Assembly (NCBI GenBank): GCA_963828165.1
Contig: CAWHDR010000001.1
Span: forward strand, 1,184,001 to 1,248,000
Length of the DNA: 64,000 nt
Source of the DNA: an uncultured Chloroflexia bacterium
GTDB lineage: Bacteria > Chloroflexota > Limnocylindria > Limnocylindrales > CSP1-4
Direction of reading: 5' to 3'
The position numbers and the translations under genes were made by a program. Position 1 is the first letter of the stretch; the number at the start of each line of letters is the position of its first letter. This document shows positions 1-64,000 of this stretch, in pieces. Under the pieces are notes generated by a model, which ran no database searches, was not told the DNA's origin, and saw only the letters and a program-made list of their open reading frames with translations.

Positions 1-203
1 AGCAGCTGTGTCGCGTCGTTCTGGTAGGCCGATAGGTCGTCGCGCAGCGCGCACAGCTCCCCAGTGCAGGTCCTCGTGAACGCGCCGGGTACGAACAGGA
101 CGACAACGTGTTTGTTGCCACGGAAACTCGAGAGGCGAACTGGCTGCTTCTGGGTGTCTAGGAGCTCAAAGTCAGGCGCCACATCCCCCACATTGACTGG
201 CAT
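1..203 (-). CDS. Peroxiredoxin, AhpE/AhpC-TSA family (runs off the window start)
   Basis: Not in the ORF track; translated by hand from the ATG at 203: MPVNVGDVAPDFELLDTQKQPVRLSSFRGNKHVVVLFVPGAFTRTCTGELCALRDD. Contains the PxxxTxxC peroxidatic motif; GAGGAG RBS upstream. Confidence 0.9.
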   Translation of the reverse strand, partial: MPVNVGDVAPDFELLDTQKQPVRLSSFRGNKHVVVLFVPGAFTRTCTGELCALRDDLSAYQNDATQL

Positions 204-321
204 CGAATCTCCTCACCTCGCCCGGTTGTTGGTCTGTGTGCGACCGTGATTAGGATACACTCTCAGCCACTTTGTATACACTAAGGCTGAACATGGCATC
301 ATGATTGGAAGGCGTGCCCGC

Positions 322-1326
322 ATGGTGGAAAAGTCCCGGATCGGCTTGGAGTTGCCGACCGACTTGTTAACAGGCGGTGAGGTGATCGCCCTCGGACGGC
401 TCGCCGAGCGCGAGGGCATAGACAGCCTGTGGCTGCAGGAGACGACGACCCGGGACGTCGTATCCCTCGCCGGGGCCCTTTCGCAGGTAACGAGCACCCT
501 ACGCATCGCGACCGGACCCATCAACGTGTGGACCCGGACGCCCTACCTGATGGCGATGACGGCTTCGGCGCTCGGCGAGCTCACCGATGGCCAATTCATC
601 CTGGGCCTTTCGCCCGGCCACGCGCGGACAATCGAGACGCACCACGGGTTGGCCCTGATCCCCCTCGACGATGCCCCCGTGCGTGTCCAGGAATTCCTGT
701 CCATCGTCAGCGGCCTGCTGGCTGGGAAGACTGTGACCCTCGACGGCCGGTATCTACACGTTTCCGAAGCGCGTCTGCCAGGAGCTGGTGCGACTGCCGT
801 ACCTATCTACATCAACGCGAGACAGGGCGGGGTGCTCGAAGCCGTCGGAGAGATGATCGATGGCGCGATTCTGAGCATCGCCACGCCCCAGTGGGTTCGC
901 GAGTTCGCCGTGCCTCGTATCGCCGCTGGCGCCGCGCGAGCGGGACGGCAGGCCACGTCCGTCGACGTCGCATACCATCCGGTGCTCTGCCTGCATGAGG
1001 ACGAGCAGCGGGCGATCGACGCCGCACGGGATGTCGTGGCGCCGTACTTCAGGAACGCCGAGGTCATCGAGCTCCTCCGCGCCTACGGCTTTGCCGACGA
1101 AATCGAGCGGATCGAGGCGTCGATGAAGAGTGGCAAGGCGGCAGATCCTTCGGATGAGCTTGTCCGTGCCATTGCCCTGACCGGCTCGCCCCAGGCCGTT
1201 GCCGAGCGGATCGCCACCTACGAGGCAGCCGGCGTCACGAACATGATCCTGCGGCCCTATCCGGTTGGCGGGGAGTCAGCCCGCGAGGCGACCGAACAAG
1301 CGATCGACCGGCTGCTGAGCGGCTGA
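322..1326 (+). CDS. LLM-class (luciferase-like/Mer-like) flavin- or F420-dependent oxidoreductase
   Basis: AEREGIDSLWLQE, TSTLRIATG...TRTP, GQFILGLSPG and C-terminal GSPQAVAERIATYEAAGV are typical of LLM TIM barrels. Start taken at MVEKS. Confidence 0.85.
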   Translation: MVEKSRIGLELPTDLLTGGEVIALGRLAEREGIDSLWLQETTTRDVVSLAGALSQVTSTLRIATGPINVWTRTPYLMAMTASALGELTDGQFILGLSPGHARTIETHHGLALIPLDDAPVRVQEFLSIVSGLLAGKTVTLDGRYLHVSEARLPGAGATAVPIYINARQGGVLEAVGEMIDGAILSIATPQWVREFAVPRIAAGAARAGRQATSVDVAYHPVLCLHEDEQRAIDAARDVVAPYFRNAEVIELLRAYGFADEIERIEASMKSGKAADPSDELVRAIALTGSPQAVAERIATYEAAGVTNMILRPYPVGGESAREATEQAIDRLLSG

Positions 1327-1545
1327 CGACAGTGCGGCGCGCGGCGTCCTCATAAGAAGCCGACTCCTCAGGTCGAAGTTGCCGGGCGGATCTCGTGCAT
1401 CGAGAGGATCTTCACGTGGATGCCGGGGCAACCGCGACATCGATGGGGAGGCGCTGGGTAGAGCCCGAGGATATCGACGTCAAGTCTCGTCCCATAGGAT
1501 GCAAGGTCCAACGCTTTGTGTTCATTCCCCAACGGAGGAGCAGTG

Positions 1546-2262
1546 ATGGCCGAGCGGGTATGGGATCCTTTCCTCTCGGAGCGGGATCGCATCCGTGCGG
1601 GCTTGGGGCCCGCTCGTCGCAAGGGTGCGGGTAGGAAACCGGCGCTCCTCATGGTCGACCTGTATCGCTGGGCGTTCGGCGACACGCCAGAGCCGTTGCT
1701 CGAGGCGATCAAGACGTGGCCCGGCAGCTGCGGCCTGGCCGGCTGGGATGCGCTGCCCCACCTCGAGCGCCTGCTCGGGGAGACGCGAGCCCTCGGCTTC
1801 CCCGTCCTCCACATCACCGGTGCGCCGGACGTGCCCGGCTGGCGGGATGCCACGCCTCACGGCGGTGCGCGCGACGACCCGGCGACCCTGGAGCGTCGCG
1901 GGCGGCGCTACGACATCATGGAGAGTGTCGCGCCGATCGACGGCGAGTTGGTCCTGCGAAAGAGCGCACCCAGCGCCTTTTGGGGGACCTCGCTGGTCGG
2001 GCACCTCATCGGGCTCGGAGTCGATACGGTGATCGTCGCAGGAGAGTCGACGAGCGGGTGCGTACGAGCGACCGTCGTGGACGCCAAGAGCTACCGATTC
2101 AAGGTGATCGTGCCGGAGCCGTGTGTGTTCGACCGCGACGAGGCGTCGCACGCGATCAACCTGTTCGACGTCGACCAGAAATACGCCGACGTCATCCCGC
2201 TCGAGGAGACCCTCGAGTACCTCCGCTCGGTGGCGCCGGATGGCGCGGCCGCAGTCGGCTGA
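1546..2262 (+). CDS. Isochorismatase-family cysteine hydrolase (maleamate/N-carbamoylsarcosine amidase-like)
   Basis: PALLMVD, KSAPSAFWGT and GESTSGCVRATVVDA supply the D-K-C triad; GGAGGAG RBS upstream. Confidence 0.9.
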   Translation: MAERVWDPFLSERDRIRAGLGPARRKGAGRKPALLMVDLYRWAFGDTPEPLLEAIKTWPGSCGLAGWDALPHLERLLGETRALGFPVLHITGAPDVPGWRDATPHGGARDDPATLERRGRRYDIMESVAPIDGELVLRKSAPSAFWGTSLVGHLIGLGVDTVIVAGESTSGCVRATVVDAKSYRFKVIVPEPCVFDRDEASHAINLFDVDQKYADVIPLEETLEYLRSVAPDGAAAVG

Positions 2263-2295
2263 CGGATCGGCCATCCGTTGCGACGGCGAGGGCTC

Positions 2296-2814
2296 CTACT
2301 CCTCGCCGGCCGGGCTGTCCGGGTGGCGTTCGATCTGGTGCAGGCCCATGGCCTTGACGGTAAACGTGTCTTGGATCGCGAGGTAGCGGGCCGTTTCGGT
2401 GTCCGAGTCGTTGAAGTGCTGATGCCACGCCCAGAGCGGGATCCCGATGAGATCGCCCTCCTCCCAGTCGACCCGCTGGACCTCGTCGCCGTCGTAGCCC
2501 ATCGTCGTGTGGCCCTTGCCTTTGACGATGTATAGGACGGCCTCGGTGGTGTGGCGATGGTTCACCGAGGCGTGGCCTGGCGGCAGTTCTGACAGATGTG
2601 GCTGGAGCCGGATCGCACCGGATAGCCGATAGAAACGGGCCATGGTGCCACGGTACTTGCGGGCCACGAGCTCGGTCGTCTTCAGGTCCTTGACGATCGT
2701 CGCTTCGTGCGGTGGATTCTTCTTGTTCCACTGCTCGCGCTGGGTCATCTCGGTGATCGCAGACCCGCTGAGGGGTTGTTCCTCGCGAGTGATCAGCTTG
2801 CTGTCGTCGGACAT
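2296..2814 (-). CDS. Cupin-domain protein (gentisate dioxygenase-like single cupin)
   Basis: HRHTTEAVLYIVKGKG and GDLIGIPLWAWHQH cupin motifs; GGAGG RBS. Confidence 0.85.
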   Translation of the reverse strand: MSDDSKLITREEQPLSGSAITEMTQREQWNKKNPPHEATIVKDLKTTELVARKYRGTMARFYRLSGAIRLQPHLSELPPGHASVNHRHTTEAVLYIVKGKGHTTMGYDGDEVQRVDWEEGDLIGIPLWAWHQHFNDSDTETARYLAIQDTFTVKAMGLHQIERHPDSPAGEE

Positions 2815-2967
2815 TGATCCCTCCTGGGGCGTTTGGGCGAAGTGGTGCCACCGCGGTGCCCAGCGTAGACAATATCAGAAGGTTTGTGGACATGATGGGG
2901 TTGGACCTTGGTACCATGAATGCTGGCCCGCGCCGGCGGGCACCCGAGTCCTTGCCCGAGGTCGAAC

Positions 2968-3843
2968 GTGATCCCGCGATTCTCGCTGGCCCGTCCATCG
3001 ACGCTGTCCGAGGCGTTCGCGGCCCATGCCGCGGCGGGTGGCGATGCTGCGTATCTCGCCGGCGGGACCGAGCTGCTGCAGGTCATGAAGATGGGCTTCG
3101 CCCAGTTCGGGACACTCATCGATCTCAAAGGGATCGAGGAGCTCCGCGGTATCGAGATTCTGCCCGACGGCCGATTGCGCATCGGCGCTGCGACGACCCA
3201 TCGGACGCTGGAACGCTCGCCCGTCGTGCACGCCCGCGTTCCAGCGCTCGCCCGTCTCGAGGGCCGACTGGCGAACGTCCGCGTCCGGAATACCGGCACG
3301 ATCGGGGGCAACCTCGCCTTCGCCGAACCCCACTCCGATCCAGCCACATTCCTGCTGGCCTGCGGCGCCACCGTCGAGCTAGTGGGGCCGAATGGCCGCC
3401 GGGAGCTGGGGATCGGCGAGTTCGTGCTCGGTCCACTCTTCACGGCGCGTGAACCCGACGAGGTCGTCGTCGCTGTCAACGTCCCCGCCGCCGCACCCAG
3501 GTCGGGTCGGGCCTACGAGAAGATCGCGTTCTTCGAGCGACCCGCGGCGTCGGTCGGCGTGGCGCTGACCGTGACGGACGGGGCGGTTGGTGGCGCGACG
3601 GTCGCGATCGGGTCCATGACGGAGGTTCCGGCCCTCGTCGAGGCGGCCGCTGCCGCGTTCGATGGCGTGGAGGCAAACGAGTCGACCCTCGATGCGGCAG
3701 GCCGAAGGGCCGCGGAAGCCTTTGGCGAGCTCGACGTGATCGCGGATCTCAATGGCTCCGCCGACTACAAGCGACACCTTGCCGGCGTCCTGCTCGGAAG
3801 GGCGGCGCGTAGTGCGCTCGTGGAGGCCCTCGCACGTGCCTGA
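2968..3843 (+). CDS. Molybdenum hydroxylase FAD-binding subunit (CoxM/xanthine dehydrogenase family)
   Basis: LAGGTEL, VRNTGTIGGNL, HSDP, and D..GSADYKRHL motifs; GTG start inferred. Confidence 0.9.
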   Translation: MIPRFSLARPSTLSEAFAAHAAAGGDAAYLAGGTELLQVMKMGFAQFGTLIDLKGIEELRGIEILPDGRLRIGAATTHRTLERSPVVHARVPALARLEGRLANVRVRNTGTIGGNLAFAEPHSDPATFLLACGATVELVGPNGRRELGIGEFVLGPLFTAREPDEVVVAVNVPAAAPRSGRAYEKIAFFERPAASVGVALTVTDGAVGGATVAIGSMTEVPALVEAAAAAFDGVEANESTLDAAGRRAAEAFGELDVIADLNGSADYKRHLAGVLLGRAARSALVEALARA

Positions 3844-4321
3844 GACCATCGACCTCGAGCTGTCCGTCAACGCCAAGTTCCACGCGCTGCGGGTGGAGCC
3901 GCGGGAGACGCTCGGCGAGGTGCTGCGCGACCGGATGTCCCTGACCGGCACGAAGATCTCGTGCGACGCCCAGGTCTGCGGTGCCTGCACGGTGCTCGTC
4001 GACGGCCTTGCCGTCAGCGCCTGCACCTACCTTGCCGCCGACGCCGACGGGCGCGAAGTGCGTACCATCGAGGGCCTCGCGATCGACGGGCAGCTCAGCC
4101 CGGTCCAGCAGGCCTTCATCGACCACGCGGGGTTCCAGTGCGGTTTTTGTACCCCCGGCATGCTGATGGCCGCGACGTCCCTCCTCGATGAGGACCCCGA
4201 CCCGACTCGTGAGGCGGTCATCCACGGCCTGGAGGGCAACCTCTGCCGCTGTACTGGCTACGCCCAGATCATCTATGCCGTGCTCGCGGCGGCCGCGACC
4301 GCGCGGGAGACCAACCGATGA
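3836..4321 (+). CDS. Molybdenum hydroxylase [2Fe-2S] subunit (CoxS family)
   Basis: GTKISCDAQVCGACTVL, QCGFCTPG, GNLCRCTGY; GTG start overlaps the upstream gene end. Confidence 0.93.
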   Translation: MPETIDLELSVNAKFHALRVEPRETLGEVLRDRMSLTGTKISCDAQVCGACTVLVDGLAVSACTYLAADADGREVRTIEGLAIDGQLSPVQQAFIDHAGFQCGFCTPGMLMAATSLLDEDPDPTREAVIHGLEGNLCRCTGYAQIIYAVLAAAATARETNR

Positions 4322-6615
4322 GACGCGTCACCGCCCGACCGACCCCTCCCTCGCCGATCGGCGAGGCCGTGCCACGGCGCGACGGCGTCGACAAGGTCAC
4401 CGGGTCTGGGCGCTTCACGGTCGACCTCGGGATGCCCGGTCTCGCCCACGCGACGATCGTCCGAAGCCCGTATCCCCACGCGCGGCTCGTCACCATCGGC
4501 ACCGAGGCCGCCCGTCGCCATCCCGGTGTGCTCGCGGTCGTCACGGCCAACGACCTGGCGGATGTCAACCTCGTCTACGGGCACTCGGTCGCGGATCATC
4601 CACTGATCGCCACGGGCAAGGTCCGCTTCGCGGGAGAGCCGGTCGTGGGCGTCGTGGCCGAGGACCTGGTGACGGCCGACGAGGCCGCCCGGCTCATCCA
4701 GGTCGAGTACGAACCGCTCCCGTTCACGACGAACGCCGCGGAGGCGCTGAGCGACGATGCGCCGATCATCCATGAGCAGCCCGGCGAGCAGCGTGCCCAC
4801 CGCGGGTTCCAGGAGGACATCGAGCGGACCCATCCGAACGTGTGCTCGCACTCGCGCCAGGCCTGGGGCGATATCGACGACGCCTTCGCGCGCGCGGATG
4901 TCGTGCTCGAGGGCGAATACCGATACCCGCGCTCCTACGCTTACGCCATGGAGCCGTATAACGCGATCGCTCGATGGGGGGAGGGCGAGCTGACGGTCTG
5001 GACGTCGGGCCAGCATCCCTACATGGTCCGCGAGGACCTCGCGCATTGCTTCGACCTGCCGCTGTCGGCGGTGCGAGTCATCGTCCCGTACGTCGGCGGC
5101 GGCTACGGCAGCAAGTCCTACACGAAGATCGAGCCACTGACCGCGGCGCTGGCATTGCGTGCCGGGCGCCCGGTCCGCCTCGCGCTGTCGATCGAGGAGT
5201 CGATCCTGACGACTCGCGGCGACGCCGCGACCGTCCGGTTGCGCAGCGCGTTCGATCGCGACGGACACATCCTGGGTCGCCAGGCCACGATCCTGCTCGA
5301 CACGGGCGGGTATGCCGAGAACTCGCCGCTCGTCGGCCGCAAGGCCGCCAATCGGCTCGGCGGCCCGTATCGCATCCCGGCGCTCGAAGTCACCTGCTCG
5401 ACGGTCTACACGAATACCGCGCCGGCCAGCTCGTTCCGTGGGTTCGGGGCGCCACAGGTCACGCTCGCCGGCGAATCGCAGATGGACGAGGCGGCCGAGC
5501 GACTCGGTCTCGACAGCCTCGAGATCCGGCGCCGGAACGTGCTCCGCCCCGGCGAGCGGCCGTGGCCGAACGTCCGCGGGATCGACGCCGATCTGCCGGC
5601 TGACCTCGACCTCGCGGCCGAGGAACTGGGTTGGGACACGCCGGTGCCAGCCGGTCGCGGGCGGGCTATCTGCATCTCCGCGTCAGACGCGGGCTCGGAG
5701 CCGATGACGACGTCGGTCCTGCGCGTCCACGCCGACGGCTCGGTGACCGTGACCTGTGGCAGCACCGAGATCGGCCAGGGCTCGTCGACGGTGCTCGCCC
5801 AGATGGCCGCCGGCGAGATCGGCGTGGAGCTCGAGCGAGTGCACCTGCTCCAGAGCGACACGGCCGCGGTCACCTACGACCGATCGACGGGCGCCAGCCG
5901 AACGACCACGCTGATGGGCCTGGCGATCGGGGCGGCCGCGCGCGACGCGCGAACGCAGCTCGTGGAGTGGGCCCAGGAGAGCCTCGCCCCGGACGGACCG
6001 ACGGTCGTCGAGGGCCGGGGCGGCGTGCAGGTCGGCGACACGTTCCACGACTGGGGTGCGGTCGTGCGGTCCTGGTTCGGCGGTGCGGCCGGCGAGGTGG
6101 TCGGGCGCGGCTACATCCGCAAGGCCGGCACGACCGAGGAGATGCCACCGTTCTGGGAGATCGGCTGCGTTGGCGTCGAGGTGTCGGTCGATGAATCGAC
6201 TGGCGAGATCCGGGTCGAGAAGCTCGTGACGGTCGGGGACGTCGGCTGCGCGATCAACCCGCAACTGGTCGAGGGGCAGGACATCGGGGCGGCCATGATG
6301 GGCCTCGGGATGGCGACTCGCGAAGAGCTCGTCTACGAGGACGGCAACCTCATGAATGGCAACCTGTTCGATTACCGCGTGCCGCGCACGACCGACCTGC
6401 CTGAGCTTCGGACCGTGATCGTCGAGCGCGGCGATGGCGTCGGCCTGTATGGCGCCAAGGGCGGCGGCGAGGGGTCGCTGAACCCGGTCGCCGCAGCCAT
6501 CGCGAACGCCGTGTGGCGGGCCGCCGGCATCCGACTGCGGGAGGCGCCGTTCACCCCTGAGCGCGTGTGGAATGCGCTCCAGGCACGCGACCGGGAGTCG
6601 GCCGGCAACGACTGA
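4318..6615 (+). CDS. Molybdenum hydroxylase molybdopterin-binding subunit (CoxL/xanthine dehydrogenase family; not a CO dehydrogenase)
   Basis: RSPYPHA, VGGGYGSK, FRGFGAPQ, EIGQG, GAKGGGE; ATGA overlap with the small subunit. Confidence 0.92.
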   Translation: MRRVTARPTPPSPIGEAVPRRDGVDKVTGSGRFTVDLGMPGLAHATIVRSPYPHARLVTIGTEAARRHPGVLAVVTANDLADVNLVYGHSVADHPLIATGKVRFAGEPVVGVVAEDLVTADEAARLIQVEYEPLPFTTNAAEALSDDAPIIHEQPGEQRAHRGFQEDIERTHPNVCSHSRQAWGDIDDAFARADVVLEGEYRYPRSYAYAMEPYNAIARWGEGELTVWTSGQHPYMVREDLAHCFDLPLSAVRVIVPYVGGGYGSKSYTKIEPLTAALALRAGRPVRLALSIEESILTTRGDAATVRLRSAFDRDGHILGRQATILLDTGGYAENSPLVGRKAANRLGGPYRIPALEVTCSTVYTNTAPASSFRGFGAPQVTLAGESQMDEAAERLGLDSLEIRRRNVLRPGERPWPNVRGIDADLPADLDLAAEELGWDTPVPAGRGRAICISASDAGSEPMTTSVLRVHADGSVTVTCGSTEIGQGSSTVLAQMAAGEIGVELERVHLLQSDTAAVTYDRSTGASRTTTLMGLAIGAAARDARTQLVEWAQESLAPDGPTVVEGRGGVQVGDTFHDWGAVVRSWFGGAAGEVVGRGYIRKAGTTEEMPPFWEIGCVGVEVSVDESTGEIRVEKLVTVGDVGCAINPQLVEGQDIGAAMMGLGMATREELVYEDGNLMNGNLFDYRVPRTTDLPELRTVIVERGDGVGLYGAKGGGEGSLNPVAAAIANAVWRAAGIRLREAPFTPERVWNALQARDRESAGND

Positions 6616-6631
6616 CGGTCCATCAAGCGCC

Positions 6632-7256
6632 TCAGGACCAGCGCCCAGTCTTCGTGTCCCAGGTTCCTGCCAGCTGAACCGCCTCGGCCGACTCCGCCGC
6701 CGCCACGCGTCGGCGGCGCGTTTCGACCGTCTCGCCCCAGCCGGGCGGCACCAGCCGCGGTGCCACGTCCGCCAGCGGCGCCAGCACAAACAGCCGCTCC
6801 CCGGCGTCGCGATGCGGAACTTCGAGCCGGCGGGCAGCCTTGGCCGGATCGGACGCCGCCTCGATCGAGCGCGCCGCGGCCGGCCGGTCGACCACGATCT
6901 TGTGCCGCCCGAAGACCAGGAGGTCCAGATCGAGCTCGCGTGGACCCCAGCGCCCGCGGCGCCGGCGTCCGGCGAGGCGTTCCAGCGCCTTGAGCTCGGC
7001 GAGCAGCGCGAGCGCCCCAGCCGCCGGGTCCGGTCCGGCCGGGAACGTCCACGGCCACGACGGCATTGTGGAAGTCGGGCTGGTCGGTGACGCCCCACGG
7101 CGCCGTGACGTAGAGCGGCGAAACCCCTCGTAGCCGCACCCCTGGCAGGCCCGCGAGGGCCTCGACCGCCCACGCCAGGGTCGCCGGGGCGTCGCCGACG
7201 TTCGCGCCCAGGCCGATGTAGGCGCGGACGCGACGGGTCGCCGAGCGGTCGCTCAT
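6632..7256 (-). pseudogene. folK: 6-hydroxymethyl-7,8-dihydropterin pyrophosphokinase, split by one extra base (pseudogene or sequencing error)
   Basis: N-half (AYIGLGANVG...YVTAPWGVTDQPDFHNAV) and C-half (RWGPRELDLDLL...VPH...RLFVLAPLADV) lie in different frames; they join at GTT CCC G GCC GGA near 7041-7044. Confidence 0.85.
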
Positions 7257-7279
7257 CGGCTGCACCTTACTATCCGGCG

Positions 7280-8020
7280 GTGGATGCACCGCCCCGGACC
7301 GCACGCCGGATCCGCCGGCCCATCGTGGCGAGCGGTGGGGGCGGTTTCTCGCCCATCACCGAACGCTCCGCCGTCGAGGAGCATGTCGTCGCCCTGGCAC
7401 GCGAGGTGCGGGGCCGCGAACGGCCGCGCGTCTGTTTCCTCGGCACGGCGTCCGGCGATGACGACGCGTGGATCGCTCGCTTCCACGAGGTGTTCGCCGA
7501 CATCGCGAAGACGTCGCACCTGGAACTCTTCGACCGGACCGTCGAGGACATCGAACCATTCCTTCTCGGGCACGACGCGGTGTGGGTCGGCGGCGGCAAT
7601 ACGGCCAGCATGCTTGCCGTCTGGCGGGCGCACGGCGTGGACACCGCGCTCCGGAAGGCGCACGACGCCGGCCTCGTCCTGGCGGGGCGTTCGGCAGGAT
7701 CGATCTGCTGGTTCGAGAGCGGAACGACCGACTCCTACGGGCCCACGATCCAGGCGGTGACCGGCGGTCTCGGTCTGATCCCCGGCAGCAACTCCCCGCA
7801 CTACGACGGAGAGCCCCAGCGGCGCCCCGCGTACCACGCGCTCGTGGCGGACGGCTCCCTGCCACCGGGTATCGCCGTCGACGACCTTGCTGCCGCCGTC
7901 TACGACGGTCCGACACTCACCGAGATCGTCGCGGCGCACGACGGACCGGCGGCCTATCGTGTCGAGCGGACCGCCGATGGCGTGGTCGAAACGTTCCTGC
8001 CGGCGCGGGTGCTGCCGTGA
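7280..8020 (+). CDS. Peptidase E (S51 family, class I glutamine amidotransferase-like)
   Basis: FLGTASGD, VWVGGGNT, GRSAGSICWF nucleophile elbow, PHYD. Confidence 0.88.
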   Translation: MDAPPRTARRIRRPIVASGGGGFSPITERSAVEEHVVALAREVRGRERPRVCFLGTASGDDDAWIARFHEVFADIAKTSHLELFDRTVEDIEPFLLGHDAVWVGGGNTASMLAVWRAHGVDTALRKAHDAGLVLAGRSAGSICWFESGTTDSYGPTIQAVTGGLGLIPGSNSPHYDGEPQRRPAYHALVADGSLPPGIAVDDLAAAVYDGPTLTEIVAAHDGPAAYRVERTADGVVETFLPARVLP

Positions 8021-9078
8021 CCGACGTGTCCGTCGCGATCCTCCACCCGGAGGCGGGTACCGACGCCGGCCAGCTCGTCCGCGTCGTGGCCGACGCCCGG
8101 GCCGACCTCGCGGAGCGGCACCGAGCCGGGTTCCTGGCGGCGGGCGCTGTACGGGCCCGGGTGCTCGCCGGCCCACCGGACGGCGTGCCCTTCGGCGCCC
8201 GGCTCCGGGGTCTGCTCGATGACGCCGGATCGGGCGGGCTCGTCGTCCTGGGCTCGGGCGCGGTCCCCCTGCTGAACGCCGCGGACCGACGATCCTTCGT
8301 TGCGGCCGCCGCCGCCAATCGACCCCAGGCGCTGGCGAACAACCGCTACTCGGCCGACATCGTGGCGATCGCCCGCGCCCGCGACGCCCTCGCCAGCGTC
8401 CCGGATCTGGAGAGCGACAACATGCTGCCGCGCTGGCTCGACGAGGTCGCGGGCGTGCCGGTCGCCGACCTGCGCCATCGATGGCGGCTGGGCGTCGACA
8501 TCGACGGGCCGCTGGACCTCGTGCTCCTCGGTGACCGCTGGTCCGGCGGGCTGACCGCCGCCGACCGGGAGCGCGTGGAGACGCGGCTGGTCGCGATCCG
8601 GGCTGTCGTCGCCGACGGCGCCGCCGAGGTCGTCGTCGCCGGACGGACTTCGCCCGGGACGCTCGTGTGGCTGGAGCGATCCGGCGCGGCACGAACGCGG
8701 GCTCTCATCGAAGAACGAGGGATGCGCACGAGCAGGCCGGGTCAGCGACCGGCGGCGAGCGTGCTGGGGGCCCTGCTGGAGCGGGACGGGCCGGCGTCTC
8801 TCGGGGAGCACCTGGCGCGCCTCGGCGAGGCCGCCGTCATCGACAGCCGGGTCCTGCTCGCCCACCGCCTGGGCGCCGACCAGTCCCGTTGGCCGCCAGC
8901 CGAGGACCGTCATGCCGCTGACCTCCTGCTCCACGAACGGATCGTCGACCCGTGGCTGCAGGCCGTGACGCTCGCCGCCGCGGAAGCGCCGATCCCGATC
9001 CTGCTCGGCGGGCACACGCTGGTCGGTCCGGGTCTACGTCTGGCGCTGGGTCGTAGCGGCCGCCCAAGACGGTCGTGA
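8017..9078 (+). CDS. Conserved hypothetical protein with an N-terminal CofC/MobA-like nucleotidyltransferase-fold region
   Basis: GTGA overlap with peptidase E; GSGAVPLL, NNRYSAD and DIDGPLDL (DxDxPxDL) motifs. The function is only suggested. Confidence 0.55.
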   Translation: MTDVSVAILHPEAGTDAGQLVRVVADARADLAERHRAGFLAAGAVRARVLAGPPDGVPFGARLRGLLDDAGSGGLVVLGSGAVPLLNAADRRSFVAAAAANRPQALANNRYSADIVAIARARDALASVPDLESDNMLPRWLDEVAGVPVADLRHRWRLGVDIDGPLDLVLLGDRWSGGLTAADRERVETRLVAIRAVVADGAAEVVVAGRTSPGTLVWLERSGAARTRALIEERGMRTSRPGQRPAASVLGALLERDGPASLGEHLARLGEAAVIDSRVLLAHRLGADQSRWPPAEDRHAADLLLHERIVDPWLQAVTLAAAEAPIPILLGGHTLVGPGLRLALGRSGRPRRS

Positions 9079-10301
9079 TGGACGACATCCAGCCAGGACT
9101 GCGCCGTGATCCGCCGACCGACCTGAGCGACGTCGGCGAGGACGCCGCGCTCCTGGATCGCATCCGTGTTGAGATCCGCGCAACCGGCCCGATGCCCTTT
9201 GCACGGTTCATGGAGCTCGCGCTGTACGCCCCCGAAGGCGGCTACTACCGAGCCGCCGCGGCTCGGCCCGGACGCAACGGCGACTTCATCACCGCACCCG
9301 AGCTGCATCCGATCTTCGGCCAGACGCTCTCGAGCGGGATCGAGGAGATCTGGAGGCGCCTCGGCGAGCCGAACCCATTCATGCTCCGTGAACACGGTGC
9401 CGGGACCGGCGCGCTCGGCCTGGCCATCCTGAACGAGCTCGACCGCGTCGGGTCGCCATTGCTCGAAGCGATCCGTTACGCACCGATCGAGGTCGAAGCG
9501 GATCGCATCGGGACGCTCGAGTCGCGTTTCGCGGAGGCCGGTCGGGGCGGCGTGCTCGCCGCGCCGGGCGAGACCGGCCACGTCGGCATCGTCGTCGCGA
9601 ACGAGGTGCTCGACGCCCTGCCCGTCCATCGCGTTCGTCGTCGCGGCGAGGCGCTGCGCGAAGTCGCCGTGGACGTGGATCGGGACGATGCCCTCGTGGA
9701 GGTCGAGATCGATCCGTCCACGCCCGCCCTCACGGAGCGCCTGGCGAGCGAGGCGATCGAGCTGGCCGATGGGCAGACGGCGGAGATCTGCCTCGCGCTC
9801 GACGCCTGGATCGCCGAGGCCGCGGCTTCGATCGCTCGGGGCGTGCTCCTGCTGATCGACTACGGCGCGCCGGCCGCCGATCTGTACCACCCCGTCCGCC
9901 GGCGCGACGGCACCCTGCGCGCCTACGTCCGTCACCAGGTCCACGACGACCCGTACGTGCACGTCGGCCGCCAGGACCTCACGGCCCACGTCGACGTGAC
10001 GGCGGTGGAACATGCGGCCCACGCCGCGGGTCTCACGACGATCGGGATCACGACCCAGGCCGAGGCGCTCATGGGCCTCGGCATCGAGGCGCGCCTGCAG
10101 GCGATCCAGGCGGATCCGGCCACGACCTTCGAGGACTACAGCCTGGTCAGATCCGCCCTCATGCGGCTGCTGGACCCGGCGGCGATGGGACGGTTCCAGG
10201 TCATGGCGTTCGGCCGGGACTGGCCCGACGGCGGCGGCGGCGAGGCGCCGCTCGGACTCTTCGCCTACCGCCTCCCGGCCCGTCCGTTTCTTCGCCGCTG
10301 A
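9075..10301 (+). CDS. SAM-dependent methyltransferase, MidA/NDUFAF7 family
   Basis: GPMPFARFMELALY..GGYY, GDFITAPEL, EHGAGTG, ANEVLDALPV, LIDYG, GRQDLTAHVD, MGRFQV. Confidence 0.92.
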   Translation: MMDDIQPGLRRDPPTDLSDVGEDAALLDRIRVEIRATGPMPFARFMELALYAPEGGYYRAAAARPGRNGDFITAPELHPIFGQTLSSGIEEIWRRLGEPNPFMLREHGAGTGALGLAILNELDRVGSPLLEAIRYAPIEVEADRIGTLESRFAEAGRGGVLAAPGETGHVGIVVANEVLDALPVHRVRRRGEALREVAVDVDRDDALVEVEIDPSTPALTERLASEAIELADGQTAEICLALDAWIAEAAASIARGVLLLIDYGAPAADLYHPVRRRDGTLRAYVRHQVHDDPYVHVGRQDLTAHVDVTAVEHAAHAAGLTTIGITTQAEALMGLGIEARLQAIQADPATTFEDYSLVRSALMRLLDPAAMGRFQVMAFGRDWPDGGGGEAPLGLFAYRLPARPFLRR

Positions 10302-10577
10302 GCCTCCTCGGCTTACGTTCGTAATAGGGAACATGCCGTATTGCGGCACCGCCCCTTGCATCGTCACGCTGGACCCGGTCGCCATGCGACCTCACCGCCG
10401 GGGGGCGGGGTGCGATCCTGCACGCGCGCTCGGCGCAGTCCGCCCCCGGGTTGGTGTCTCGTCGGCCCTGACGCACTCGTCGGGGGCCGGCGACCAGCCG
10501 GTTCGACGTCCTCCTCGAGTCGATCCGGCCGCCCGCCGCCGGCGGCCCTCCACGACCCGGTCCACACGTGCCCGCTG

Positions 10578-10583
10578 CTAGAA
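10578..10583 (+). promoter_or_regulatory. Candidate extended -10 element (TGcTAGAAT) for the nuo operon
   Basis: gctgcTAGAATgtg about 110 nt upstream of nuoA in a GC-rich spacer. Confidence 0.45.
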
Positions 10584-10690
10584 TGTGCATGGCGTGAGTG
10601 GCAACTCCTGCCGCCCCCTGCCCGCCGCCTCGACGGATCGCTGGATCCGATCGGCGCGGATCGGAACACGCGTCGCTCCAAGGAGTTCGC

Positions 10691-11047
10691 TTGACCGGGA
10701 TCTGGTACGTCATCGGGTTCGCCTTCGCGGGCGTGTCCTTCGTGTTCCTGACGATCGCCGCCGCGTGGCTCGTGTCCCACCGCAACCGCGGCGACGTGCA
10801 CAAGGGCCTGCCCTACGAATCCGGGATCGACACGTACGGCGACACCCATGGCCGCTTCGGCCTGTCGTTCTACATCTACGCCCTGCTGTTCGTCGCGTTC
10901 GATATCGAAGTCATCTTCATCTACCTGTGGGCGATCGCCTTCGACTCGCTGCTGCTGGGCGGCCTGGTCAGCATGCTGATCTTCGTGGGCATCCTCCTGC
11001 TCGGCCTGGCTTACGCCTGGCGCAAGGGGGCGATGTCATGGCGGTGA
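10691..11047 (+). CDS. nuoA: NADH-quinone oxidoreductase subunit A
   Basis: [26 protein letters not shown]; TTG start after AAGGAG. Confidence 0.95.
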
Positions 11048-11805
11048 AGCCCAAGGGTGCCGATGGGGCCGAGAACCTCGGCACCGGTCCGGCGGACGTG
11101 ACGGCGATCGGCTCCGACGCCACGACTCAGCCCGGGCTGCCCGCGACCCGTCCGTCGGATGCGCTGACGGTCCCGATCGTCGTCCCCAACTCGCTCTGGC
11201 AGGCCGCCGATCCTGAGGCCTACGACGGCGGGCGCCCGACCGACATCACCCACCTCGCCGAGTTCGAGGCGAGCGGTCTCGGTCGCCGCGACGATGCCCG
11301 CTGGGGCGGCTTCCTCGAGGTCATCCCGACGAAGGCCGACTATGTGCTCGACCTCATCCGGATGAACAGCCTCTGGCCGCTGCTCTCGGGCCTGGCCTGT
11401 TGCGCGATCGAGATGATGTCGGCGGCGACCTCGAAGAACGACATGGACCGCTGGGGCATGTTCCCGTTCCGGGCAAGCCCACGCCAGGCCGACGTCCTGA
11501 TCGTGGCCGGCACGCTGACGACCAAGATGGCGGGGCCGCTCGTCCGCCTGTGGGAGCAGATGCCCGAGCCCAAGTGGTGCGTGGCGATGGGCGATTGCAC
11601 CTGTTCCGGGGGGCGCTACAAGCGGAGCTACTCCACGGTCGAGGGCATCGACCGGGTCATGCCGGTCGACGTCTACGTCCCGGGCTGTCCGCCCCGCCCG
11701 GAGGGCCTCATCTACGGGATGATGAAGCTCCAGCAGCTCGTCAAGGACCGCCGCGGGCACTGGCCCGACCGGGCGATCGGGCCGACCGTTCCCGAGCAGG
11801 TCTGA
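11038..11805 (+). CDS. nuoB: NADH-quinone oxidoreductase subunit B (long N-terminal extension)
   Basis: [42 protein letters not shown]. Confidence 0.96.
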
Positions 11806-11807
11806 CC

Positions 11808-12356
11808 ATGGACCGCGCGTTCAAGGCCCGCCTGGAGGCCCGCTTCGCCGACCAGCTGACCGGGCCGGTCCGGCAGCGCCACGACGAGACCGAGATCCGC
11901 ATCGGCCCCGGCGACGTGACCCAGGTGATCACCGCGCTCCACGACGAGCCCGCGTTCGGCTTCGAGTTCCTGGCCGATCTGGCGGGCGTCGACACCGGCG
12001 AGGTCATGCAGGTCGTCTACCACCTGTGGAGCGCGACGACACCGGACTGGCTGCGGGTCATCGCCGACGGCCTTTCGCGCGACGACCCCCGCGTCCCGTC
12101 GGTCACCTTCATGTGGAAGGGCGCCGAGTGGATGGAGCGCGAGGCCTACGACATGTTCGGCATCACGTTCGAAGGCAACCGCGACCTGCGGCGCATCTAC
12201 ATGCCGCCCGACTACCAGAGCTTCCCCTTGCGCAAGGACTTCTTCCTGCCCGACGACGCCGCCCGCTCGCCCGGGGCGGGTGTTCGACCCATGGAGCGAA
12301 CCCACGCGCCGCGCAACGCTCCGGCGACCGCGACGGTCCGCCGTGGCGATGCCTGA
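11808..12356 (+). CDS. nuoC: NADH-quinone oxidoreductase subunit C
   Basis: DLAGVD, VVYHL, W.EREAYDMFGI.F.G..DLRRI...FPLRKDF. Confidence 0.95.
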   Translation: MDRAFKARLEARFADQLTGPVRQRHDETEIRIGPGDVTQVITALHDEPAFGFEFLADLAGVDTGEVMQVVYHLWSATTPDWLRVIADGLSRDDPRVPSVTFMWKGAEWMEREAYDMFGITFEGNRDLRRIYMPPDYQSFPLRKDFFLPDDAARSPGAGVRPMERTHAPRNAPATATVRRGDA

Positions 12357-12383
12357 CCAGGCCATCACGTCCAAGGATCCCGC

Positions 12384-13634
12384 ATGACCGCGACGAAGCC
12401 CCGCCCCGACGCCCCCGCCCACGCCCAGCCGGACGCGCCGAGCGACGATCCGCGCGTCAGGCTCGACCGCGACCTCGGCGTGTTCGAGCCGGTCCCGCCC
12501 TACCCGCCCCGGACCGAGCGAGAGGCCGAGTTCTACACCCTCGGCGACGGCGAGATGTTCATCAACATGGGCCCCCAGCACCCGTCGACCCACGGCGTGC
12601 TCAGGGTCGTCCTCAAGCTCGACGGCGAGAAGGTCGTCGACCTCGATCCGGTCCTGGGCTACCTCCATCGCGGTGTCGAGAAGCTGTGCGAGAACGCCGA
12701 CTACCACCAGGCCATCTGCTACCTCGATCCGCTCGAGTACGTGAGCTCACTGTTCTGCGAGTGGCCCGGCGTCATGGCGTTCGAGAAGCTGATGGACGTC
12801 CAGGTCCCGCGCCGCGCCGAGTACATCCGCGTCCTGTCCGCGGAGCTCAACCGGGTGGCCAGCCACGCCCTGTTCCTCGGTTGGATGGCGCTCGACCTCG
12901 GCGGCCTCACGCCGATCCTGTGGTCGTTCATCGAGCGCGACGAGATCGTGGAGATGCTTGCCTCGCTGACCGGCCAGCGGATGCTGTTCAACTACTTCCG
13001 GATCGGCGGCGTGAACGGCGACCTCAACCACGAGTTCATGAGCCGGCTCGGCGACTGGATGAGCCACGCGACCGAGCAGATCGAGGCGGGCAACGCGCTC
13101 CTCAACGAGAACGAGATCTTCGTGCGCCGGATGCGCGGTCTCGGCACCATCGACTCGAAGGCGGCGCTGCGGATGGTGATGACCGGGCCGAACCTGCGCG
13201 CGACGGGCGTGCCGTTCGATGTCCGCCGGGCGCACCCGTACAGCATCTATCCGGAGCTGGATTTCGACATCCCGACGCGCACCGAGGGCGACTGCCTGGC
13301 GCGCTACCTGCTCCGGATGGACGAGGTCAAGCAGAGCCTGCGGATCATCGACCAGTGCCTGCACCAGATGCCGGACGGCCCGGTCATGGCCAAGCTTCCG
13401 CGTCTGCTCCGACCGCGTCCGGGACGCGCGTACGCCGGCATCGAGGGCCCACGCGGCCAGTACGCCGCATACGTCGTGAGCGACGGCACCGACCAGCCCT
13501 TCCGCATGCGGATCCACGACCCCTCGTTCATCCACCTGCAGGCGGTGGGGGTCATGACCCCGGGTCACTTGATCGCCGACACGATGGCGGTGATGGCGTC
13601 CCTCGACCCGATCATGGGCGGCGTCGACAAGTGA
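12384..13634 (+). CDS. nuoD: NADH-quinone oxidoreductase subunit D
   Basis: NMGPQHPSTHGVLR, GYLHRGVEK, ELNRVASH, EGPRG; no NiFe-binding CxxC motifs. Confidence 0.96.
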   Translation: MTATKPRPDAPAHAQPDAPSDDPRVRLDRDLGVFEPVPPYPPRTEREAEFYTLGDGEMFINMGPQHPSTHGVLRVVLKLDGEKVVDLDPVLGYLHRGVEKLCENADYHQAICYLDPLEYVSSLFCEWPGVMAFEKLMDVQVPRRAEYIRVLSAELNRVASHALFLGWMALDLGGLTPILWSFIERDEIVEMLASLTGQRMLFNYFRIGGVNGDLNHEFMSRLGDWMSHATEQIEAGNALLNENEIFVRRMRGLGTIDSKAALRMVMTGPNLRATGVPFDVRRAHPYSIYPELDFDIPTRTEGDCLARYLLRMDEVKQSLRIIDQCLHQMPDGPVMAKLPRLLRPRPGRAYAGIEGPRGQYAAYVVSDGTDQPFRMRIHDPSFIHLQAVGVMTPGHLIADTMAVMASLDPIMGGVDK

Positions 13635-13655
13635 ACGGCCACGGAGGACTGCCTT

Positions 13656-13774
13656 GCGCGCCGCTGGACGAGCCGAGGCGAAGGCGCCGGGGAGCAGCGC
13701 AGCGAGCGCACCCCAAGGTGCGTGAGCGAAGCAGCGGAGCCGGCAACGCGCGCATCGGCCGTCCGGTGGTGCGC
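13656..13774 (+). repeat. Structured REP/MITE-like palindromic element between nuoD and nuoH
   Basis: Outer arms GCGCGCCGCTGGACGAGCCGA / TCGGCCGTCCGGTGGTGCGC pair with G-U wobbles; central hairpin GCGCACC-CCAA-GGTGCGT. Only one copy is visible in this window. Confidence 0.5.
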
Positions 13775-13789
13775 TGAAGTGACCGCCAC

Positions 13790-15130
13790 ATGACGGTCGT
13801 CGGGAGGTCTTGGGGCAGGCTGACCCTGCCCGGCAAGATCGTGTTCACGGTCGTGCCCTTGTTGCTGCTTGCGACCGTTGCATTGGTCGCGGTCATCGTG
13901 CTGTTTGGCGAGCCGATCCTCGACATCCTCGTCGCGAACCTGCCGATCGTCCGTTTCGTGGTGGCAGTGACGATCGTCCTGCTGATGACGATCCCGACCG
14001 CGTTCCTGATCATCTACATGGAGATGAAGATCATCGCCCTGATGAATCTTCGGATCGGGCCGGATCGGGTGGGTCCGTTCGGATCCCTGCTGTCGGTGGT
14101 CCACGGGCTCAAGGTCCTCATGAAGGAGGATTTCACCCCCACGGGCGCCGACCCCATCGTGTTCACGTGGGCCCCGGTCGTCGTCTACCTCGCGAGCGTG
14201 ATGACGCTGCTCGTGATCCCGTTCGCGCCGGGGCTGTACGGGCAGGACCTGAACCTGGGGCTGCTCTACTTCTTCGCGATCGGCGGGCTGTCCGTGGTCG
14301 GGCTGCTGATGGCCGGCTGGGCGAGCTACAACAAGTACTCGCTCCTCGGCGGCCTGCGCGCGGCAGCCCAGGTCATCAGCTACGAGATCCCGCTGGTGCT
14401 GTCGGTCGTCGGGCTGATCCTGTTGGCCGACACGATGAGCGTGAACCAGATCGCGGAGAACCAGGCGGGCTGGTTCACCGACTGGTACATCTTCCGCCAA
14501 CCGCTCGGGGCGCTGATCTTCTTCATCGCCGCGACCGCCGAGGCGAACCGCACCCCGTTCGACCTCACGGAGGCCGACTCCGAGATCGTCGCGGGCTTCG
14601 CGACGGAGTACTCGGGGATGCGCTTCGGCTTCTTCTTCTTCGCCGAGTACGTGAACGTATTCATCGTCTCGGCGCTGTTCGTCACGTTGTTCCTTGGCGG
14701 CTGGAATGCCCCGTTCCCCTGGCCGTGGCCGGTGGAGCTGTCGCTGGACCCGGCCGGACTCGGCATCGGCCTGCTGCTGCTGGCCGGGATCGTCCCGGTC
14801 GTCCTGACGCTGCTCTTCGCCGCGCCGTTCTGGATCGCGAGCTCGCGCATCAAGTGGTGGCAGGCCCTGCTCGCCGGCTTCGTGCTGGCGAACCTGTTCA
14901 TCGTTGCGATGCTTGGTGCGTGGGCGTACATCGGGCTCGACTGGGTCGCCGGTATCCTCTGGTTCATGCTCAAGACGTACACGCTGGTGTTCACCTTCGT
15001 GTGGATGCGCGGCACGCTCCCGCGCGTCCGCATCGACCAGCTGATGGACTTCGCCTGGAAGTGGCTGCTCCCGGCATCCCTCCTGAACCTGTTCGTGACC
15101 GCGGCGGCCATCGTCGTCGTGGGCCGGTGA
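13790..15130 (+). CDS. nuoH: NADH-quinone oxidoreductase subunit H (with extra TM segments)
   Basis: R.GP.RVGPFG, GWASYNKYSLLGGLRAAAQVISYE, NRTPFDL.EADSEIVAGF.TEYSG, RGTLPR.RIDQLM. Confidence 0.95.
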   Translation: MTVVGRSWGRLTLPGKIVFTVVPLLLLATVALVAVIVLFGEPILDILVANLPIVRFVVAVTIVLLMTIPTAFLIIYMEMKIIALMNLRIGPDRVGPFGSLLSVVHGLKVLMKEDFTPTGADPIVFTWAPVVVYLASVMTLLVIPFAPGLYGQDLNLGLLYFFAIGGLSVVGLLMAGWASYNKYSLLGGLRAAAQVISYEIPLVLSVVGLILLADTMSVNQIAENQAGWFTDWYIFRQPLGALIFFIAATAEANRTPFDLTEADSEIVAGFATEYSGMRFGFFFFAEYVNVFIVSALFVTLFLGGWNAPFPWPWPVELSLDPAGLGIGLLLLAGIVPVVLTLLFAAPFWIASSRIKWWQALLAGFVLANLFIVAMLGAWAYIGLDWVAGILWFMLKTYTLVFTFVWMRGTLPRVRIDQLMDFAWKWLLPASLLNLFVTAAAIVVVGR

Positions 15131-15140
15131 GGGGCATCGC

Positions 15141-15824
15141 ATGAGCTTCATCCCAGGCCTCGGCATCGCGAAGGGCATGGCGCTGACCCTGCGCCGCTTC
15201 TTCGAGCCCAAGGTCACGATCATGTACCCGGAGGTGCGGGCCGACGTCCCGCACAAGTTCCGCGGCCGGCTGCAGCTGCTCTACGACGAGTGGGGCACGC
15301 TCAAGTGCGAGACCTGCTTCCAGTGCGCCCAGGCGTGCCCGATCGAATGCATCGACATGGGCGGCATCGATACCCGCGGCCGATACCACGTCCACTGGGG
15401 CGCGGCCGAGACGTACGGGGAGCGGCGCGAGGAATCCGCGCTGCGCCGGTCGGGACGGACGGTGCCGGATCCGGCCTACCTCCCGTTCGCGCCGGTCGAC
15501 CTCGCCCAGGTCGACGCGATCCTCGAAGAACACGACCACGACCCCGCACGGATGCTCGACATCCTCGAGGCGACCCAGACCGCCTACGGCTACCTGCCCG
15601 TCGCCGCGCTCAAGCGGATCAGCCACGAGACGGGAGCCTGGTACGCGATGATCTACGGCACGGCCAGCTTCTACGCGCACCTGCGCTTCGAGCCCGCGGC
15701 GTCCGCCGAGCAGGCGAAGGCCGTGGACGAGCACCGGCCGGCCGAATTCGAGCTATCTCGCGGCGCTCGATGCCGCGCTGGACGGCGGCGGGCGCCCCGG
15801 CGCTCCGGCGCGGGCCTGACATGA
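15141..15824 (+). CDS. Fusion of the NuoI N-terminal half (one CxxCxxCxxxCP) with the NuoE N-terminal helical domain; no [2Fe-2S] domain
   Basis: KGMALTLRRFF...VTIMYPE...FRGR...KCETCFQCAQACP is NuoI-like; LDILEATQTAYGYLP..ALKRIS..TG....IYGTASFY is NuoE-like. A probable extra T near 15747 would give the true stop at 15819. Confidence 0.85.
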   Translation: MSFIPGLGIAKGMALTLRRFFEPKVTIMYPEVRADVPHKFRGRLQLLYDEWGTLKCETCFQCAQACPIECIDMGGIDTRGRYHVHWGAAETYGERREESALRRSGRTVPDPAYLPFAPVDLAQVDAILEEHDHDPARMLDILEATQTAYGYLPVAALKRISHETGAWYAMIYGTASFYAHLRFEPAASAEQAKAVDEHRPAEFELSRGARCRAGRRRAPRRSGAGLT

Positions 15825-17119
15825 CCGAGATCCTGAAGACGCCGGCCAAATGGCCGACGATCCTCCTCGGGCGGGCGCATGCCAAGGACCCGACGGACCT
15901 CGATGCCGCCGTCGCAGCGGGCGCATTCACCGGCCTGCGCCGCGCCATCCGGGACCTGGGCCCGACCGCGATCATCGCGACGGTGGCCGAGTCCGGGCTG
16001 CGCGGGCGGGGCGGGGCGGGCTATCCGGCCGGCGAGAAATGGCGGACCGCGGCGACCACGGATGCCGACCGGCGCTACGTGGTGGCGAACGGCTATGGCG
16101 CTGACCCTGCCTCGCACACGGACCGCTCGCTGATGCTCCTGGACCCGTTCTCGGTGATCGAAGGCACGGCCATCGCCGCGTACGCGATCGGCGCGAACGA
16201 GGCCTTCATCGCCGTGCGATCGGAGGACGCCGACGTCATCGCAAGCGTGTCGGCGGCCATCGGCGCCGCGACGGACGCCGGCTTCGTGGGGGAGGACGTC
16301 TCGGGTTCCGGGCACGACATCCACATCACGGTCCGCCCCGTCCAGGGCGCATACATGCTCGGCGAGGAGACCGTCCTGCTCAAGGCGCTCGAGGGCAAGC
16401 GCGGCCAGCCCGAGCAACGACCACCGCACCCGGCCGAACGCGGGCTCTTCGACCGCCCGACGCTCGTCCACAACGTCCAGACTCTCGCGGCCGTGCCGTG
16501 GATCGTGCGCGAAGGCGCCACGGCGTTCCGCGCGACCGGGACGACCGGCAGCCCTGGGACGGTGCTCGTCCAGGTGCGCACGCCCGGCGGCAAGAACGGA
16601 GTCGCGGAAGTCCCGCTCGGCACGCCGCTGCGCGACGTCCTGGGCCTCGGCGGCAAGCTGCCGGCCGGTCGGTCGATGAAAGCGGTGCTGGTGGGCGGCC
16701 CATCCGGCGGGCTCTTGCCAGCGGACGCGCTCGACACCCCCTACGACTTCGAGCCCTTGCGGGCGGTCGGTGCGCACCTTGGATCAGGCTCTGTCGTGGT
16801 CGTCGACGATCGGACCGACCTGCTCGAGCTCGTCGGCGTCCTGACGCGGTTCTGTTCGAACGAGGCCTGCGGCAAGTCCATCCCGTGCCGGATCGGCGTC
16901 AAGCGCCTGGCCGAGATCGTCGCGCGGCGCGAGGAAGGCCTGCTGCGGCCGGTCGACATGGAGCTCGCGACGGACCTCGCGACCGACATCGTGGCCTCCG
17001 CCCTGTGCGACCACGAGCGGCTGGCCACCCTCCCCCTGACCAGCGGGATGCGATACTTCGGGTCCGACTTCGACCCTGCCCGCCGTCCCCAGCCGGCGTC
17101 GACCGAGGCCCCCCGATGA
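15821..17119 (+). CDS. nuoF: NuoF-like flavoprotein with degenerate NADH/FMN-site and N3 motifs
   Basis: SGLRGRGGAGYP.G.KW, GAYMLGEET.L..LEGKRGQP, VGGPSGG, GSG.VVV, EACGKSIPCRIG...ALC. Confidence 0.88.
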   Translation: MTEILKTPAKWPTILLGRAHAKDPTDLDAAVAAGAFTGLRRAIRDLGPTAIIATVAESGLRGRGGAGYPAGEKWRTAATTDADRRYVVANGYGADPASHTDRSLMLLDPFSVIEGTAIAAYAIGANEAFIAVRSEDADVIASVSAAIGAATDAGFVGEDVSGSGHDIHITVRPVQGAYMLGEETVLLKALEGKRGQPEQRPPHPAERGLFDRPTLVHNVQTLAAVPWIVREGATAFRATGTTGSPGTVLVQVRTPGGKNGVAEVPLGTPLRDVLGLGGKLPAGRSMKAVLVGGPSGGLLPADALDTPYDFEPLRAVGAHLGSGSVVVVDDRTDLLELVGVLTRFCSNEACGKSIPCRIGVKRLAEIVARREEGLLRPVDMELATDLATDIVASALCDHERLATLPLTSGMRYFGSDFDPARRPQPASTEAPR

Positions 17120-19782
17120 CCGACACCCTGGCCCGTCCACCCGGCCGCACCGCCACGACCGCACCGTCGGCTCCCGAGTCGTCCGCGGAGTCGCTCGCCG
17201 ATCGCCTGCTGGACACGCAGTCGCCGCAGCGCCCCCAGTCGACGCCGCGGATCCGCATCGAGGTCGACGGCCGCGTCGTCGAGGGCTTCGAGGGTCAGAC
17301 GATCCTCGAGGTCTGCCGCGACAACGGGATCGAGATCCCGACGCTGTGCTACGAACCCAAGCTGCCTGGCTTCGGTGCCTGCCGGATGTGCGTCGTCGAG
17401 GTCGAGGGCGAAGAGCACCCGCCGATCTCCTGCTCGCGCACCTGCGAGCCGGAGATGAAGGTCCAGACCCAGACCGAAACGGTCCGCCGCCTGCGCCGGA
17501 CGAACCTCGAGCTGATCTTCAGCGATCACAACGCGTACTGCCTGCCGCCATGCCAGAACAAGTGCCCGAGCCACATCGACATCCCGGGCTTCCTCAAGGC
17601 CAACGCCGAGGGCAACTTCCGCGAGTCGGCCCGCATCTTCAAGCGGACGATCCCGTTCCCATCCGTCCTCGGGCGGGTCTGCCCGGCACCGTGCGAGGAG
17701 CACTGCCGGCGCGACGAGGTCGATGAGGCGATCGCCATCCGCGATACGCACCGCTACGCCGGCGACCAGGTCCTCAAGGCGCAGCTGGACGACGGGATCG
17801 ATCCGCCGGTCCCGTTCGAACAGCAGACGAAGTCCGGTCGCACGGCCGCGGTCATCGGTTCCGGACCGGCCGGCATGGCCGCCGCGTATTACCTGCTGAT
17901 CGCCGGCCACGACGTCACGGTCTTCGAGCGCGACCCGGCACCCGGCGGCATGCTCCGCTACGGCATCCCGCAGTACCGCCTGCCCAAGGTCGAGGTCCTC
18001 GAGGCCGAGTACGAGTCGGTCATGCGCCTCGGCGCGAAGATGGTCACCAACGCCGGGCTCGGGCGCGATTTCACGCTCGACGACCTGACGATGCAGGGCT
18101 TCGACTCGGTCGTCGTGGCCATCGGCTGCTACGACACGAACAAGCTCGGGATCCCGAACGAGGACGCCGACGGCGTCATCGATGGGCTCGAGTACCTGCG
18201 CACGGCGACGCTCGGCCTGCCCTACCCCGACCACGTCGGCAAGCGCGTCGTGGTCATCGGCGGCGGCTTCACCTCGATGGACTGCTCGCGGACGTCGGTC
18301 CGCCAGGGCGCCGGCGAGGTCACGCTCGTGTACCGCCGCGACATGAAGGACATGCCGGCGGCCGACGAGGTCCACGAGGCCATCGAGGAAGGCGTGACCG
18401 CGATCTTCCAGGCCGGACCGACGCGGGTCATCACGGACGAGAAGACCGGCAAGGTCACGGGCGTCGAGTTCATCCGCATGCAGCTCGGCGAGCCGGACGC
18501 GTCCGGCCGGCGCCGGCCGGAGCCAGCGCCCGGGACGGAGTTCACGATCCCGTGCGACCGGGTGTTGTTGGCCATCGGCCAGGGACCAGAGCTCGATTGG
18601 CTGGCCCAGCCCGGCAACGAGGGCCCCGAGGCCACCAAGCAGCGACGTCTCAAGGCCGACTCCGTGACGTTCTCGACGGGCCGTCCCGGCGTCTTCGGCA
18701 CCGGCGACGTGCGGATCGGCGCGGCGACGGTGGTCGAGGCGATCGCCGAAGGCCGGCGCGCTGCCTATGCCGTGGACGCCTTCCTGAAGGGCATGGATCT
18801 CGACGCGATCCGGACGCGCCAGACGCTGGCCGAGCCCCAGCCGGAGTTCCTGTCGATCGTGCCGTTCACGGCCGAGATGAAGGAATCTCGCTACCGGTTG
18901 CAGGCCCTGCCTGCCGAGATGCGCAACCGGAGCTACATCGAGTACGAGCTGCCCTACACGCCCGAGGCGGCCGTGGCCGAGTCGACCCGCTGCCTGCAGT
19001 GCACGTGCGAGGCCATCGGCTTCTGCGACCTGCGACGGCTGGGGATCGAATACGGCACCACGCTCAAGACCCTGGAGCCGCAGAACCACCAGGGCGCGGG
19101 CTACCGGTCGGTGACGGAGAACCGGTTCACGGGCATCAACCACGACTACATCCGCGACGATTCGCACGCGTTCATCCTGCGCGAGCCCTCCCGCTGCATC
19201 GACTGCGGGCGGTGCGCGAATGTGTGCGCCGAGGTCGTCGGCGCCGCGTGCTACGACTTCATGCGCATCGGCTTCGACACGCTCGTCACGACGCCACTCG
19301 ACATGAGCCTCAACGACACCCCGTGCGTGTCCTGCGGGCGCTGCGCCGAGACGTGCCCGACCGGCGCCTTGATGCCGAAACCGCGGGTGCTCGAGAAGTA
19401 CGAAGTCGACGAGAGCCGCTGCATCCTGTGCGGGATCTGCGTCGATGCCTGCCCGTACGACGCACTGCGCGACGGCGCGGACTTCGAGCTCGCGCACACC
19501 GGCCGCGACGAGCCGAACATCGACCTCATGGCGCTCGCGGCGATCGACCGCGAGACCGAGGTCACGTACATCCGCCGCGAGCGCGACTGGGCGACGCGAG
19601 CGGCGGCCGAGGGCAGGATCATCGACCCGGGGCGGATGCTGCCGATGCTGCCACCCACGATCTCGGGCGTTCCGACGCCTGGCGCGATCGGCGCGGGCGG
19701 GAATGGACATGGGGGCAATGGACACGACCACGGCCACGATCACGGAGCGGTCGCGGCCCTCGGTCCGGGCGGGCACGAGTAG
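17116..19782 (+). CDS. Multidomain FeS flavoprotein: NuoG-type [2Fe-2S] + GltD/NfnB-type FAD/NAD(P)H domain + NuoG-type [4Fe-4S] + NuoI C-terminal half + His-rich tail
   Basis: IPTLCY...GACRMCVVEV...ISC; PCQNKCP...GRVCPAPCEEHC; GSGPAG; GGGFTSMD, YRR; RCIDCGRCANVC, CVSCGRCAETCPTGAL; YEVDESRCILCGICVDACPYDAL..GADFELA. Confidence 0.9.
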   Translation: MTDTLARPPGRTATTAPSAPESSAESLADRLLDTQSPQRPQSTPRIRIEVDGRVVEGFEGQTILEVCRDNGIEIPTLCYEPKLPGFGACRMCVVEVEGEEHPPISCSRTCEPEMKVQTQTETVRRLRRTNLELIFSDHNAYCLPPCQNKCPSHIDIPGFLKANAEGNFRESARIFKRTIPFPSVLGRVCPAPCEEHCRRDEVDEAIAIRDTHRYAGDQVLKAQLDDGIDPPVPFEQQTKSGRTAAVIGSGPAGMAAAYYLLIAGHDVTVFERDPAPGGMLRYGIPQYRLPKVEVLEAEYESVMRLGAKMVTNAGLGRDFTLDDLTMQGFDSVVVAIGCYDTNKLGIPNEDADGVIDGLEYLRTATLGLPYPDHVGKRVVVIGGGFTSMDCSRTSVRQGAGEVTLVYRRDMKDMPAADEVHEAIEEGVTAIFQAGPTRVITDEKTGKVTGVEFIRMQLGEPDASGRRRPEPAPGTEFTIPCDRVLLAIGQGPELDWLAQPGNEGPEATKQRRLKADSVTFSTGRPGVFGTGDVRIGAATVVEAIAEGRRAAYAVDAFLKGMDLDAIRTRQTLAEPQPEFLSIVPFTAEMKESRYRLQALPAEMRNRSYIEYELPYTPEAAVAESTRCLQCTCEAIGFCDLRRLGIEYGTTLKTLEPQNHQGAGYRSVTENRFTGINHDYIRDDSHAFILREPSRCIDCGRCANVCAEVVGAACYDFMRIGFDTLVTTPLDMSLNDTPCVSCGRCAETCPTGALMPKPRVLEKYEVDESRCILCGICVDACPYDALRDGADFELAHTGRDEPNIDLMALAAIDRETEVTYIRRERDWATRAAAEGRIIDPGRMLPMLPPTISGVPTPGAIGAGGNGHGGNGHDHGHDHGAVAALGPGGHE

Positions 19783-19790
19783 GCCGGACG

Positions 19791-20384
19791 GTGCTCGCGA
19801 AGCTCGTCCCGATCCTCATCGCGCTCATCGTCATGGGCGCCGTCCTCGGCATCGCGGCCCTCATGCTGATCGTGCTTGGCCAGGACTGGGACGACGCACT
19901 CTTGTGGATCCTGTCCGCCGTGATGCTGGGCTCGGGGCTCCTGGTCGTGACGATGCGCGACATCATCCGCTGCGGCCTGGCGATGATCGTGTGCTTCCTC
20001 GCCCTGGCCGGGATCTACGTCCTGATGGGGGCGCCTTTGCTGGGGGCCGCCCAGGTCATCGTCTATATCGGCGCGATCAGCGTGCTGATCCTCTTCGCGA
20101 TCATGCTGACCCAGACCAAGGACGCCCCGAGCCGGCTGGTCTTCCAGACCCAGGCCGTGCCGGCGGCCATCGCGGCCGTCGTGGTCGCCATCCTCATCGC
20201 GCTGGCCGTGGCAGCGACCGACTGGGGTGAGCTGACCGAGCGTGTGCGCCTCGCCACGAGCAGGATGTCGGAGGTCCTGTTCGAGCAGTTCGTGTTCCCG
20301 TTCGAGATCGTCAGCGTCCTGCTGCTGGCGGCCGTGATCGGCGGCGTGTTCCTGGCCAAGCGCGAACCGGGCGGCCCGCCGTGA
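19791..20384 (+). CDS. nuoJ: NADH-quinone oxidoreductase subunit J
   Basis: [37 protein letters not shown]; GTG start inferred. Confidence 0.93.
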
Positions 20385-20698
20385 GCGACAGCCTCGATGC
20401 GTACCTGATCCTGTCGGGGATCCTCTTCGCCATCGGTTCTTTCGGCTTCCTGGCCCGGCGTAACGCGATCAGCATGCTGATGTCGATCGAGCTGATGCTC
20501 AACGCCGTCAACCTCGCCATCGTGGCCTTTGCCGCGTTCAGTCCGGCCCTCGACGCACAGGCCCAGGGCTCGGTCATCGCCCTGATGGTCATGGCGGTAG
20601 CCGCCGCCGAGGCCACAGTCGGGCTGGCCATCGTCATCGCGATCTACCGGAACAAGAAGACCCCTCTCGTTGACGAATACGACGCGATGTCCCGGTGA
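20381..20698 (+). CDS. nuoK: NADH-quinone oxidoreductase subunit K
   Basis: [29 protein letters not shown]. Confidence 0.96.
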
Positions 20699-22701
20699 GC
20701 CTCGAGTCGCTGATCCCGCTGCTTGTCATCCTGCCCATCGCAGGCTTCGCGGTCACGGCGCTCGTCGGGCGACGGCTGGGCAAGCAAGCCCACTGGGTCC
20801 CGGTGCTCGTGATCCTCGGCGCGTGGGCCATCGCGATGGCCCTGGCCTTCCAGGTGCTGACGGGCGCCGCGCCGCTGCTTGAGGGATCCGAAGAGGCACA
20901 CGGGTACGCCCTTCACTGGTTCACCTGGATCCCGGCCGGCGACTTCGTCGTGGAGGTCGGCTTCGTCGTTGACTCGCTGACGGCGTGCCTGCTGATCGTG
21001 GTCACGACGATCGGGCTGCTCGTCCACATCTATTCGGTCGGCTACATGAGCCACGACCCGGGGTACTGGCGCTTCTTCGCCTACCTGAACCTGTTCATGT
21101 TCTCGATGCTGCTGCTGGTCCTCGCGGATTCTTGGCTCGTGGTGTTCGTGGCGTGGGAGCTGGTCGGCCTGTGCAGCTACCTGCTCATCGGCTTCTGGTA
21201 CCGCAAGCGCTCGGCCGCGCTGGCCGCCAAGAAGGCGTTCATCGTCAACCGCGTCGGCGACATCGGTTTCGCGCTCGGGATCATGGCCATCTGGGTCAAC
21301 ACCGGCGCCGTGGGCGAGGCGACGCTGAACATCCGCGAGTCCATCCATACGATGCTCGAGGCGGGCGATGCCAACCCGATCCCGCTCTTCGCGACCGCGT
21401 TGCTCGTGTTCGCCGGAGCCATGGGCAAGAGCGCCCAGTTCCCGCTCCACGTCTGGCTCCCCGACGCGATGGAGGGCCCGACCCCGGTGTCGGCGCTCAT
21501 CCACGCGGCCACCATGGTCAACGCCGGCGTGTACCTGGTCGCCCGGGCGAACGAGCTGTTCGCCTCCGCCCCCGACGCGATGGTCATCGTCGCCGCGATC
21601 GGCATCTTCACGGCCATCCTCGCGGCGACGATCGCCATGACCCAGACGGACATCAAGCGGGTCCTCGCCTATTCCACGCTGAGCCAGCTCGGCTACATGT
21701 TCGCGGCGCTCGGGGTGGGCGCGTTCACCGCGGCGATCTTCCACCTCATGACCCACGGCTTCTTCAAGGGCCTGCTGTTCCTGGGTTCCGGTTCGGTCAT
21801 CCACGCCGTCCACGAAGAGCAGGACATGCGCCGGATGGGGGGCCTCGCCTCGAAGATCCCCATCACCTACGCGACGATGTTCATCGGCTCCATCGCGATC
21901 GCCGGCATCCCGCCGCTGGCAGGCTTCTTCAGCAAGGACGAGATCCTGGGTGAGGCCTTCAAGTTCGGCTTCTACTGGGTCTGGGGGATCGGCCTGTTCG
22001 TCGCGTTCCTGACGGCCTTCTACATGTTCCGGCTGATGGGTTTGACGTTCTGGGGCGCGTTCCGAGGTCCCAAGGAGCTCTGGGACCGCATCCACGAGTC
22101 ACCGCGGGTGATGACCGTGCCGCTCATCCTGCTGGCGATCCCGTCGATCTTCCTGGGCATGGTGCTCGGCCTCCCGCTCGGCGACAGCACCCTCCATCAC
22201 TGGCTGGAACCGGTCTTCCACCATTCGACCGAGGAACTGCTCCACCTCCCGCACGAGCCGTACGCGCTGTTCGGCATCGACGGCGGGCTGATCCTTGCGA
22301 GTGTCACGGTCGCCGCGATCGGCGTGGCCCTGGCCTGGCGCCTGTTCGGAGCCGACGTCGGCGCGCTGCGCCTGCCGGCCCGACCCGAGCGGGTGCGCGA
22401 GATCAGCTCACGTCCCGGCCTCTCGTTCCTCTATCGGGCATCGCTCAACAAGTGGTGGTTTGACGAGCTCTACCACTTGCTGTTCATCGTTATCGGTGGT
22501 CGGATCGCGGCGGCGATGTGGTGGTTCGATCGGGAGGTCGTCGACGGGACCGTGAACGATGTCGGCCGGGCCACGGTCGGTGCGGGGCGCGGGCTGCGGC
22601 GCGTGCAGACCGGTCGAGTCCAGAACTACGCGCTCGGGATCGCCCTCGGCCTGATCGTCATGGCTGGTTCCTACCTGATCCTCGTGGGGAACCCGCGATG
22701 A
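20695..22701 (+). CDS. nuoL: NADH-quinone oxidoreductase subunit L
   Basis: [54 protein letters not shown]. Confidence 0.97.
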
Positions 22702-24359
22702 CGCTCAACGCGTTCCCGATCCTGTCGCTGGTCACGTTCCTGCCGTTGGTCGGGGCCTTGGTGGTGGCGATCCTGCCCTCCAGGTTCACCCGACCGGTCG
22801 CGCTCGGTTTCGCGCTCGCGGCGTGGGTGGTCTCGCTGCTCCTGCTGATCGGCTACCTGCCCGGGCGGCTGGGCACGCAGTTCCTGTACGTCGAGGTGTA
22901 CGACTGGATCCCGATCTTCGGCATCCAGTACAAGCTCGGCGTCGATGGGTTATCGGCCGCCCTGGTCGTGCTCACGACCACGCTGACCTGGATCTCCATC
23001 CTGGCGAGCTGGAAGCCGATCCAGACCCGGATCAAGGAATACATGATCAGCTTCCTGGTCCTCGAGGTGGGGATGATCGGCGTCTTCCTCGCCCTGGACA
23101 TGTTCCTGTTCTACATCTTCTGGGAGATCGTCCTGGTCCCGATGTACCTGATCATCGGCATCTGGGGCGGCGCGAACCGGATCTACGCGACGATCAAGTT
23201 CGTCCTGTACACGCTCGTCGGGTCGCTCCTGATGCTCGTGGCCATCCTGGCGACGGCATTCGCCTACCAGGCGGCCAACGGCGGCTCGTGGGTCGGCGCC
23301 TTCGACTTTGAGACGTTGCGCACGTTTGCCAGCGGCGGCGGCTTCTCGCCGGCCCTCCAGGTGGGTGCCTTCCTGGCCTTCTTCCTGGCGTTCGCGATCA
23401 AGGTCCCCATGTTCCCGTTCCACACGTGGCTGCCCGACGCGCATACCGAGGCGCCGACCGCGGGCTCGGTGATCCTGGCCGCGATCATGCTCAAGCTCGG
23501 CGCGTACGGGTTGATCCGCTTCGCGGTGCCGCTGTTCCCGGACGCGGCCCTGACGTTCGCGCCGGTCGTGATCGTGCTCTCGCTGATCGCGATCATCTAC
23601 GGGGCGATCGTGGCGCTCGTCCAACCGGACCTCAAACGGCTCGTGGCCTTCTCATCGGTCAGCCACATGGGCTTCGTGACGCTGGGCCTGTTCGTCTTCA
23701 CGGAGCAGGGCGTCCAGGGCGCGATCCTCCAGATGATCAACCACGGACTCATCACGGGTGGCCTGTTCCTCCTGGTCGGCGTCATCTACGAGCGGACCCA
23801 CGACCGGACGATCGCGAAGATGGGCGGGCTCGCGGCGCGGATGCCAGTGTGGGCCGCCGTGTTCGGGTTCTTCGCCTTCGCGTCTGGCGGGCTGCCGGGC
23901 CTGTCCGGCTTCGTCGGGGAGTTCCTCACGCTGGTCGGGACGTTCGACGTCAGCCCGCTGGGCGCGACGATCGCGGCCTTCGTGATGGTTCTCGCGGCGG
24001 GGTACCTGCTGTACATGTACGGGCGCATCGTCTTTGGCGAGGTCTCCGGGTTCATCGCAGGCCTTGGGAATCACCTGGCGGACATGACCCCGATCGAAAC
24101 GCTGACCCTTGTGCCGCTGGCGACGCTGATCGTCGTGTTCGGCTTGCAGCCGGGGCTGCTGCTCGACCTCGTGCGGGGGACGGTGCGTGAGACGCTGGGT
24201 GCCGCGTCGACGGGCGCGCCCCTGTCGGTCGGCCCAGAAGTCGTGCTGATCGGTGTCGCCATCGTCGTGCTGGCCGTGATCGCCCGGATCGCGTTCGCCC
24301 TGCGACCGGGGCGGTCGGAGCCCGCAGGGACCGTGGCCGCCGAAGGCGGCGCCCATTGA
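22698..24359 (+). CDS. nuoM: NADH-quinone oxidoreductase subunit M
   Basis: FYIFWE..LVPMY, KVPMFPFHTWLPDAHTEAPT, LKRLVAFSSVSHMG, GLPGLSGFVGE. Confidence 0.96.
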   Translation: MTLNAFPILSLVTFLPLVGALVVAILPSRFTRPVALGFALAAWVVSLLLLIGYLPGRLGTQFLYVEVYDWIPIFGIQYKLGVDGLSAALVVLTTTLTWISILASWKPIQTRIKEYMISFLVLEVGMIGVFLALDMFLFYIFWEIVLVPMYLIIGIWGGANRIYATIKFVLYTLVGSLLMLVAILATAFAYQAANGGSWVGAFDFETLRTFASGGGFSPALQVGAFLAFFLAFAIKVPMFPFHTWLPDAHTEAPTAGSVILAAIMLKLGAYGLIRFAVPLFPDAALTFAPVVIVLSLIAIIYGAIVALVQPDLKRLVAFSSVSHMGFVTLGLFVFTEQGVQGAILQMINHGLITGGLFLLVGVIYERTHDRTIAKMGGLAARMPVWAAVFGFFAFASGGLPGLSGFVGEFLTLVGTFDVSPLGATIAAFVMVLAAGYLLYMYGRIVFGEVSGFIAGLGNHLADMTPIETLTLVPLATLIVVFGLQPGLLLDLVRGTVRETLGAASTGAPLSVGPEVVLIGVAIVVLAVIARIAFALRPGRSEPAGTVAAEGGAH

Positions 24360-25852
24360 TCGCCCAGGACTTCGTCACGATCTCCCCGCTTATCGCGGCC
24401 GTGCTGACGGCCGCCGCGGTCCTCGTCGCGGACCTGATCCGGCCCGGCCGTTCCGGCCCCTCGGTCGCGACCGCGCTCATCGGACTCGCCCTGACGGCGC
24501 TGATCACGCTGTCCGTCGGCAGCACGGAGGCCACGGCCTTCGGCGGCTCGTACACGGTCGACCCGCTGACCACGTTCCTCGACATCCTGTTCATCGCCGT
24601 GATCGTGATGACGATCCTGTTCGCCCCCGATTACCTCCTGCCACGCGGGCTGCCGGTGGCGGAGTTCGCGACCGTGCTGATCTTCGCGATGAGCGGCGCG
24701 ATGCTGCTCGCCGGCTCCAGCGACCTGCTGCTGCTCTTCCTCGGCCTCGAGCTCATGGTCCTCCCGGGCTACCTTCTCGCCGGCTTTCACAAGACCGATG
24801 GCTTTTCGACCGAGGGCGCCATCAAGTACTTCCTGCTCGGCTCGTTCAGCTCGGCGATCTTCCTGTTCGGGCTGGCCTTCGTGTGGGGTTTGACCGGGAC
24901 GACGCTCGTGGCCGGTCCGGACGGCATCGCGGCCAGGCTGGCGGCGATCGTCGCGGGTGAGGCGCCGCTGTCCGCGGGCCTGGCGATGGGCCTCGCGTTC
25001 ATGACGACGGGTGTCGCATTCAAGATCGCGGCCGTGCCGTTCCACTACTGGACACCAGACGCGTACCAGGGCTCGCCGACACCGGTCACCGGCTATCTCT
25101 CGGTCGGCCCCAAGATCGGCGCGTTTGCCCTGATCCTGCGGCTGTTCGTGGAAGCGCTTGGGCCGCTTGCCGACGTGTGGCTCCCGGTCGTCATCATCCT
25201 GGCCGCGTTCACGATGACGCTGGGCAACCTCGTGGCCCTCACGCAGGACAACGTCAAGCGGATGCTTGGCTACAGCTCCATCGCGCACACCGGCTACATG
25301 CTCGTCGGGCTCGCCGCGTACGCGGCCGGCGAGCTCCAGGGCCTGTCGGGCCTGCTCTTCTATCTCGCCGCCTACGCATTCATGAACCTCGGGGCGTTCG
25401 CCGTGATCGCCGCGCTCCAGAAGCGCGCCGGGGTGACCTCTCAGCTCGACACGTTCGCCGGGCTCGGCCGGCGGGAGCCGCTCCTGACCGTGCTCATGAC
25501 GCTGTTCCTGCTGTCGCTCATCGGGATCCCGCCGACCGCCGGGTTCTTCGCCAAGTACGAGATCATCGTGGCCGCGGTGCAGGCCGGCGGGGCGCTGACG
25601 TGGCTCGCGGTCCTGGTGGTCCTCAATGCCGCAGTGGCCGCCTTCTACTACCTGCGGGTCGTCGTCTACATGTTCATGCGCGATCCCGCGACCGACGCAC
25701 CGGCGCTCCGCCACGGCGCGCTGATGTGGGGTGGCCTCGCGGCCGCGACCGTCCTGACGATCCTCCTGGGGCTGTTCCCGACGGCGCTGCTCGGGATCGT
25801 CGACCAGGCTGCGCAGGCGCTCCTGGGCACGGCGGGCATCGCGGGGACCTGA
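24356..25852 (+). CDS. nuoN: NADH-quinone oxidoreductase subunit N
   Basis: EGAIKYFLLG, FKIAAVPFH.WTPD.YQGSPT, KRMLGYSSIAH.GY, GIPPTAGF.AK. Confidence 0.96.
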   Translation: MIAQDFVTISPLIAAVLTAAAVLVADLIRPGRSGPSVATALIGLALTALITLSVGSTEATAFGGSYTVDPLTTFLDILFIAVIVMTILFAPDYLLPRGLPVAEFATVLIFAMSGAMLLAGSSDLLLLFLGLELMVLPGYLLAGFHKTDGFSTEGAIKYFLLGSFSSAIFLFGLAFVWGLTGTTLVAGPDGIAARLAAIVAGEAPLSAGLAMGLAFMTTGVAFKIAAVPFHYWTPDAYQGSPTPVTGYLSVGPKIGAFALILRLFVEALGPLADVWLPVVIILAAFTMTLGNLVALTQDNVKRMLGYSSIAHTGYMLVGLAAYAAGELQGLSGLLFYLAAYAFMNLGAFAVIAALQKRAGVTSQLDTFAGLGRREPLLTVLMTLFLLSLIGIPPTAGFFAKYEIIVAAVQAGGALTWLAVLVVLNAAVAAFYYLRVVVYMFMRDPATDAPALRHGALMWGGLAAATVLTILLGLFPTALLGIVDQAAQALLGTAGIAGT

Positions 25853-25856
25853 GCCC

Positions 25857-25873
25857 GGCCGCCCGTGGCGGCC
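25857..25873. terminator. GC hairpin between convergent nuoN and otsB
   Basis: GGCCGCC-CGT-GGCGGCC; no U-tract. Confidence 0.35.
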
Positions 25874-25875
25874 CG

Positions 25876-26772
25876 CTAGAGACGTTGCGCCAGGGCGAGG
25901 AGCAGCCGACCGACCTCACGTGGCGACCCGAGGTAGAGGTCGGCGAGCCCGAGGAGCTCGGCAGGAGCCGGCTTGGTGGCACCTTGGACGGCCACGGTCG
26001 TCGCGGCGAGGGTCGCATCCTGCTGCCGAGCCGCGATCACGGCCTCGAACGCGTCCACGTCGCTCAATTCGTCGCCAAGGACCACCACGGCGCCCGGCCG
26101 GTGTCGCTCGAGCAGTCGCTCGACCGCCTCGCGCTTGCCGCCGGCATGGGCCGGACGCAGGTCCACGACCGACCGGCCACGGTAATGGGCGAGGCCGTGG
26201 TCGCGGATCCCCTCACGCGCCTCGACCGTCGCGATCGCGGCGACCACCGCCGCCCGCGCCGCGTCGACATCGTCGGCCTGGCGAACGTGGAACGCCACCG
26301 ACGGCCCCTTCCGCTCCACGAACAGCCAGGGCGGCGAGCCCAGCTCGTCCGCGACGGCGTCGGCCAGGCTCGCCGCTGGATCGCGGTGGGTATCGAAGGC
26401 CGGATCGGTGACCACCGGCAGGTGCTCCGCCCGCGCCCCGCGCGCCAGCGTTCCGTGCTCGAGGCCATGGTCGCCCAGGTACTCGACGCCACCGACCCGG
26501 ACGCGGGCCGCGACGTCCGACACGACCCGCCCGGTCAGGACCACGACGTGGACGCGGGCAGGTCGCTCGGTCGCGACCCGCGCGAGTGACCGCAGGCCGC
26601 GCTGGGCGACGGGCTCGATGAACGCCACCGCGGGGTCGCGCGCGCCGACGGCCAGCGTTCCGTCGAAATCGGCCACCACGAGTAGCGGGGGCGGAGCGGC
26701 GGCCAGGTGGTCCAGCGCTCGGGCGACGTCGGCCGCCGACGAGATCGGCGGCGGCCCGTCGGCCGCGGTCAC
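25876..26772 (-). CDS. otsB: Trehalose-6-phosphate phosphatase (HAD IIB)
   Basis: DFDGTL, LTGR, G.HGLE, VERKGPSVAFHVR, GDELSDVDAF. Confidence 0.88.
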   Translation of the reverse strand: MTAADGPPPISSAADVARALDHLAAAPPPLLVVADFDGTLAVGARDPAVAFIEPVAQRGLRSLARVATERPARVHVVVLTGRVVSDVAARVRVGGVEYLGDHGLEHGTLARGARAEHLPVVTDPAFDTHRDPAASLADAVADELGSPPWLFVERKGPSVAFHVRQADDVDAARAAVVAAIATVEAREGIRDHGLAHYRGRSVVDLRPAHAGGKREAVERLLERHRPGAVVVLGDELSDVDAFEAVIAARQQDATLAATTVAVQGATKPAPAELLGLADLYLGSPREVGRLLLALAQRL

Positions 26773-27449
26773 GGCGTGATGTCGACGCCAGGCATGATCG
26801 CCGACAGGCCGCGGGCCATGATGTCCGGCCCGATCCCGCCGAGCGCGCCATCGCGGATGATCCCGTCCTTATCGATCCAGAAGTGGACGGGCAGGGCCAG
26901 CGCCTCCCAGCGCGCCTGCGCGGAGCCGTCGCTGTCGAGTCCGATGGGGAACGTGGCGGAGAGGCTCTCGGCGAAGGCTGCGACGGCGCCTTCCTCCTCC
27001 TTGACGTCGATGGCCAGGACCACGAGGCCGTCGTCGGCGTAGCGGGCCGCGAAGCCGTTCATGAGCGGGAACTCGTCGAGACAGGGCGGGCAATAGGTCC
27101 CCATGAAGTTGACCCAGACCGGCTTCCCGCGCAGGTTCGCGAGGTCGATCGTGCCACCGCCGACCTGGGGCACCGCGAGCGCCGGGGCTGGCTCACCGAC
27201 GTGGAACAGGCCTGCCGACCCGGAGCTCGAGGCGCCGGCGGTCGGCAGCGCTCCGGAACCCGAAGGACTCGGCGAGGCGGGCGTGCCGGCGGGCGACGGG
27301 GAAAGCACCGGGATCGAGACGGATGGCACGGGCGCGGGCGTGGCCGCCGAACCGCGCTCGGGAGCCAGGGCGAGGATCCCCCCGAGCACGAGCAAGGCGA
27401 CGGCGACGCCGGCGAGCAGGCCGGCGATGATCGACAAGCGTGGCGACAT
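26769..27449 (-). CDS. Membrane-anchored TlpA/ResA-like thiol-disulfide oxidoreductase
   Basis: N-terminal TM, Pro/Ser linker, GKPVWVNF..YCPPCLDEFP, LPVHFWID..G.I. Confidence 0.88.
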   Translation of the reverse strand: MSPRLSIIAGLLAGVAVALLVLGGILALAPERGSAATPAPVPSVSIPVLSPSPAGTPASPSPSGSGALPTAGASSSGSAGLFHVGEPAPALAVPQVGGGTIDLANLRGKPVWVNFMGTYCPPCLDEFPLMNGFAARYADDGLVVLAIDVKEEEGAVAAFAESLSATFPIGLDSDGSAQARWEALALPVHFWIDKDGIIRDGALGGIGPDIMARGLSAIMPGVDITP

Positions 27450-27520
27450 GATCGCGCGGAGGGTACCAGTACGGACGGTCGGAAGCGTGACGATGATGCT
27501 CCCGCTACGCTTCCGCTCTC

Positions 27521-28207
27521 ATGGGCGATCGCTTCGATTTCTTCCGCACCCGATTGCTTCCGGCCCTGCTCACCGCGGGTGGCGTCACGCTGCTCGCGGC
27601 AGGCCTGCTGACCTACACGGTCCCGGTCGCAGCGGAACCCGTTGCCACGCCCACGCCGCGAGCGACGGCCGCGGCGACCCCCACGCCGCCACCGCGCGTC
27701 ACGCTCCCGCCGATCGGGACGCCGACACCGGCCCCCCCGACCGCGAGCCCCGACCCCAACCGGGTCGCGACGCGTGTCCGGATCGCCGCGCTGGACATCG
27801 ACATGCCGGTCATCAAGGGCCCGGCCGGGTATCCACCCTGCGACGTCGCGATGTACATCAAGGAGCTCTACCAGCCAGGGCAGGACCGGGCGATCTACAT
27901 CTTCGCGCACGCCAGGCCAGGGATGTTCGAGCCGCTGCTCAAGACCAAGGCTCCTGAACAGCGCGGCAGCGTGGTCGAGGTCTGGACGAGCGACGACCAG
28001 CTCTTCCTCTACGAGATCGTCGAGGTCCGGCGTGGCCAGACCGATCTCGAGGACGCGATCGCCGCCGATACCGAGGAGCTGTGGCTCCAGACCTCGGAAG
28101 GCCCGCGTGGCACCCCCGGCAAGACCCAGGTCATCGCCAAGCCGCTGTCCAGCGGCCCGGCCGATCCGGCCGACGCCCACCCGAAGGCCGAGCCGCGGGC
28201 CTGCTAG
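27521..28207 (+). CDS. Sortase-fold membrane protein with Ser at the catalytic Cys position
   Basis: TM + Pro/Thr linker, RVRIAALDIDMPV, YIFAHAR, YEIVEV, LWLQTSEG where sortases have TLxTC. Confidence 0.75.
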   Translation: MGDRFDFFRTRLLPALLTAGGVTLLAAGLLTYTVPVAAEPVATPTPRATAAATPTPPPRVTLPPIGTPTPAPPTASPDPNRVATRVRIAALDIDMPVIKGPAGYPPCDVAMYIKELYQPGQDRAIYIFAHARPGMFEPLLKTKAPEQRGSVVEVWTSDDQLFLYEIVEVRRGQTDLEDAIAADTEELWLQTSEGPRGTPGKTQVIAKPLSSGPADPADAHPKAEPRAC

Positions 28208-28220
28208 CCCGACCCGGAGC

Positions 28221-29165
28221 CTAGATCCAGCCGATCCGCCGCAGGAACAGCGCCAGGCCGGTCGCCCCGACGACCGTGGCACCGGTGACGACCCAGAACC
28301 CGCCGGCGTTGGTCGCCTCGCTCATCCCGAACAGACCGCCGACCGCGCCGATGCCGGCCAGGATGACCGTCACGCCGGTCAGTCGCTTCATGATGATCGA
28401 GAGGTTGTTGTTGACCTGCGTCAGGTACACGTCCAGGGTGGCCGCGGCCAGCTCGCGGTAGTTATCCAGCTCGTCGGTCAGACGGATGATGTGGTCGTAG
28501 ATGTCGCGGAAGTAGACGATCTCCTCGGGGTCGATGAGCGGGGTCTCGCGGTTCGTGAGCTGGTTGAAGACCTCGCGCACGGGCCCGACGTGCCGACGCA
28601 CCTCGATGAGCTTGCGCTTGAGGTGGAACAGGCGATGGAGCGCGTCGGGGTTCGCCGTGAGGACGACCTCGTCCTGGACCTCGTCGATGGCATCGCCGAT
28701 GCGGTCCGCGAACGGGAAGTAGCTGTCGACCAGGTCATCACTGATCGCCCACAGCAGGTGGTCCGGCCCGTGCTTCAGCATCGGCCCCACACCGGAGCGC
28801 AGGTGGTGGGAGGCGCGCGGGTCCCACGTTCGATCGTGCGCCGTCATCAGGAACCCGAGTCCGAGCACCAGGTCGATCTCGGTGATGACGACCTCATCGG
28901 TGTACTCGAGGTCGAACATCACGATGTGGACGACGCCGTCCGTCAGCTCGATCTTGGCGCGCTGGTTGCCCTCGAGGATGTCCTCCACGATGAGCGGATG
29001 CAGCGAAAGGAGCGCGCCGACCTGCTGGACCTGGTCGGCGGACGGTCCGGTCAGATCCACCCACACGGACGCGTCGGAATGGCGCAGGAGGTCCGGCAGC
29101 TTGGTGAGGGCGGTCGGGCCCTCCCATTCCTCGGCCCTGCCCTCGACGTAGGCGGAGACTCGCAC
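28221..29165 (-). CDS. corA: CorA-family Mg2+/divalent cation transporter
   Basis: WVDL, LHPLIVEDI, QRAKIE, YFRDIYDH, IMKRLT; the signature reads GMS, not GMN. Start uncertain. Confidence 0.88.
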   Translation of the reverse strand: MRVSAYVEGRAEEWEGPTALTKLPDLLRHSDASVWVDLTGPSADQVQQVGALLSLHPLIVEDILEGNQRAKIELTDGVVHIVMFDLEYTDEVVITEIDLVLGLGFLMTAHDRTWDPRASHHLRSGVGPMLKHGPDHLLWAISDDLVDSYFPFADRIGDAIDEVQDEVVLTANPDALHRLFHLKRKLIEVRRHVGPVREVFNQLTNRETPLIDPEEIVYFRDIYDHIIRLTDELDNYRELAAATLDVYLTQVNNNLSIIMKRLTGVTVILAGIGAVGGLFGMSEATNAGGFWVVTGATVVGATGLALFLRRIGWI

Positions 29166-29238
29166 CGTACCGGGGCCCTGATCGGCTACTGGGGGGCGGT
29201 GAAGGGCGACCGGCTCGCCGGCGCGGCCGGTCGGACGC

Positions 29239-30936
29239 TCAGAGGATGACACCGGGGTCCTTGTTGCCATCGCCGGTGAGCATACGCGGGTCGTCTCGCA
29301 GCGTCGGGTCGTCCGCCAGTGCGGGCCTTCCGCGCGTCGCGCCGCCGAGCGCCAGCGCGGGCGGAACGGCCGCGACCGTCACGAGCGCCGCGACGACGAA
29401 CAGCCCGACCATGATCGAGGCGGCTTCGCGCGAGGCCCACGACTCGAGCGCCTCCACGACCAGCGGATCGCGCAGCGGCCGGTCGCGGAGGTTCTCGGGG
29501 ATGAACGCGAGGTACGAATCGGGCGTGGCGTAGATATCGGCCGACAGGCGATCGATGGTCGTCGACCCATACGCGGTCAACACGGCGAGCCCGATCGCCA
29601 TGCCGATCATGCGGGCGACCGTGACGACGGACGATGCGACACCGAAGGCCGCTCGACCGGCGGCCTCCACCGCGGCCGTCGATCGGGGCGTGACCGCCAG
29701 GCCGAACCCGAAGCCGAAGACGCCCAGCCCGAGCGCGGCGGCGCGGATGTCCGTCGCCGGGTCCCACATGGCCATGGCGGCCAGTCCGGCGACACTCAGC
29801 GCAAGCCCGGCCAGGGTGACCACGCGGTAGCTCAGGACACGGACGGCGAAGCCGGACACGAGTGCGCCGACCGCGGTCGCCGCCGCCAGTGATCCGAGTG
29901 CCAGGCGCTGTTCATCCGGACCGCCGTACAGCACGCGATCGACGAACACCGCCCCACCGATGATCGCGGTCGCAAACGCGTACCCGGTCAGGAGCGACAC
30001 GAGGGATGCCGCGCTGAACGAGCGGCTGCGGAACAAGCGGACGTCGAGGAACGGGTCGGCCGCGCGCAGCGCACGGGCGATGGCGACCAGCGTCGCTGCA
30101 AGCGCGAGAACACCGAGACCGGTCGAAACAGCACCGGGGTCGAGGTCCGTGCCGGCGATCGCCGTCGCGCCCAGCAAGGTCAGCCCGATCAAGCCCGAGG
30201 CCAGCGCGATCCCGAAGAGCGCGGCGCCCACGACGTCCAACCGTCCGGCCCGCCTGGGCGTGTCCCAGCCCGCACCGGCGGCCCATGCGAGGACGATCCC
30301 GACGAGGCCGATCGGCACGTTGATGTAGAAGATCCAGCGCCACGCAGGGACCGCGATGTCGGCCATGACCGAGTTCGCGAGGCCGGCCGGGATCAGGGCC
30401 TCCTCGGGGTGCACCGCCGAGAGGATGGCCGCCCCAAGGAACGGCCCGGCGGCCATGCCCAGGAAGGTCAGGGCGCCGATGACTCCAAGCGCCCGCGGTC
30501 GGGCTGCGCCCGCGAAGAGGTGGGCCGCTGCCGCCGTACCGACCGGGACGAGGATCCCACCCCCCACCGCCTGGACGAGCCGCGCGGCGATGAGCTGATC
30601 CAGGTCCTGGGCCATGCCGGCGAGCGCGCTGCCGATGGTGAAGATCGCGAGCGCGGCGATGAACGGCCGCCGGGCCCCCCACAGGTCTGCGATCCGGCCG
30701 GCAAGCGGCATCATCAGGATGTACACGAGCAGGTATCCATTGATGATCCAGCTCGCCTTGCGCAGCTCGATCCAGGCCGAGGTCCCGTCCGCGTCGACGA
30801 GGTCGGCCAGGATCGATGGCAGTGCGACCGCTGTGATCATCAACTCGAGCCCGGCGAGGAAGACCCCGGCCCCGAACACCGCGAGCAACGCGTACGCCGA
30901 ACGGCGGTCCGTGACGCGCTCCGGCGTCCCGCTCAC
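29239..30936 (-). CDS. MFS transporter (DHA2/EmrB-QacA-like)
   Basis: VALPSI, W.INGYLL, GRIADLWG.R, ARLVQAVGGG, WRWIFYINVPIG; GTG start overlaps the upstream stop. Confidence 0.9.
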   Translation of the reverse strand: MSGTPERVTDRRSAYALLAVFGAGVFLAGLELMITAVALPSILADLVDADGTSAWIELRKASWIINGYLLVYILMMPLAGRIADLWGARRPFIAALAIFTIGSALAGMAQDLDQLIAARLVQAVGGGILVPVGTAAAAHLFAGAARPRALGVIGALTFLGMAAGPFLGAAILSAVHPEEALIPAGLANSVMADIAVPAWRWIFYINVPIGLVGIVLAWAAGAGWDTPRRAGRLDVVGAALFGIALASGLIGLTLLGATAIAGTDLDPGAVSTGLGVLALAATLVAIARALRAADPFLDVRLFRSRSFSAASLVSLLTGYAFATAIIGGAVFVDRVLYGGPDEQRLALGSLAAATAVGALVSGFAVRVLSYRVVTLAGLALSVAGLAAMAMWDPATDIRAAALGLGVFGFGFGLAVTPRSTAAVEAAGRAAFGVASSVVTVARMIGMAIGLAVLTAYGSTTIDRLSADIYATPDSYLAFIPENLRDRPLRDPLVVEALESWASREAASIMVGLFVVAALVTVAAVPPALALGGATRGRPALADDPTLRDDPRMLTGDGNKDPGVIL

Positions 30937-31946
30937 TGCGAGGCGACCCGGAAGCCGATGTGCTTGTCGCCGTACGTCGGTGGGTCTTCGTAGTGCCGGT
31001 AGGCCGAGCGCGCCACGAACTCGTTGCTCCCCCACCAGCCGCCCTTCTCGACCTTGGTGGTGCCGGTCGCCGGACCGGTCGGATCGGTATCCGGGCTGGT
31101 GGCGTAGTAGTCGGCCGCCAGCCAGTCGGAGACCCATTCCATGGCGTTCCCGGCCATGTCGTTGGCGCCCACCCAGCTGACCCCGGTCGGGTAGCTCCCG
31201 ACCGGGGTAGGGGCGACGCTGTTGACGACGTTGGCGCGGTCGGTATCGAACGTGTCGCCCCACGGGTAGATCGGGGACTCAGGTCCACGAGCCGCGTACT
31301 CCCACTCGGCCTCGGTCGGAAGACGGCCGCCACGCCAGGCCGCGTACGCATTTGCCTCGAACCAGGTCAGGCACATCCGGGGCTGATCCGGCACATCGCC
31401 CTGACAGTGGAGCGGCAGGCGAGCCGCATCCTTCCCGCCCAGCCACGCCCATCCGTCAGGTGACCAGAGCGCCTGATTCGCATAGCCCCCGGCCTCGACG
31501 AAGCCCGCGAATGCCCGGTTCGTGACCTCGTCCCGGTCGATCCAGTAGCCCTTCGTGAGCGTGACCTCGTGCGCGGGCTGCTCGCTCGGGAACTCGCTGG
31601 CGACCCACGGCGGCGGGTCTGCCGCGGTCAGGGCGGCGATGGCCTCCGCGTCGGTGCCCATCGTGAAGGTCCCGGCCGGCACCCAGACCTGGTCGATCCC
31701 GAACGGGTCGGTGCGTTGCTGGCCGGCCGTCTGGCCGTCGGACGGGACCGGGGTGGGGGCCGCAGATGGCGCCTCACTCGATGCGACGGACGCCGCTGCA
31801 CTCGGCGCGCTGGAGGTGCTTGCCGGCGTGGTCGCCGACGGCGCTGCGGTCGAAGGGGTCCCGCCCGAGCAGGCGGCGAGCAGTAGCGTGCCGGTCAGGA
31901 GGATCGCGCCCGCGCGGGCACGACCGAGGGGTAGGGAGGACTGCAT
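30933..31946 (-). CDS. Lipoprotein with an FGE-sulfatase (SUMF1/EgtB/PvdO) domain
   Basis: Lipobox LAAC, FTMG, EVTN..F..F, RLPTEAEWEYAARG, DMAGNAMEWV.D, IGFR. Confidence 0.9.
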   Translation of the reverse strand: MQSSLPLGRARAGAILLTGTLLLAACSGGTPSTAAPSATTPASTSSAPSAAASVASSEAPSAAPTPVPSDGQTAGQQRTDPFGIDQVWVPAGTFTMGTDAEAIAALTAADPPPWVASEFPSEQPAHEVTLTKGYWIDRDEVTNRAFAGFVEAGGYANQALWSPDGWAWLGGKDAARLPLHCQGDVPDQPRMCLTWFEANAYAAWRGGRLPTEAEWEYAARGPESPIYPWGDTFDTDRANVVNSVAPTPVGSYPTGVSWVGANDMAGNAMEWVSDWLAADYYATSPDTDPTGPATGTTKVEKGGWWGSNEFVARSAYRHYEDPPTYGDKHIGFRVASQ

Positions 31947-32014
31947 CGGCTGATGCTACCCGTACGGATGGGAGAGATCGGTCCGGCCCTTGCTACCACG
32001 AGTGCAGGGTCGGC

Positions 32015-32069
32015 TTGACACGAGCGCGCCGTTGCATCAACATCCGTTGATATCAACCGGCGTTGATGC
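32015..32069 (+). promoter_or_regulatory. Promoter (-35 TTGACA) with a tandem palindromic ArsR-type operator
   Basis: TTGACA at 32015-32020; ATCAAC-atcc-GTTGAT immediately followed by ATCAAC-cggc-GTTGAT (32036-32067), upstream of an ArsR gene. Confidence 0.75.
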
Positions 32070-32174
32070 GTCGTCCATGCGGAAACCTCATTCCGCGGAT
32101 CGCACCCCGGCCTTGGAGATCCACCGCTCTTGCCGACCCCCGCCCGTTTTCGGACCACGATCGCCTCGATCGTC

Positions 32175-32477
32175 GTGCAGCCCGACGACCTGCGCGAGCT
32201 GCGCACCTTCCACAAAGCCCTTGCCGACGTGAATCGGCTGCGCATCGTCCGTCGGCTGGCGGAAGGCGAGTCCAGCGTGGCCGAGCTCATCGCGCACGTC
32301 GGACTCAGCCAGCCCCTGGTCAGCCACCACCTCAAGCGGCTGCGCGTCGCCGGTCTCGTCGGGACACGCCGCGTCGGACGCGAGACGATCTGCACGCTGC
32401 GCCCCGAGGCATTCGGCGAGGTCGCGGCGCGCGAACGAGCGATCCTGGGCATCGCGAGCCGGGCAGCCGCCGGATGA
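32175..32477 (+). CDS. ArsR/SmtB-family transcriptional regulator
   Basis: [38 protein letters not shown]. Confidence 0.92.
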
Positions 32478-33181
32478 CCCTCTCGAACGAGTCCCGGGCC
32501 CGGTTCAAGAACGTGTTCGTTCCCGTGGCGATGGCGATGGGCCGCGCCGGACTGACGCCCGATGCCCTGACCCTCGTCGGGTTCGGGATCACGGTGGTCG
32601 GCGCCGTCTTGCTCGCCATGCAACTCTGGCTCGTCGGCGGGATCGTCGTCTTCGTCGGCGGCGTGTTCGACATGTTCGACGGCACGCTCGCCCGCGCCAC
32701 CGGCAAGGTCAGCAAGCTCGGCGCATTCATGGACAGCGTGTGCGACAAGGCCGGCGAGATCGTCGTCTACCTGGGACTCGTCGTAGGCCTCCAGGCCGCG
32801 GGCATCGTCGAAGGCCCATTTCTGGCAGCGGCGGCCATGGGCGCCGCCGTGATGGTCAGCTACACGCGGGCCAAGTCGGAAGGTCTCGGATTCACGAGCG
32901 GCAGCGGCATGGGCGCCGTCGGGATCATGCCCCGCGAAGTTCGCCTGGTGATCCTCAGCCTGGGGATCGTCCTGGCCGGCTTCGGCACGGTAAACCTGGT
33001 CCCGCAACCCGGCGCCACCTGTATCGAGTCGTGCCTGCAGCCCGGCGGGATCGTCCTGCTCGGCGCCCTCGCGATCATTGCGATCGGCGGCCTCCTCACC
33101 ACCATCCAACGCATCCTCCACGTCCGAAGCCAGGCGAGGCAGCAGGCCTCCATCACGAACCCAACGGAGACGAACACGTGA
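32474..33181 (+). CDS. CDP-alcohol phosphatidyltransferase (phosphatidylinositol-phosphate synthase-like)
   Basis: [37 protein letters not shown]; adjacent to ino1. Confidence 0.9.
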
Positions 33182-34437
33182 GCAAGAACGGAACCAACGG
33201 CAACGGCAAGAACGGCTCCACGCCGTCCAACACCTGGGCGGGCGCTGGGCGCCGGGGCGACGGCAAGATCCGGGTCGCCATCGTCGGCGTCGGGAACTGC
33301 GCGAGCAGCCTCGTCCAGGGCCGCTACTACTACGAGAACGCGAACGCGGACGACTTCATCCCGGGCCTGATGCACGTCGATCTCGGCGGCTATCACGTCC
33401 GCGACATCGATTTCGTCGCGGCCTTCGACATCGACAAGAACAAGGTGGGCAAGGACCTCGCCGAGGCGATCTACACGAAGCCGAACAACACCTACACCTT
33501 CCACAAGGTCGGGCATACCGGCGTCACGGTCGAGCGCGGAATGGTCCACGACGGCCTCGGCAAGTACCTGTCCCAGATCATCGAGAAGGCGCCAGGCGAG
33601 ACCGCCGACATCGTCGGCATCCTCAAGGAGCGCGAAGTCGATGTGATGGTCTCCTACCTGCCGGTCGGCAGCGAAGAGGCGACGAAGTGGTACGCCGAGC
33701 AGGCGCTTGCCGCAGGCGTCGGGTTCGTCAACGCGATCCCGGTCTTCATCGGACGCGAGCCGTACTGGCAGCGGCGGTTCGCGCAGGCCGGGTTGCCCGT
33801 CATCGGCGACGACATCAAGAGCCAGGTCGGCGCCACGATCAGCCATCGCGTGCTGACTCGCCTGTTCATGGATCGCGGCGTCCGCCTGGACCGCACGTAC
33901 CAGCTCAACTTCGGCGGCAACACCGACTTCCTCAACATGCTGGAGCGCGAGCGTCTCGAGTCCAAGAAGATCTCGAAGACGAACGCGGTCACCTCGATGC
34001 TCGATTACGAGATGGACCCCGATAACGTCCATGTCGGGCCGAGCGACCACGTCCCGTGGCTCGAGGACCGCAAGTGGTGCTACATCCGGATGGAAGGCAC
34101 CACATTCGGCGACGTGCCGCTCAACGCGGAGCTGAAGCTCGAGGTCTGGGACAGCCCCAACAGCGCGGGCGTCATCACCGACGCCATCCGCTGCCTGAAG
34201 CTGGGCCTGGACCGCGGGCTCAAGGGCACGCTGGTGGCTCCGTCGTCGTACTTCATGAAGAGCCCGCCGCACCAGATCCACGACGACATCGCGTACAACC
34301 GGGTCGAGGCGTTCATCCGCGGCGACGACAACGAGACGCTGGTCGGGACCGAGAAGCCCGAGATGCGCAAGCTGCGCAAGCTCGCCGGGAGCCCGGCGAA
34401 GACCCCGGCCAAGGTCGCGACCACCGCGGGGCTGTGA
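33178..34437 (+). CDS. ino1: myo-inositol-3-phosphate synthase
   Basis: [64 protein letters not shown]. Confidence 0.96.
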
Positions 34438-35483
34438 CCGCCACCGACGAGCGGCCACGGGCCGACGCAAGGGCCTCCGACCGCCGGCTGGAGGCCCCCC
34501 ACCGGCGCGGTGGCGCGAGCCCGCGCGTCCTGGAGCGCGCGGCGGTAGCCGGATATCGCGCGATCTCGTGGGTCCTGGCCACGGTCCCGCCGAAGCCGGC
34601 CGCGACCCTGATCGGGCGCGCCTCGCAGCTGTCCTACCTTGCCTGGCCGACCAAGCGGCGCTGGTCCAACCGCAACTTCGGGCACGTCCTGGGGCTGCCG
34701 CCGGACCACCGCAGGGTCCGATCGATGGCCCTGCGTGCGTATTACGGCTATGGCCGCTACCTCGTCGAGTTGATGCGCCTGCCCACGGACACGCCCGAGG
34801 AGCGGGCGGCGATGGTCCCGGACCTCGATGCGGTCGAGTTCAAGCGGCTGTGGCGCGAGGCGCCCAACGGGGGCGGCATGATCTTCGTGGTCGGACACGT
34901 CGGCAGCAACGATGCCGTGGCGGCCGCGATCGCCCGCCACGAGATGCCGATCAGCGTCGTGGCCGACGATTCGGCCTTCCCGGAACTCTTCGAGCTGCTG
35001 CGCAGCCAGCGCGAGGCCTGGGGCGTGCGCATCATCGGCTGGCGCAACCTGCGCGCGATCTTCGGCGTGCTCCGCCGGCGCGAGATGCTCGGTCTGCTCG
35101 TGGACTGGGGCTACCGCGCAGACGGGATCCCCGTGAAGCTGTTCGGGCAGTGGACGGCGTTGCCCGCAGGCCCGGCGACGCTGGCCGCGAAGACCGGCTC
35201 CCGCATCCTGCCCGTCAGCATCCGCCGCCGCCCCAACGGGACGTTCCTCGTGACATGGCCGGGTCCGATCGACCTCGTGTCGGGCGATCCGGCCGAGCTC
35301 CAGCGCGCGACCCAGTCGATCGCGGACGCGCTCGCCACCACGATCGCCGCCGCACCGGACCAGTGGTACAGCTTCAAGCCCATCTGGCCGGCCACACCCG
35401 AGGAGGCCGCCGACCTCGAGCGCCGCGCGACCCTGATGCAGGCAGGCATCGCCGATCCGGGACCGGCGCCGGAGTTCGCCTGA
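34434..35483 (+). CDS. PatA/LpxL-family lipid acyltransferase (copy 1)
   Basis: GHVGSND (HxxxxD/E), LLVDW, V.LFG....PAGPA.LA.KTG, PDQWY. Confidence 0.85.
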
Positions 35484-35485
35484 CC

Positions 35486-36490
35486 GTGCGAGCCGTCCGC
35501 AGCTGGATCAGCGTCCGGTTGTTGCTCATCGCATCCTGGCTGGCCTGCCGCCTGCCGGAGCGCTTGCTCGTCCCACTAGCGGAGCTCGCGGGCGACGTCT
35601 GGTATCGCACGACGCCCGATCGCGCGGCCCAGGCGCGGCGAAACCTGCGTCGCGTCGCCGAGGATCTGGCGCGTCGCGGCCGGGGCACGCCAGGCGTCCG
35701 GGCTGCTGCCACCGACCCGCGGGCCCTCGAGCGTCTCGTGCGGCTCGCCTACCGGCATGCGGCCCGCTACTACCTCGAGGTCGTCCGCACGCCGGGCCTG
35801 CGTCCGGGCGATGTCGATGAGCGGATGGACATCGAAACCCCGGACCTGGTCGCCGACGCGTTCACACCCGGACGCGCCGCGATCTTCGTCGGGCTGCACT
35901 TCGGGGCGATCGAGCTCCCGGCGATCCTGCTCGCATCGCGGGTCGGCGGGGCGGTCGCACCCATGGAGACCATCGACGATCGGCGCCTCCAGGACTGGTT
36001 CGTCCGGACGCGCGGCGCGGTCGGCGTCCGCATCGTCGGGCTGCGTGAGGCGCGCCGCGAGCTCCAGGCGGCGCTTCGGGCCGGGACGAGCGTCGGGCTC
36101 GTCGGGGACCGGGACCTGACCGGCGGCGGGGTGCTGACGGAACTGTTCGGAGCGCCGGCACAGCTGCCGCTGGGGCCCGCCATGCTCGGCGTGGAAAGCG
36201 GCGCGCCCTTGTTCGTGATGGGCGTTCGCCGGACGGGCATCGGCCGCTACAAGGGCCGGCTGGAACCCGTGCCGACACCGACCGACGGTAGCCGTCGCGA
36301 GCGCGTGACCACGACGATGGTCGGCATCGCGCGGGCATTCGAGCGTATCGTCGAGGACGCCCCCGAGCAGTGGTGGGCGGTATTCTTCCCGATCTGGCCG
36401 GACCTGGAGCGAGCCACGGCCACGGCCACCGCCGCGGCCGAAGCATCGGTGCCACCCGAGTCGTCATCGCAGAAGGCGCGCACGACATGA
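35486..36490 (+). CDS. PatA/LpxL-family lipid acyltransferase (copy 2)
   Basis: LHFGAIE, LVGDRDL..GG...LFG.PA.LP.GPA, PEQWW..F.PIW. Confidence 0.87.
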   Translation: MRAVRSWISVRLLLIASWLACRLPERLLVPLAELAGDVWYRTTPDRAAQARRNLRRVAEDLARRGRGTPGVRAAATDPRALERLVRLAYRHAARYYLEVVRTPGLRPGDVDERMDIETPDLVADAFTPGRAAIFVGLHFGAIELPAILLASRVGGAVAPMETIDDRRLQDWFVRTRGAVGVRIVGLREARRELQAALRAGTSVGLVGDRDLTGGGVLTELFGAPAQLPLGPAMLGVESGAPLFVMGVRRTGIGRYKGRLEPVPTPTDGSRRERVTTTMVGIARAFERIVEDAPEQWWAVFFPIWPDLERATATATAAAEASVPPESSSQKARTT

Positions 36491-37308
36491 CCGAGCCGCA
36501 GGCGACTGAGCGATACGGCCGAGCCGACCTCCACATCCACACGATCGCGTCGGACGGGATCGCCGACGTCGCGAGCATCCTCGACCATGTCGCCGCGCGC
36601 GGCGACCTGGACGTCATCGCCATCACCGACCACGAGCGCATCGACGCCGCCGTGGCCGCGCAGGCGATGGCCCGCGACCGAGGCGTCGCCATCGATGTCG
36701 TCGTCGGTGAGGAGGTCACGACCCTCGGCGGCCACCTGCTGGCCCTGTGGATCGATCGGCCGATCCGGCCCTACCGGTCGTTGCGGAACACGATCAAGGA
36801 GGTCCATGCCGCGGGCGGTCTGGCCATCCCGGCCCACCCGCTCGTGCCGTATCCGCTGTGCGCCCAGGGTCGGGTGCTGCGGAACCTCCTGGACGACGGC
36901 GACGAGACCGTGCGCCCGGATGGGCTCGAGACGTTCAATCCGACGGCGCTGGGCCGCCCGTGGCACGATCGCGTGGTGCGCTTCGCCGATGAACACGGCC
37001 TCGCCCGGGTGGGCAACAGCGATGCCCACGCCCTCGCTGCCATCGGGGCCGGCTGGACGACGTTCGAGGGCCGCAGCGGCGCGGAGCTTCGCCGGGCCAT
37101 CGAAGCACGTGAGACGGACCACCAGGGATCGTTCCACGATGCCGTGGGACAGGTCGGCGTGTTCGGGAAGCAACTGACGAAACGAGCGCGCGACGCCCGG
37201 GACGAGCTCGCTGGCCGCGTTCGCCGTGACGGGACCGGACGCGACCACGGCTACCCTGGCGGCCGTGCCAGGCCACCCAGGTACGACCCGGCGGACGAGC
37301 GGCGATGA
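36487..37308 (+). CDS. PHP-domain metal-dependent phosphoesterase
   Basis: DLHIHT..SDG, AITDH, GEEV, GH, PAHP, GNSDAH. Confidence 0.9.
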   Translation: MTEPQATERYGRADLHIHTIASDGIADVASILDHVAARGDLDVIAITDHERIDAAVAAQAMARDRGVAIDVVVGEEVTTLGGHLLALWIDRPIRPYRSLRNTIKEVHAAGGLAIPAHPLVPYPLCAQGRVLRNLLDDGDETVRPDGLETFNPTALGRPWHDRVVRFADEHGLARVGNSDAHALAAIGAGWTTFEGRSGAELRRAIEARETDHQGSFHDAVGQVGVFGKQLTKRARDARDELAGRVRRDGTGRDHGYPGGRARPPRYDPADERR

Positions 37309-38564
37309 AGATCGGCCTGGTCTGCCCGTACATCTACCCGGCGCCCGGAGGGGTGGCGCAGCACGTGCGGTTCCTGTACGAGGGCCTGCGGCAGCGTGGA
37401 CATGACGTCCGGATCCTGACGGCGAGCCACGGGCCGCAGCGCTCGTCGGAGGGCGACATCATCCGCCTCGGCGTCGGGTTCTCCGTGCCGATCAACGCGT
37501 CCGTGGGCACGCTCACGTTCTCGCCCCGCTACCTCAGCCAGATCGGCGCGATGCTGGAGCGCGAGAAGTTCGACGTGCTCCACTTCCACGAGCCGTTCGT
37601 GCCGTTCCTGTCGCTCTTCCTGCTGCGCGAGTCGACCAGCGTGAATGTCGCCACGTTCCACGCCTACGCGGGCTTCTCGCCGTCGTACGAGTTCGGCAGT
37701 CGGGCGCTGCGCGGTCATGCCAAGCGCCTGCACGGCAGGATCGCGGTGAGCGCCGCTGCCCGCCACTTCATCGACCGCTTCTTCCCGGGCGACTACAAGG
37801 TCATCCCCAACGGCGTCGATATCGGCCGATTTGCGAATGCGGTCCCGATCGCGCGTTGGCAGGACGGCACGCCGAACGTGCTGTTCGTGGGACGCCACGA
37901 GCCGCGCAAGGGCCTCCTGGACCTGCTCAAGGCCCACCGGATCCTGCGCAAGACCGGGTCGGAGGCGAGGCTGCTCGTGGTCGGCCACGGGCCGCAGGAG
38001 CGCGAGGCGCGCCGCTACGTGGCGACCCGCGGTCTCCAGGGCGTGGAGTTTCTCGGCCGCGTGACGGACGACGCCAAGGCCCAGCTGTTCCGGACCGCGG
38101 ACGTCTACGCCTCGCCCGCCACCGGCGGCGAATCGTTCGGGATCGTCCTGCTCGAGGCGATGGCGGCCGGGACACCGATCGTGTGCTCGGACATCCACGG
38201 CTACAAGGGCGTGGTCCGCCGGGGCCGCGAGGGCCTGCTCGTGCCGCCGCGGGCGCCGCGCGAGCTCGCCGTGGCCATCGACAAGCTGCTCCGCGACCCG
38301 GGTCTGCGCGAGCAGATGGGCGCCGCCGGCCAGGCGCGTGCGGAAGAGTTCAGCTGGCCGCGGGTCACGGCCAAGGTCGAGGACTACTACGGCTTCGTGA
38401 TCCGCCGTCTGGCCACCGCCGGCGCGCTACCGGAAGGATTCCGCGCCGAGATCCCTCAGGCGCCCCCCTCGGTGCGGGCGAGGCCGTCCGCGCCGTCGCC
38501 CGACCCAGAGCCCGCCGCGGCCCTGGACTCCGCCAGCGCGAGCCGCCACACCGAGGCGGAGTAG
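37305..38564 (+). CDS. GT4 glycosyltransferase, PimA-like phosphatidylinositol mannosyltransferase
   Basis: MKIGLVCPY...PGGV..HV, DVLHFHEP, VATFH, IPNGVD, EPRKG, TGGESFGIVLLEAMAAG; operon context. Confidence 0.88.
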   Translation: MKIGLVCPYIYPAPGGVAQHVRFLYEGLRQRGHDVRILTASHGPQRSSEGDIIRLGVGFSVPINASVGTLTFSPRYLSQIGAMLEREKFDVLHFHEPFVPFLSLFLLRESTSVNVATFHAYAGFSPSYEFGSRALRGHAKRLHGRIAVSAAARHFIDRFFPGDYKVIPNGVDIGRFANAVPIARWQDGTPNVLFVGRHEPRKGLLDLLKAHRILRKTGSEARLLVVGHGPQEREARRYVATRGLQGVEFLGRVTDDAKAQLFRTADVYASPATGGESFGIVLLEAMAAGTPIVCSDIHGYKGVVRRGREGLLVPPRAPRELAVAIDKLLRDPGLREQMGAAGQARAEEFSWPRVTAKVEDYYGFVIRRLATAGALPEGFRAEIPQAPPSVRARPSAPSPDPEPAAALDSASASRHTEAE

Positions 38565-41500
38565 GCGACCACCAGGCAGGTCACCCCGATGGCGATCGTC
38601 AGGATCGCCAGGGTCCCGCTCAGCAGCGGCGTGTCGACGTTGCGCGCCACGTCGCTGACGGGGAACTGGAAGGCATACAGGTAGGTCGGCAACAGGCCCT
38701 GGTAGGCATTGACGATCGTCGACGGCAACGGCAGCGCCGCGATGTTCGGATAGAAGACCACGAACCAGCCGACCGCGGCGGCCAGCAGCCCGATGACATA
38801 CCGGCGTGCATCGCGGGCGGCGATCACCTGCGCGGCGAGGAAGACGAGGGGGATCGCGACGACCAGGGCGATCGGTTCGACCGGGATACCGTTGAGGGTC
38901 AGCAGCGTCACATCGGGGAGGAACGCCGTAGCGGCCATCCCGAACGCCACCGCGATCGCCGTGATGACCAGCCGCCGGATCCCGGTGTCCGCCGCGGGTC
39001 CCGTGGCCCGCGCGTCGTCCGTTTCGGCATCGTGCCGTTCGCGTCCGTCGCCGCCGCGTTCCAGCGCCAGAAACCCGCGGCCCAGGAGTACCGCCCCGAC
39101 CACGACGACCCCCAGCAAGCCGGCCGTGCGCAGGCTCAGGACGAGGTCGGGGATGACCGCCGGGCAGGCTTGCGACCCGGGGTTCGCCCGTTCGACACCG
39201 ACGAACCCGCACAGCGGCCGCGACAGGAGCCACAGGACGGCCGGCGCCACGATCGCGGCGGCCCCGGCCAGGCGGACGGCCAGCCACGTCCGCCGTGACG
39301 GCCCGTGCCAGAGCTCGGCGACGAGGTAGGCGAGCGCGAGGATCACGAACGGCAGCGCGGTGTAGTAGTGGTACTGGAATGCGGCCCGGTCGATCCGCGA
39401 CCAGGAGACCCACTGGGCGGCGAACGCGATGCCGATGAGCGCCAGCGCGAGGCTCCGGCGCCGGAACGCCATGACCGCCACGAAGCCGAGCGCCACGGTC
39501 CCGACCCACCAGATCACGAGGTTGCCGGCGTCGTAGATGGCGGCGCTCGTCGAACCGGCGAAGCCGTCCTGGTAGAACCACACCGGCTTGAGGTCGAACG
39601 GCCACGCCCACCACGGCGACGACGCCGGGTGGCCCGTCGCCAGGCCGCTGTGGTAGCCGTACATCGCCCCCGTCAGGTCGACGAGGCTCTGGCCGGTGTT
39701 CCCGGCCGGGAAGCCATCCCACAGCCGGTGGTTCTCGATGAACGCCCACGGCAGGTAGCTCACGACGTACACGCCGACCGGGATCAGAACGAGGCAGAGG
39801 GCGGCCCAGGCCATCGGCAGGCCCAGGAGCCATCCGGGCCGAAGCCAGCCGTGGGGAGCCGGCGCAGGAGGTTCCAGGGCACGCAGCGGGTCGTCGGCCG
39901 CTCGCGGTCCAGCCAAGGGCCCGTACCCGATCCCGCCCGCGAACCGGAAGGTCATGTAGACCACCAGCGAGCCGAGCGCGGCGATGATCGCGACGAGCAG
40001 CGGGGTGACCGCCACGGGCCCCACGGTCACGGGGATGTCAAGCCGTCGCAACGCCAGCGTGCCGAAGAAGAGCAGCGCTCCGAGCGCGGCGGGCGCGATG
40101 ACCGCGAATCGCATCTCGTCGTCGGTCCACGCGATCGGGTGGAACACGGCGGCGACGACCGCGATCAACGTCAGCCCGACCATCATCGCGAGGAACGGAA
40201 GATTGCCCAGGCCCTGGCCTTCTGGGACGCTGATCGCGAGGTAGCCGAGGACGCTGGTGATCGCGACCAGACCCAGGATCGCGACGACGCGGCCAAGGGC
40301 GCTGCGCACGAGCAGCAACAGCGCCATGGCGCCGATGGCGTACGCGGCGACCCACTTGGACGCCAGGGCGAGACCGAGCAACACGCCGATGACCGGCATC
40401 GCCACCCAGAACGCGCCGCGCCAGCGCCACCAGCCCGTCCAGACAGCCGCGAAGACGGTATAGGCGGCGACGATGAACAGCCCGACGTAGACGTCGTTCA
40501 TGCCGATCCGGGACTGCACGAAGAACATGCCATCGACCAGCGCGAACACGGCGACCAGGCCGGCGACGAGCCGCCGCGCGAACAGGATCCGGGCGAGCAG
40601 GTAGAGGCAGGCCGCCATCAGCGCGCCGGCGATGACGCCGGGCAGCCGCCACGCGAACGCGTGCGAACCGGTCTCGATGGTCGCCATCTGCCCGTCGGTT
40701 CCGAAGACGTGGAGCTCCTGACGGTCCTCGGCGGGGTAGTCGGCTTCCGCGTCGAGCGCCCAGGCCGCGGGCACCAGATCGGCCGGCAGTACGGCGTCGG
40801 CGAAGACCGCATTCGCGGCGGGATTGCCGTGTGGCTCGATGACATAGACCGTCCATCCGTCGGCTTCGCCACCGACCGCCCCATCGGGCTCGAACGCGCG
40901 CCCGAGGACATGGATCTGCTGCGTGGCGTCGTCGTACACCACGCGCGACCCCTCGCCCGGCAGCGGATGCCGCGCACCGACCTTGACCGGCCCGTTTTTC
41001 GCGCTGTCGCCACCGACCGCCACGACCTCGTAACCCGGGTCATCGGCGCCACCGGCGGTCACGTACAGCTTGGCGTCGTCGATACCGGTGACGTAGGCGA
41101 GCCCATGCGCCCCGCCCGGCATCCCGATCGTGCTCGAGACGTCGGCGGTGGCCGGGTCGATGAAGGTGATGCCGTCGGCATCGGCCACCGCCACGCGCGA
41201 CAGGTCGAGGACCTCGATGCCGGCCAGCCGGCCGTCGGCGATCGCCTCGTCGATCTCCGTCCGGGTCGCATCGTCGTCGCCCGGGCCGCCCAGGATGACC
41301 GTCGCGCCAGGGGCGGCGTCGGACAGGCGTGTCTCGTACTCGGCCGCATCGGTCTCGAGGATCTCGGCAAGCACGGCGGCGACCGCGGCCGGTTCATCGA
41401 TCGCGTCGGGCGTGGCGACCAGGGCCGGCCCGGACCCGGCCGTCGTCAGGCCGGCGATGCCGGGCAGGTCGAGCGTGCCGGTAATGTCACCCGTGGCAGT

Positions 41501-43930
41501 ATCGACGACGCTCAGGCGGTCATCCGAGGCGGCGATGATCGTCAGGCCGTCCTCGGACGCGAGGAGGTGCGTCACCGGGTGGTCCACCGTCGCGAGCGGG
41601 ATCGGCTCGACGCCGCTGACCACCCCGTCGAGACCGATGATCGCGAGGTCGACCGTCGCGATCCCGCCGTCGTCGAAGCCGATCAGCAGCTGCTCCGCGG
41701 AGTCATCGATGGCCAGCGCCGCCGAACCCGGGGCCGCGAACGTGCTGACGGTCCGGCGCGTGCGCAGGTCATCGGTCCGGATCTCGGTGCCGGTCGCCAG
41801 GTGGAGGCGCTCACCCGCGCGCTCGCCCGACAGCGGGTCTTCCCGTCGTGGCTCGATCGTGGCCGCCGAGATCGGGGTGCCCAGATCGCCTGTCCCCGAG
41901 ACGTGGTCCTCGCCCCACAGCACGATGCCCGCGGCCATCGCGTACTTGGCGAGGTGCGGATGGGTCCACTCGTAGATGTCGTGAGACTCGCCGTAGCGCC
42001 AGTCCTGCAGGAACTCCATGGCCGTCCGGGCGTGATAGACCTCGTCGAAATGCGGCTGGTACGGCTCTTCCAGGCGAAAGGTCCGCATCCCGAGCGTCGC
42101 CAGCAGCAGGACGATCAGGATCCACGCGTCGAGGCGGTCCAGGCGCCCGCCGCCTTCCCCGCGGAGCATCCGGCTGCGGTCCGCCCGCACCGGGCGCTCC
42201 GCCAGGCGCGCCCGGACCCAGCCGACGAGGCCGCTGTCGGCGAGCGAGGCACGCATGCTCCACGTGGGCGGGGCGGGCGTCCATCCCCCGCCCACGGCGG
42301 CGGCCGCGGCGCCGGTCGCGAGGGCCGGGTCGACGCCTCGGGCGCCGCGCGGCGCGGGCCACCCGATGGCGGCGCCCACCTCGACCGAGCCCGGGCCGCT
42401 GGCGCGACCCCGTCCGCCAGCGCGACCCCGGATCCCCGCAAGGATGCCCGCGCCGGGGAGGATCGGTCGTTCCTGCATGTCGTCAACGAGCCTTCCCTCC
42501 TCCAGCTCGGCGGCGAGTCGTTTGCGGGAGCCGGCTCGCAACTGGAGCACGGTCCAGGCGAACGCGGCCGTGTGCATGATCGCCACGATCGTCACCGCCG
42601 CCTGTGACCGGAGGAACGGTCCGATCGCCAGCCAGTCGCGCACGGCGTTCTGGTCGGGGAACTTGGGCGGATAGAGCGTGGTGAGGACCACGTACATGTT
42701 GGCGAACGTCGCGACGGCCAGGACCACGTACGCCACTCGCCAGCGCGGTGAGATGGCGAAGAGGATCGCGCCCACGGCGAAGAACGGGAACCCGTAGCGC
42801 TCGTGCACGCGCGTGGGCAGGGCGAAGAACGCGAGCGCCAGGAGCGACAGCACCACGAGCAGGGTCAGGCGATCGGGATGGCGAGCGGCGACCCACAGCG
42901 CGACCACGAAGGACGCGATCAGCAGGATCGCCCCGACGGCGACTGCCGGCACGGCGCCGAAGACCGCCACGCCCGCTCCGCATTTGTCGGCCGGTAGCGA
43001 CCCGGCGTCGCAGACCCACAGGCCGGCGCTGGCGAGGCTGTTGCCCAGGTCGCCCGGCACGACTGCCCAGGCGTTGTAGGCGTTGACCGTGAGGTACGGA
43101 TATCCACCACCCGCGATGACGATCTGGTCGATCAGCCCGGAGCTGAAGAACGGCGCGGAGGCCGCTGGTTCCAGGACCGACAGGCCGAAGGGCAGGCACA
43201 GGAGGACGGCCGTCAGGAAGCCCGCCACGCCGGTCGTGAGGATGCGCAGCGGATGACCCGTCCGAGCCTCCCATGCCCGCACGCGGTCGAGGAGGCCCGC
43301 GCCCTGGACGCCGACGTCCTCGATGGGGCCGTCGGGATCGGGCTCGACCGGCCAGAGCGCCCGACGGATCGTCACGACGGCGACCAGTGGCACGAGGATG
43401 CCCAGCTGGGGCTTCACCAGCGCAGCGATGACCGTGAAGATGGCCGCGCGCTCGGGCTGGTCGCGCCACAACGAGCGCAGGGCGAGCAACACGAAGACGA
43501 CCCCGACCGAGTCGACCTGCCCCCACACGACATTGTCGAACCAGAACACCGGGTTGACGACCACGACCACGGCCCCGAGCAACGCGACTCGCTCGCGTCC
43601 CCCAAGCTCGCGGATCATCGACCAGACGAGGTACCCGATCGCCAGGTCGGCGAGGATGGGCGGGATCTTGATGAGGTCGCCGATGCCGCCGAGCGCATTG
43701 CCGACGGTTCCGACCAGCCACAGGACGTACAGGTATCCGGGCGTGTAGTCGTGGAAGAAGTCGCGCTGGTAGAAGCCGTAGAGCCCGTTGTCGGCGAGGT
43801 TGTCGGCCCAGAATCGGAATGAGCTCAGGTCGGCGTCGAACCCGGAACCGGGGAGGAGATATGCCAGAATGAGGCGGAGGGCGAGACCGAGCGCGAGGAC
43901 GATCAGGATCGCGCCAAGGGTCCCCTGCAT
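38456..43930 (-). CDS. Giant (~1800 aa) GT-C fusion: N-terminal GT87/PigM-like membrane GT plus a PMT-like protein mannosyltransferase with a large inserted soluble domain
   Basis: N-part: DYTPGYLY, WGQVDS, KPQ, PTRVHERY. C-part: FDEVYH, HPHLAK, WRLP, SRIGMND, SKW, HPASSPWWAWP, FQYHY. Start could be at 43993. Confidence 0.85.
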   Translation of the reverse strand: MQGTLGAILIVLALGLALRLILAYLLPGSGFDADLSSFRFWADNLADNGLYGFYQRDFFHDYTPGYLYVLWLVGTVGNALGGIGDLIKIPPILADLAIGYLVWSMIRELGGRERVALLGAVVVVVNPVFWFDNVVWGQVDSVGVVFVLLALRSLWRDQPERAAIFTVIAALVKPQLGILVPLVAVVTIRRALWPVEPDPDGPIEDVGVQGAGLLDRVRAWEARTGHPLRILTTGVAGFLTAVLLCLPFGLSVLEPAASAPFFSSGLIDQIVIAGGGYPYLTVNAYNAWAVVPGDLGNSLASAGLWVCDAGSLPADKCGAGVAVFGAVPAVAVGAILLIASFVVALWVAARHPDRLTLLVVLSLLALAFFALPTRVHERYGFPFFAVGAILFAISPRWRVAYVVLAVATFANMYVVLTTLYPPKFPDQNAVRDWLAIGPFLRSQAAVTIVAIMHTAAFAWTVLQLRAGSRKRLAAELEEGRLVDDMQERPILPGAGILAGIRGRAGGRGRASGPGSVEVGAAIGWPAPRGARGVDPALATGAAAAAVGGGWTPAPPTWSMRASLADSGLVGWVRARLAERPVRADRSRMLRGEGGGRLDRLDAWILIVLLLATLGMRTFRLEEPYQPHFDEVYHARTAMEFLQDWRYGESHDIYEWTHPHLAKYAMAAGIVLWGEDHVSGTGDLGTPISAATIEPRREDPLSGERAGERLHLATGTEIRTDDLRTRRTVSTFAAPGSAALAIDDSAEQLLIGFDDGGIATVDLAIIGLDGVVSGVEPIPLATVDHPVTHLLASEDGLTIIAASDDRLSVVDTATGDITGTLDLPGIAGLTTAGSGPALVATPDAIDEPAAVAAVLAEILETDAAEYETRLSDAAPGATVILGGPGDDDATRTEIDEAIADGRLAGIEVLDLSRVAVADADGITFIDPATADVSSTIGMPGGAHGLAYVTGIDDAKLYVTAGGADDPGYEVVAVGGDSAKNGPVKVGARHPLPGEGSRVVYDDATQQIHVLGRAFEPDGAVGGEADGWTVYVIEPHGNPAANAVFADAVLPADLVPAAWALDAEADYPAEDRQELHVFGTDGQMATIETGSHAFAWRLPGVIAGALMAACLYLLARILFARRLVAGLVAVFALVDGMFFVQSRIGMNDVYVGLFIVAAYTVFAAVWTGWWRWRGAFWVAMPVIGVLLGLALASKWVAAYAIGAMALLLLVRSALGRVVAILGLVAITSVLGYLAISVPEGQGLGNLPFLAMMVGLTLIAVVAAVFHPIAWTDDEMRFAVIAPAALGALLFFGTLALRRLDIPVTVGPVAVTPLLVAIIAALGSLVVYMTFRFAGGIGYGPLAGPRAADDPLRALEPPAPAPHGWLRPGWLLGLPMAWAALCLVLIPVGVYVVSYLPWAFIENHRLWDGFPAGNTGQSLVDLTGAMYGYHSGLATGHPASSPWWAWPFDLKPVWFYQDGFAGSTSAAIYDAGNLVIWWVGTVALGFVAVMAFRRRSLALALIGIAFAAQWVSWSRIDRAAFQYHYYTALPFVILALAYLVAELWHGPSRRTWLAVRLAGAAAIVAPAVLWLLSRPLCGFVGVERANPGSQACPAVIPDLVLSLRTAGLLGVVVVGAVLLGRGFLALERGGDGRERHDAETDDARATGPAADTGIRRLVITAIAVAFGMAATAFLPDVTLLTLNGIPVEPIALVVAIPLVFLAAQVIAARDARRYVIGLLAAAVGWFVVFYPNIAALPLPSTIVNAYQGLLPTYLYAFQFPVSDVARNVDTPLLSGTLAILTIAIGVTCLVVAYSASVWRLALAESRAAAGSGSGDGADGLARTEGGA

Positions 43931-44089
43931 CCCGGTCGACCGAGACGGCGCTCCCGTGCCTCGCTCGTACCCACCGGATACGGGGCCAGTCACCGGGAAA
44001 CGGCTCCTGCACGAGCGTGGAAGGTGGATCTGAGCGTAGCACAGGGCAACCCGGACGACTCCGTGTCCGGCCGGCGAACGGTCGCACGG

Positions 44090-45547
44090 ATGGATCGGCG
44101 ACTCGCCGTCGCCGTGGGGGTCCTGCTCGCCATCGTCGCGCTCGGCGTGTACCTCACGACCCAGGTCGACCGCTTCTACGATCATTTCGTCTGGCAGGCG
44201 GCCGCCTTCCTGGAAGGGCAGGCGGCCATCCGCTATCCGGTCTCGGGCTCGGCCACGAGCTTCGGCAATGCATTCTTCCAAGACGTGTTGCCGGTCACCG
44301 CGAGTGACGGCGTCCCGCGTGGGCTGATCCCCTTCCCGCCCTTGCCGGCCCTCTTCCTGGTCCCGTTCGTCGCCGCGTGGGGGCTGTCGGCCGACGACCA
44401 GACGGTCTTCACGGTGCTCGCCGCGCTCGACGTGGCGATCTGCTGGTGGATGCTCGGCGGCCTTCGCATCCAGCCCGTCGTGCGCTTGGCGACCACGCAG
44501 TTCTTCGCGTTCGGGACGGTGTTCTGGTACACGGCCCAGCTCGCGACGACCTGGTACCAGGCGCATATCGTCGCGGTCGGGCTGGCGTTGCTCGCGGTCG
44601 GGCTGGCCATCAGGGCGGACCCTGCGTCAGGGGTGGACGAGCCGGGTCTGGACGGGGCGGACGCGGCCGGCGCGGCCAGCGGACCCGAACAGGCAATCGA
44701 AGCGCACGGCTCCGACGATGGAGCTGCCCCGCGGACCGCCGGCCACCATTTCGCCGTCGACCGACGCCAGTTCGTCGTTGGCTTCTTGTTCGGGCTGGCG
44801 GCCACCGCCCGGCTGTCGGTCCTGGTCGCAGCCCCGTTGTTCATCCTCGTCGGGTCCGGCGGGAGCTGGTGGCGCCGCGGCTGGTCGGCGGGCCTCGGGG
44901 CGGCCATCCCGGTCGGCGCCCTGCTCGCCTACAACGTCGCGGTCACGGGCCAGGTCTTCCATCCTGCCTACGACCACCTCTACCAGCTCGAGGCCCGCGC
45001 CTACGTCGCCCTCGACTATCACCCGGAATGGTCCGCCGAGGATCCTCGCTATCTCGCCCAGAACCTGCGGATCATGTTCCTGTCGACCCCCGAGATCCTG
45101 CCCGAACGGCGTCGTGACACGCTCGGCACGATCGACGAGCCGCTCTGCACCGCCGCGGGTGCGCAGCGCGGCCTGTTCGATGCCGACTGCCCGCTCGCCC
45201 TGCCGCGGGACGTCGGGATGAGCGTCCTGTTGACCAGCCCGGCGTACCTGCTGATGATCCCGGCCCTGCGTCGCTATGGCCGTAACCGCCTGGTGACGGG
45301 CGCCGCGCTCGCGGTCCTGCTGGTCGTGCTGCTCGATCTCATGCACTTCAGCCAGGGCTGGGTCCAGTTCGGCTACCGCTTCAGCAACGATGCCGCGCCG
45401 TTCGCCCTGCCGCTGGTGGCCGTGGGCCTCGAGCGGCTGGCCGATGGCACCCGCCGCTGGGCGATGCCGCTCGCGATGGGCCTCATCGTCGTGTCGATCG
45501 CCGTCAACGCCTGGGGCGTGATATGGGCGACCCACCTCGGGTGGTGA
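44090..45547 (+). CDS. Polytopic membrane protein, probable GT-C-fold glycosyltransferase
   Basis: Many TM segments, AAAFLEG, PFPPLPAL, YN...G..F, GWVQFGYRFSND; sits between GT genes. Confidence 0.6.
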   Translation: MDRRLAVAVGVLLAIVALGVYLTTQVDRFYDHFVWQAAAFLEGQAAIRYPVSGSATSFGNAFFQDVLPVTASDGVPRGLIPFPPLPALFLVPFVAAWGLSADDQTVFTVLAALDVAICWWMLGGLRIQPVVRLATTQFFAFGTVFWYTAQLATTWYQAHIVAVGLALLAVGLAIRADPASGVDEPGLDGADAAGAASGPEQAIEAHGSDDGAAPRTAGHHFAVDRRQFVVGFLFGLAATARLSVLVAAPLFILVGSGGSWWRRGWSAGLGAAIPVGALLAYNVAVTGQVFHPAYDHLYQLEARAYVALDYHPEWSAEDPRYLAQNLRIMFLSTPEILPERRRDTLGTIDEPLCTAAGAQRGLFDADCPLALPRDVGMSVLLTSPAYLLMIPALRRYGRNRLVTGAALAVLLVVLLDLMHFSQGWVQFGYRFSNDAAPFALPLVAVGLERLADGTRRWAMPLAMGLIVVSIAVNAWGVIWATHLGW

Positions 45548-45622
45548 GCGCGACCCGCCGCTATGGTACGCACAGCACATCGCGCGCCAGCGACCCAACT
45601 GAGACTGGGAGCCATCACCGAC

Positions 45623-46420
45623 GTGACCGACGCGAACCTGCCGGACCCGAAGCGGGTCGCACGCCTGTCGTACTTCTTTCCGGCCCACAACGAGGAAGCC
45701 AACGTGGTGGGGCTCGTCGAAGAGGCCCTGGCGGTCCTGCCGACGCTCGCCGATACGTTCGAGATCATCGTCGTCAACGATGGGTCCCGGGACCGCACCC
45801 AGGCCATCGCTGACGACCTGACGGCCCGCCACCCTGGCGTCGTGCGCGCGGTGCATCACCCGGTGAACCGAGGCTATGGCGGCGCCCTCCGGTCCGGATT
45901 CGGCGCCGCCCGGTTCGAGCTCGTCGCCTTCACCGACGGGGATCGCCAATTCCAGGTCGTCGACCTCGGCCGCCTGACGGCACGACTCGCCGAGCCGGAC
46001 GCACCGGACGTCGTGGCCGGCTATCGCATCGCGCGAGCCGATCCGTTGATCCGGACGATCTACGCCAAGGCCTACCGATTGGCCAACCGCATCTTCTTCG
46101 GGCTGCGCGTGACCGACGTCGACTGCGCGTGCAAGCTCTTCCGGAGCAACGCGCTCGATGGCGTCCATGTGGAGTCCGAGGGGGCGTTCTTCTCCGCCGA
46201 GCTGCTGATCAAGCTGAAGGCGGCCGGCCGCTCGACCGTCGAGGTCGGGGTGCCCCACTACGCGCGGACTGCCGGGTCGCCGACGGGCGCCAAGCCAGGG
46301 GTGATCCTCCGGGCAGTGCGCGACTTCTGGCGGCTGCGGCTGTACATGTGGGTCGATCGCGACCGCGCGCTCCGACGCGGGGGCGCGATCCAGGCTCCGC
46401 CGGCGGACACCCCGGCCTAG
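45623..46420 (+). CDS. GT2 glycosyltransferase, polyprenol-phosphate hexose (mannose) synthase-like
   Basis: PAHNEEAN, VNDGS.D.T, NRGYGGA, TDGD.Q, DVDCACKLF. Confidence 0.87.
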   Translation: MTDANLPDPKRVARLSYFFPAHNEEANVVGLVEEALAVLPTLADTFEIIVVNDGSRDRTQAIADDLTARHPGVVRAVHHPVNRGYGGALRSGFGAARFELVAFTDGDRQFQVVDLGRLTARLAEPDAPDVVAGYRIARADPLIRTIYAKAYRLANRIFFGLRVTDVDCACKLFRSNALDGVHVESEGAFFSAELLIKLKAAGRSTVEVGVPHYARTAGSPTGAKPGVILRAVRDFWRLRLYMWVDRDRALRRGGAIQAPPADTPA

Positions 46421-46443
46421 CGCCTCCGCGTCAGATCCCCGGA

Positions 46444-46995
46444 TCAGCTTCCGCGGCCCTCCTGCTCCTGGTCGACGTCGAGCGAATTCACGAAATCGCG
46501 GAACACGTCGAGCCGGGGGTCGACGACCCCTCCCTCTCCGGTCGACTCGATCGGCTCGCCATCTTCGTCAACGCCCAGTCCCCCTTCCGCGCCGAGGCCG
46601 GCCAGGTCCAGCACCGACGGAACCGCGAAGATCGGCGCACCGACCCGGACCGCCAGCGCGAGCGCGTCCGACGGCCGCGCGTCGATCTCGCCGAGCTTGC
46701 CATCCCGCTCCACGAACAGGCGGGCGTGGTACGTCTCATCGACCATGTCCGAGATGACGACGCGCGCCACCGTCGCATCCAGCGCCTCGAGCGTGCTCGC
46801 GAACAGGTCGTGCGTGAGTGGCCGCTCCGGCGTCAGGCCCTGGAGTCGCATCGCGATCGAGCTCGCCTCCCACGGCCCGATCCAGATCGGGAGGTAGCGC
46901 TCGCGCCCGGTCTCCTTGAGGATCACGACGTGGCGACTCGAGAGCATGTGGACGCGCACGCTCTCGACGACCATCTCGATCAGCCCGTCGTCCAT
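46444..46995 (-). CDS. Bifunctional nuclease family protein (DUF151)
   Basis: LPIWIG..EA..I, RPLTHDL, IDARPSDALALA.R...PI. Confidence 0.92.
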   Translation of the reverse strand: MDDGLIEMVVESVRVHMLSSRHVVILKETGRERYLPIWIGPWEASSIAMRLQGLTPERPLTHDLFASTLEALDATVARVVISDMVDETYHARLFVERDGKLGEIDARPSDALALAVRVGAPIFAVPSVLDLAGLGAEGGLGVDEDGEPIESTGEGGVVDPRLDVFRDFVNSLDVDQEQEGRGS

Positions 46996-47002
46996 ATGCC
47001 GA

Positions 47003-47725
47003 TTATCCCACGGCCGCCGGGACGGCCGGCCCGCGGCGCCGCCCGACGGCGTTCAGGACGAGTCCGACGACGGCCCCGAACACGAACCCACCGATGTGGG
47101 CGAAGAAGGCGACTCCGCCGCCGGCCGTGTCGGTGACACCGAGCGACGCCAGTCCGTCGATGAGCTGGAGGACGAACCAGAACACGAGCACGATGACCGC
47201 CGGGACGTCGATGAGCTGGTAGAAGAAGCCCAGGAACACGAGCGAGGTGATGCGCGCTCGCGGGAACAGCACCAGATACGCCCCGAGCGTGGCCGCGATC
47301 GCCCCCGAAGCCCCGATCGTCGGGATCGTCGATCCCGGGTCGATCGCGACCTGCGTCAGCCCCGCGACCGCGCCGCCCACCAGGTAGAAGAGCAGGAATC
47401 GAAGGCGGCCCAGCCGGTCCTCCACGTTGTTGCCGAAGATCCACAGGAAGAGCAGGTTCCCGAGGAGGTGCAGCCAGCCGCCGTGCAGGAATTGGCTGGT
47501 GATCAAGGTCAGAGCCTCGATCGTCAGGCCCGGCCCCGAGGGCCACGCTGCGGTGAGCTCCGCGGGCACGATCCCCCATTCCGTCACGAATGCGTCCAGC
47601 GCCCCGGTTCCGCCGCTCGCGAGCCGACCTAGTTCGAACGCGAATGCCACGAAACAGGCGATGATCAGCCCGACCGTGATGATCGGCGCGTGGCGCGTCG
47701 GATTCGCGTCGCGAAGCGGGATCAC
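47003..47725 (-). CDS. Rhomboid-family intramembrane serine protease
   Basis: FLHGGWLHLLGN..FLWIFGNNVED, GASGA, AHIGG. Confidence 0.94.
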   Translation of the reverse strand: MIPLRDANPTRHAPIITVGLIIACFVAFAFELGRLASGGTGALDAFVTEWGIVPAELTAAWPSGPGLTIEALTLITSQFLHGGWLHLLGNLLFLWIFGNNVEDRLGRLRFLLFYLVGGAVAGLTQVAIDPGSTIPTIGASGAIAATLGAYLVLFPRARITSLVFLGFFYQLIDVPAVIVLVFWFVLQLIDGLASLGVTDTAGGGVAFFAHIGGFVFGAVVGLVLNAVGRRRGPAVPAAVG

Positions 47726-47744
47726 CGGCGGTCCCCGCCGTTAC

Positions 47745-50006
47745 TCAGGGCGTCGTCGAAGGGGCGGTCGACGGTTCCTCGGAGGCGCTCGACCCAGGGC
47801 CGGGCGAGCCCGAGGGGGTAGCCTCGTCGGTGATCGGTTCCAGGAACGCCTTGTTGAAGGACGTGGGCGATACCCAGTACACCGCTGGCGGCCCTTCCTC
47901 GACCCCCGGCAGCACGTACATGCCGCGCATGTCCTCCCAGCCCTCGGCCCCGTCGGCGAGGCGGTATTGCGCCAGGTAGTTGCCGCTGGCCTTGTCGTAT
48001 TCGACGAGGCGGGAGTGCTCCCGGTCGTAGGTGAAGACGGTGCCTTCGCGCCGGTCGCCCTGCCCGGTGACCAGGGATGCGTTGGGCTGCTCGCGCAACA
48101 TCGCGTCGGGCAGCTCCTTCGGCTCCCACCCGTCGCTCTTGCCGGAGGCGAACCGCTCGAGCACGCCCCCCTCGACGACGAACATGTCGCCGTCGATATA
48201 GATGGCGCTCATCTGACTGACGTCGCGAGCCGTCGCCAGCCAACCGGTGGCCTTGGCCGGGAAGCCGCTGCCGTCGAGGGCCGCGAAATAGACCCGGATC
48301 TGCTGCTCCGACGGATCGACGACGTACAGGTTGGCGAGGCCACGGTCCACGTCCCGGAGATACGTCCCGATCGCCGTGATGTCATCGCCCCACTGCGTGG
48401 AGCCGTTGACGTTGACCTTGTTGAGCCTGCCCTTGCCGGCGTCGTTCGACGCCCGCCAGCGCCAGAGGACGTTCTTGGCATCGAGGATCAGCAGGTCCCG
48501 CCCACCGACGGCCAGGAAGCGCGGGGTGGCGAGCGTCGTGCTCCCCGATTTGGCCCCCTCGCGAAACACGGCCGTTGCCCGCTTTCGCTTGAGGTCGACC
48601 CGGAAGACCGCTCCCGTGGCTCCGTCGATGACGTAGGGGGCGCCGTCCGGGCCCCGTACGAGCGCCTTGATGTCGTAGGCGGGCTTGCCCTCTGCGGGCT
48701 TGAAGTTGAACATCGTGGACGATTCGACATCCACCACGCCGTAGAGCCGGTCCAGCCCGGCGACGACCTCAGCGCGGATCGGGTCGATGACCCGGGCGCT
48801 GACCCGCGCATCCTCCGCATTGTCGAGCTCGGTGTAGGCGGCGGTCAGCAGGTCGAGGGCCTGCTCCGGATCGTCGGCGACAAGATCGATCCCGCCGGGG
48901 CCCGACACCTTCGCGAGGTTCGCTTTCGCGACGTCGAGCGCCGCCTGCCCGGCGTTGACCGAGCTGATGGCACGCTGCTGACCCTGGCCTCCGAAGGCGT
49001 ACACGCCGAGCCCCAGCCCGCCGACCACCATGACCAGGGCCAGGACCGCGAGCGCGGCCCGGCGCTGTGTCTCCCGTCGCGATGCCAGCGGCGTCACCCG
49101 ACGGTAGGCCGGCTTTCGTTGGGGCATGAAGTCGTGGGCGCGCGCGATGAGCCGCTCGAAGGCGCTGCCCGCCGCCACCCGGGCGGTGCCGGCCGCCGCC
49201 GACATCGCGGCGCTGGCGGCCTGGACGTTGTCGGCGAGCGGGATCGGCGAGCGGTCGGGCGCGCCGGCGAGCGGCTCGGCCGGGCGGACCGGGACCAGCG
49301 TCCGGCCGCGGGTCGTGGGCGCGACCTCGGTGGCTTCGAAGGCGATCGCCCCATCCGAGCCGGACCCGTCGGCAGCGCGGAACCGAGCGTGAAGATGCTC
49401 CATCGCCGATTGCGGGTGGAGGGTCAGCATCGCGTCCTTGAGCTCGTCCGCCCCGAGACGGGCGACGATGTTCGGCGAGGTCAGCACGAGCGAATCGCCG
49501 ACCGCGATCTCGCCGCGCCAGACGTCGGGCTCCAGCCCGTCCGACGGCAGGCCGCGTTCGCGGTGGGGGTCCGGCAGGGTCGAGAGGCGAGCCTGGCGGA
49601 TCAGGTAGGCCTCCGCCGGCCCGACCGTCGCCACGTACATCTCGTTGCCGCGGACCACGGCCACGCCCACCCCGATCGGTCCGTTGCCGTCGGCCGACTT
49701 GAGCCCCAGTCGGTCGGCCTGGTGGATCAGCCGCTTGTTGGCGGTGGCGATCGCCTTCTTCAGGCAAACGCGGATCCCGGCCGACTCGTCGTAGTAGTAC
49801 TCGTTGCGGATGGTCTCGGCGGCCAGTCGCGTGGCTTCGAGCGCATGGCGCGAGCTGACCCGCGAGGTGACGAGGAGGTACAGGTGGCCCTTCGAGCGCG
49901 CGACGGAACCGACGCTCGGCTCGACCACCAGGAGGGTGTCGGGCGAGTCGTCGAGGCGGTCGTGCTCGGCGACGAGGCCGAGCTTCAGTTGGAGTCGGGC
50001 GGCCAT
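47745..50006 (-). CDS. Membrane protein: N-terminal degenerate PP2C-like domain, single TM, C-terminal beta-propeller-like region
   Basis: PP2C-like pattern (LKKAIATAN, MYVATVG..EAYLIR, GDSLVLTS) without the metal-binding Asp residues; TM ALAVLALVMVVGGLGLGVYAF; NHL-like repeats (PYVID, LLILD, LYVVD). Confidence 0.6.
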   Translation of the reverse strand: MAARLQLKLGLVAEHDRLDDSPDTLLVVEPSVGSVARSKGHLYLLVTSRVSSRHALEATRLAAETIRNEYYYDESAGIRVCLKKAIATANKRLIHQADRLGLKSADGNGPIGVGVAVVRGNEMYVATVGPAEAYLIRQARLSTLPDPHRERGLPSDGLEPDVWRGEIAVGDSLVLTSPNIVARLGADELKDAMLTLHPQSAMEHLHARFRAADGSGSDGAIAFEATEVAPTTRGRTLVPVRPAEPLAGAPDRSPIPLADNVQAASAAMSAAAGTARVAAGSAFERLIARAHDFMPQRKPAYRRVTPLASRRETQRRAALAVLALVMVVGGLGLGVYAFGGQGQQRAISSVNAGQAALDVAKANLAKVSGPGGIDLVADDPEQALDLLTAAYTELDNAEDARVSARVIDPIRAEVVAGLDRLYGVVDVESSTMFNFKPAEGKPAYDIKALVRGPDGAPYVIDGATGAVFRVDLKRKRATAVFREGAKSGSTTLATPRFLAVGGRDLLILDAKNVLWRWRASNDAGKGRLNKVNVNGSTQWGDDITAIGTYLRDVDRGLANLYVVDPSEQQIRVYFAALDGSGFPAKATGWLATARDVSQMSAIYIDGDMFVVEGGVLERFASGKSDGWEPKELPDAMLREQPNASLVTGQGDRREGTVFTYDREHSRLVEYDKASGNYLAQYRLADGAEGWEDMRGMYVLPGVEEGPPAVYWVSPTSFNKAFLEPITDEATPSGSPGPGSSASEEPSTAPSTTP

Positions 50007-50094
50007 GCGGGCCTCTCGTACTTCAAGGTCGGGCGACGGGACGATCCTGGCCGGATCGGCTGACTTTCGCCCCGAGATGGCTGGCAGGTCCGGG

Positions 50095-50100
50095 GATTAT
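50095..50100 (-). promoter_or_regulatory. Candidate -10 element TATAAT for the PP2C-like gene
   Basis: Perfect TATAAT on the minus strand, overlapping the dciA stop codon, about 90 nt before the ATG at 50006. Confidence 0.5.
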
Positions 50101-50429
50101 ACGCGGGGACCTCCTGAGCGGACGTGGACTCGCAACTCGTGGACCCCTACGCCGCCGGGAGCCGCCGCAAAGGCCGAAATGAGCTCCGCGGCACGCATCC
50201 GGAGCTCCTGGGCCACGATCGGCGCGTCGGCCTCGACGTCGATGGCGAATCCTTCCAGCCTGACGACCCGGCACGCTCCGGCGGCGGCCGGGACGCGCTC
50301 CGCGACCAGCGCCTCGAACGTGGCGATGGCCCGCGCGAGCCGCAGCTCCTCCTCGAGCCCGAGTGCCCGGGCGGCATCCGGGATGAGGTCGCCGAGGCGA
50401 CGCATCGGCCGGCGACGGGGCGTGGTCAT
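50097..50429 (-). CDS. dciA: DUF721/DciA-family helicase-loader-like protein
   Basis: Small protein immediately downstream of recF; MRRLGDLI, AQELRM....I pattern. Confidence 0.75.
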   Translation of the reverse strand: MTTPRRRPMRRLGDLIPDAARALGLEEELRLARAIATFEALVAERVPAAAGACRVVRLEGFAIDVEADAPIVAQELRMRAAELISAFAAAPGGVGVHELRVHVRSGGPRV

Positions 50430-51604
50430 CCGACGGATCCCGCCCCGTGCTGCAAGCCGACTGCCGCGGCGGATGACGGTTGCGGCGTCAGGTCCGCGCC
50501 GTCCTCCCCGGCGCGGACCTCCCACGCCCGTGCGACCTCACGCAGCGCCGGGTCGAGGTCGTCGAGCGTCGTCGTCGTCACGAACGCCTGGGGCAGCTCC
50601 GCGATGCGGCGGACGAGGTGTGCCCGGCGAAGCGGATCCAGCTCGCTGAACACGTCGTCCAGCAACAGCAGGGGCGGCCGGCCGTCGAGCTCGGTCAGAA
50701 GGTCCAGTTCGGCGAGCTTGAAGGCGAGGATCGCGGTCCGCTGCTGCCCACGCGAGGCGAACCCGGCGAGATCGCGGCCGGCCAGGTCGAAGGCGATATC
50801 GTCGCGATGCGGCCCGATCACCGTCGAGCCGTTCCAGATCTCTTTGTCGGCGGTGTCGATCAGCCGCCGGGCGAGGGCCTCGCGCGGCGTCTCGGCGGCG
50901 AGCATCGGGGCATTGGTCACGTAGCGCAGGGTCATCCCGCCGGCAGCCGCTTCCTCCGGCGCGATCTCACCATGCGCGGCCGCGAGCGGCGCCGCCAGGA
51001 GCCCGAGGAGCCGGAGCCGCGCCTCGACGACCCGCGCGCCGGTGTCGAGGAAGCTGTCGTCCCAGAACCGGAGCTGGTCGCGGGTTGCGGTCTCCTCCCG
51101 GATCGCCCGCAACAGGCTGTTGCGCTGCTGGAGCGTGCGGCCGTACGTGGCGAGATCATCGGCATAGGCCGGGAAATGCGCCGTCGCCAGCGTGTCGATG
51201 GCCGCACGCCGCAAGGATGGCGACCCGATCACGAGCAGCATCTCCTCGGGCGCGAACAGCACGACTCGCAGGTACTGCCCCAGGCCGCTCGCACGGCGAC
51301 CGAGGCCATTGATCCGAACGCGCTTGCGACCACCGCTGCCGTCCGCGCCGGAGCGTGTGACCGCGACCTCCAGGACGTCGTCACCGACGCGCCCCTCGAC
51401 GCGGGCGAGCTCGCGGCCCCAGCGGATCAGCTCGCCGTCGGCATTGGTCCGATGCGATCGACCCCAACCGAGGAGCGCGATGCCCTCCAGCAGGCTCGTC
51501 TTGCCCGCTGCATTCGGTCCGTGGACGAGATGAGCACCGGGACCGAAGGAAGCCTCGAGCGTGGCGTACCCCCGCAGATCGAGGGCGATGATCGAATCAA
51601 GCAC
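50426..51604 (-). CDS. recF: DNA replication/repair protein RecF
   Basis: GPNAAGKTSLLE, SHR, GPHRDD, SRGQQR, LLLDDVFSELD. Confidence 0.97.
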   Translation of the reverse strand: MLDSIIALDLRGYATLEASFGPGAHLVHGPNAAGKTSLLEGIALLGWGRSHRTNADGELIRWGRELARVEGRVGDDVLEVAVTRSGADGSGGRKRVRINGLGRRASGLGQYLRVVLFAPEEMLLVIGSPSLRRAAIDTLATAHFPAYADDLATYGRTLQQRNSLLRAIREETATRDQLRFWDDSFLDTGARVVEARLRLLGLLAAPLAAAHGEIAPEEAAAGGMTLRYVTNAPMLAAETPREALARRLIDTADKEIWNGSTVIGPHRDDIAFDLAGRDLAGFASRGQQRTAILAFKLAELDLLTELDGRPPLLLLDDVFSELDPLRRAHLVRRIAELPQAFVTTTTLDDLDPALREVARAWEVRAGEDGADLTPQPSSAAAVGLQHGAGSVG

Positions 51605-51680
51605 GTGATACCGGCACCCTCAATCGGGAGCCACCACTCGCGCTCCGAGGTCCAAAGGGGAGCACCGCGACCACATTGGC

Positions 51681-51707
51681 CCGAAGATTCCGAGGATTCC
51701 GAAGATC
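51681..51707 (+). repeat. 9-bp tandem repeat, three copies, just past the dnaN stop
   Basis: CCGAAGATT CCGAGGATT CCGAAGATC. Confidence 0.6.
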
Positions 51708-51708
51708 C

Positions 51709-52827
51709 CTACGAGGTCGTCCGGACCGGCATGACGACATGGACGTACTGGTCGTCACCGATGGGCTTGAAGACACCGGGGGACAGCGGGCCGTTGAGCT
51801 CGAGCGCGAATTGCTCGGCGGCGACGTTGGTCAGGACATCCGCCAGGTAGCGCGCATTGAAGGCGATGGTCGTGCCATCGCCCTCCACCGCCGCCTCGAC
51901 CTGACCTACGTGATCGCCGACCTCCGCGTTCGCGCTGACCGTGATGCCGCCGTCGCCATCCCCGCCGATCTGGAGCTTGACGATGTTCGCGGACTCGTGC
52001 GCGATCAGCGCCGCGGGGCGAACGGCTCGGAGCAACTCCTCGCGATCGAGCACCGCACGCGTCGCGTGCGCCTGGGGCATGACCTGCTGGTAGTTCGGGA
52101 ACTGGCCGTCGATGAGCCGGCTGACGAGATCGATGCCGTCGAGGTGGAAGAGGACCTGGTTGCGACCGGCTGCCAGCACGACCTCGACCGGGTCGTCGAC
52201 GTCCGCGAGGATGCGCGACAGCTCATTGAGGGCGCGGGCCGGGATGACGACGCTCGTCTCCGGCACGGCGTCGAGGATCGGCACGGTCTTGACGGCGATC
52301 CGGTAGTTGTCGGCCGCCGCCAGGGTCAGCTGGTCGCCTTCGAAGCGTGCCAGCACGCCGGTCAGGATCGGTCGCGCCTCGTCACTCGCCGCGGCGAAGG
52401 CCGTTTCCGCCAGGGCGCGTCGGAGGACGTTCTGGGCGATCCGCGTGGTCGGTCGCTCACCGGCTGTCTGGATGGCCGGAAACTCCTCCGCGTCGATGCC
52501 CTTGATGTGGGTCTGGAAACGTCCGGCCTTGACGTGCAGCGTGTCGCCGGCCGTGACTTCGAGCTCCACCTTGTCGCCCGGCGGCAGGGAGTTGACGAGG
52601 TCGGTGAGGAGCTTGGCCGGGACCGTCGTCGCGCCATCCTCGTCGATCTTGCCCGGGACCCAGTACGTGATCCCGATCTCGAGGTTCGTGGCGGTCAGCT
52701 TCAGGCCGGCGTCCTCGGTCTTGAGCAGGACATTGGCCAGGACCGGGAGCGTGCTCCGGCTGGAGACGGCGCGGGTGACGACGGACAGGCCGCGCGCCAG
52801 GTTCTCCTGCATGACCGAGAGTCTCAC
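51709..52827 (-). CDS. dnaN: DNA polymerase III beta sliding clamp
   Basis: TLPVLANVL, ATNLE, RPILTGV, SRLIDGQFPNY, IAFNARYL.D, VMPVR; GTG start at VRLSV. Confidence 0.97.
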   Translation of the reverse strand: MRLSVMQENLARGLSVVTRAVSSRSTLPVLANVLLKTEDAGLKLTATNLEIGITYWVPGKIDEDGATTVPAKLLTDLVNSLPPGDKVELEVTAGDTLHVKAGRFQTHIKGIDAEEFPAIQTAGERPTTRIAQNVLRRALAETAFAAASDEARPILTGVLARFEGDQLTLAAADNYRIAVKTVPILDAVPETSVVIPARALNELSRILADVDDPVEVVLAAGRNQVLFHLDGIDLVSRLIDGQFPNYQQVMPQAHATRAVLDREELLRAVRPAALIAHESANIVKLQIGGDGDGGITVSANAEVGDHVGQVEAAVEGDGTTIAFNARYLADVLTNVAAEQFALELNGPLSPGVFKPIGDDQYVHVVMPVRTTS

Positions 52828-52914
52828 GTCGGATGCACTCCACTTCGATGGCTGGGGGCGCCGCGGTGATGGACTGCGGGTCCGATCGGCTGGCTCGTGT
52901 CCGGGGACCATGCG

Positions 52915-53240
52915 GGGCGTTCCACGTCCGGGCGCGGGATGGGTGGTGGGTATCTTCTCTCTATCTTCTCACTCCGTCATCACCGTAGTAATGGTGTGGA
53001 ACGTGGGGACGGGCACGCTCGTGGCCGCACGATGAGGCGGTGGACGGGCGACGGCCTCCCGTGGAGAAGCCTGGTCCGATCGGGGGCACGACCGTCGAGA
53101 GGCGGTGGACAGCCGGCGCCGAGCCCCCGTACCTGGCCGACGAAGGGCCGATCCTCCACCGCAGAAGTGGCCATGTCCACGTCGTGTCGCGTCCTTGTCC
53201 ACGCCCGAATCGGCGAGTCGAAGCGTGGTGCCCACAACGG
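52915..53240. other. Chromosomal replication origin (oriC) between dnaA and dnaN
   Basis: Cluster of degenerate DnaA boxes (e.g. TTGTCCACG ~53195, ATGTCCACG ~53173, CTGTCCACC and TTCTCCACG on the minus strand). AT-richer tract with TATCTTCTC x2 and a trio-like CGTAGTAATGG next to tandem TGTGGAAC-GTGGGGAC. Confidence 0.8.
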
Positions 53241-53302
53241 ATGCGACCCGGGAGGACGTAACGGCGCCCGTTCCGGCCGGGCTCGTGCGGATGGCCGCCG
53301 CC

Positions 53303-54685
53303 TCAGTCGGCGTAGATCAACTCGCGGACCGCGGCGATCTCGCGGCGCAGCTCGTCGTTCACGGCGATCTCGCGGGTGATCTTGTCGCAGGCATGCAGCA
53401 CGGTCGAGTGATCGCGGTTGCCGAGCTCCGCCCCGATGCGCAGCAGGGAGACGTCGGTCTCCTCGCGCATCAGGAACATCGCGATCTGGCGCGGCATGAC
53501 GATGGCCTTGTCCCGCTTCTGGCCCTGGAGCGCATCCATCGGGACGCTGTAGTAGTCCGAGACCGCACGAGCGATCCGCTCCGGCGTCACCTGGCGCTTC
53601 TTCGGGTTGTACAGGACGTTGGACAGCACGGCCTGGGCGAGCTCGATGCTGATCGGGGTGGCGCCCATGCTCGAGAACGCAACGATGCGGTTGAGCGCCC
53701 CCTCGAGCTCACGGATGTTGCTCACGACCTTGCGCGCGATGAATTCGATGACGTCCGACGTGATCGGGACCGCGCCCTCCTCCGCCTTGGCCCGCAGGAT
53801 CGCGATCCGTGTCTCGAGGTCCGGAGCGGTCAGGTCAGCGATGAGACCCCATTCGAAGCGGCTGCGCAGCCGCTCCTCGAGGGTGAGGATGGCCTTGGGC
53901 GGCCGGTCGGAGCTCAGCACGATCTGCTTTCCATCCTCGTGGATGGCATTGAACGTGTGGAAGAACTCCTCCTGGGTGCGCTCCTTGTCCGCGATGAACT
54001 GGATGTCGTCGATGAGCAGCAGGTCGATCCGGCGGTAGCGGGCCCTGAATTCGTCGATCTTGCCCTGCTGGATGCTCGTGATGAATTCGTTGGTGAACTT
54101 CTCGGACGTCGCATACACGACGCGCTTGCGCGGGAAGCGGGCGATGACCTGGTTGCCGATCGCGTGCATCAGGTGGGTCTTGCCAAGACCGACCCCGCCG
54201 TACAAGAAGAGCGGGTTGTAGGCGTGGCCCGGGCGCTCGGCGACGGACAGGCTCGCGGCGTGGGCCAGCCGGTTGGCCGAGCCGACGATGAAGTTGGCGA
54301 AGGTGTAGCGCGGGTTGAGGTTGGTGGCGCCGCCCTCACCGCCGACCCGTGTCGGCTCCACCCGGACGTGCTGGCCGGCCGGTCGTTCCGCCGTCGCACC
54401 GAGAGCCGTCGCGCCGGGAGCGGGGGCCACGGCTTCCGGGGCAGGCCCGACGATGAATTCCACCTGGACGCTGTAGCCGACGATCCGGGCGAGGGTCTGG
54501 CTGATCAGGGAGCGGTAGCGGGTCTCCAGCCAGTCCTTCGAGAAGCCGTTGGGGACGGCGATCCGGAACCGCTGCTCGTCCACGTCGACGAGCTCGGTGT
54601 CGCGCAACCACGTCTCGTAGTTGGCGGGCGACAAGGAGACCTGGAGCTCACCGAGGGCGGCTCGCCAGACTTGCTTCGCGTCCAT
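53303..54685 (-). CDS. dnaA: Chromosomal replication initiator DnaA
   Basis: LNPRYTF.NF, YNPLFLYGGVGLGKTHL, LLIDDIQF, RLRSRFEWGL, RDHSTVLHA. Confidence 0.99.
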   Translation of the reverse strand: MDAKQVWRAALGELQVSLSPANYETWLRDTELVDVDEQRFRIAVPNGFSKDWLETRYRSLISQTLARIVGYSVQVEFIVGPAPEAVAPAPGATALGATAERPAGQHVRVEPTRVGGEGGATNLNPRYTFANFIVGSANRLAHAASLSVAERPGHAYNPLFLYGGVGLGKTHLMHAIGNQVIARFPRKRVVYATSEKFTNEFITSIQQGKIDEFRARYRRIDLLLIDDIQFIADKERTQEEFFHTFNAIHEDGKQIVLSSDRPPKAILTLEERLRSRFEWGLIADLTAPDLETRIAILRAKAEEGAVPITSDVIEFIARKVVSNIRELEGALNRIVAFSSMGATPISIELAQAVLSNVLYNPKKRQVTPERIARAVSDYYSVPMDALQGQKRDKAIVMPRQIAMFLMREETDVSLLRIGAELGNRDHSTVLHACDKITREIAVNDELRREIAAVRELIYAD

Positions 54686-55028
54686 TCGTTCGATGGGACC
54701 TGCGCTTTAGTGACGGTCGATAGATGGCGCCGGCCATGGTCGGGGTCGGCGAAGCCAGGGTCCGCGAAGCGTCCACACGACGCCCATCCGGAGCCGGATG
54801 ACTCGCTGCCTTACCACAGTCCGAGGCCTGCGTGAGGTCTCCCGCGAACGTCCCGGCGCCGAGGGCTCGGAGAGGATAGCACCGGCGCAGACGGCGTCGC
54901 AAGGCGATTCCCACATACTCCCTGGGAGTATGCGTGCGGACGGCCGCCGGACGCCCGCGGGTCGCTCCGGGGATGGCCCGGGCGCGCGGTCGGTGCCCGC
55001 GATCGGCGTCCCGGACGCCCTTCATCGT

Positions 55029-55058
55029 TTGACACCCATTCGAGACAGGCCATATCAT
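55029..55058 (+). promoter_or_regulatory. Sigma-70-type promoter for the rpmH operon
   Basis: TTGACA-N18-TATCAT. Confidence 0.65.
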
Positions 55059-55173
55059 CCGCCGGACGAAGACGCGCCATGCGCCCGTGGGTGCCGGCGC
55101 GTTTGCGTGCCTCTAGGGGAAGTCGGAGCGACCGTTCCCCGAGGTCGGACGGAGAGGATCTCGGACAGACCCG

Positions 55174-55311
55174 ATGACGAAGCAGACCTACCAGCCCAAG
55201 AAGCGCCATCGCGCCAAGGAACACGGCTTCCGCGCCCGCATGAGGACGACAGCGGGTCGCCGAATCCTGGCAACCCGGCGGGCTCGCGGTCGGAAGCGGC
55301 TGACGGCCTGA
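55174..55311 (+). CDS. rpmH: 50S ribosomal protein L34
   Basis: Below the ORF-track cutoff; hand translation [45 protein letters not shown]. Confidence 0.97.
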
Positions 55312-55346
55312 CGACCGAGCGCGGCACACCCACGCCGCGACTCGTG

Positions 55347-55679
55347 ATGCTCTCCCGCCCACAGGACTTCGCGGCGATCCAGGGCTCCGGGACGACCAAG
55401 TCCCACCCGTTGTTCTCCGCCCGGTTCCTTCGGACCGATCTCGAGACGACCCGCTTCGGCCTGTCGACCGGCCGCCGACTCGGTAACGCGGTGGTCCGGA
55501 ATCGGGTCCGCCGACGACTCCGCGAGGCGCTCAGGGTGATGGCGCCCTCGTTCCAGCCCGGCTGGGACGTCCTCATCATCGCCCGGCCCGCGATCGTCGA
55601 GGCCGACCATGACGCGCTGGTCGGAGCGTTGCAACGGATACTCATCCGGGGCGGCGTGTTCGGAGGAGCCACGTCATGA
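55347..55679 (+). CDS. rnpA: Ribonuclease P protein component
   Basis: [30 protein letters not shown]. Confidence 0.95.
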
Positions 55680-55882
55680 AGCACATCGGGATCGGGCTGA
55701 TCAAGCTCTACCGGATCGTGTTCGCGTGGCTGCCGCCATCGTGTCGATACGAGCCGACCTGTTCGCACTACGCGGAACAGGCGATCTCGAAGTACGGGCT
55801 GCTGAAGGGGAGCTGGATGGGCGCCAAGCGCATCGCCAGATGTCACCCGTGGAATCCGGGCGGGTATGACCCGGTCCGCTAG
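55676..55882 (+). CDS. yidD: Membrane protein insertion efficiency factor
   Basis: [27 protein letters not shown]. Confidence 0.96.
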
Positions 55883-55897
55883 CGAGGCGTTGCGCCC

Positions 55898-57052
55898 GTG
55901 ACCCTGTCCCCGACCGTGCGCCGGATCGGTCCGGCGCTCCTGTTCTTCCTGCTGGTGGCCGTGGTCATCGCCGCCTGCATGCCCGGAACGACGACCGACG
56001 GCTCGGGCGTCGTCGTCACCCCGACGCCGATGCCGCCCCTGGAACCGGCCAAGCCGACCGATCCATTGAGCCTCTTCTCGTGGATCTTCACGCCCCTCTT
56101 CCAGGTCATGCTCATCATCCTGCTCGCGGTCTACCAGTTCCTCGAGAGCCTGGGCGTCCCGGGGGCGATCGCCTGGTCGATCGTCGTGCTCACCCTGATC
56201 GTCCGGGCGGTCCTGATCCCGCTCTACCGCAAGCAGCTGGTTTCCCAGCGCCGGATGCAGCTCATCCAGCCGGAGCTCAAGGAGGTTCAGAAGCGCTACA
56301 AGGGCGACCAGATGAAGGCGCGGTTGGCCCAGCAGGAGCTGTTCAAGGAGCGCGGCGTGAACCCGCTGGCGGGCTGCCTGCCGCTCCTGCTCCAGCTGCC
56401 GCTCCTCTTCATCATGTACTCGGTCATCCAGAACGGGCTGACCAACCAGGACCCGAGCGCGATGCTGACGGTCTTCGGCGTCCAGGTCGTGGACATCGAT
56501 TGCAAGAACGTCGTGAACGGCGTGATCGACGCCGCCAGGCCCTGCATCGACGCCAACGTTCCGATCCTCGGCAACATCGCGGTGCCCCAGGCATTCCTGT
56601 GGGTGGCCGGGTTCGGCCTGAGCTTCCTCGCCATCATCTCGGCCCTGCTCCAGCTCGTGCAGTCCCGGATGATGCTGCCGGTCGCCGACCCGACCAACGA
56701 CGACCCGAACGTCCGGATCCAGCGCCAGACGATGCTGTTCCTGCCGCTCATCTCCGTCGTCTACGGCGGGTTCCTGCCGGCGGGCCTGTTCATCTACTGG
56801 ATCGTTGCCACGATCTTCTCGATCGTGCAGCAGTACCTGATCGTCGGCTGGGGCGCCATGTTCCCCCTGTTCGGGCGGACGCCAGCCTTCGCGGTCGATC
56901 ACACCCCGCGTTATCCGGTGGCGATGCCACCCCCACCAGAGCCAGGCAAGCGTGCGGCCATCCTGACCGACGCAGACAAGAAGACGACGGCTACCAAGAC
57001 GATTCGCCCCCGCGAGCGGGGCCGTCAGGGCCGACGAGGGAGACGACGCTGA
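55898..57052 (+). CDS. yidC: Membrane protein insertase YidC/Oxa1
   Basis: MQLIQPELK..QK.YK.D, NPLAGCLPLLLQLP, PAGLFIYW; lipobox-like IAAC. Confidence 0.95.
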   Translation: MTLSPTVRRIGPALLFFLLVAVVIAACMPGTTTDGSGVVVTPTPMPPLEPAKPTDPLSLFSWIFTPLFQVMLIILLAVYQFLESLGVPGAIAWSIVVLTLIVRAVLIPLYRKQLVSQRRMQLIQPELKEVQKRYKGDQMKARLAQQELFKERGVNPLAGCLPLLLQLPLLFIMYSVIQNGLTNQDPSAMLTVFGVQVVDIDCKNVVNGVIDAARPCIDANVPILGNIAVPQAFLWVAGFGLSFLAIISALLQLVQSRMMLPVADPTNDDPNVRIQRQTMLFLPLISVVYGGFLPAGLFIYWIVATIFSIVQQYLIVGWGAMFPLFGRTPAFAVDHTPRYPVAMPPPPEPGKRAAILTDADKKTTATKTIRPRERGRQGRRGRRR

Positions 57053-57054
57053 CC

Positions 57055-58155
57055 ATGAGTGCTTACAAGGAATTCTCCGGAAAGTCCGTGGAGGACGCCC
57101 TGCGCGCCGCGCGCGAGGAATTCGGGGCCGAGCTCAACGACCTCGATTTTGAGATCCTGACGCCGGGCAGCCGCGGGGTCCTGGGTATGGGCGCCGAGCC
57201 GGCCCGGATCGTGGCCGCCCCGCGTCAGGCGCTCGGTGGAGCGGCGCCCAAGCGCGATGCCGCGGCGTCCGCCCCGCTCCCGGCGCCGCCCGCCCGTGAC
57301 TACGCCGAACGCGACCGTGGACCTCGCCGCGACGACCGCGGCGACCGAGGCCCCCGACGCGAGGACCGCGGCGACCGCGGTCCGCGTCGCGATGACCGCG
57401 GTCCGCGCCCCGACGATCGTCCGCGAGACGATCGCCCGCCGCGCCAGGACGCCCCGAGCGAGGAACGCGTCGCGAGTGCGGCCCCGAGTCCCGATGACCG
57501 CCCGCGCGAGGAGCGGCCCGACCGCGGCCCGCGTCGCGATCGGCCGGACCGCGGCCCGCGTCGCGACGATCGACCACCGCGCCGATCCGCCCCCGCCGCG
57601 GATCTCTCCGCATCGGAGGCCGCCGAGGTGGCGGCTGCTCGTGGCTCAGTGGCCGCCGAACGAGCCGAGCTCGAGGCTGCGGAGGCGTCTCCCGAGGCGC
57701 TCGCCGCGGGCCAGCGAATCCTCGAGACGCTGATGGGCCACCTGGGCTTCGATGCCCGGGTCGAGGTCGCCGCCGGTGAGACGAGCCGCCTCAATGTCGT
57801 TGCCCAGGGTGACGATCGCGACGCGCTCGGCGCGCTCATCGGGCGCAAGGGCGAGCGCCTCTCAGCGCTCCAGCATCTCGTGAACCTGATGCTCTCGAAG
57901 GAGATCGGAGCGTGGACGAGGGTCCTCGTCGATGTCGAGGACTATCGCGGGCGTCGTGAGCGCCAGCTGCGCGAGCTGGCCGACCGTGCCGCCGCGCGAG
58001 TCGTCGAGACCGGCAAGATGCTCCAGCTGGAGCCGATGCCGGCACTCGAACGACGCTGGATCCACCTCACGTTGCGCGATCACGCGGGGGTCGCCACACA
58101 GTCCATCGGCGAGGAACCGAACCGTCGCGTGGTCCTGGTCCCGCGGGCCGGCTGA
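57055..58155 (+). CDS. jag: Jag/EloR/KhpB RNA-binding protein (Jag-N, KH, R3H)
   Basis: GKSVEDAL, LIGRKGERLSALQ, VDVEDYR.RR, LEPM...ERR.IH, S.GEEPNRRV. Confidence 0.95.
   Translation: MSAYKEFSGKSVEDALRAAREEFGAELNDLDFEILTPGSRGVLGMGAEPARIVAAPRQALGGAAPKRDAAASAPLPAPPARDYAERDRGPRRDDRGDRGPRREDRGDRGPRRDDRGPRPDDRPRDDRPPRQDAPSEERVASAAPSPDDRPREERPDRGPRRDRPDRGPRRDDRPPRRSAPAADLSASEAAEVAAARGSVAAERAELEAAEASPEALAAGQRILETLMGHLGFDARVEVAAGETSRLNVVAQGDDRDALGALIGRKGERLSALQHLVNLMLSKEIGAWTRVLVDVEDYRGRRERQLRELADRAAARVVETGKMLQLEPMPALERRWIHLTLRDHAGVATQSIGEEPNRRVVLVPRAG
57310..57585 (+). repeat. Coding low-complexity repeat (DRGPRRDD-like) within the Jag linker
   Basis: Repeated GACCGCGG(C/T)CC(G/C)CG units encoding DRGPRR(D/E)D. 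Confidence 0.7.
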
Positions 58156-58271
58156 CCATCGCCGGGGCACGATTCGGGCGCCGGGCGTCACGAAAGCCGT
58201 TACCTCGGCGTCATCATCGAGCCCGGTTCCTTGACGGGACCCCGTTCTTTGGCTGCTAGGATGTCGCTCCC

Positions 58272-60110
58272 ATGACCACGACCACCCCCGATTCCGTCGG
58301 GGTCGCCGTTCCGGAAACGCGTCGCCCATCGGGCCGCGTGCGCTTCGCCGTGGCCTTCATCATCGGTCTGCTCCTCGCGACCGTGGCGGGCGTCGGGGCC
58401 CTGTATGCGTACGACCAGCAGTACATCGGCCGCGTGTTGCCCGGCGTCCGTGTCGGCACGGTAGACCTGTCCGGACTCGAACCGGCCGCGGCGGCGGAAC
58501 GCCTGCGCGACGCCTACGGGTCGTTGAGCGAAGGCGAGATCATCCTGAAGTCCCCGCGAGGATCGACCTCCATCAGCTTTGCCGACATCGGGCGCGGGCC
58601 GGATGTCGAAGCGATGCTGGCCGAGGCTCTCGCCGTCGGGCGCGAGGGGAATCCGGTGGAGCGCGTCATCGCCGACGCCCGGACCGCCATCCGCGGCGTC
58701 ACCCTGACGCCGCGCGTCACCTTTGACGCCGACGCCCTGGCCGAGCGCATCGTCGCCTACGCCGATTCGCTCGCGCGCGAGCCGGTCGACGCTTCGGTCC
58801 AGCCGGTCAAGACACGGTTCGTCGTCCACGCCGGGGTGGCCGGCCGCCTGGCCGACGCCGCGGTACCGATCGAAGCCGCGTTCGCCGACGTCGGTGGGCT
58901 CGACGCCCCCGCCTCGCTGACCTACGCCCTGCCCGTTCGCGCCGTCGACCCCGATGTCACCACGGCCGAGGCGTCGGCGGCCAAGGCCACGGCGGAGCGG
59001 ATCGCCGCGGAGGTCACGCTCACCGCCAAGACCGGCAAGCAGAAGATCACCCAGTCACGGCTCCGGTCGTGGATCACGTTCGCCCCGACCGCCGACGGTG
59101 GATACGCCCCCACCATGGACACCGCCGGCCTCCCGGACGTCCTGAAGAAGCTCGCCAAGAAGATCAATCAGGCTCCGATCAATGCCTCGTTCAAGACATC
59201 CGGCGGCCGGATCACCGGCGTGACCGCGAGCAAGACCGGCTACAAGATGGACGTCGAGGCGACCCAGAAGCAGGTCCTGGCCCTGATCGCCGCCCGCCTC
59301 GAGGGCGGCACGGGCAAATCGATCGAGCCGACCGCCAAGGTCACGCAGCCCGCACTCACGACCGCCGAGGCCAAGGCCGCCCGTCCGAAGATGCGCAAGA
59401 TCTCGCAGTGGACGACGCCCTTCCCGGTCAGCGATCGGAACGGGTTCGGCGCGAACATCTGGATCCCGGCGCGGTTGATCAATGGCTACGTCGTCGCTCC
59501 GCGTGCCACCTTCGACTTCTGGGACGCCGTCGGACCCGTCACCCGCGCCAAGGGTTACAAGTCCGGTGGCGCGATCATCAACGGCCGGACCGAGCCGCAG
59601 GGCGCCCTCGCGGGCGGGATCTGCTCATGCTCCACCACGCTCTTCAACGCCGCGCTGCGGGCCGGCTACGAGATGGGCGCCCGACGCAACCACTACTACT
59701 ACATCGACCGCTACCCGATCGGGCTCGACGCGACGGTGTTCATCAGCGCCTCGGGCTCCAAGCAGACGGTCTCGTTCACGAACGACACGGACTACCCGCT
59801 GCTCATCCGCGGGTACGGCTTCCGGGATGGCGGGACCGGCTATGTGCGGTTCGAGATGTACAGCGTACCGACGGGTCGTGACGTGGACATCCACCTTGGT
59901 CGGAAGCAGAACCTCCGATATGCCACGGACACGGTCCAGTACACGTCGAGCCTGGCGCCCGGCGTCCGCAAGCGCATCGAGTATCCGGTCAATGGCTTCC
60001 AGGTCACCTCGACGCGGGTCGTCCGGGATCGGAAGGGCAACGTGATCCACCGAGACTCGTACTACTCGAACTACGCGCGGATCACCGGCATCACGCTCGT
60101 GGGGCGCTGA
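58272..60110 (+). CDS. VanW-family protein with peptidoglycan-binding-4-like and G5-like regions
   Basis: N-terminal TM, GVRVG.VDLSGL, GGICSCSTTLFNAALRAG...R.NH, GLDATV, F.NDT. Confidence 0.9.
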   Translation: MTTTTPDSVGVAVPETRRPSGRVRFAVAFIIGLLLATVAGVGALYAYDQQYIGRVLPGVRVGTVDLSGLEPAAAAERLRDAYGSLSEGEIILKSPRGSTSISFADIGRGPDVEAMLAEALAVGREGNPVERVIADARTAIRGVTLTPRVTFDADALAERIVAYADSLAREPVDASVQPVKTRFVVHAGVAGRLADAAVPIEAAFADVGGLDAPASLTYALPVRAVDPDVTTAEASAAKATAERIAAEVTLTAKTGKQKITQSRLRSWITFAPTADGGYAPTMDTAGLPDVLKKLAKKINQAPINASFKTSGGRITGVTASKTGYKMDVEATQKQVLALIAARLEGGTGKSIEPTAKVTQPALTTAEAKAARPKMRKISQWTTPFPVSDRNGFGANIWIPARLINGYVVAPRATFDFWDAVGPVTRAKGYKSGGAIINGRTEPQGALAGGICSCSTTLFNAALRAGYEMGARRNHYYYIDRYPIGLDATVFISASGSKQTVSFTNDTDYPLLIRGYGFRDGGTGYVRFEMYSVPTGRDVDIHLGRKQNLRYATDTVQYTSSLAPGVRKRIEYPVNGFQVTSTRVVRDRKGNVIHRDSYYSNYARITGITLVGR

Positions 60111-60112
60111 AC

Positions 60113-61939
60113 TCAGCCCTCGGCGGCCCCCTGGAACCGCTCGCGCAGGCGAGCCCACCATCCGCGATTCGATCCCGAAGGCAGGCCGGCTGATGGGGTC
60201 GCGGATCGGCCGCGCAGGCCCTGGGCGATCGCCTCGGCCTCCGTCGCACTGACGCCGAACCGCCGGAGCGCATAACGCGCCATCTGGACCGCGAGCTCGC
60301 GCTCGCCGTGCACGGCCTGGACCTTGCCGCCGATCGCCCGCAGGTGTGCCGCTTCGGCGTCGCTATGGGTTCGGACGACGAAGTCGAGGCCCGGATGCAG
60401 GGCGTGGGCACGCTCGACGATGAGCCGCGTCTCGTTCGGATCGGAGGTCGCGACCACGATCAGCCGCGCATGCTCGATCTGGGCCATCGTCATGACGTCG
60501 GGGTTGGCGGCGTCGCCAAAGACGGCCGGGATCCCGCGAGCCCGCAGGCGGTCCACCTCGTCGCGTTGCTGGGTGATGACGATGTACCTGAAACCGCGAC
60601 GCTCGAGGGCCGGCCCGATCATCCGGCCGACGCGGCCGTAGCCGCACACGATCGCGTGGAGGCGCAGTCCTTCCTGGGTCGCCTCATCCAGGGTCCCGAG
60701 CGCGCCGGTCCTCCGCTGCAACAGGTTTGCGATGGCTGGGGTGGCGCGGAGCCGTGCCTCGAGCGGATCGACGACGCGGAACACCAGGGGATTGACCGTG
60801 ATCGACAGCAGTGCCCCGGCGACGATCAGCTGGAAACCGTCGTCCGGCAGCAGGCCCAGGGAGCGCCCCACGGTCCCGACGATGAACGAGAACTCGCCGA
60901 TCTGGGCGAGCCCGGCGCCTACGGTGAGTGCGACCCGGGTGGGATACCCCGCGACGGTCACGATCACGAACTTCGTGAGGGCCTTCATGCCCACGATCAG
61001 GAGCACGATCGCGATCACCGGCAGCGGGTTCGCCACCAGGAAGGTCGGGTCCAGCAACATGCCCACCGAGACGAAGAAGAGGACCGCGAACGCGTCACGC
61101 AACGGCAGGGCATCGGCCGCTGCCTGGTGGCTCATGTCGGACTCGCTCACGACGAGTCCGGCGAGGAACGCGCCGAGCGCGAGGGAAACACCGAACACCG
61201 ACGACGAGATGAAGGCGATCCCGAGGGCGATGGCGAGGACCGCGAGCGTGAAGAGCTCGCGCGACCCTTCCCGCGCCACGACGAGGAGCAGCCAGGGTAC
61301 GACGCGAGCTCCGACGACGACCATGACGACCGCGAACGCCACGGCCTTGGCCAGGGCGAAGGCGACCGGGGCGAGCATGTCGAGTGGTTCGGCCGCGGCC
61401 GTGCCCCCGGGGTCCAGGATCGGGGCGATCGTCGGCAGCAACACGAGCACGAGGACGGCCAGCAGGTCCTCGACGATCAGCCAGCCGACGGCGATCCGTC
61501 CCTGCGGCGTGTCGAGCTCGTTGCGATCCGTGAGCGCTCGGAGCAGGACGACCGTGCTGGCGATCGAGATGGCGAGCCCCAGGACGAGCCCACCGCCCAG
61601 GCTCCATCCGAGGGCCGACCCGAGCCAGATCCCGAACAGCCCGGACACGATCGTCTGAACGATCGCGCCCGGGACCGCGATCGCGCGGACCGCCAGCAGC
61701 TCGCGGATCGAGAACTGGATCCCGACCCCGAACATCAGCAGGATGACGCCGAGTTCGGCGAGCTCCAGCGCGATGTCCGTATCGGCGATGAACCCTGGCG
61801 TGAACGGCCCGATGACCACGCCCGCGACGATGTAGCCCACGATCGCAGGCAGCCGCACCCGCCGGGCGATGAGACCGCCGATGAACGCAGCGGTCAGACC
61901 GATCGCGATGGTGGAGATGAGAACGGGCTCGTGGTCCAT
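60113..61939 (-). CDS. CPA2 cation:proton antiporter with TrkA-N domain (YbaL/Kef-like)
   Basis: LAELGVILLMFGVG, STVV, GWLIVEDL, PLRDAF.VLFFVSVG, QIGEFSF, CGYGRVG, GDA. Confidence 0.93.
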   Translation of the reverse strand: MDHEPVLISTIAIGLTAAFIGGLIARRVRLPAIVGYIVAGVVIGPFTPGFIADTDIALELAELGVILLMFGVGIQFSIRELLAVRAIAVPGAIVQTIVSGLFGIWLGSALGWSLGGGLVLGLAISIASTVVLLRALTDRNELDTPQGRIAVGWLIVEDLLAVLVLVLLPTIAPILDPGGTAAAEPLDMLAPVAFALAKAVAFAVVMVVVGARVVPWLLLVVAREGSRELFTLAVLAIALGIAFISSSVFGVSLALGAFLAGLVVSESDMSHQAAADALPLRDAFAVLFFVSVGMLLDPTFLVANPLPVIAIVLLIVGMKALTKFVIVTVAGYPTRVALTVGAGLAQIGEFSFIVGTVGRSLGLLPDDGFQLIVAGALLSITVNPLVFRVVDPLEARLRATPAIANLLQRRTGALGTLDEATQEGLRLHAIVCGYGRVGRMIGPALERRGFRYIVITQQRDEVDRLRARGIPAVFGDAANPDVMTMAQIEHARLIVVATSDPNETRLIVERAHALHPGLDFVVRTHSDAEAAHLRAIGGKVQAVHGERELAVQMARYALRRFGVSATEAEAIAQGLRGRSATPSAGLPSGSNRGWWARLRERFQGAAEG

Positions 61940-62217
61940 GGCTCTTCCCGATTCGACGGGGGGGTGCGCAGGACTGGCGCGGGTCCGTGCCAGAACGACG
62001 GCGGGTGACCCCATGAAGATACCCGACCGTCAGGCGCATCCGTTGGAATGGCCGATCAGGGACTGGCGACGGTCCGTCCGGTGCTCATCGGCACCGAAGA
62101 ATGTCCCACGAGACGTTGTTGTAATCGTTTGTTCGCTCTGGGCGTTGCACCATAGGTACTATGCTGCCAGGACAGTTGGCACTCATCTGGGGGAAGCTTG
62201 CGATGGAGATCAGAACG

Positions 62218-62715
62218 ATGACGCGCTACTCACATGTGCTCAGGGCGGCCATGCTGGCGCTGGGCGTATTGCTGGTGATGGTCCCGGTCGTCGGCGCCTA
62301 TGACGGCGAGGTCGATGACCAGGTCGGGATCGAGGGCCCGACCACGGCGGATTGCCCCGAGCCGGTCGAGATCAGGGCCCGGGTGTTCGACAAGGAGGGC
62401 AACCCCCTCGTGGGTCGAGCAGTCGTCTGGTCGAACGGCGAGACTGGCACGACCGATGCCGACGGCTACGTGACCTTGACGCTCGTCGTCTCCGGGGACG
62501 TCACGGTGAAGGCGACCAGTGGGGAGTCGTCCGCGGAACTCACGATCACCTGTGAGCGAGGCGACGTCGACGGAGCCGTGGGCGGGGCCGTGGGCCTGCC
62601 ACGGACGGACACGGAGGCACCCGCATCCGTCCCAGCGCTGCCGATCCTCGGTGCGCTGGCGGTGCTGGGCCTGGCACTCAGCGCGCGCCGGAAGTTCGCG
62701 ACCCTCCGCCGCTGA
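62218..62715 (+). CDS. Secreted Ig-like protein with a C-terminal LPxTD sorting-signal-like tail
   Basis: Signal peptide, D..GNPL.G..V...TTDADG Big-1-like motif, then LPRTD, a hydrophobic stretch and the basic tail RRKFATLRR. Confidence 0.75.
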   Translation: MTRYSHVLRAAMLALGVLLVMVPVVGAYDGEVDDQVGIEGPTTADCPEPVEIRARVFDKEGNPLVGRAVVWSNGETGTTDADGYVTLTLVVSGDVTVKATSGESSAELTITCERGDVDGAVGGAVGLPRTDTEAPASVPALPILGALAVLGLALSARRKFATLRR

Positions 62716-62727
62716 TCCTGACCGCTT

Positions 62728-62748
62728 GGGCCCTCGAGGCGGGGGCCC
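62728..62748 (+). terminator. GC hairpin downstream of the LPxTD gene
   Basis: GGGCCCTCG-AGG-CGGGGGCCC. Confidence 0.4.
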
Positions 62749-62784
62749 GGGCGTTCGGTTCATCGCGTCACCGCAGCAAAGGAC

Positions 62785-63435
62785 ATGATGGAACCGCGAT
62801 CGCGGCCTAGTCCGCGTCCGGCCACGATCGGCGCCGTCGTCGTCGGCCTGCTCGCGATCCTTGCCGTCGTCCTGTGGGCGACTCGACCAGCCTCGGATCC
62901 GTCAGAAGCCGGCGCCAGCCCGTCCGTCTCGCCGGGGACCACGTCGGTGGCCGCCACCGACGGACCGTCGCCGTCGACGTCGGCGCTGCCCCCGTCGACC
63001 GGGCCGACCGCTTCGAGCGTCCCGGCAAGCCCATCGCCCGTCGGTGCGTCGGTCGCGAATCGGATCCGGATCCCGCGTCTTGGGATCGACCTCCCGGTCA
63101 TCGAGGGCGATGGGATCGAGGCCCCGCTGGATTCGGCCGCGCATTTCCCCGGCACGGCGTGGCCAGGCGCCGGCTCGAACGTCTACATCTACGCCCATGC
63201 CCGCGATGGCCTCTTCATCAAGCTGTGGGACGCCCGTGTGGGGGACGAGGTCCTGCTCGACACGGTCGACGGGCGGACGGTGACCTACATCGTGGACGAG
63301 ATCCGACCCCGGACCCCCTGGAATGCGCTCGAACTTCTCGAGCCGACCGAGCGTGAGCAGCTGACGCTCCAGACATCGACCTCCTACACCGCCACGGCGC
63401 CGCGCTTCGTGGTCATCGCGCTGCCTGGACCATGA
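62785..63435 (+). CDS. Sortase-fold membrane protein with Ser at the catalytic Cys position
   Basis: TM + Ser/Pro linker, RIRIPRLGIDLPV.EG, H.PGT.WPG..SNVYIYAH, F..L....VGD.V, LTLQTS, RFVVIA. Confidence 0.85.
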   Translation: MMEPRSRPSPRPATIGAVVVGLLAILAVVLWATRPASDPSEAGASPSVSPGTTSVAATDGPSPSTSALPPSTGPTASSVPASPSPVGASVANRIRIPRLGIDLPVIEGDGIEAPLDSAAHFPGTAWPGAGSNVYIYAHARDGLFIKLWDARVGDEVLLDTVDGRTVTYIVDEIRPRTPWNALELLEPTEREQLTLQTSTSYTATAPRFVVIALPGP

Positions 63436-64000
63436 CTCCCGGCCCCGCGTCGCCCAGGCCAGCGCGGGTCATCCGCAAACGGATCGTGCGCGCCGCGCTG
63501 ATCATCGTCGCCCTGGCGGCGCTCCTGGGGGCGCTGGCGGTCTTCCGCTACCTGCCGCTCCTTGACGATGCACGGGACCTGCGCGACTCGCTCGAGCGCA
63601 TGGCGGACCGGGCGGTCGCTGCGGGTCCCGACATCGACCGCGCCGGCCTCACGGCGATGCGCACGGACCTGGATGCCTCGCGGGGCTATTACGCGCGGAT
63701 GGAGGACATCGTCCTGCGCGATCCCCTCGTGAGCGTGGTCGCGCTGCTTCCCCCCGTGGGGCACCAACGCGATGCGGCTGCAGCGCTCCTCGGCGCCACG
63801 GGGGCGCTCCTCGACGCAGGTGATCGGATCCTGGCGGTCGGCGATCGATTCGTGGCGATCAAGGAGAGCGAGCCCGGGAGCGGCTCCGATTCGACGATGA
63901 CCAGGCTCGTCGGCATGATCGCCGCCTCCAAGGCGGACGTGGCCGCGGCACTCGAATCCGTCAATTCCTCGCAGGCGTCGCTCGCGGCGGTGCCGGACGA
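63432..64000 (+). CDS. Membrane-anchored helical protein, DUF4012-like (runs off the window end)
   Basis: ATGA overlap with the sortase; hand translation MTPGPASPRPARVIRKRIVRAALIIVALAALLGALAVFRYLP...DPLVSVVALLPPVG; frame open to the window end. Confidence 0.55.
   Translation, partial: MTPGPASPRPARVIRKRIVRAALIIVALAALLGALAVFRYLPLLDDARDLRDSLERMADRAVAAGPDIDRAGLTAMRTDLDASRGYYARMEDIVLRDPLVSVVALLPPVGHQRDAAAALLGATGALLDAGDRILAVGDRFVAIKESEPGSGSDSTMTRLVGMIAASKADVAAALESVNSSQASLAAVPD

What the first reader, a model, noticed from the sequence alone, without database searches (positions are those of the whole stretch)
15141..19782. Complex I with a split NuoI: a ~4-kb electron-input module sits inside nuoI, and each half is fused to a different protein
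Seen: the operon order is nuoA-B-C-D-H-[X-Y-Z]-J-K-L-M-N, with no intact nuoI, nuoE or nuoG. X starts as NuoI (VTIMYPE, FRGR, CETCFQCAQACP) and switches to NuoE sequence after only one ferredoxin motif. The missing half of NuoI (EKYEVDESRCILCGICVDACPYDAL..GADFELA) is found at about 19378-19560, at the C-terminus of Z, directly before nuoJ, where nuoI normally ends. Established: in 2x[4Fe-4S] ferredoxin folds such as NuoI, clusters N6a and N6b each take three Cys from one motif and one from the other. Inference: both clusters would be ligated across two polypeptides, tethering a foreign input module to the quinone module. I know of no described complex I with this architecture.
Basis: partly seen in the sequence, partly recalled or inferred. 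Interest (0 to 1): 0.93.

Follow-up and report, generated by a model that had tools for sequence, protein, structure and literature searches.

The report
Complex I with a split NuoI subunit
In a whole class of soil and freshwater bacteria, one iron-sulfur core subunit of respiratory complex I is encoded in two halves, each fused to a piece of an NADH/NADPH-oxidising module borrowed from transhydrogenase-like enzymes, so the two proteins probably have to share two iron-sulfur clusters to work.

Summary
The operon reads nuoA-B-C-D-H-X-Y-Z-J-K-L-M-N. X (15141-15824) is the N-terminal half of NuoI, with one CxxCxxCxxxCP motif, fused to the helical N-domain of a NuoE-like protein. Y is a core NuoF. 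Z (17116-19782) is a StnC/NfnA-type flavoprotein (2Fe-2S, GltD-like FAD/NADPH domain, 4Fe-4S domains). Its molybdopterin-like end is replaced by the C-terminal half of NuoI.

NuoI profiles match X and Z in complementary fashion (TIGR01971 positions 1-63 and 71-115 of 121). All eight cluster cysteines are invariant in the aligned relatives. The genome (87.7% complete) has no intact nuoI. In the class (named Candidatus Limnocylindria in public records), 121 of 121 sampled genomes carry half matches and only 4 also have an intact NuoI. X-Y-Z modules next to nuoB also occur in three other Chloroflexota families.

Best reading: the halves rebuild the N6a/N6b ferredoxin fold across two polypeptides. 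This wires a two-flavin (FMN plus FAD) NAD(P)H input module to the quinone module. Cross-ligation is inferred; a fold of the two halves gave only weak support (0.35 against 0.00 for controls). I found no description in print. New variant of a known kind; high interest.

The parts
10598..11047 (+). nuoA (ORF as listed; the true start is probably later)
   Evidence: ORF; NuoA model NF005839 93.7 bits (below cut-off 163)
11038..11805 (+). nuoB, with an N-terminal extension of about 94 aa before the conserved part
   Evidence: TIGR01957 218 bits (cut-off 142.7), match from residue 95
11808..12356 (+). nuoC
   Evidence: TIGR01961 112.5 bits (cut-off 122.45)
12384..13634 (+). nuoD (complex-I type, no NiFe cysteine motifs seen)
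   Evidence: NF004739 432 bits (cut-off 360); sequence
13790..15130 (+). nuoH
   Evidence: NF004741 331.8 bits (cut-off 305)
15141..15824 (+). gene X: NuoI N-half fused to a NuoE-like helical domain (P0001, 227 aa)
15156..15359 (+). NuoI N-terminal half (X residues 6-73), including the only Cys motif of X (C56, C59, C62, C66, P67 at 15306-15341)
   Evidence: nodes 4-71 of 148, 83.6 bits; TIGR01971 positions 1-63 of 121; Cys and Pro invariant in 21 of 21 sequences
15492..15701 (+). NuoE/StnA-like N-terminal helical domain (X residues 118-187). No thioredoxin-like 2Fe-2S domain follows.
   Evidence: 9bov_C residues 20-89 (E 2.1e-11), 8oh5_A residues 14-86; PF01257 positions 2-64 of 145
15745..15750 (+). 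one extra base relative to relatives; it shifts the frame of the last ~24 codons of X
   Evidence: gap against L009, L018, L014; base 15747 left out in one contig each of runs X1 and X5
15821..17119 (+). gene Y: core NuoF-like FMN/NADH subunit (P0002, 432 aa); FMN domain 15983-16498, N3-type 4Fe-4S region 16841-17074 with a non-canonical Cys pattern
   Evidence: (TIGR01959 347 bits, cut-off 558.65)
17116..19782 (+). gene Z: StnC/NfnA-type Fe-S flavoprotein ending in the NuoI C-half (P0003, 888 aa)
17248..17475 (+). 2Fe-2S domain of NuoG/HydA type (Z residues 45-120)
   Evidence: PF13510 71.6 bits
17539..18789 (+). GltD-like domain with two 4Fe-4S sites, FAD and NADPH sites (Z residues 142-558)
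   Evidence: PF14691, PF07992; TIGR01318 314 bits; NfnI, GltD, StnC; glycine motifs and Y406, R407, R408 invariant in 15 of 15 sequences
18991..19026 (+). CxxCxCx5C cluster motif (C626, C629, C631, C637)
   Evidence: invariant in 15 of 15 sequences; aligned to the same motif of 9bov_A
19174..19383 (+). complete 2x[4Fe-4S] ferredoxin-like domain of NuoG/HydA type (Z residues 687-756)
   Evidence: PF22117 residues 687-752; Cys invariant
19384..19539 (+). NuoI C-terminal half (Z residues 757-808), with Cys motif C769, C772, C775, C779, P780 at 19420-19455
   Evidence: nodes 81-132, 39.7 bits; TIGR01971 positions 71-115/116; Cys and Pro invariant in 15 of 15 sequences
19540..19683 (+). C-terminal extension that still aligns with the end of T. 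thermophilus Nqo9
   Evidence: 2fug_9 residues 73-177 of 182 against query residues 4-116 (Z residues 744-856)
19684..19782 (+). Gly/His-rich tail of Z
   Evidence: present in the close relatives and absent from the four distant lineages
19791..20384 (+). nuoJ
   Evidence: NF005168 113.6 bits, below cut-off 154
20381..20698 (+). nuoK
   Evidence: NF004320 106.5 bits (cut-off 57)
20695..22701 (+). nuoL
   Evidence: NF005141 727 bits (cut-off 556)
22698..24359 (+). nuoM
   Evidence: TIGR01972 569 bits (cut-off 263.8)
24356..25852 (+). nuoN
   Evidence: TIGR01770 413 bits (cut-off 332.6)

Best explanation
This is the organism's only respiratory complex I. Its core subunit NuoI is encoded in two pieces that flank a three-gene input module.

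The N-half of NuoI (start of X) supplies one CxxCxxCxxxCP motif. The C-half (end of Z) supplies the other. The two pieces associate into one 2x[4Fe-4S] ferredoxin fold. Each of clusters N6a and N6b then takes three cysteines from one polypeptide and the fourth from the other (inferred).

This shared fold sits on NuoB/NuoD as NuoI normally does. It also anchors X-Y-Z to the quinone module.

X-Y-Z descends from the Stn/Nfn (Bfu) family of transhydrogenases.
- Y is a stripped NuoF-type FMN/NADH subunit.
- The rest of X is the helical NuoE-type domain that holds on to Y (the NuoE role is recalled).
- Z carries a GltD-type FAD/NADPH site plus a chain of Fe-S clusters.

In StnC the last clusters are a dead-end branch. 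Here that branch runs straight into the NuoI C-half.

Electrons from NADH (FMN in Y), and very likely also from NADPH (FAD in Z), therefore converge on one Fe-S chain that ends at N6a, N6b, N2 and quinone. The antiporter-like subunits L, M and N pump protons as usual.

Shown: the domain architecture, the complementary NuoI halves, conservation of the ligands, absence of an intact NuoI, and clade-wide distribution.

Inferred: physical reassembly of the halves, cross-ligation, use of NADPH, and direction of electron flow.
For: Complementary profile coverage:
- TIGR01971: X covers positions 1-63 and Z covers 71-115 of 121. The same two places are the best two NuoI matches in the genome.
- My profile of six intact Chloroflexota NuoI: X nodes 4-71 (83.6 bits) and Z nodes 81-132 (39.7 bits).
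- Nqo9 of T. thermophilus aligns to X residues 9-71 with its residues 6-68, and to Z residues 744-856 with its residues 73-177.

Ligand conservation: the four Cys plus Pro of each half are invariant in 21 of 21 X sequences and 15 of 15 Z sequences. These span five families, down to 24-29% (X) and 44-48% (Z) identity.

Neither protein can complete these clusters alone. X has a single motif. In Z the preceding two motifs already form a full ferredoxin domain.

No intact NuoI:
- 0 matches over the cut-off in the own genome.
- 117 of 121 class genomes have none over the cut-off, and 121 of 121 have a half match at E<=1e-8. Most have both halves; G456, G464, G477, G478, G492 and G494 have a single match.
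- The own genome has one nuoH and one nuoB.

Gene position:
- X-Y-Z lies exactly between nuoH and nuoJ in families f1, f2 and f3.
- In family f4, nuoH is followed directly by nuoJ, and B-D-X-Y-Z lies elsewhere.

Module identity:
- Z residues 46-779 align to 9bov_A residues 4-699 (E 1e-160), to StnC 8oh5_C (E 7e-137) and to NfnA 9n5u_A.
- Y aligns to the core of NfnB/StnB/HydB.
- X residues 118-187 align to 9bov_C and to 8oh5_A, deposited as an NAD-dependent formate dehydrogenase gamma subunit, which I take to be StnA.
- In StnC the path is FAD-C7-C6-C5-C4-C3, and C1/C2 are called a non-functional remnant (PMC10482914, sections 7 and 8 read).

Flavin sites: the FAD and NADPH glycine motifs and Y406, R407, R408 are invariant in 15 of 15 Z sequences. 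Their role in 2'-phosphate binding is recalled.

Fold of X residues 1-112 with Z residues 750-848 and two 4Fe-4S: weak support.
- Score 0.35, best of 3 controls 0.00.
- The mark was reached by 58 of 80 solved complexes and 2 of 110 mismatched pairs. At 0.60 or under it was reached by only 7 of those 80 and by both mismatches that passed.
- The runs agree in at least 79% of contacts; the partner's pLDDT is at least 52.
- I used my own alignments and a riding ligand, so the counts hold only roughly.
- NuoI is solved many times, so the pass may reflect likeness only.
Against: - There is no biochemical or structural datum for any member.
- The complex prediction is only weak (0.35, pLDDT about 50), and no interface was returned.
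- The N3 motif of Y is non-canonical here. The middle Cys of ESCGKCxPC is Ser or Thr in families f1 and f2 (with an extra Cys five residues upstream) and Ala in f3. Families f4, f28 and f46 keep it. The FMN branch may therefore be altered.
- X lacks the NuoE 2Fe-2S domain in this genus.
- All X, Y and Z matches to curated equivalog models are below cut-off.
- The genome is 87.7% complete, so an intact nuoI in the missing part cannot be excluded for this one genome.
- 4 of 121 class genomes do hold an intact NuoI as well.
- NADPH use rests on motif conservation alone.
Confidence: 0.78

Rival explanations
1. The module is wired as described, but the enzyme's main job is not simple NAD(P)H oxidation. 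It would couple NADH, NADPH and quinone/proton-motive force. One form is a built-in transhydrogenase. Another is reverse electron flow from quinol that helps reduce NADP+, echoing the ferredoxin-dependent chemistry of Stn/Nfn.
For: The closest solved relatives are electron-bifurcating transhydrogenases (PMC10482914 abstract and sections 7-8). Two nucleotide sites are retained in one Fe-S network. The NuoI-N2 end stands where, in Stn, a side branch of clusters lies.
Against: Y lacks the N-terminal 2Fe-2S and C-terminal 2x[4Fe-4S] domains of StnB/NfnB/HydB. It aligns only to residues 117-521 of NfnB (602 aa) and 148-560 of HydB (630 aa). These domains include the site where Stn is said to reduce ferredoxin (Fig. 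2 legend, PMC10482914). X lacks the 2Fe-2S cluster. This is the only complex I in genomes of apparently respiratory organisms.
Confidence: 0.12
2. X-Y-Z is a soluble Stn/Nfn-like oxidoreductase that merely sits in the nuo operon. The NuoI-like ends are relics or bind something else, and the membrane complex takes electrons from another donor.
For: In families f28 and f46, nuoB-X-Y-Z forms a four-gene operon away from any antiporter-like genes. Curated NuoI, NuoF and NuoG cut-offs are not reached.
Against: All eight cysteines and the NuoI-specific flanks are invariant across lineages. Even in the separate operons the module travels with nuoB, the direct partner of NuoI (role recalled). A matching nuoA-C-D-H cluster lacking B and I exists in the same genomes. 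117 of 121 class genomes would be left with no NuoI at all.
Confidence: 0.05
3. The halves do not pair with each other. Each forms a symmetric ferredoxin-like fold with a second copy of itself (X with X, Z with Z), as the pseudo-twofold ferredoxin fold would allow.
For: StnC is oligomeric (a tetramer mediated by StnC; PMC10482914 section 7). The complex prediction for X with Z was only weak.
Against: The halves match different, complementary parts of NuoI, not the same part. They occur once each per genome in most genomes. Complex I is asymmetric at this position (recalled).
Confidence: 0.03
4. Artefact: a misassembly, or a pseudogenised nuoI in one metagenome-assembled genome.
For: The genome is a draft (6 contigs, 87.7% complete). 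The window has one probable single-base error in the tail of X.
Against: The same architecture is found in 41 of 41 genomes, in 121 of 121 class genomes, and in thousands of independent metagenome proteins (2947 hits for X, 973 for the Z tail). Short contigs of other runs bridge both junctions.
Confidence: 0.01

Closest known systems
Canonical bacterial complex I (Nuo/Nqo; e.g. Thermus thermophilus, entries 2fug/4hea)
   Same: Same eleven Q- and P-module genes in the same order (A, B, C, D, H, [I], J, K, L, M, N). NuoI sequence is recognisable over nearly its whole length. A NuoF-type FMN subunit is present.
   Different: NuoI is in two polypeptides. There is no NuoG and no 2Fe-2S NuoE (TIGR01973 best match 101.7 bits against cut-off 470). 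A GltD-type FAD/NADPH domain is part of the input module. The N3 motif is altered.
Stn transhydrogenase of Sporomusa ovata (8oh5), its relative 9bov, and NfnABC of the Bfu family (9n5u)
   Same: The three-subunit logic is NuoE-like + NuoF-like + (NuoG-like with an inserted GltD-like domain). Z residues 46-779 align end to end with 9bov_A residues 4-699 and with StnC residues 3-701. All cluster motifs of that part are kept.
   Different: The formate-dehydrogenase-like C-terminal domain of StnC (residues 683-1172 in the paper) is replaced by the NuoI C-half. Y lacks the extra Fe-S domains of StnB. X lacks the 2Fe-2S domain and instead carries the NuoI N-half. The module is encoded inside a nuo operon. 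Bifurcation to ferredoxin is therefore unlikely.
Mbx-like operons of Thermotoga and proteobacteria, in which NuoI is said to be substituted by a gltD-related flavoprotein (Degli Esposti 2015, PMC4758237; passages only)
   Same: A GltD-type NAD(P)H flavoprotein sits at the NuoI position of a complex-I-like enzyme.
   Different: As described there, it is a substitution in a ferredoxin-oxidising, NADP-reducing Mbx-type complex, not a split of NuoI. It has no NuoF-type subunit. I did not examine those sequences.
Complex I variants with a replaced N-module (Campylobacter/Helicobacter NuoE/F replacements, cyanobacterial NDH-1) (recalled, not tested here)
   Same: The Q and P modules are kept and the electron-input module is exchanged.
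   Different: In those, NuoI stays one polypeptide and the new donor proteins are not fused to it (recalled).

Membership tests
Respiratory complex I (Nuo type) | Genes for the membrane and quinone modules A, B, C, D, H, J, K, L, M, N in one cluster | tested here: met
   all ten match Nuo models. B, D, H, K, L, M and N are over curated cut-offs. A, C and J are below cut-off but are the best hits.
Respiratory complex I (Nuo type) | NuoI as one 2x[4Fe-4S] polypeptide | tested here: not met
   two half matches (about 51 and 44-52 bits) against cut-off 113.05. No intact copy in the genome.
Respiratory complex I (Nuo type) | NuoE-NuoF-NuoG N-module | tested here: not met
   NuoF-like Y scores 347 bits against 558.65. 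The NuoE match covers only positions 2-64 of 145. The best NuoG (TIGR01973) match is 101.7 bits elsewhere in the genome, and Z scores 94.3 bits against 470.
Respiratory complex I (Nuo type) | NADH:quinone oxidoreductase activity coupled to proton pumping | not testable with these tools
   Needs membranes or purified enzyme.
NuoI (TIGR01971) | Both Cys motifs and NuoI-specific flanks present | tested here: met
   Met only when X and Z are taken together: positions 1-63 plus 71-115 of 121, or nodes 4-71 plus 81-132 of 148. Eight Cys are invariant.
Stn/NfnABC (Bfu family) transhydrogenase | Large subunit with 2Fe-2S, a GltD-like FAD/NADPH domain and NuoG-like 4Fe-4S domains | tested here: met
   E 1e-160 (9bov_A), 7e-137 (8oh5_C), 1.5e-140 (9n5u_A). 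Pfam domains.
Stn/NfnABC (Bfu family) transhydrogenase | NuoF-like subunit with an N-terminal 2Fe-2S and a C-terminal 2x[4Fe-4S] domain (ferredoxin and bifurcation side) | tested here: not met
   Y (432 aa) aligns only with residues 117-521 of NfnB (602 aa) and 148-560 of HydB (630 aa). Pfam finds only PF01512 and PF10589.
Stn/NfnABC (Bfu family) transhydrogenase | NuoE-like subunit with a thioredoxin-like 2Fe-2S cluster | tested here: not met
   X stops after the helical domain. In the alignment the domain is degenerate in f2 and f3, and intact Cys pairs are seen in the distant homologues P0237 and P0252.
Stn/NfnABC (Bfu family) transhydrogenase | Formate-dehydrogenase-like C-terminal domain of the large subunit | tested here: not met
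   The alignment to 9bov_A (1178 aa) ends at its residue 699. Z continues as the NuoI C-half.
NF009454 (PRK12814) putative NADPH-dependent glutamate synthase small subunit | Whole-protein score over the curated cut-off | tested here: not met
   547 bits against cut-off 916, covering Z residues 46-706.

The most novel reading that the evidence does not exclude
A proton-pumping complex I that natively takes electrons from NADPH as well as NADH through a two-flavin, Stn-derived module. The module is held on by two [4Fe-4S] clusters that are each ligated by two different polypeptides. This would be a natural split ferredoxin acting as the joint between modules. It could also let the enzyme exchange reducing power between NADH, NADPH and the quinone pool/proton-motive force.
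Probability: 0.4. Interest if true: 0.9.

Novelty: new variant of a known kind. Interest (0 to 1): 0.82.

Why it matters
Complex I is a textbook case of modular evolution, but how an input module becomes attached to the hydrogenase-like core is known only by inference. Here the attachment is visible in the genes. A three-gene Stn/Nfn-type cassette lies inside nuoI, and the two halves of the connecting ferredoxin are fused to its ends.

If the halves reassemble as proposed, N6a and N6b would be inter-subunit clusters. That would be a natural split 2x[4Fe-4S] ferredoxin, of interest for Fe-S assembly and for protein engineering.

A GltD-type NADPH site wired into the chain would make this a respiratory complex I that can burn NADPH. 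That would change how the redox budgets of an abundant soil and freshwater class (named Candidatus Limnocylindria in public records) are modelled.

Current annotation calls X 'NAD(P)H-dependent oxidoreductase subunit E' or 'ferredoxin', and Z 'FAD-dependent oxidoreductase' or 'formate dehydrogenase major subunit'. Automated surveys would therefore score these genomes as lacking nuoI, nuoE and nuoG.

Tried and rejected
- Misassembly or pseudogene: rejected.
- Intact nuoI elsewhere in the genome: not found. The other weak matches are ferredoxin domains inside large proteins.
- A second NuoE/NuoF/NuoG-like set as the real N-module: one exists at G000:C1:1708475-1714314. It consists of a NuoE-NuoF fusion, a NuoG-N-like protein and a molybdopterin protein with an in-frame TGA. 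It lies 0.5 Mb from the nuo genes, has no NuoI, and looks like an NAD-linked formate dehydrogenase. I did not annotate it further.
- A hydrogenase reading of NuoB/NuoD next to X-Y-Z in other families: not pursued. The NuoB and NuoD there are 53-58% and 43-45% identical to the window's complex-I-type proteins.
- A frameshift at the Y/Z junction, suspected because congeners carry a CPxGVC motif at the end of Y: rejected. The closest relative has the same junction.
- Literature: eight searches found no paper that describes a split NuoI or a complex I with a Stn/GltD-type module in Chloroflexota.
  - Searches returned mostly irrelevant lists.
  - PMC12361115 (passages only) does not mention NuoI or Chloroflexota.
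  - The library lacks most subscription journals.
Supplementary fig. [quoted passage not shown]
- Sequencing runs: no run held half or more of the sampled words (best share 0.20). The habitats named there are therefore not evidence for this strain. The RNA-library contigs laid (runs X15 and X16; pieces over parts of X, Y and Z, including 15140-15269 and 19435-19668) show relatives' sequence in RNA libraries. They do not show transcription.
- I did not run structure prediction or fold search. A single half of a ferredoxin fold was unlikely to give a decisive model.

Claims that include unpublished genomes:
- The tallies (401 genomes) include G184, G212, G266, G309, G078 and G380.
- The tallies (121 genomes) include G486, G477, G494, G481, G462 and G500.
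- No locus that I fetched or aligned comes from any of them.

Full report
**What is in the window.** On the + strand lies one operon: nuoA, B, C, D, H, then three genes I call X (15141-15824), Y (15821-17119) and Z (17116-19782), then nuoJ, K, L, M, N. The ten flanking genes all match the corresponding Nuo models. B, D, H, K, L, M and N are above curated cut-offs. X/Y and Y/Z overlap by ATGA. G+C is about 0.65-0.72 throughout, with no compositional break at X-Y-Z.

**Anatomy of X, Y and Z.**
- X (227 aa). Residues 10-82 match NuoI models over their N-terminal part only. Residues 125-187 match the first 64 of 145 positions of the NuoE-type family PF01257. Against solved structures, X residues 9-73 align with NuoI/TYKY subunits, and residues 118-187 align with the NuoE-like subunits of 9bov, Stn (8oh5_A), NfnC and HydC. 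X has one CxxCxxCxxxCP motif and no thioredoxin-like 2Fe-2S domain.
- Y (432 aa). It is a core NuoF, with Pfam PF01512 and PF10589 and TIGR01959 at 347 bits, below the cut-off of 558.65. Its best solved relatives are NfnB, the 9bov B chain, HydB and StnB. Y aligns only to their central part, for example residues 117-521 of NfnB (602 aa).
- Z (888 aa). It holds a 2Fe-2S domain, a GltD-like domain with two 4Fe-4S sites plus FAD and NAD(P)H folds, a CxxCxCx5C motif, a complete NuoG/HydA-type 2x[4Fe-4S] domain, and then a third, lone CxxCxxCxxxCP motif. Z residues 46-779 align end to end with 9bov_A residues 4-699 (E 1e-160), with StnC 8oh5_C (E 7e-137) and with NfnA 9n5u_A.

**Are the two ends really the two halves of NuoI?**
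- TIGR01971 covers X at positions 1-63 and Z at positions 71-115 of 121.
- In a search of the whole 3.31 Mb genome these are the two best matches (51.3 and 43.6 bits). All other ferredoxin-like stretches score 17.9-26.6 bits.
- I built a profile from six intact NuoI proteins of other Chloroflexota (loci L030-L035). X covers nodes 4-71 (83.6 bits) and Z covers nodes 81-132 (39.7 bits). The ferredoxin domain just upstream in Z scores 15.9 bits.
- The Z match runs beyond the cysteines into NuoI-specific sequence (..YEVDESRC..CPYDAL..FELA..). T. thermophilus Nqo9 aligns in one stretch, residues 73-177 of 182, with Z residues 744-856. Polyferredoxins score higher in total there, but only through many repeated stretches of at most 29 bits each.
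- The four Cys and the Pro of each half are invariant in 21 of 21 X homologues and 15 of 15 Z homologues.

**Is there another NuoI, and is the split real?**
- The genome (6 contigs, 87.72% complete) has no NuoI match over the cut-off. It has one nuoH and one nuoB.
- X with both parts is found in 41 of 41 genomes of the genus (24, plus the window's own genome) and of a sister family with 1.0-1.4 Mb genomes (16).
- In a sample of 121 genomes of the class, 121 have a half match. Most have both halves and six have a single match. Only 4 (G467, G460, G458, G441) also have an intact NuoI.
- Public records name the lineage Candidatus Limnocylindrales / Limnocylindria, phylum Chloroflexota.
- In a library of 1.84 billion representative proteins, X has 1715 hits at E<=0.001 and only 159 at E<=1e-10. 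Many of these are fragments or frame-shifted calls. The named ones are all Chloroflexota.
- Short contigs from other public runs bridge the X/Y junction (run X5 record 28, 15609-15982) and the Y/Z junction (run X1 record 6, 17041-17241).

**Variants of the gene order.**
- Families f1, f2 and f3 have the window's order, A-B-C-D-H-X-Y-Z-J-K-L-M-N.
- Family f4 (G361) has nuoB-nuoD-X-Y-Z at one place and nuoC-H-J-K-L-M-N at another. There nuoH is followed directly by nuoJ. That genome has one nuoB and one nuoH.
- Outside the class, at least 16 genomes of three other Chloroflexota families carry a full-length X homologue at 30-34% identity: f9 with 4, f28 with 11 and f46 with 1. This is a lower bound, because 407 matches were not listed.
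- In the two genomes I opened (G396, G169) the arrangement is a four-gene nuoB-X-Y-Z operon plus a separate nuoA-C-D-H cluster. In G396 that cluster is followed by unrelated genes. G396 also has a standard nuo operon with an intact NuoI.
- So the split NuoI travels with the Stn-like module and with NuoB, not with one operon layout.

**How it most likely works.**
- In 2x[4Fe-4S] ferredoxin folds, each cluster takes three Cys from one motif and the fourth, the one before Pro, from the other. This is established knowledge that I recall rather than tested.
- X has one motif. Z has one spare motif after a complete ferredoxin domain. Together they supply eight Cys for two clusters.
- I therefore read N6a and N6b as ligated across X and Z. 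This both restores the NuoI function between the input chain and N2 in NuoB, and clamps X-Y-Z to the quinone module.
- In StnC, electrons run FAD-C7-C6-C5-C4-C3 to StnB. A branch of two clusters (C1, C2) is described as a non-functional remnant (PMC10482914, sections 7 and 8 read). In Z the formate-dehydrogenase-like domain of that branch is gone, and the chain continues into the NuoI C-half.
- Y keeps the FMN and NADH motifs. Z keeps the FAD and NADPH glycine motifs and Y406, R407, R408 in 15 of 15 sequences.
- The simplest mechanism is a complex I with two entry points, NADH at FMN and NADPH at FAD.
- Y lacks the extra Fe-S domains of StnB/NfnB/HydB, and X lacks the 2Fe-2S cluster. I therefore consider ferredoxin-linked bifurcation unlikely.

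**Structural test.** X residues 1-112 (21-row alignment) were folded with Z residues 750-848 (15-row alignment) and two 4Fe-4S clusters. The verdict was weak support, with score 0.35 and the best of 3 controls at 0.00.
- The mark was reached by 58 of 80 solved complexes and 2 of 110 mismatched pairs. At 0.60 or under it was reached by only 7 of those 80 and by both mismatches that passed.
- The runs agree in at least 79% of contacts, and the partner's pLDDT is at least 52.
- The calibration did not include own alignments or riding ligands.
- NuoI has been solved many times, so a pass may only reflect likeness.
- No interface was returned.

**Points against, and open points.**
- The N3 motif in Y is non-canonical in this order. 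It reads EACGKS/T.PC with an extra Cys five residues upstream in f1 and f2, and GKA with no extra Cys in f3. Families f4, f28 and f46 keep ESCGKC.PC.
- The NuoE part decays stepwise in the alignment. Intact Cys pairs are present in distant homologues (P0237, P0252). The domain is degenerate in f2 and f3. It is absent in this genus.
- The window has one extra base near 15747 that shifts the last ~24 codons of X.
- Nothing here shows activity, assembly or transcription.

**Comparison with what is known, and novelty.**
- The enzyme is a complex I by its Q and P modules. It fails the tests 'NuoI in one polypeptide' and 'NuoEFG N-module'.
- Its input module is a derived member of the Stn/Nfn (Bfu) kind, but it fails three of that family's four defining features.
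- A partial precedent is the statement that in Mbx-like operons of Thermotoga a gltD-related flavoprotein substitutes NuoI (PMC4758237, passages).
- Eight literature searches found no description of a split NuoI or of this architecture. Supplements could not be read.
- I file it as a new variant of a known kind, of high interest.

Noticed in passing
window 15745-15750: The window has one extra base (GAATTCGAG against GAGT-CGAC in relatives). It puts the last ~24 codons of X out of the conserved frame (..PAESxYLAALDAAL..). It is either an assembly error or a strain-specific change. Other deposited proteins (P0008, P0063) show similar shifted tails.
   Followed up: yes
window 16841-17074 (Y residues 341-418): The N3 4Fe-4S motif of the NuoF-like Y has Ser in place of the middle Cys (EACGKSIPC) and an extra Cys five residues upstream. 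It is Thr in f2 and Ala with no extra Cys in f3. It is canonical in f4, f28 and f46.
   Followed up: partly
window 19684-19782: Z has a Gly/His-rich C-terminal tail (GNGHGGNGHDHGHDHG..). It is present in the close relatives and absent from f2, f3, f4, f28 and f46. It may bind metal; its function is unknown.
   Followed up: no
L023 (G396:C3), L024 (G169:C33), L027 (G396:C4), L029 (G169:C7): Other Chloroflexota families carry a four-gene nuoB-X-Y-Z operon and a separate nuoA-C-D-H cluster with no antiporter-like genes beside either. G396 has a standard nuo operon as well. I did not determine where, or whether, this second set gets its membrane arm.
   Followed up: partly
L026 and L028 (G361): In family f4 of the same class the complex I genes are split into nuoB-nuoD-X-Y-Z and nuoC-H-J-K-L-M-N, with nuoH directly followed by nuoJ.
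   Followed up: partly
G000:C1:1708475-1714314 (outside the window): A second set is present: a NuoE-NuoF fusion, a NuoG-N-like Fe-S protein and a molybdopterin oxidoreductase with one in-frame TGA. It may be a selenocysteine-containing NAD-linked formate dehydrogenase.
   Followed up: no
window 11038-11320: NuoB has an N-terminal extension of about 94 aa before the conserved domain (the model match starts at residue 95).
   Followed up: no
window 13790-15130: NuoH matches its models in two stretches, and tblastn to relatives also splits around residues 310-388. This suggests a lineage-specific insertion in a loop.
   Followed up: no
L022-L026, C-terminus of Y homologues: Most Y homologues end with a CPxGVC-like motif (CLSGAC in f3). 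It is missing from the window's Y and from its closest relative L009.
   Followed up: partly

Follow-up and report, generated by a model that had tools for sequence, protein, structure and literature searches.

The window, a 64,000-nucleotide stretch from an uncultured soil Chloroflexota bacterium, carries a nuo operon on its forward strand in the order nuoA-B-C-D-H-[I'E']-F'-[G'GltD-I'']-J-K-L-M-N. The hydrophobic nuoA frame (10598-11047) lies between a Methyltransf_28 gene and nuoB; its start is uncertain (GTG 10598 or TTG 10691), and in L023, L030, L041 and L042 the equivalent place is occupied by homologs, with tblastn E values from 2e-22 to 2e-58. The gene of the N2 cluster subunit, nuoB (11038-11805; Pfam Oxidored_q6, E 7e-27), encodes a long N-terminal extension; the GCPPRPE motif and another 15-letter motif are readable in its product. 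It is followed by nuoC (11808-12356; Complex1_30kDa, E 3.8e-37), nuoD (12384-13634; Complex1_49kDa, E 1.4e-86) and nuoH (13790-15130; NADHdh, E 1.4e-105). The NuoD profile match falls into two pieces (1-172 and 199-271), as it does in five other genomes for NuoD of the variant type. Beyond a cassette of three genes come nuoJ (19791-20384; Oxidored_q3, E 2.3e-31; start probably GTG 19791), nuoK (20381-20698; Oxidored_q2, E 2.7e-26), nuoL (20695-22701; Proton_antipo_M, _N and _C), nuoM (22698-24359; Proton_antipo_M, E 4.6e-79) and nuoN (24356-25852; Proton_antipo_M, E 1.3e-67).

The last gene of the cassette (17116-19782, + strand) encodes P0001, an iron-sulfur flavoprotein of the StnC/NfnA type. 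The frame is uninterrupted over 888 residues and starts with an ATG that shares the sequence ATGA with the stop codon of the nuoF-like gene before it. A [2Fe-2S] domain equivalent to A1/N1b comes first (residues 45-120, 17248-17475; Fer2_4, E 5.8e-20). Residues 127-143 (...SDHNAYC) match the first 17 of the 40 positions of NADH-G_4Fe-4S_3, and at this point a GltD/NfnL-like module sets in (residues ~142-560, 17539-18795), recognised by Fer4_20 (142-221) and Pyr_redox_2 (245-546). It is predicted to hold two [4Fe-4S] sites, A6 and A7, an FAD site at GSGPAG (248-253) and an NADPH-type site formed by GGGFTSMD (382-389) and YRR (406-408). The chain then returns to the NuoG-type region (residues ~561-752, 18796-19371), collinear with NfnA and StnC: C626, C629, C631 and C637, in a stretch (626-637) that reads CLQCTCEAIGFC, precede a ferredoxin-like 2x[4Fe-4S] domain with the A2/A4-equivalent motifs at C694 and C737. 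This region is matched by Fer4_Nqo3 (687-752), and residues 737-783 by Fer4 dicluster models. Thus far the protein agrees with the initial annotation, which had described a NuoG-type [2Fe-2S] domain and a GltD-like module inside the His-cluster motif.

That annotation had assigned everything behind the module to NuoG, with two CxxCxxC motifs. There are in fact three CxxCxxCxxxC(P) motifs (C694, C737, C769), and the third is NuoI, not NuoG: Fer4_Nqo3 does follow the module, but the region also takes in the C-terminal half of NuoI (residues ~757-860, 19384-19695; TIGR01971 positions 71-116, E 4.8e-11). This half makes up the last ~100 structured residues and contains the second CxxCxxCxxxCP motif of NuoI (C769-P780) and the NuoI C-terminal helices. 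P0001 carries no molybdopterin-like domain, in agreement with that annotation: the chain stops ~190 residues past the ferredoxin motifs, and its alignments to StnC (1172 residues) and NfnA (1178 residues) stop near residues 699-701 of these proteins.

The other half of NuoI opens the cassette, in a frame at 15141-15824 (+) that encodes the 227-residue P0002. Here TIGR01971 matches over positions 1-63 (E 2e-13). Residues 1-75 of P0002 are the NuoI N-half with the first CxxCxxCxxxCP motif, residues 9-71 aligning to 6-68 of T. thermophilus Nqo9; P0001 residues 745-856 align to Nqo9 74-177, and match 8qby_I with E 1.4e-12. In P0001, the C694 and C737 motifs pair with each other as in StnC/NfnA, and the C769 motif, left without a partner on its own chain, finds one in C56-P67 on P0002. 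Clusters N6a and N6b would draw their 8 cysteines from the two halves together. The nuoI gene is thus split in two, and each half is fused to one end of the input module, an arrangement that would tie this module covalently to the Q-module at both sides. The earlier proposal of a module grafted onto the proton-pumping arm holds in that a full nuo operon with its membrane arm is present; yet the module is not merely grafted, being encoded inside the split nuoI.

An interface prediction for the two halves, run with custom-made 10-row alignments, gives a score of 0.38, against 0.00 for the best control; runs agree in 76% or more of the contacts, with a partner pLDDT of 63 or above. Of 80 solved complexes 58 pass the mark used, as do 2 of 110 mismatched pairs, but the part of the range at 0.60 or under holds only 7 of the 80 solved complexes together with both mismatches. 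As NuoI is a solved fold, the pass may stem from likeness to known structures. The prediction lends slight support to the pairing of the halves.

The rest of P0002 (residues ~114-188) is the helical N-domain of NuoE/StnA/NfnC, with residues 118-187 aligning to the N-domain of 9bov_C and 8oh5_A. The thioredoxin-like [2Fe-2S] domain is absent from P0002, which has no cluster cysteines past residue 66; the NuoE cluster ligands are missing in all 10 sequences compared, and C56, C59, C62, C66 and P67 are invariant in the same number.

Between these two genes, a nuoF-like flavoprotein of 432 residues (15821-17119, +; Complex1_51K and NADH_4Fe-4S) consists of the FMN/NAD(H) core only. Its best PDB matches are the NfnB, StnB and HydB cores (E 5e-93 to 3.5e-89). 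These matches span no more than ~117-521 of 602 residues, and those to NuoF of complex I have E 1.5e-81 and weaker. The N3/B1 motif reads CGKSIPC, with serine for the second cysteine. Of 79 related loci, 46 have Thr at this position and 28 have Ser, 5 cannot be read, and none has Cys; the residue is Ala in group f3, and the proteins of groups f4, f9, f28 and f46 have all four N3 cysteines. The NADE(G/S)(D/E)PG loop reads NGYGADPA here and is altered throughout the family. Given these two changes, FMN/NADH entry may be altered or lost.

The resemblance to StnABC that had been suggested is real at the level of similarity, as the two neighbours are most like StnA/StnB, NfnC/NfnB and HydC/HydB. 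P0001 itself aligns collinearly to 9bov_A (residues 46-779 to 4-699, E 1e-160) and to StnC, 8oh5_C (45-781 to 3-701, E 7e-137), and the point of GltD insertion is the same in all three, which bears out a fusion of a NuoG N-terminus and GltD of the StnC/NfnA type. NfnB alone (4ylf_B) and GltD (2vdc_G) match with E 2.7e-78 and 1.9e-66. Compared with a complete Stn, however, the trio lacks the NuoE/StnA [2Fe-2S] cluster and the N- and C-terminal cluster domains of StnB, and in the PDB alignment P0001 lacks the Fdh-like domain of StnC.

Metagenomes contain thousands of records related to P0001 (7957 of 7998 scored candidates at E<=0.001), and the best 120 are 83-98% identical to it. Its named Cys/His motifs are invariant in 10 of 10 sequences whose mutual identity is only 44-75%. 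The invariant positions include the [2Fe-2S] cysteines C78, C89, C92 and C106; G248, G250, G382-384 and Y406-R407-R408; all cysteines of the NuoG-type region 561-752; and C769, C772, C775, C779 and P780. The number of relatives and the invariance of these motifs at such divergence mean that the architecture is not a chance product.

No second NuoI or NuoG was found above the cut-off in the genome, which is 87.7% complete; P0001 does replace NuoG, as first surmised. The genome has one set of NuoL/M/N and one NuoD, the nuoD described above being its sole PF00346 locus. This is the genome's sole respiratory complex I, and P0001 is a genuine part of it.

Among 401 sampled Chloroflexota genomes, 62 (G000 included) have an I'-E' match spanning both the NuoI and the NuoE half. 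By group, these are 23 of 23 in f1 (without G000), 4/4 in f2, 16/16 in f3, 2/2 in f4, 11/11 in f28, 4/5 in f9 and 1/1 in f46. nuoH lies directly 5' of I'-E' in 79 of 80 named Limnocylindrales/Chloroflexota MAG loci. The complete operon has an identical layout in f2 and f3; f28 has its genes dispersed, one set being A-C-D-H, which lacks B and I, and another B-I'E'-F-G'I''. Contigs from RNA libraries attest to the presence of related sequence but not to its transcription. In Limnocylindria the variant is the only complex I, whereas in other classes it is a second, scattered one: of five genomes from f4, f9, f28 and f46 searched for NuoD/NuoB, four (f9, f28, f46) also have a canonical-type locus. 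Its presence beside the variant argues that the latter does something the canonical enzyme does not.

We propose, with a probability of about 0.65, that the cassette is a rebuilt complex I input module, with P0001 as its large subunit, of a non-bifurcating NAD(P)H:quinone proton pump, probably fed with electrons by both NADPH and NADH. Homology and the conserved YRR and GxGxxG motifs suggest that the enzyme uses NADPH and reduces quinone; for the homologous domain of Stn and Csac Nfn, NADPH at the FAD is reported in the available text of PMC10482914 and PMC11829005. The enzyme would be an 11-subunit-type core, A-B-C-D-H-I-J-K-L-M-N, with a three-gene cassette inside nuoI that derives from soluble NADPH-using transhydrogenases, Stn/NfnABC (Nfn-Bfu). 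NADPH would reduce the FAD of the GltD-like domain, its electrons passing through A7, A6 and A3 to A2; NADH would probably reduce the NuoF-like FMN, for entry via B1/N3 and the [2Fe-2S] cluster A1. Both streams would leave A2 for A4, the split NuoI, N2 in NuoB and menaquinone, with the membrane arm pumping protons. In NfnABC the A2-A4 branch leads nowhere; here it would be the outlet. The AlphaFold2 model of P0001 is usable only up to residue 569, so the A4-to-N6 route carries no inter-cluster geometry from the model; exit by the canonical His-ligated cluster (N5/A3) is possible instead.

The loss of one N3/B1 cysteine in f1, f2 and f3 (Ser/Thr/Ala), the family-wide change of the NADE loop and the loss of the NuoE cluster would also fit an enzyme fed by NADPH only, with the GltD-like FAD as sole entry and the NuoF-like protein a structural relic whose FMN/NADH site no longer works; so would the canonical complex I retained for NADH alongside the variant in f9, f28 and f46 genomes. 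We consider this unlikely, though the strongest of the alternatives. All 10 NuoF-like sequences compared retain the glycine-rich GLRGRGGxG loop, GEET and the RPP(H/Y)PA stretch. N3 keeps at least three of its four cysteines in every sequence and all four in four groups, and a relic would hardly be so conserved across sequences only 32-51% identical.

Complex I is reversible, and because two nicotinamide sites share one cluster chain, a transfer of hydride from NADH to NADP+ or back is chemically possible. A mainly reverse or sideways role, as a pmf-driven quinol:NADP+ reductase or an internal NADH-NADP+ transhydrogenase through the shared chain, is nevertheless quite improbable, although the initial annotation had raised reverse flow: no sequence feature points to reverse flow, and forward respiration is the simpler main role for the sole complex I of Limnocylindria. 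The genome also encodes PntB for pmf-driven NADPH formation, so the cell would not need the complex for NADPH/NADH balance, a point that weighs against NADPH oxidation by the proposed pump as well.

A soluble bifurcating transhydrogenase of the Stn/NfnABC type, housed in the nuo operon but outside the membrane complex, is highly improbable although each of the three proteins finds its best PDB matches among Stn/Nfn-Bfu/Hyd subunits: the trio is an incomplete Stn, both halves of the genome's only NuoI are fused to it, and it lacks the Fdh-like tetramerisation domain, the BfuB thioredoxin-like domain, C1 and the B3/B4 domain, C1, B3 and B4 being named as required for bifurcation in the Bfu papers, as far as their available text goes (PMC11829005).

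The proposed NAD(P)H:quinone pump finds its closest relatives in StnABC/NfnABC (8oh5 of S. ovata, 9bov, 9n5u), which have the same three kinds of subunit; the residue numbers of 9bov fit Csac NfnA of PMC11829005. Domain order in the large subunit is shared as well, with [2Fe-2S], GltD/NfnL at the His-cluster motif and ferredoxin-like 2x[4Fe-4S]; the NADPH-type YRR and FAD motifs are retained, and the NuoF-like core is most like NfnB/StnB/HydB. In contrast, the Fdh-like domain (A5; tetramerisation) is missing, and its position is taken by the NuoI C-half. In the BfuC/StnA homolog C1 is lost and the NuoI N-half is fused on, and the BfuB/StnB homolog is without the thioredoxin-like N-domain and the B3/B4 C-domain; with these parts absent, neither bifurcation nor ferredoxin use is expected, and the place of the genes in a nuo operon predicts a membrane-bound enzyme. 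K170 of 9bov_A, the lysine ligand of A7, aligns with an invariant histidine, H212.

With the canonical 14-subunit complex I (T. thermophilus Nqo1-14), the enzyme shares a complete membrane arm (A, H, J-N) and Q-module (B, C, D), all NuoI fold elements, a NuoF-type flavoprotein and the NuoG-type [2Fe-2S]/His-cluster/ferredoxin region. It differs in that the input module has its place inside nuoI instead of between nuoD and nuoH, NuoI is distributed over two polypeptides, NuoE lacks N1a, N3 has only three cysteines in the present lineage, and the NuoG part has a GltD insertion and a second ferredoxin cluster but no molybdopterin-like domain.

We found no description of this split-NuoI/GltD layout in the literature searched. 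Minus the cassette, gene order is identical to that of the NUO11 operons of 11-subunit complex I-like enzymes such as cyanobacterial NDH-1 (PMC4758237; see also PMC3144371). In those enzymes NuoI is intact and the operon lacks an NAD(P)H module, whereas a two-flavin module is built into NuoI here. In the predicted Nuo-Bfu complexes of Deferribacteres, Proteobacteria, Planctomycetes and Nitrospirae (Schut et al. 2022, PMC9304861), a Bfu-related module likewise replaces NuoEFG in the middle of the nuo cluster. The available text gives these a full BfuB with B2-B5 and proposes NADH and ferredoxin confurcation, unlike here, and it describes neither a GltD domain nor a split NuoI. The mbx-like operons of Thermotoga and proteobacteria, as far as PMC4758237 outlines them, have a GltD-type NAD(P)H flavoprotein at the NuoI position of a complex I relative; there it substitutes for NuoI, and NuoE/F and NuoG parts are lacking, whereas the present operon retains both halves of NuoI and its flavoprotein, of the StnC/NfnA type, is accompanied by a NuoF partner.

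The window has a G+C content of ~70% and carries the whole nuo operon on its + strand, including all the membrane subunits of complex I (NuoA, H, J, K, L, M and N) and the Q-module. It opens with nuoA (~10598-11047), assigned from its position and homologs, and continues with nuoB (11038-11805; Pfam Oxidored_q6, with readable N2 cysteine motifs), nuoC (11808-12356; Complex1_30kDa), nuoD (12384-13634; Complex1_49kDa) and nuoH (13790-15130). There follow an ORF of 227 residues (15141-15824; protein P0002, or I'E'), a nuoF-like gene for 432 residues (15821-17119; Complex1_51K and NADH_4Fe-4S) and the 888-residue ORF under study (17116-19782; protein P0001, or G'I''), which is open throughout and begins with an ATG overlapping the stop codon of the gene before it (ATGA). 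The genes nuoJ (~19791-20384), nuoK (20381-20698), nuoL (20695-22701), nuoM (22698-24359) and nuoN (24356-25852) come last; like NuoH, their products are identified by Pfam. Separate nuoE, nuoG and nuoI genes are absent from the operon genes of the window. Directly after nuoN, an ordinary trehalose-phosphatase/HAD gene on the opposite strand (25876-26772, -) marks the operon end.

In P0001, Pfam recognizes Fer2_4 (residues 45-120), the NuoG His-cluster model in part (its positions 1-17 of 40; residues 127-143, ...SDHNAYC), Fer4_20 (142-221), Pyr_redox_2 (245-546), Fer4_Nqo3 (687-752) and dicluster ferredoxin models (737-783). All the motifs named in the initial annotation (GSGPAG, GGGFTSMD, YRR and CTCEAIGFC) are present, and the molybdopterin-like C-domain is indeed missing: TIGR01973 matches at its positions 1-105 and 117-216 only, and the chain ends soon after the ferredoxin motifs. 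The count of two CxxCxxC motifs has to be corrected, the GltD module being followed by three CxxCxxCxxxC(P) motifs. The likeness to the transhydrogenase StnABC is borne out by the collinear alignments of P0001 and by its NuoF partner, which is similar to NfnB, StnB and HydB. P0001 aligns with 9bov_A (E 1e-160; residues 46-779 to 4-699 of 1178), with the NfnA chain 9n5u_A (E 1.5e-140) and with Sporomusa ovata StnC, 8oh5_C (E 7e-137; residues 45-781 to 3-701 of 1172). The point of GltD insertion is the same in all three, and collinearity extends over ~700 residues; NfnB alone (2.7e-78) and GltD (1.9e-66) match the inserted domain only. The Csac NfnA residue numbers in the available text of PMC11829005 (C108, C147, C151 and K170) fit those of 9bov_A. 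The lysine ligand of cluster A7 in 9bov_A aligns with an invariant histidine in the P0001 family. All alignments end at ~699-701 of 1172-1178: the Fdh-like domain of BfuA (StnC/NfnA), which carries cluster A5 and holds the tetramer together, is absent from P0001, and the C-terminal half of NuoI comes in its place.

The best NCBIfam model for P0001 is PRK12814, at 547 bits against a cut-off of 916, and no GltD-, NuoG- or NuoI-type NCBIfam model reaches its cut-off on this protein. The name GltD, offered by some sources, was rejected: the domain is internal to 888 residues, all GltD-type models stay below cut-off, and the nuo operon holds no GltB. The name of a formate dehydrogenase subunit, also found in some sources, was likewise rejected when the features of the protein were compared with those of the known families.

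The end of P0001 (residues ~846-888, window 19651-19782) is a Gly/His-rich low-complexity tail, GNGHGGNGHDHGHDHG..., which is absent from the aligned homologs of six other Chloroflexota families (f2, f3, f4, f9, f28 and f46). One close homolog, P0113 (1075 residues), terminates in a NuoJ domain (PF00499), from either a G'I''-NuoJ fusion or gene-calling read-through of a stop. The AlphaFold2 model of P0001, made from a 10-row alignment, has a mean pLDDT of 54.5; residues 569-888 all lie below 50, and no geometry is drawn from it.

A genome-wide search with TIGR01971, the model for NuoI, gave no match above the family cut-off. Positions 1-63 of the model match the 227-residue ORF (E 2e-13), and positions 71-116 match the end of the P0001 ORF (E 4.8e-11). 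Alignments to solved structures divide in the same manner: P0002 residues 9-71 correspond to Thermus thermophilus Nqo9 6-68, and P0001 residues 745-856 to Nqo9 74-177. The remainder of P0002, residues 118-187, aligns with the N-domains of the NuoE-like subunits of 9bov and 8oh5. A one-protein NuoI of ~160-180 residues with two CxxCxxCxxxCP motifs is thus replaced by two proteins, which together hold both motifs and both NuoI ends. Since the TIGR01971 and Nqo9 alignments are split between P0002 and P0001, the two pieces are, as judged from these alignments, collinear and complementary NuoI halves, cut in the loop between the two cluster motifs. The cysteine count fits such a split. In P0001, the motifs at C694 and C737 pair as in StnC/NfnA, and C769-P780 is partnerless on its own chain; its partner motif, C56-P67, is located on P0002.

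Complex prediction of the two NuoI halves from custom 10-row alignments gave a score of 0.38, with the best control at 0.00. Of 80 solved complexes, 58 reached the mark, as did 2 of 110 mismatched pairs; at ≤0.60, only 7 of the 80 complexes reached it, together with both mismatched pairs. Contacts agree between runs at ≥76%, with a partner pLDDT of ≥63. The prediction weakly suggests that the two halves pair; as NuoI is a solved fold, the pass may reflect likeness and not binding. The interpretation given in the initial annotation, a transhydrogenase-like module grafted onto the proton-pumping arm, was right in kind (Stn-like, with a likely entry of NADPH into complex I) and incomplete: it missed the key feature, namely that a split NuoI clamps the two-flavin module, which probably does not bifurcate, to the Q-module.

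The other two proteins of the cassette are reduced as well. The NuoF-like protein is nearest to the NfnB, StnB and HydB cores (E 5e-93 to 3.5e-89), complex I NuoF scoring 1.5e-81 and weaker, and it covers only ~117-521 of the 602 residues of NfnB and 101-515 of the 584 of StnB. It has neither the thioredoxin-like N-domain nor the ferredoxin-type C-domain with clusters B3/B4. From the alignments of this protein and of P0001 to solved Stn/Nfn subunits, the cassette is identified as a trimmed Stn/NfnABC (Nfn-Bfu) module. In the NuoE-like part, only profile positions 2-64 of 145 match: the N-domain alone is kept. Ligand cysteines of the [2Fe-2S] cluster (N1a/C1) are missing in all ten family members; the NuoE [2Fe-2S] domain is deleted in f1, the family of this genome, has lost its second Cys pair in f2 and f3, and is replaced by a short basic tail in f4, f9, f28 and f46.

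The NuoF-like protein keeps the glycine loop and GEET. Its N3 motif (B1 in Bfu enzymes) has three of four cysteines, the second being Ser in the window. At this position, 79 Limnocylindrales loci have Thr (46), Ser (28) or an unreadable residue (5), and none has Cys; it is Thr in f2, Ala in f3 and Cys in f4, f9, f28 and f46. The NADE(G/S)(D/E)PG loop is altered across the whole NuoF-like family. Together, the altered N3 motif and NADE loop make the FMN/NADH entry uncertain. The NuoF-like C-terminus in f3, f4, f9, f28 and f46 (loci L023, L024-L027, L029, L031 and L032) has a conserved H-x(5-6)-C-P-x-G-x-C stretch that looks like a small metal site; it is absent from f1 and f2. An in-frame fusion of I'E' to the NuoF-like protein was considered and rejected, the stop between them being missing in only 1 of 79 loci; the long open frames of the I'E' loci are due to the high G+C.

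Relatives of P0001 are numerous (7957 of 7998 scored candidates at E≤0.001). The best 120 of these are 83-98% identical, are 863-1075 residues long and, where named, come from Candidatus Limnocylindrales or Chloroflexota MAGs. Among the matches listed, at least 577 of 596 pattern-matching stretches encode a relative, nuoH lies directly 5' of I'E' in 79 of 80 named MAG loci of the genome collection, and other phyla appear in some MAG titles at ~80% identity, apparently as noise from labelling or binning. When 1.84 billion representatives were searched with a profile, 6122 proteins reached E≤0.001, 1283 reached 1e-10 and 50 reached 1e-30; by manual count, the matched stretch is continuous from the NuoI half into the NuoE half in 38 of the best 150.

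To follow the spread within a sample of 401 Chloroflexota genomes, a single match through both the NuoI and NuoE halves of P0002 was required. Any match to this protein occurs in 373 of the 401, mostly ordinary NuoI covering residues ~4-80 only; the spanning match occurs in 62. It is found in 23/23 genomes of f1 and in the genome studied here, 4/4 of f2, 16/16 of f3, 2/2 of f4, 11/11 of f28, 4/5 of f9 and 1/1 of f46. The six genomes flagged as unpublished all fall outside the families with a spanning match. In ten loci fetched for gene-order comparison, the full operon of the window recurs in f2 and f3, f4 has the order B-D-I'E'-F-G'I'' with K-L-M-N upstream on the same contig, and f9, f28 and f46 have a four-gene cluster, B-I'E'-F-G'I''. 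Two f28 genomes carry elsewhere an A-C-D-H cluster that lacks B and I. NuoD and NuoB were searched for in five genomes from f4, f9, f28 and f46: all have a variant-type NuoD with a two-piece profile match like that of the window, and four of the five (in f9, f28 and f46) additionally have a canonical-type NuoD/NuoB locus. Ten P0001-type sequences at 44-75% identity share without exception all Fe-S ligands, the glycine motifs for FAD and of the NADPH type, and YRR; the motif of the NuoI N-half is likewise invariant among P0002-type sequences at 26-65% identity.

Two further observations concern neighbouring genes. A Methyltransf_28 gene (9075-10301, +; Pfam E 4.2e-51) lies directly 5' of nuoA in the window. 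Homologs stand at the same place in an f2 locus (L030) and just downstream of the cassette in an f4 locus (L024). The mitochondrial complex I assembly factor NDUFAF7 belongs to this family, and the gene product may be a complex I maturation factor tied to the variant. Separately, locus L028 (G066:C36, 12454-14031, -) holds a second NuoB and I'E'-like pair with no adjoining NuoF-like or P0001-like gene, next to a DUF1440 protein, a Na+/H+ exchanger and a CLC channel.

The variant is the only complex I of this genome, which is 87.7% complete and has NuoD at one locus, one L/M/N set with one weak unrelated antiporter-like match, and no other NuoI or NuoG. Outside the window, C1:1706975-1715814 (loci L001, L003, L004 and L035) contains a second NuoF with NuoG-N-terminus-like and Fdh/NuoG-C-like genes, a group placed at C1:1.708-1.714 Mb that is probably a soluble dehydrogenase. 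The Fdh-like match there has one in-frame TGA, which could encode selenocysteine in an enzyme of the formate dehydrogenase type or else mark a break. The absence of a transhydrogenase was rejected as an argument for NADPH disposal: a gene for PntB, the beta subunit of the proton-translocating transhydrogenase, is present (C1:898221-899597), so the balance of NADPH and NADH does not depend on the complex. All the RNA runs found contain <0.2 of the sampled words. In four RNA libraries from soil or ice, contigs with ≥88% likeness cover 28-30 of the 30 bins; these contigs are short and mostly from relatives, DNA can occur in such libraries, and two of the libraries, X15 and X17, seem to be the same data set deposited twice. 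We read them as the presence of related sequence only, not as proof of transcription, and draw no habitat from them.

The architecture is secure; the function has to be deduced from it. As described in the available parts of PMC10482914 and PMC11829005, electrons in Stn and Csac Nfn follow the path FAD-A7-A6-A3-A2-A1 to the flavobicluster [B1-FMN-C1], and A2-A4-A5 is a dead-end branch in the Fdh-like domain; bifurcation requires C1 and B3/B4, according to the same portion of PMC11829005. Because the NuoE ligands, the outer domains of the NuoF-like protein and the A5 domain are missing, we infer that the enzyme is non-bifurcating and without a ferredoxin site. NADPH likely enters complex I via the Stn-like module. 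The GltD insertion within the His-cluster (N5/A3) motif may take up the canonical N5-to-N6a exit, and the former dead-end branch A2-A4 would now lead into N6a/N6b. We give somewhat less than even odds (about 0.45) to the view that the N-module of complex I was invented a second time, independently, when an 11-subunit ancestor captured a Stn/NfnABC-type transhydrogenase inside nuoI; the result would be a proton pump with FAD/NADPH and FMN/NADH entries and with A2-A4 wired to N6a/N6b.

If true, this would be the first respiratory complex I to burn NADPH directly, and it would serve as the main proton pump in a class of bacteria that is very common in soil and freshwater. Complex I is among the best-studied bioenergetic enzymes; a set of 14 core subunits with one NADH/FMN entry is regarded as near-universal. 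What would be new, if confirmed, is a divided core subunit, NuoI, that clamps an input module of another kind, with two flavins, through which NADPH could couple directly to proton pumping. Such an enzyme would offer a natural experiment on the docking of input modules to the Q-module and on the evolution of complex I from an 11-subunit ancestor. Among uncultured soil bacteria, the Limnocylindria (formerly Ellin6529) rank as one of the commonest groups, so the enzyme may matter for energy conservation by soil communities.

We found no description in the literature of a split NuoI or of a Stn-type module in complex I, although supplementary tables, such as the clade tables of PMC9304861, could hold such clusters; nor did we find literature combining Limnocylindria with respiratory NADH terms. 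The Q-module and the membrane arm are like those of complex I (Nuo/Nqo). Contrary to complex I as defined, NuoI is not a single protein, NuoE has no cluster, and NuoG lacks the molybdopterin-/Fdh-like domain. The NADPH entry resembles the StnC/NfnA branch of Nfn-Bfu enzymes, with the [2Fe-2S] N-domain of BfuA, the NfnL/GltD insertion and the NuoG-type clusters all present. In contrast, the Nfn-Bfu hallmarks C1, B3/B4 and A5 are absent, and the place of the A5 domain is taken by the NuoI C-half. GltD and NfnB are stand-alone proteins of ~450-490 residues with GltB or NfnA as partner, whereas here the domain is internal. The predicted Nuo-Bfu enzymes, as presented in the available sections of Schut et al. 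(PMC9304861), keep a full BfuB with B2-B5 sites in the nuo cluster and have no GltD domain; the NuoF-like protein described here is without the ferredoxin-type C-domain. In the mbx-like operons, as far as the accessible text of PMC4758237 describes them, a GltD-like protein replaces NuoI, with no splitting. Altogether, with NuoI split, NuoE cluster-less, the Fdh-like domain gone and C1, B3/B4 and A5 lost, the enzyme belongs to neither complex I nor Nfn-Bfu as these are defined.
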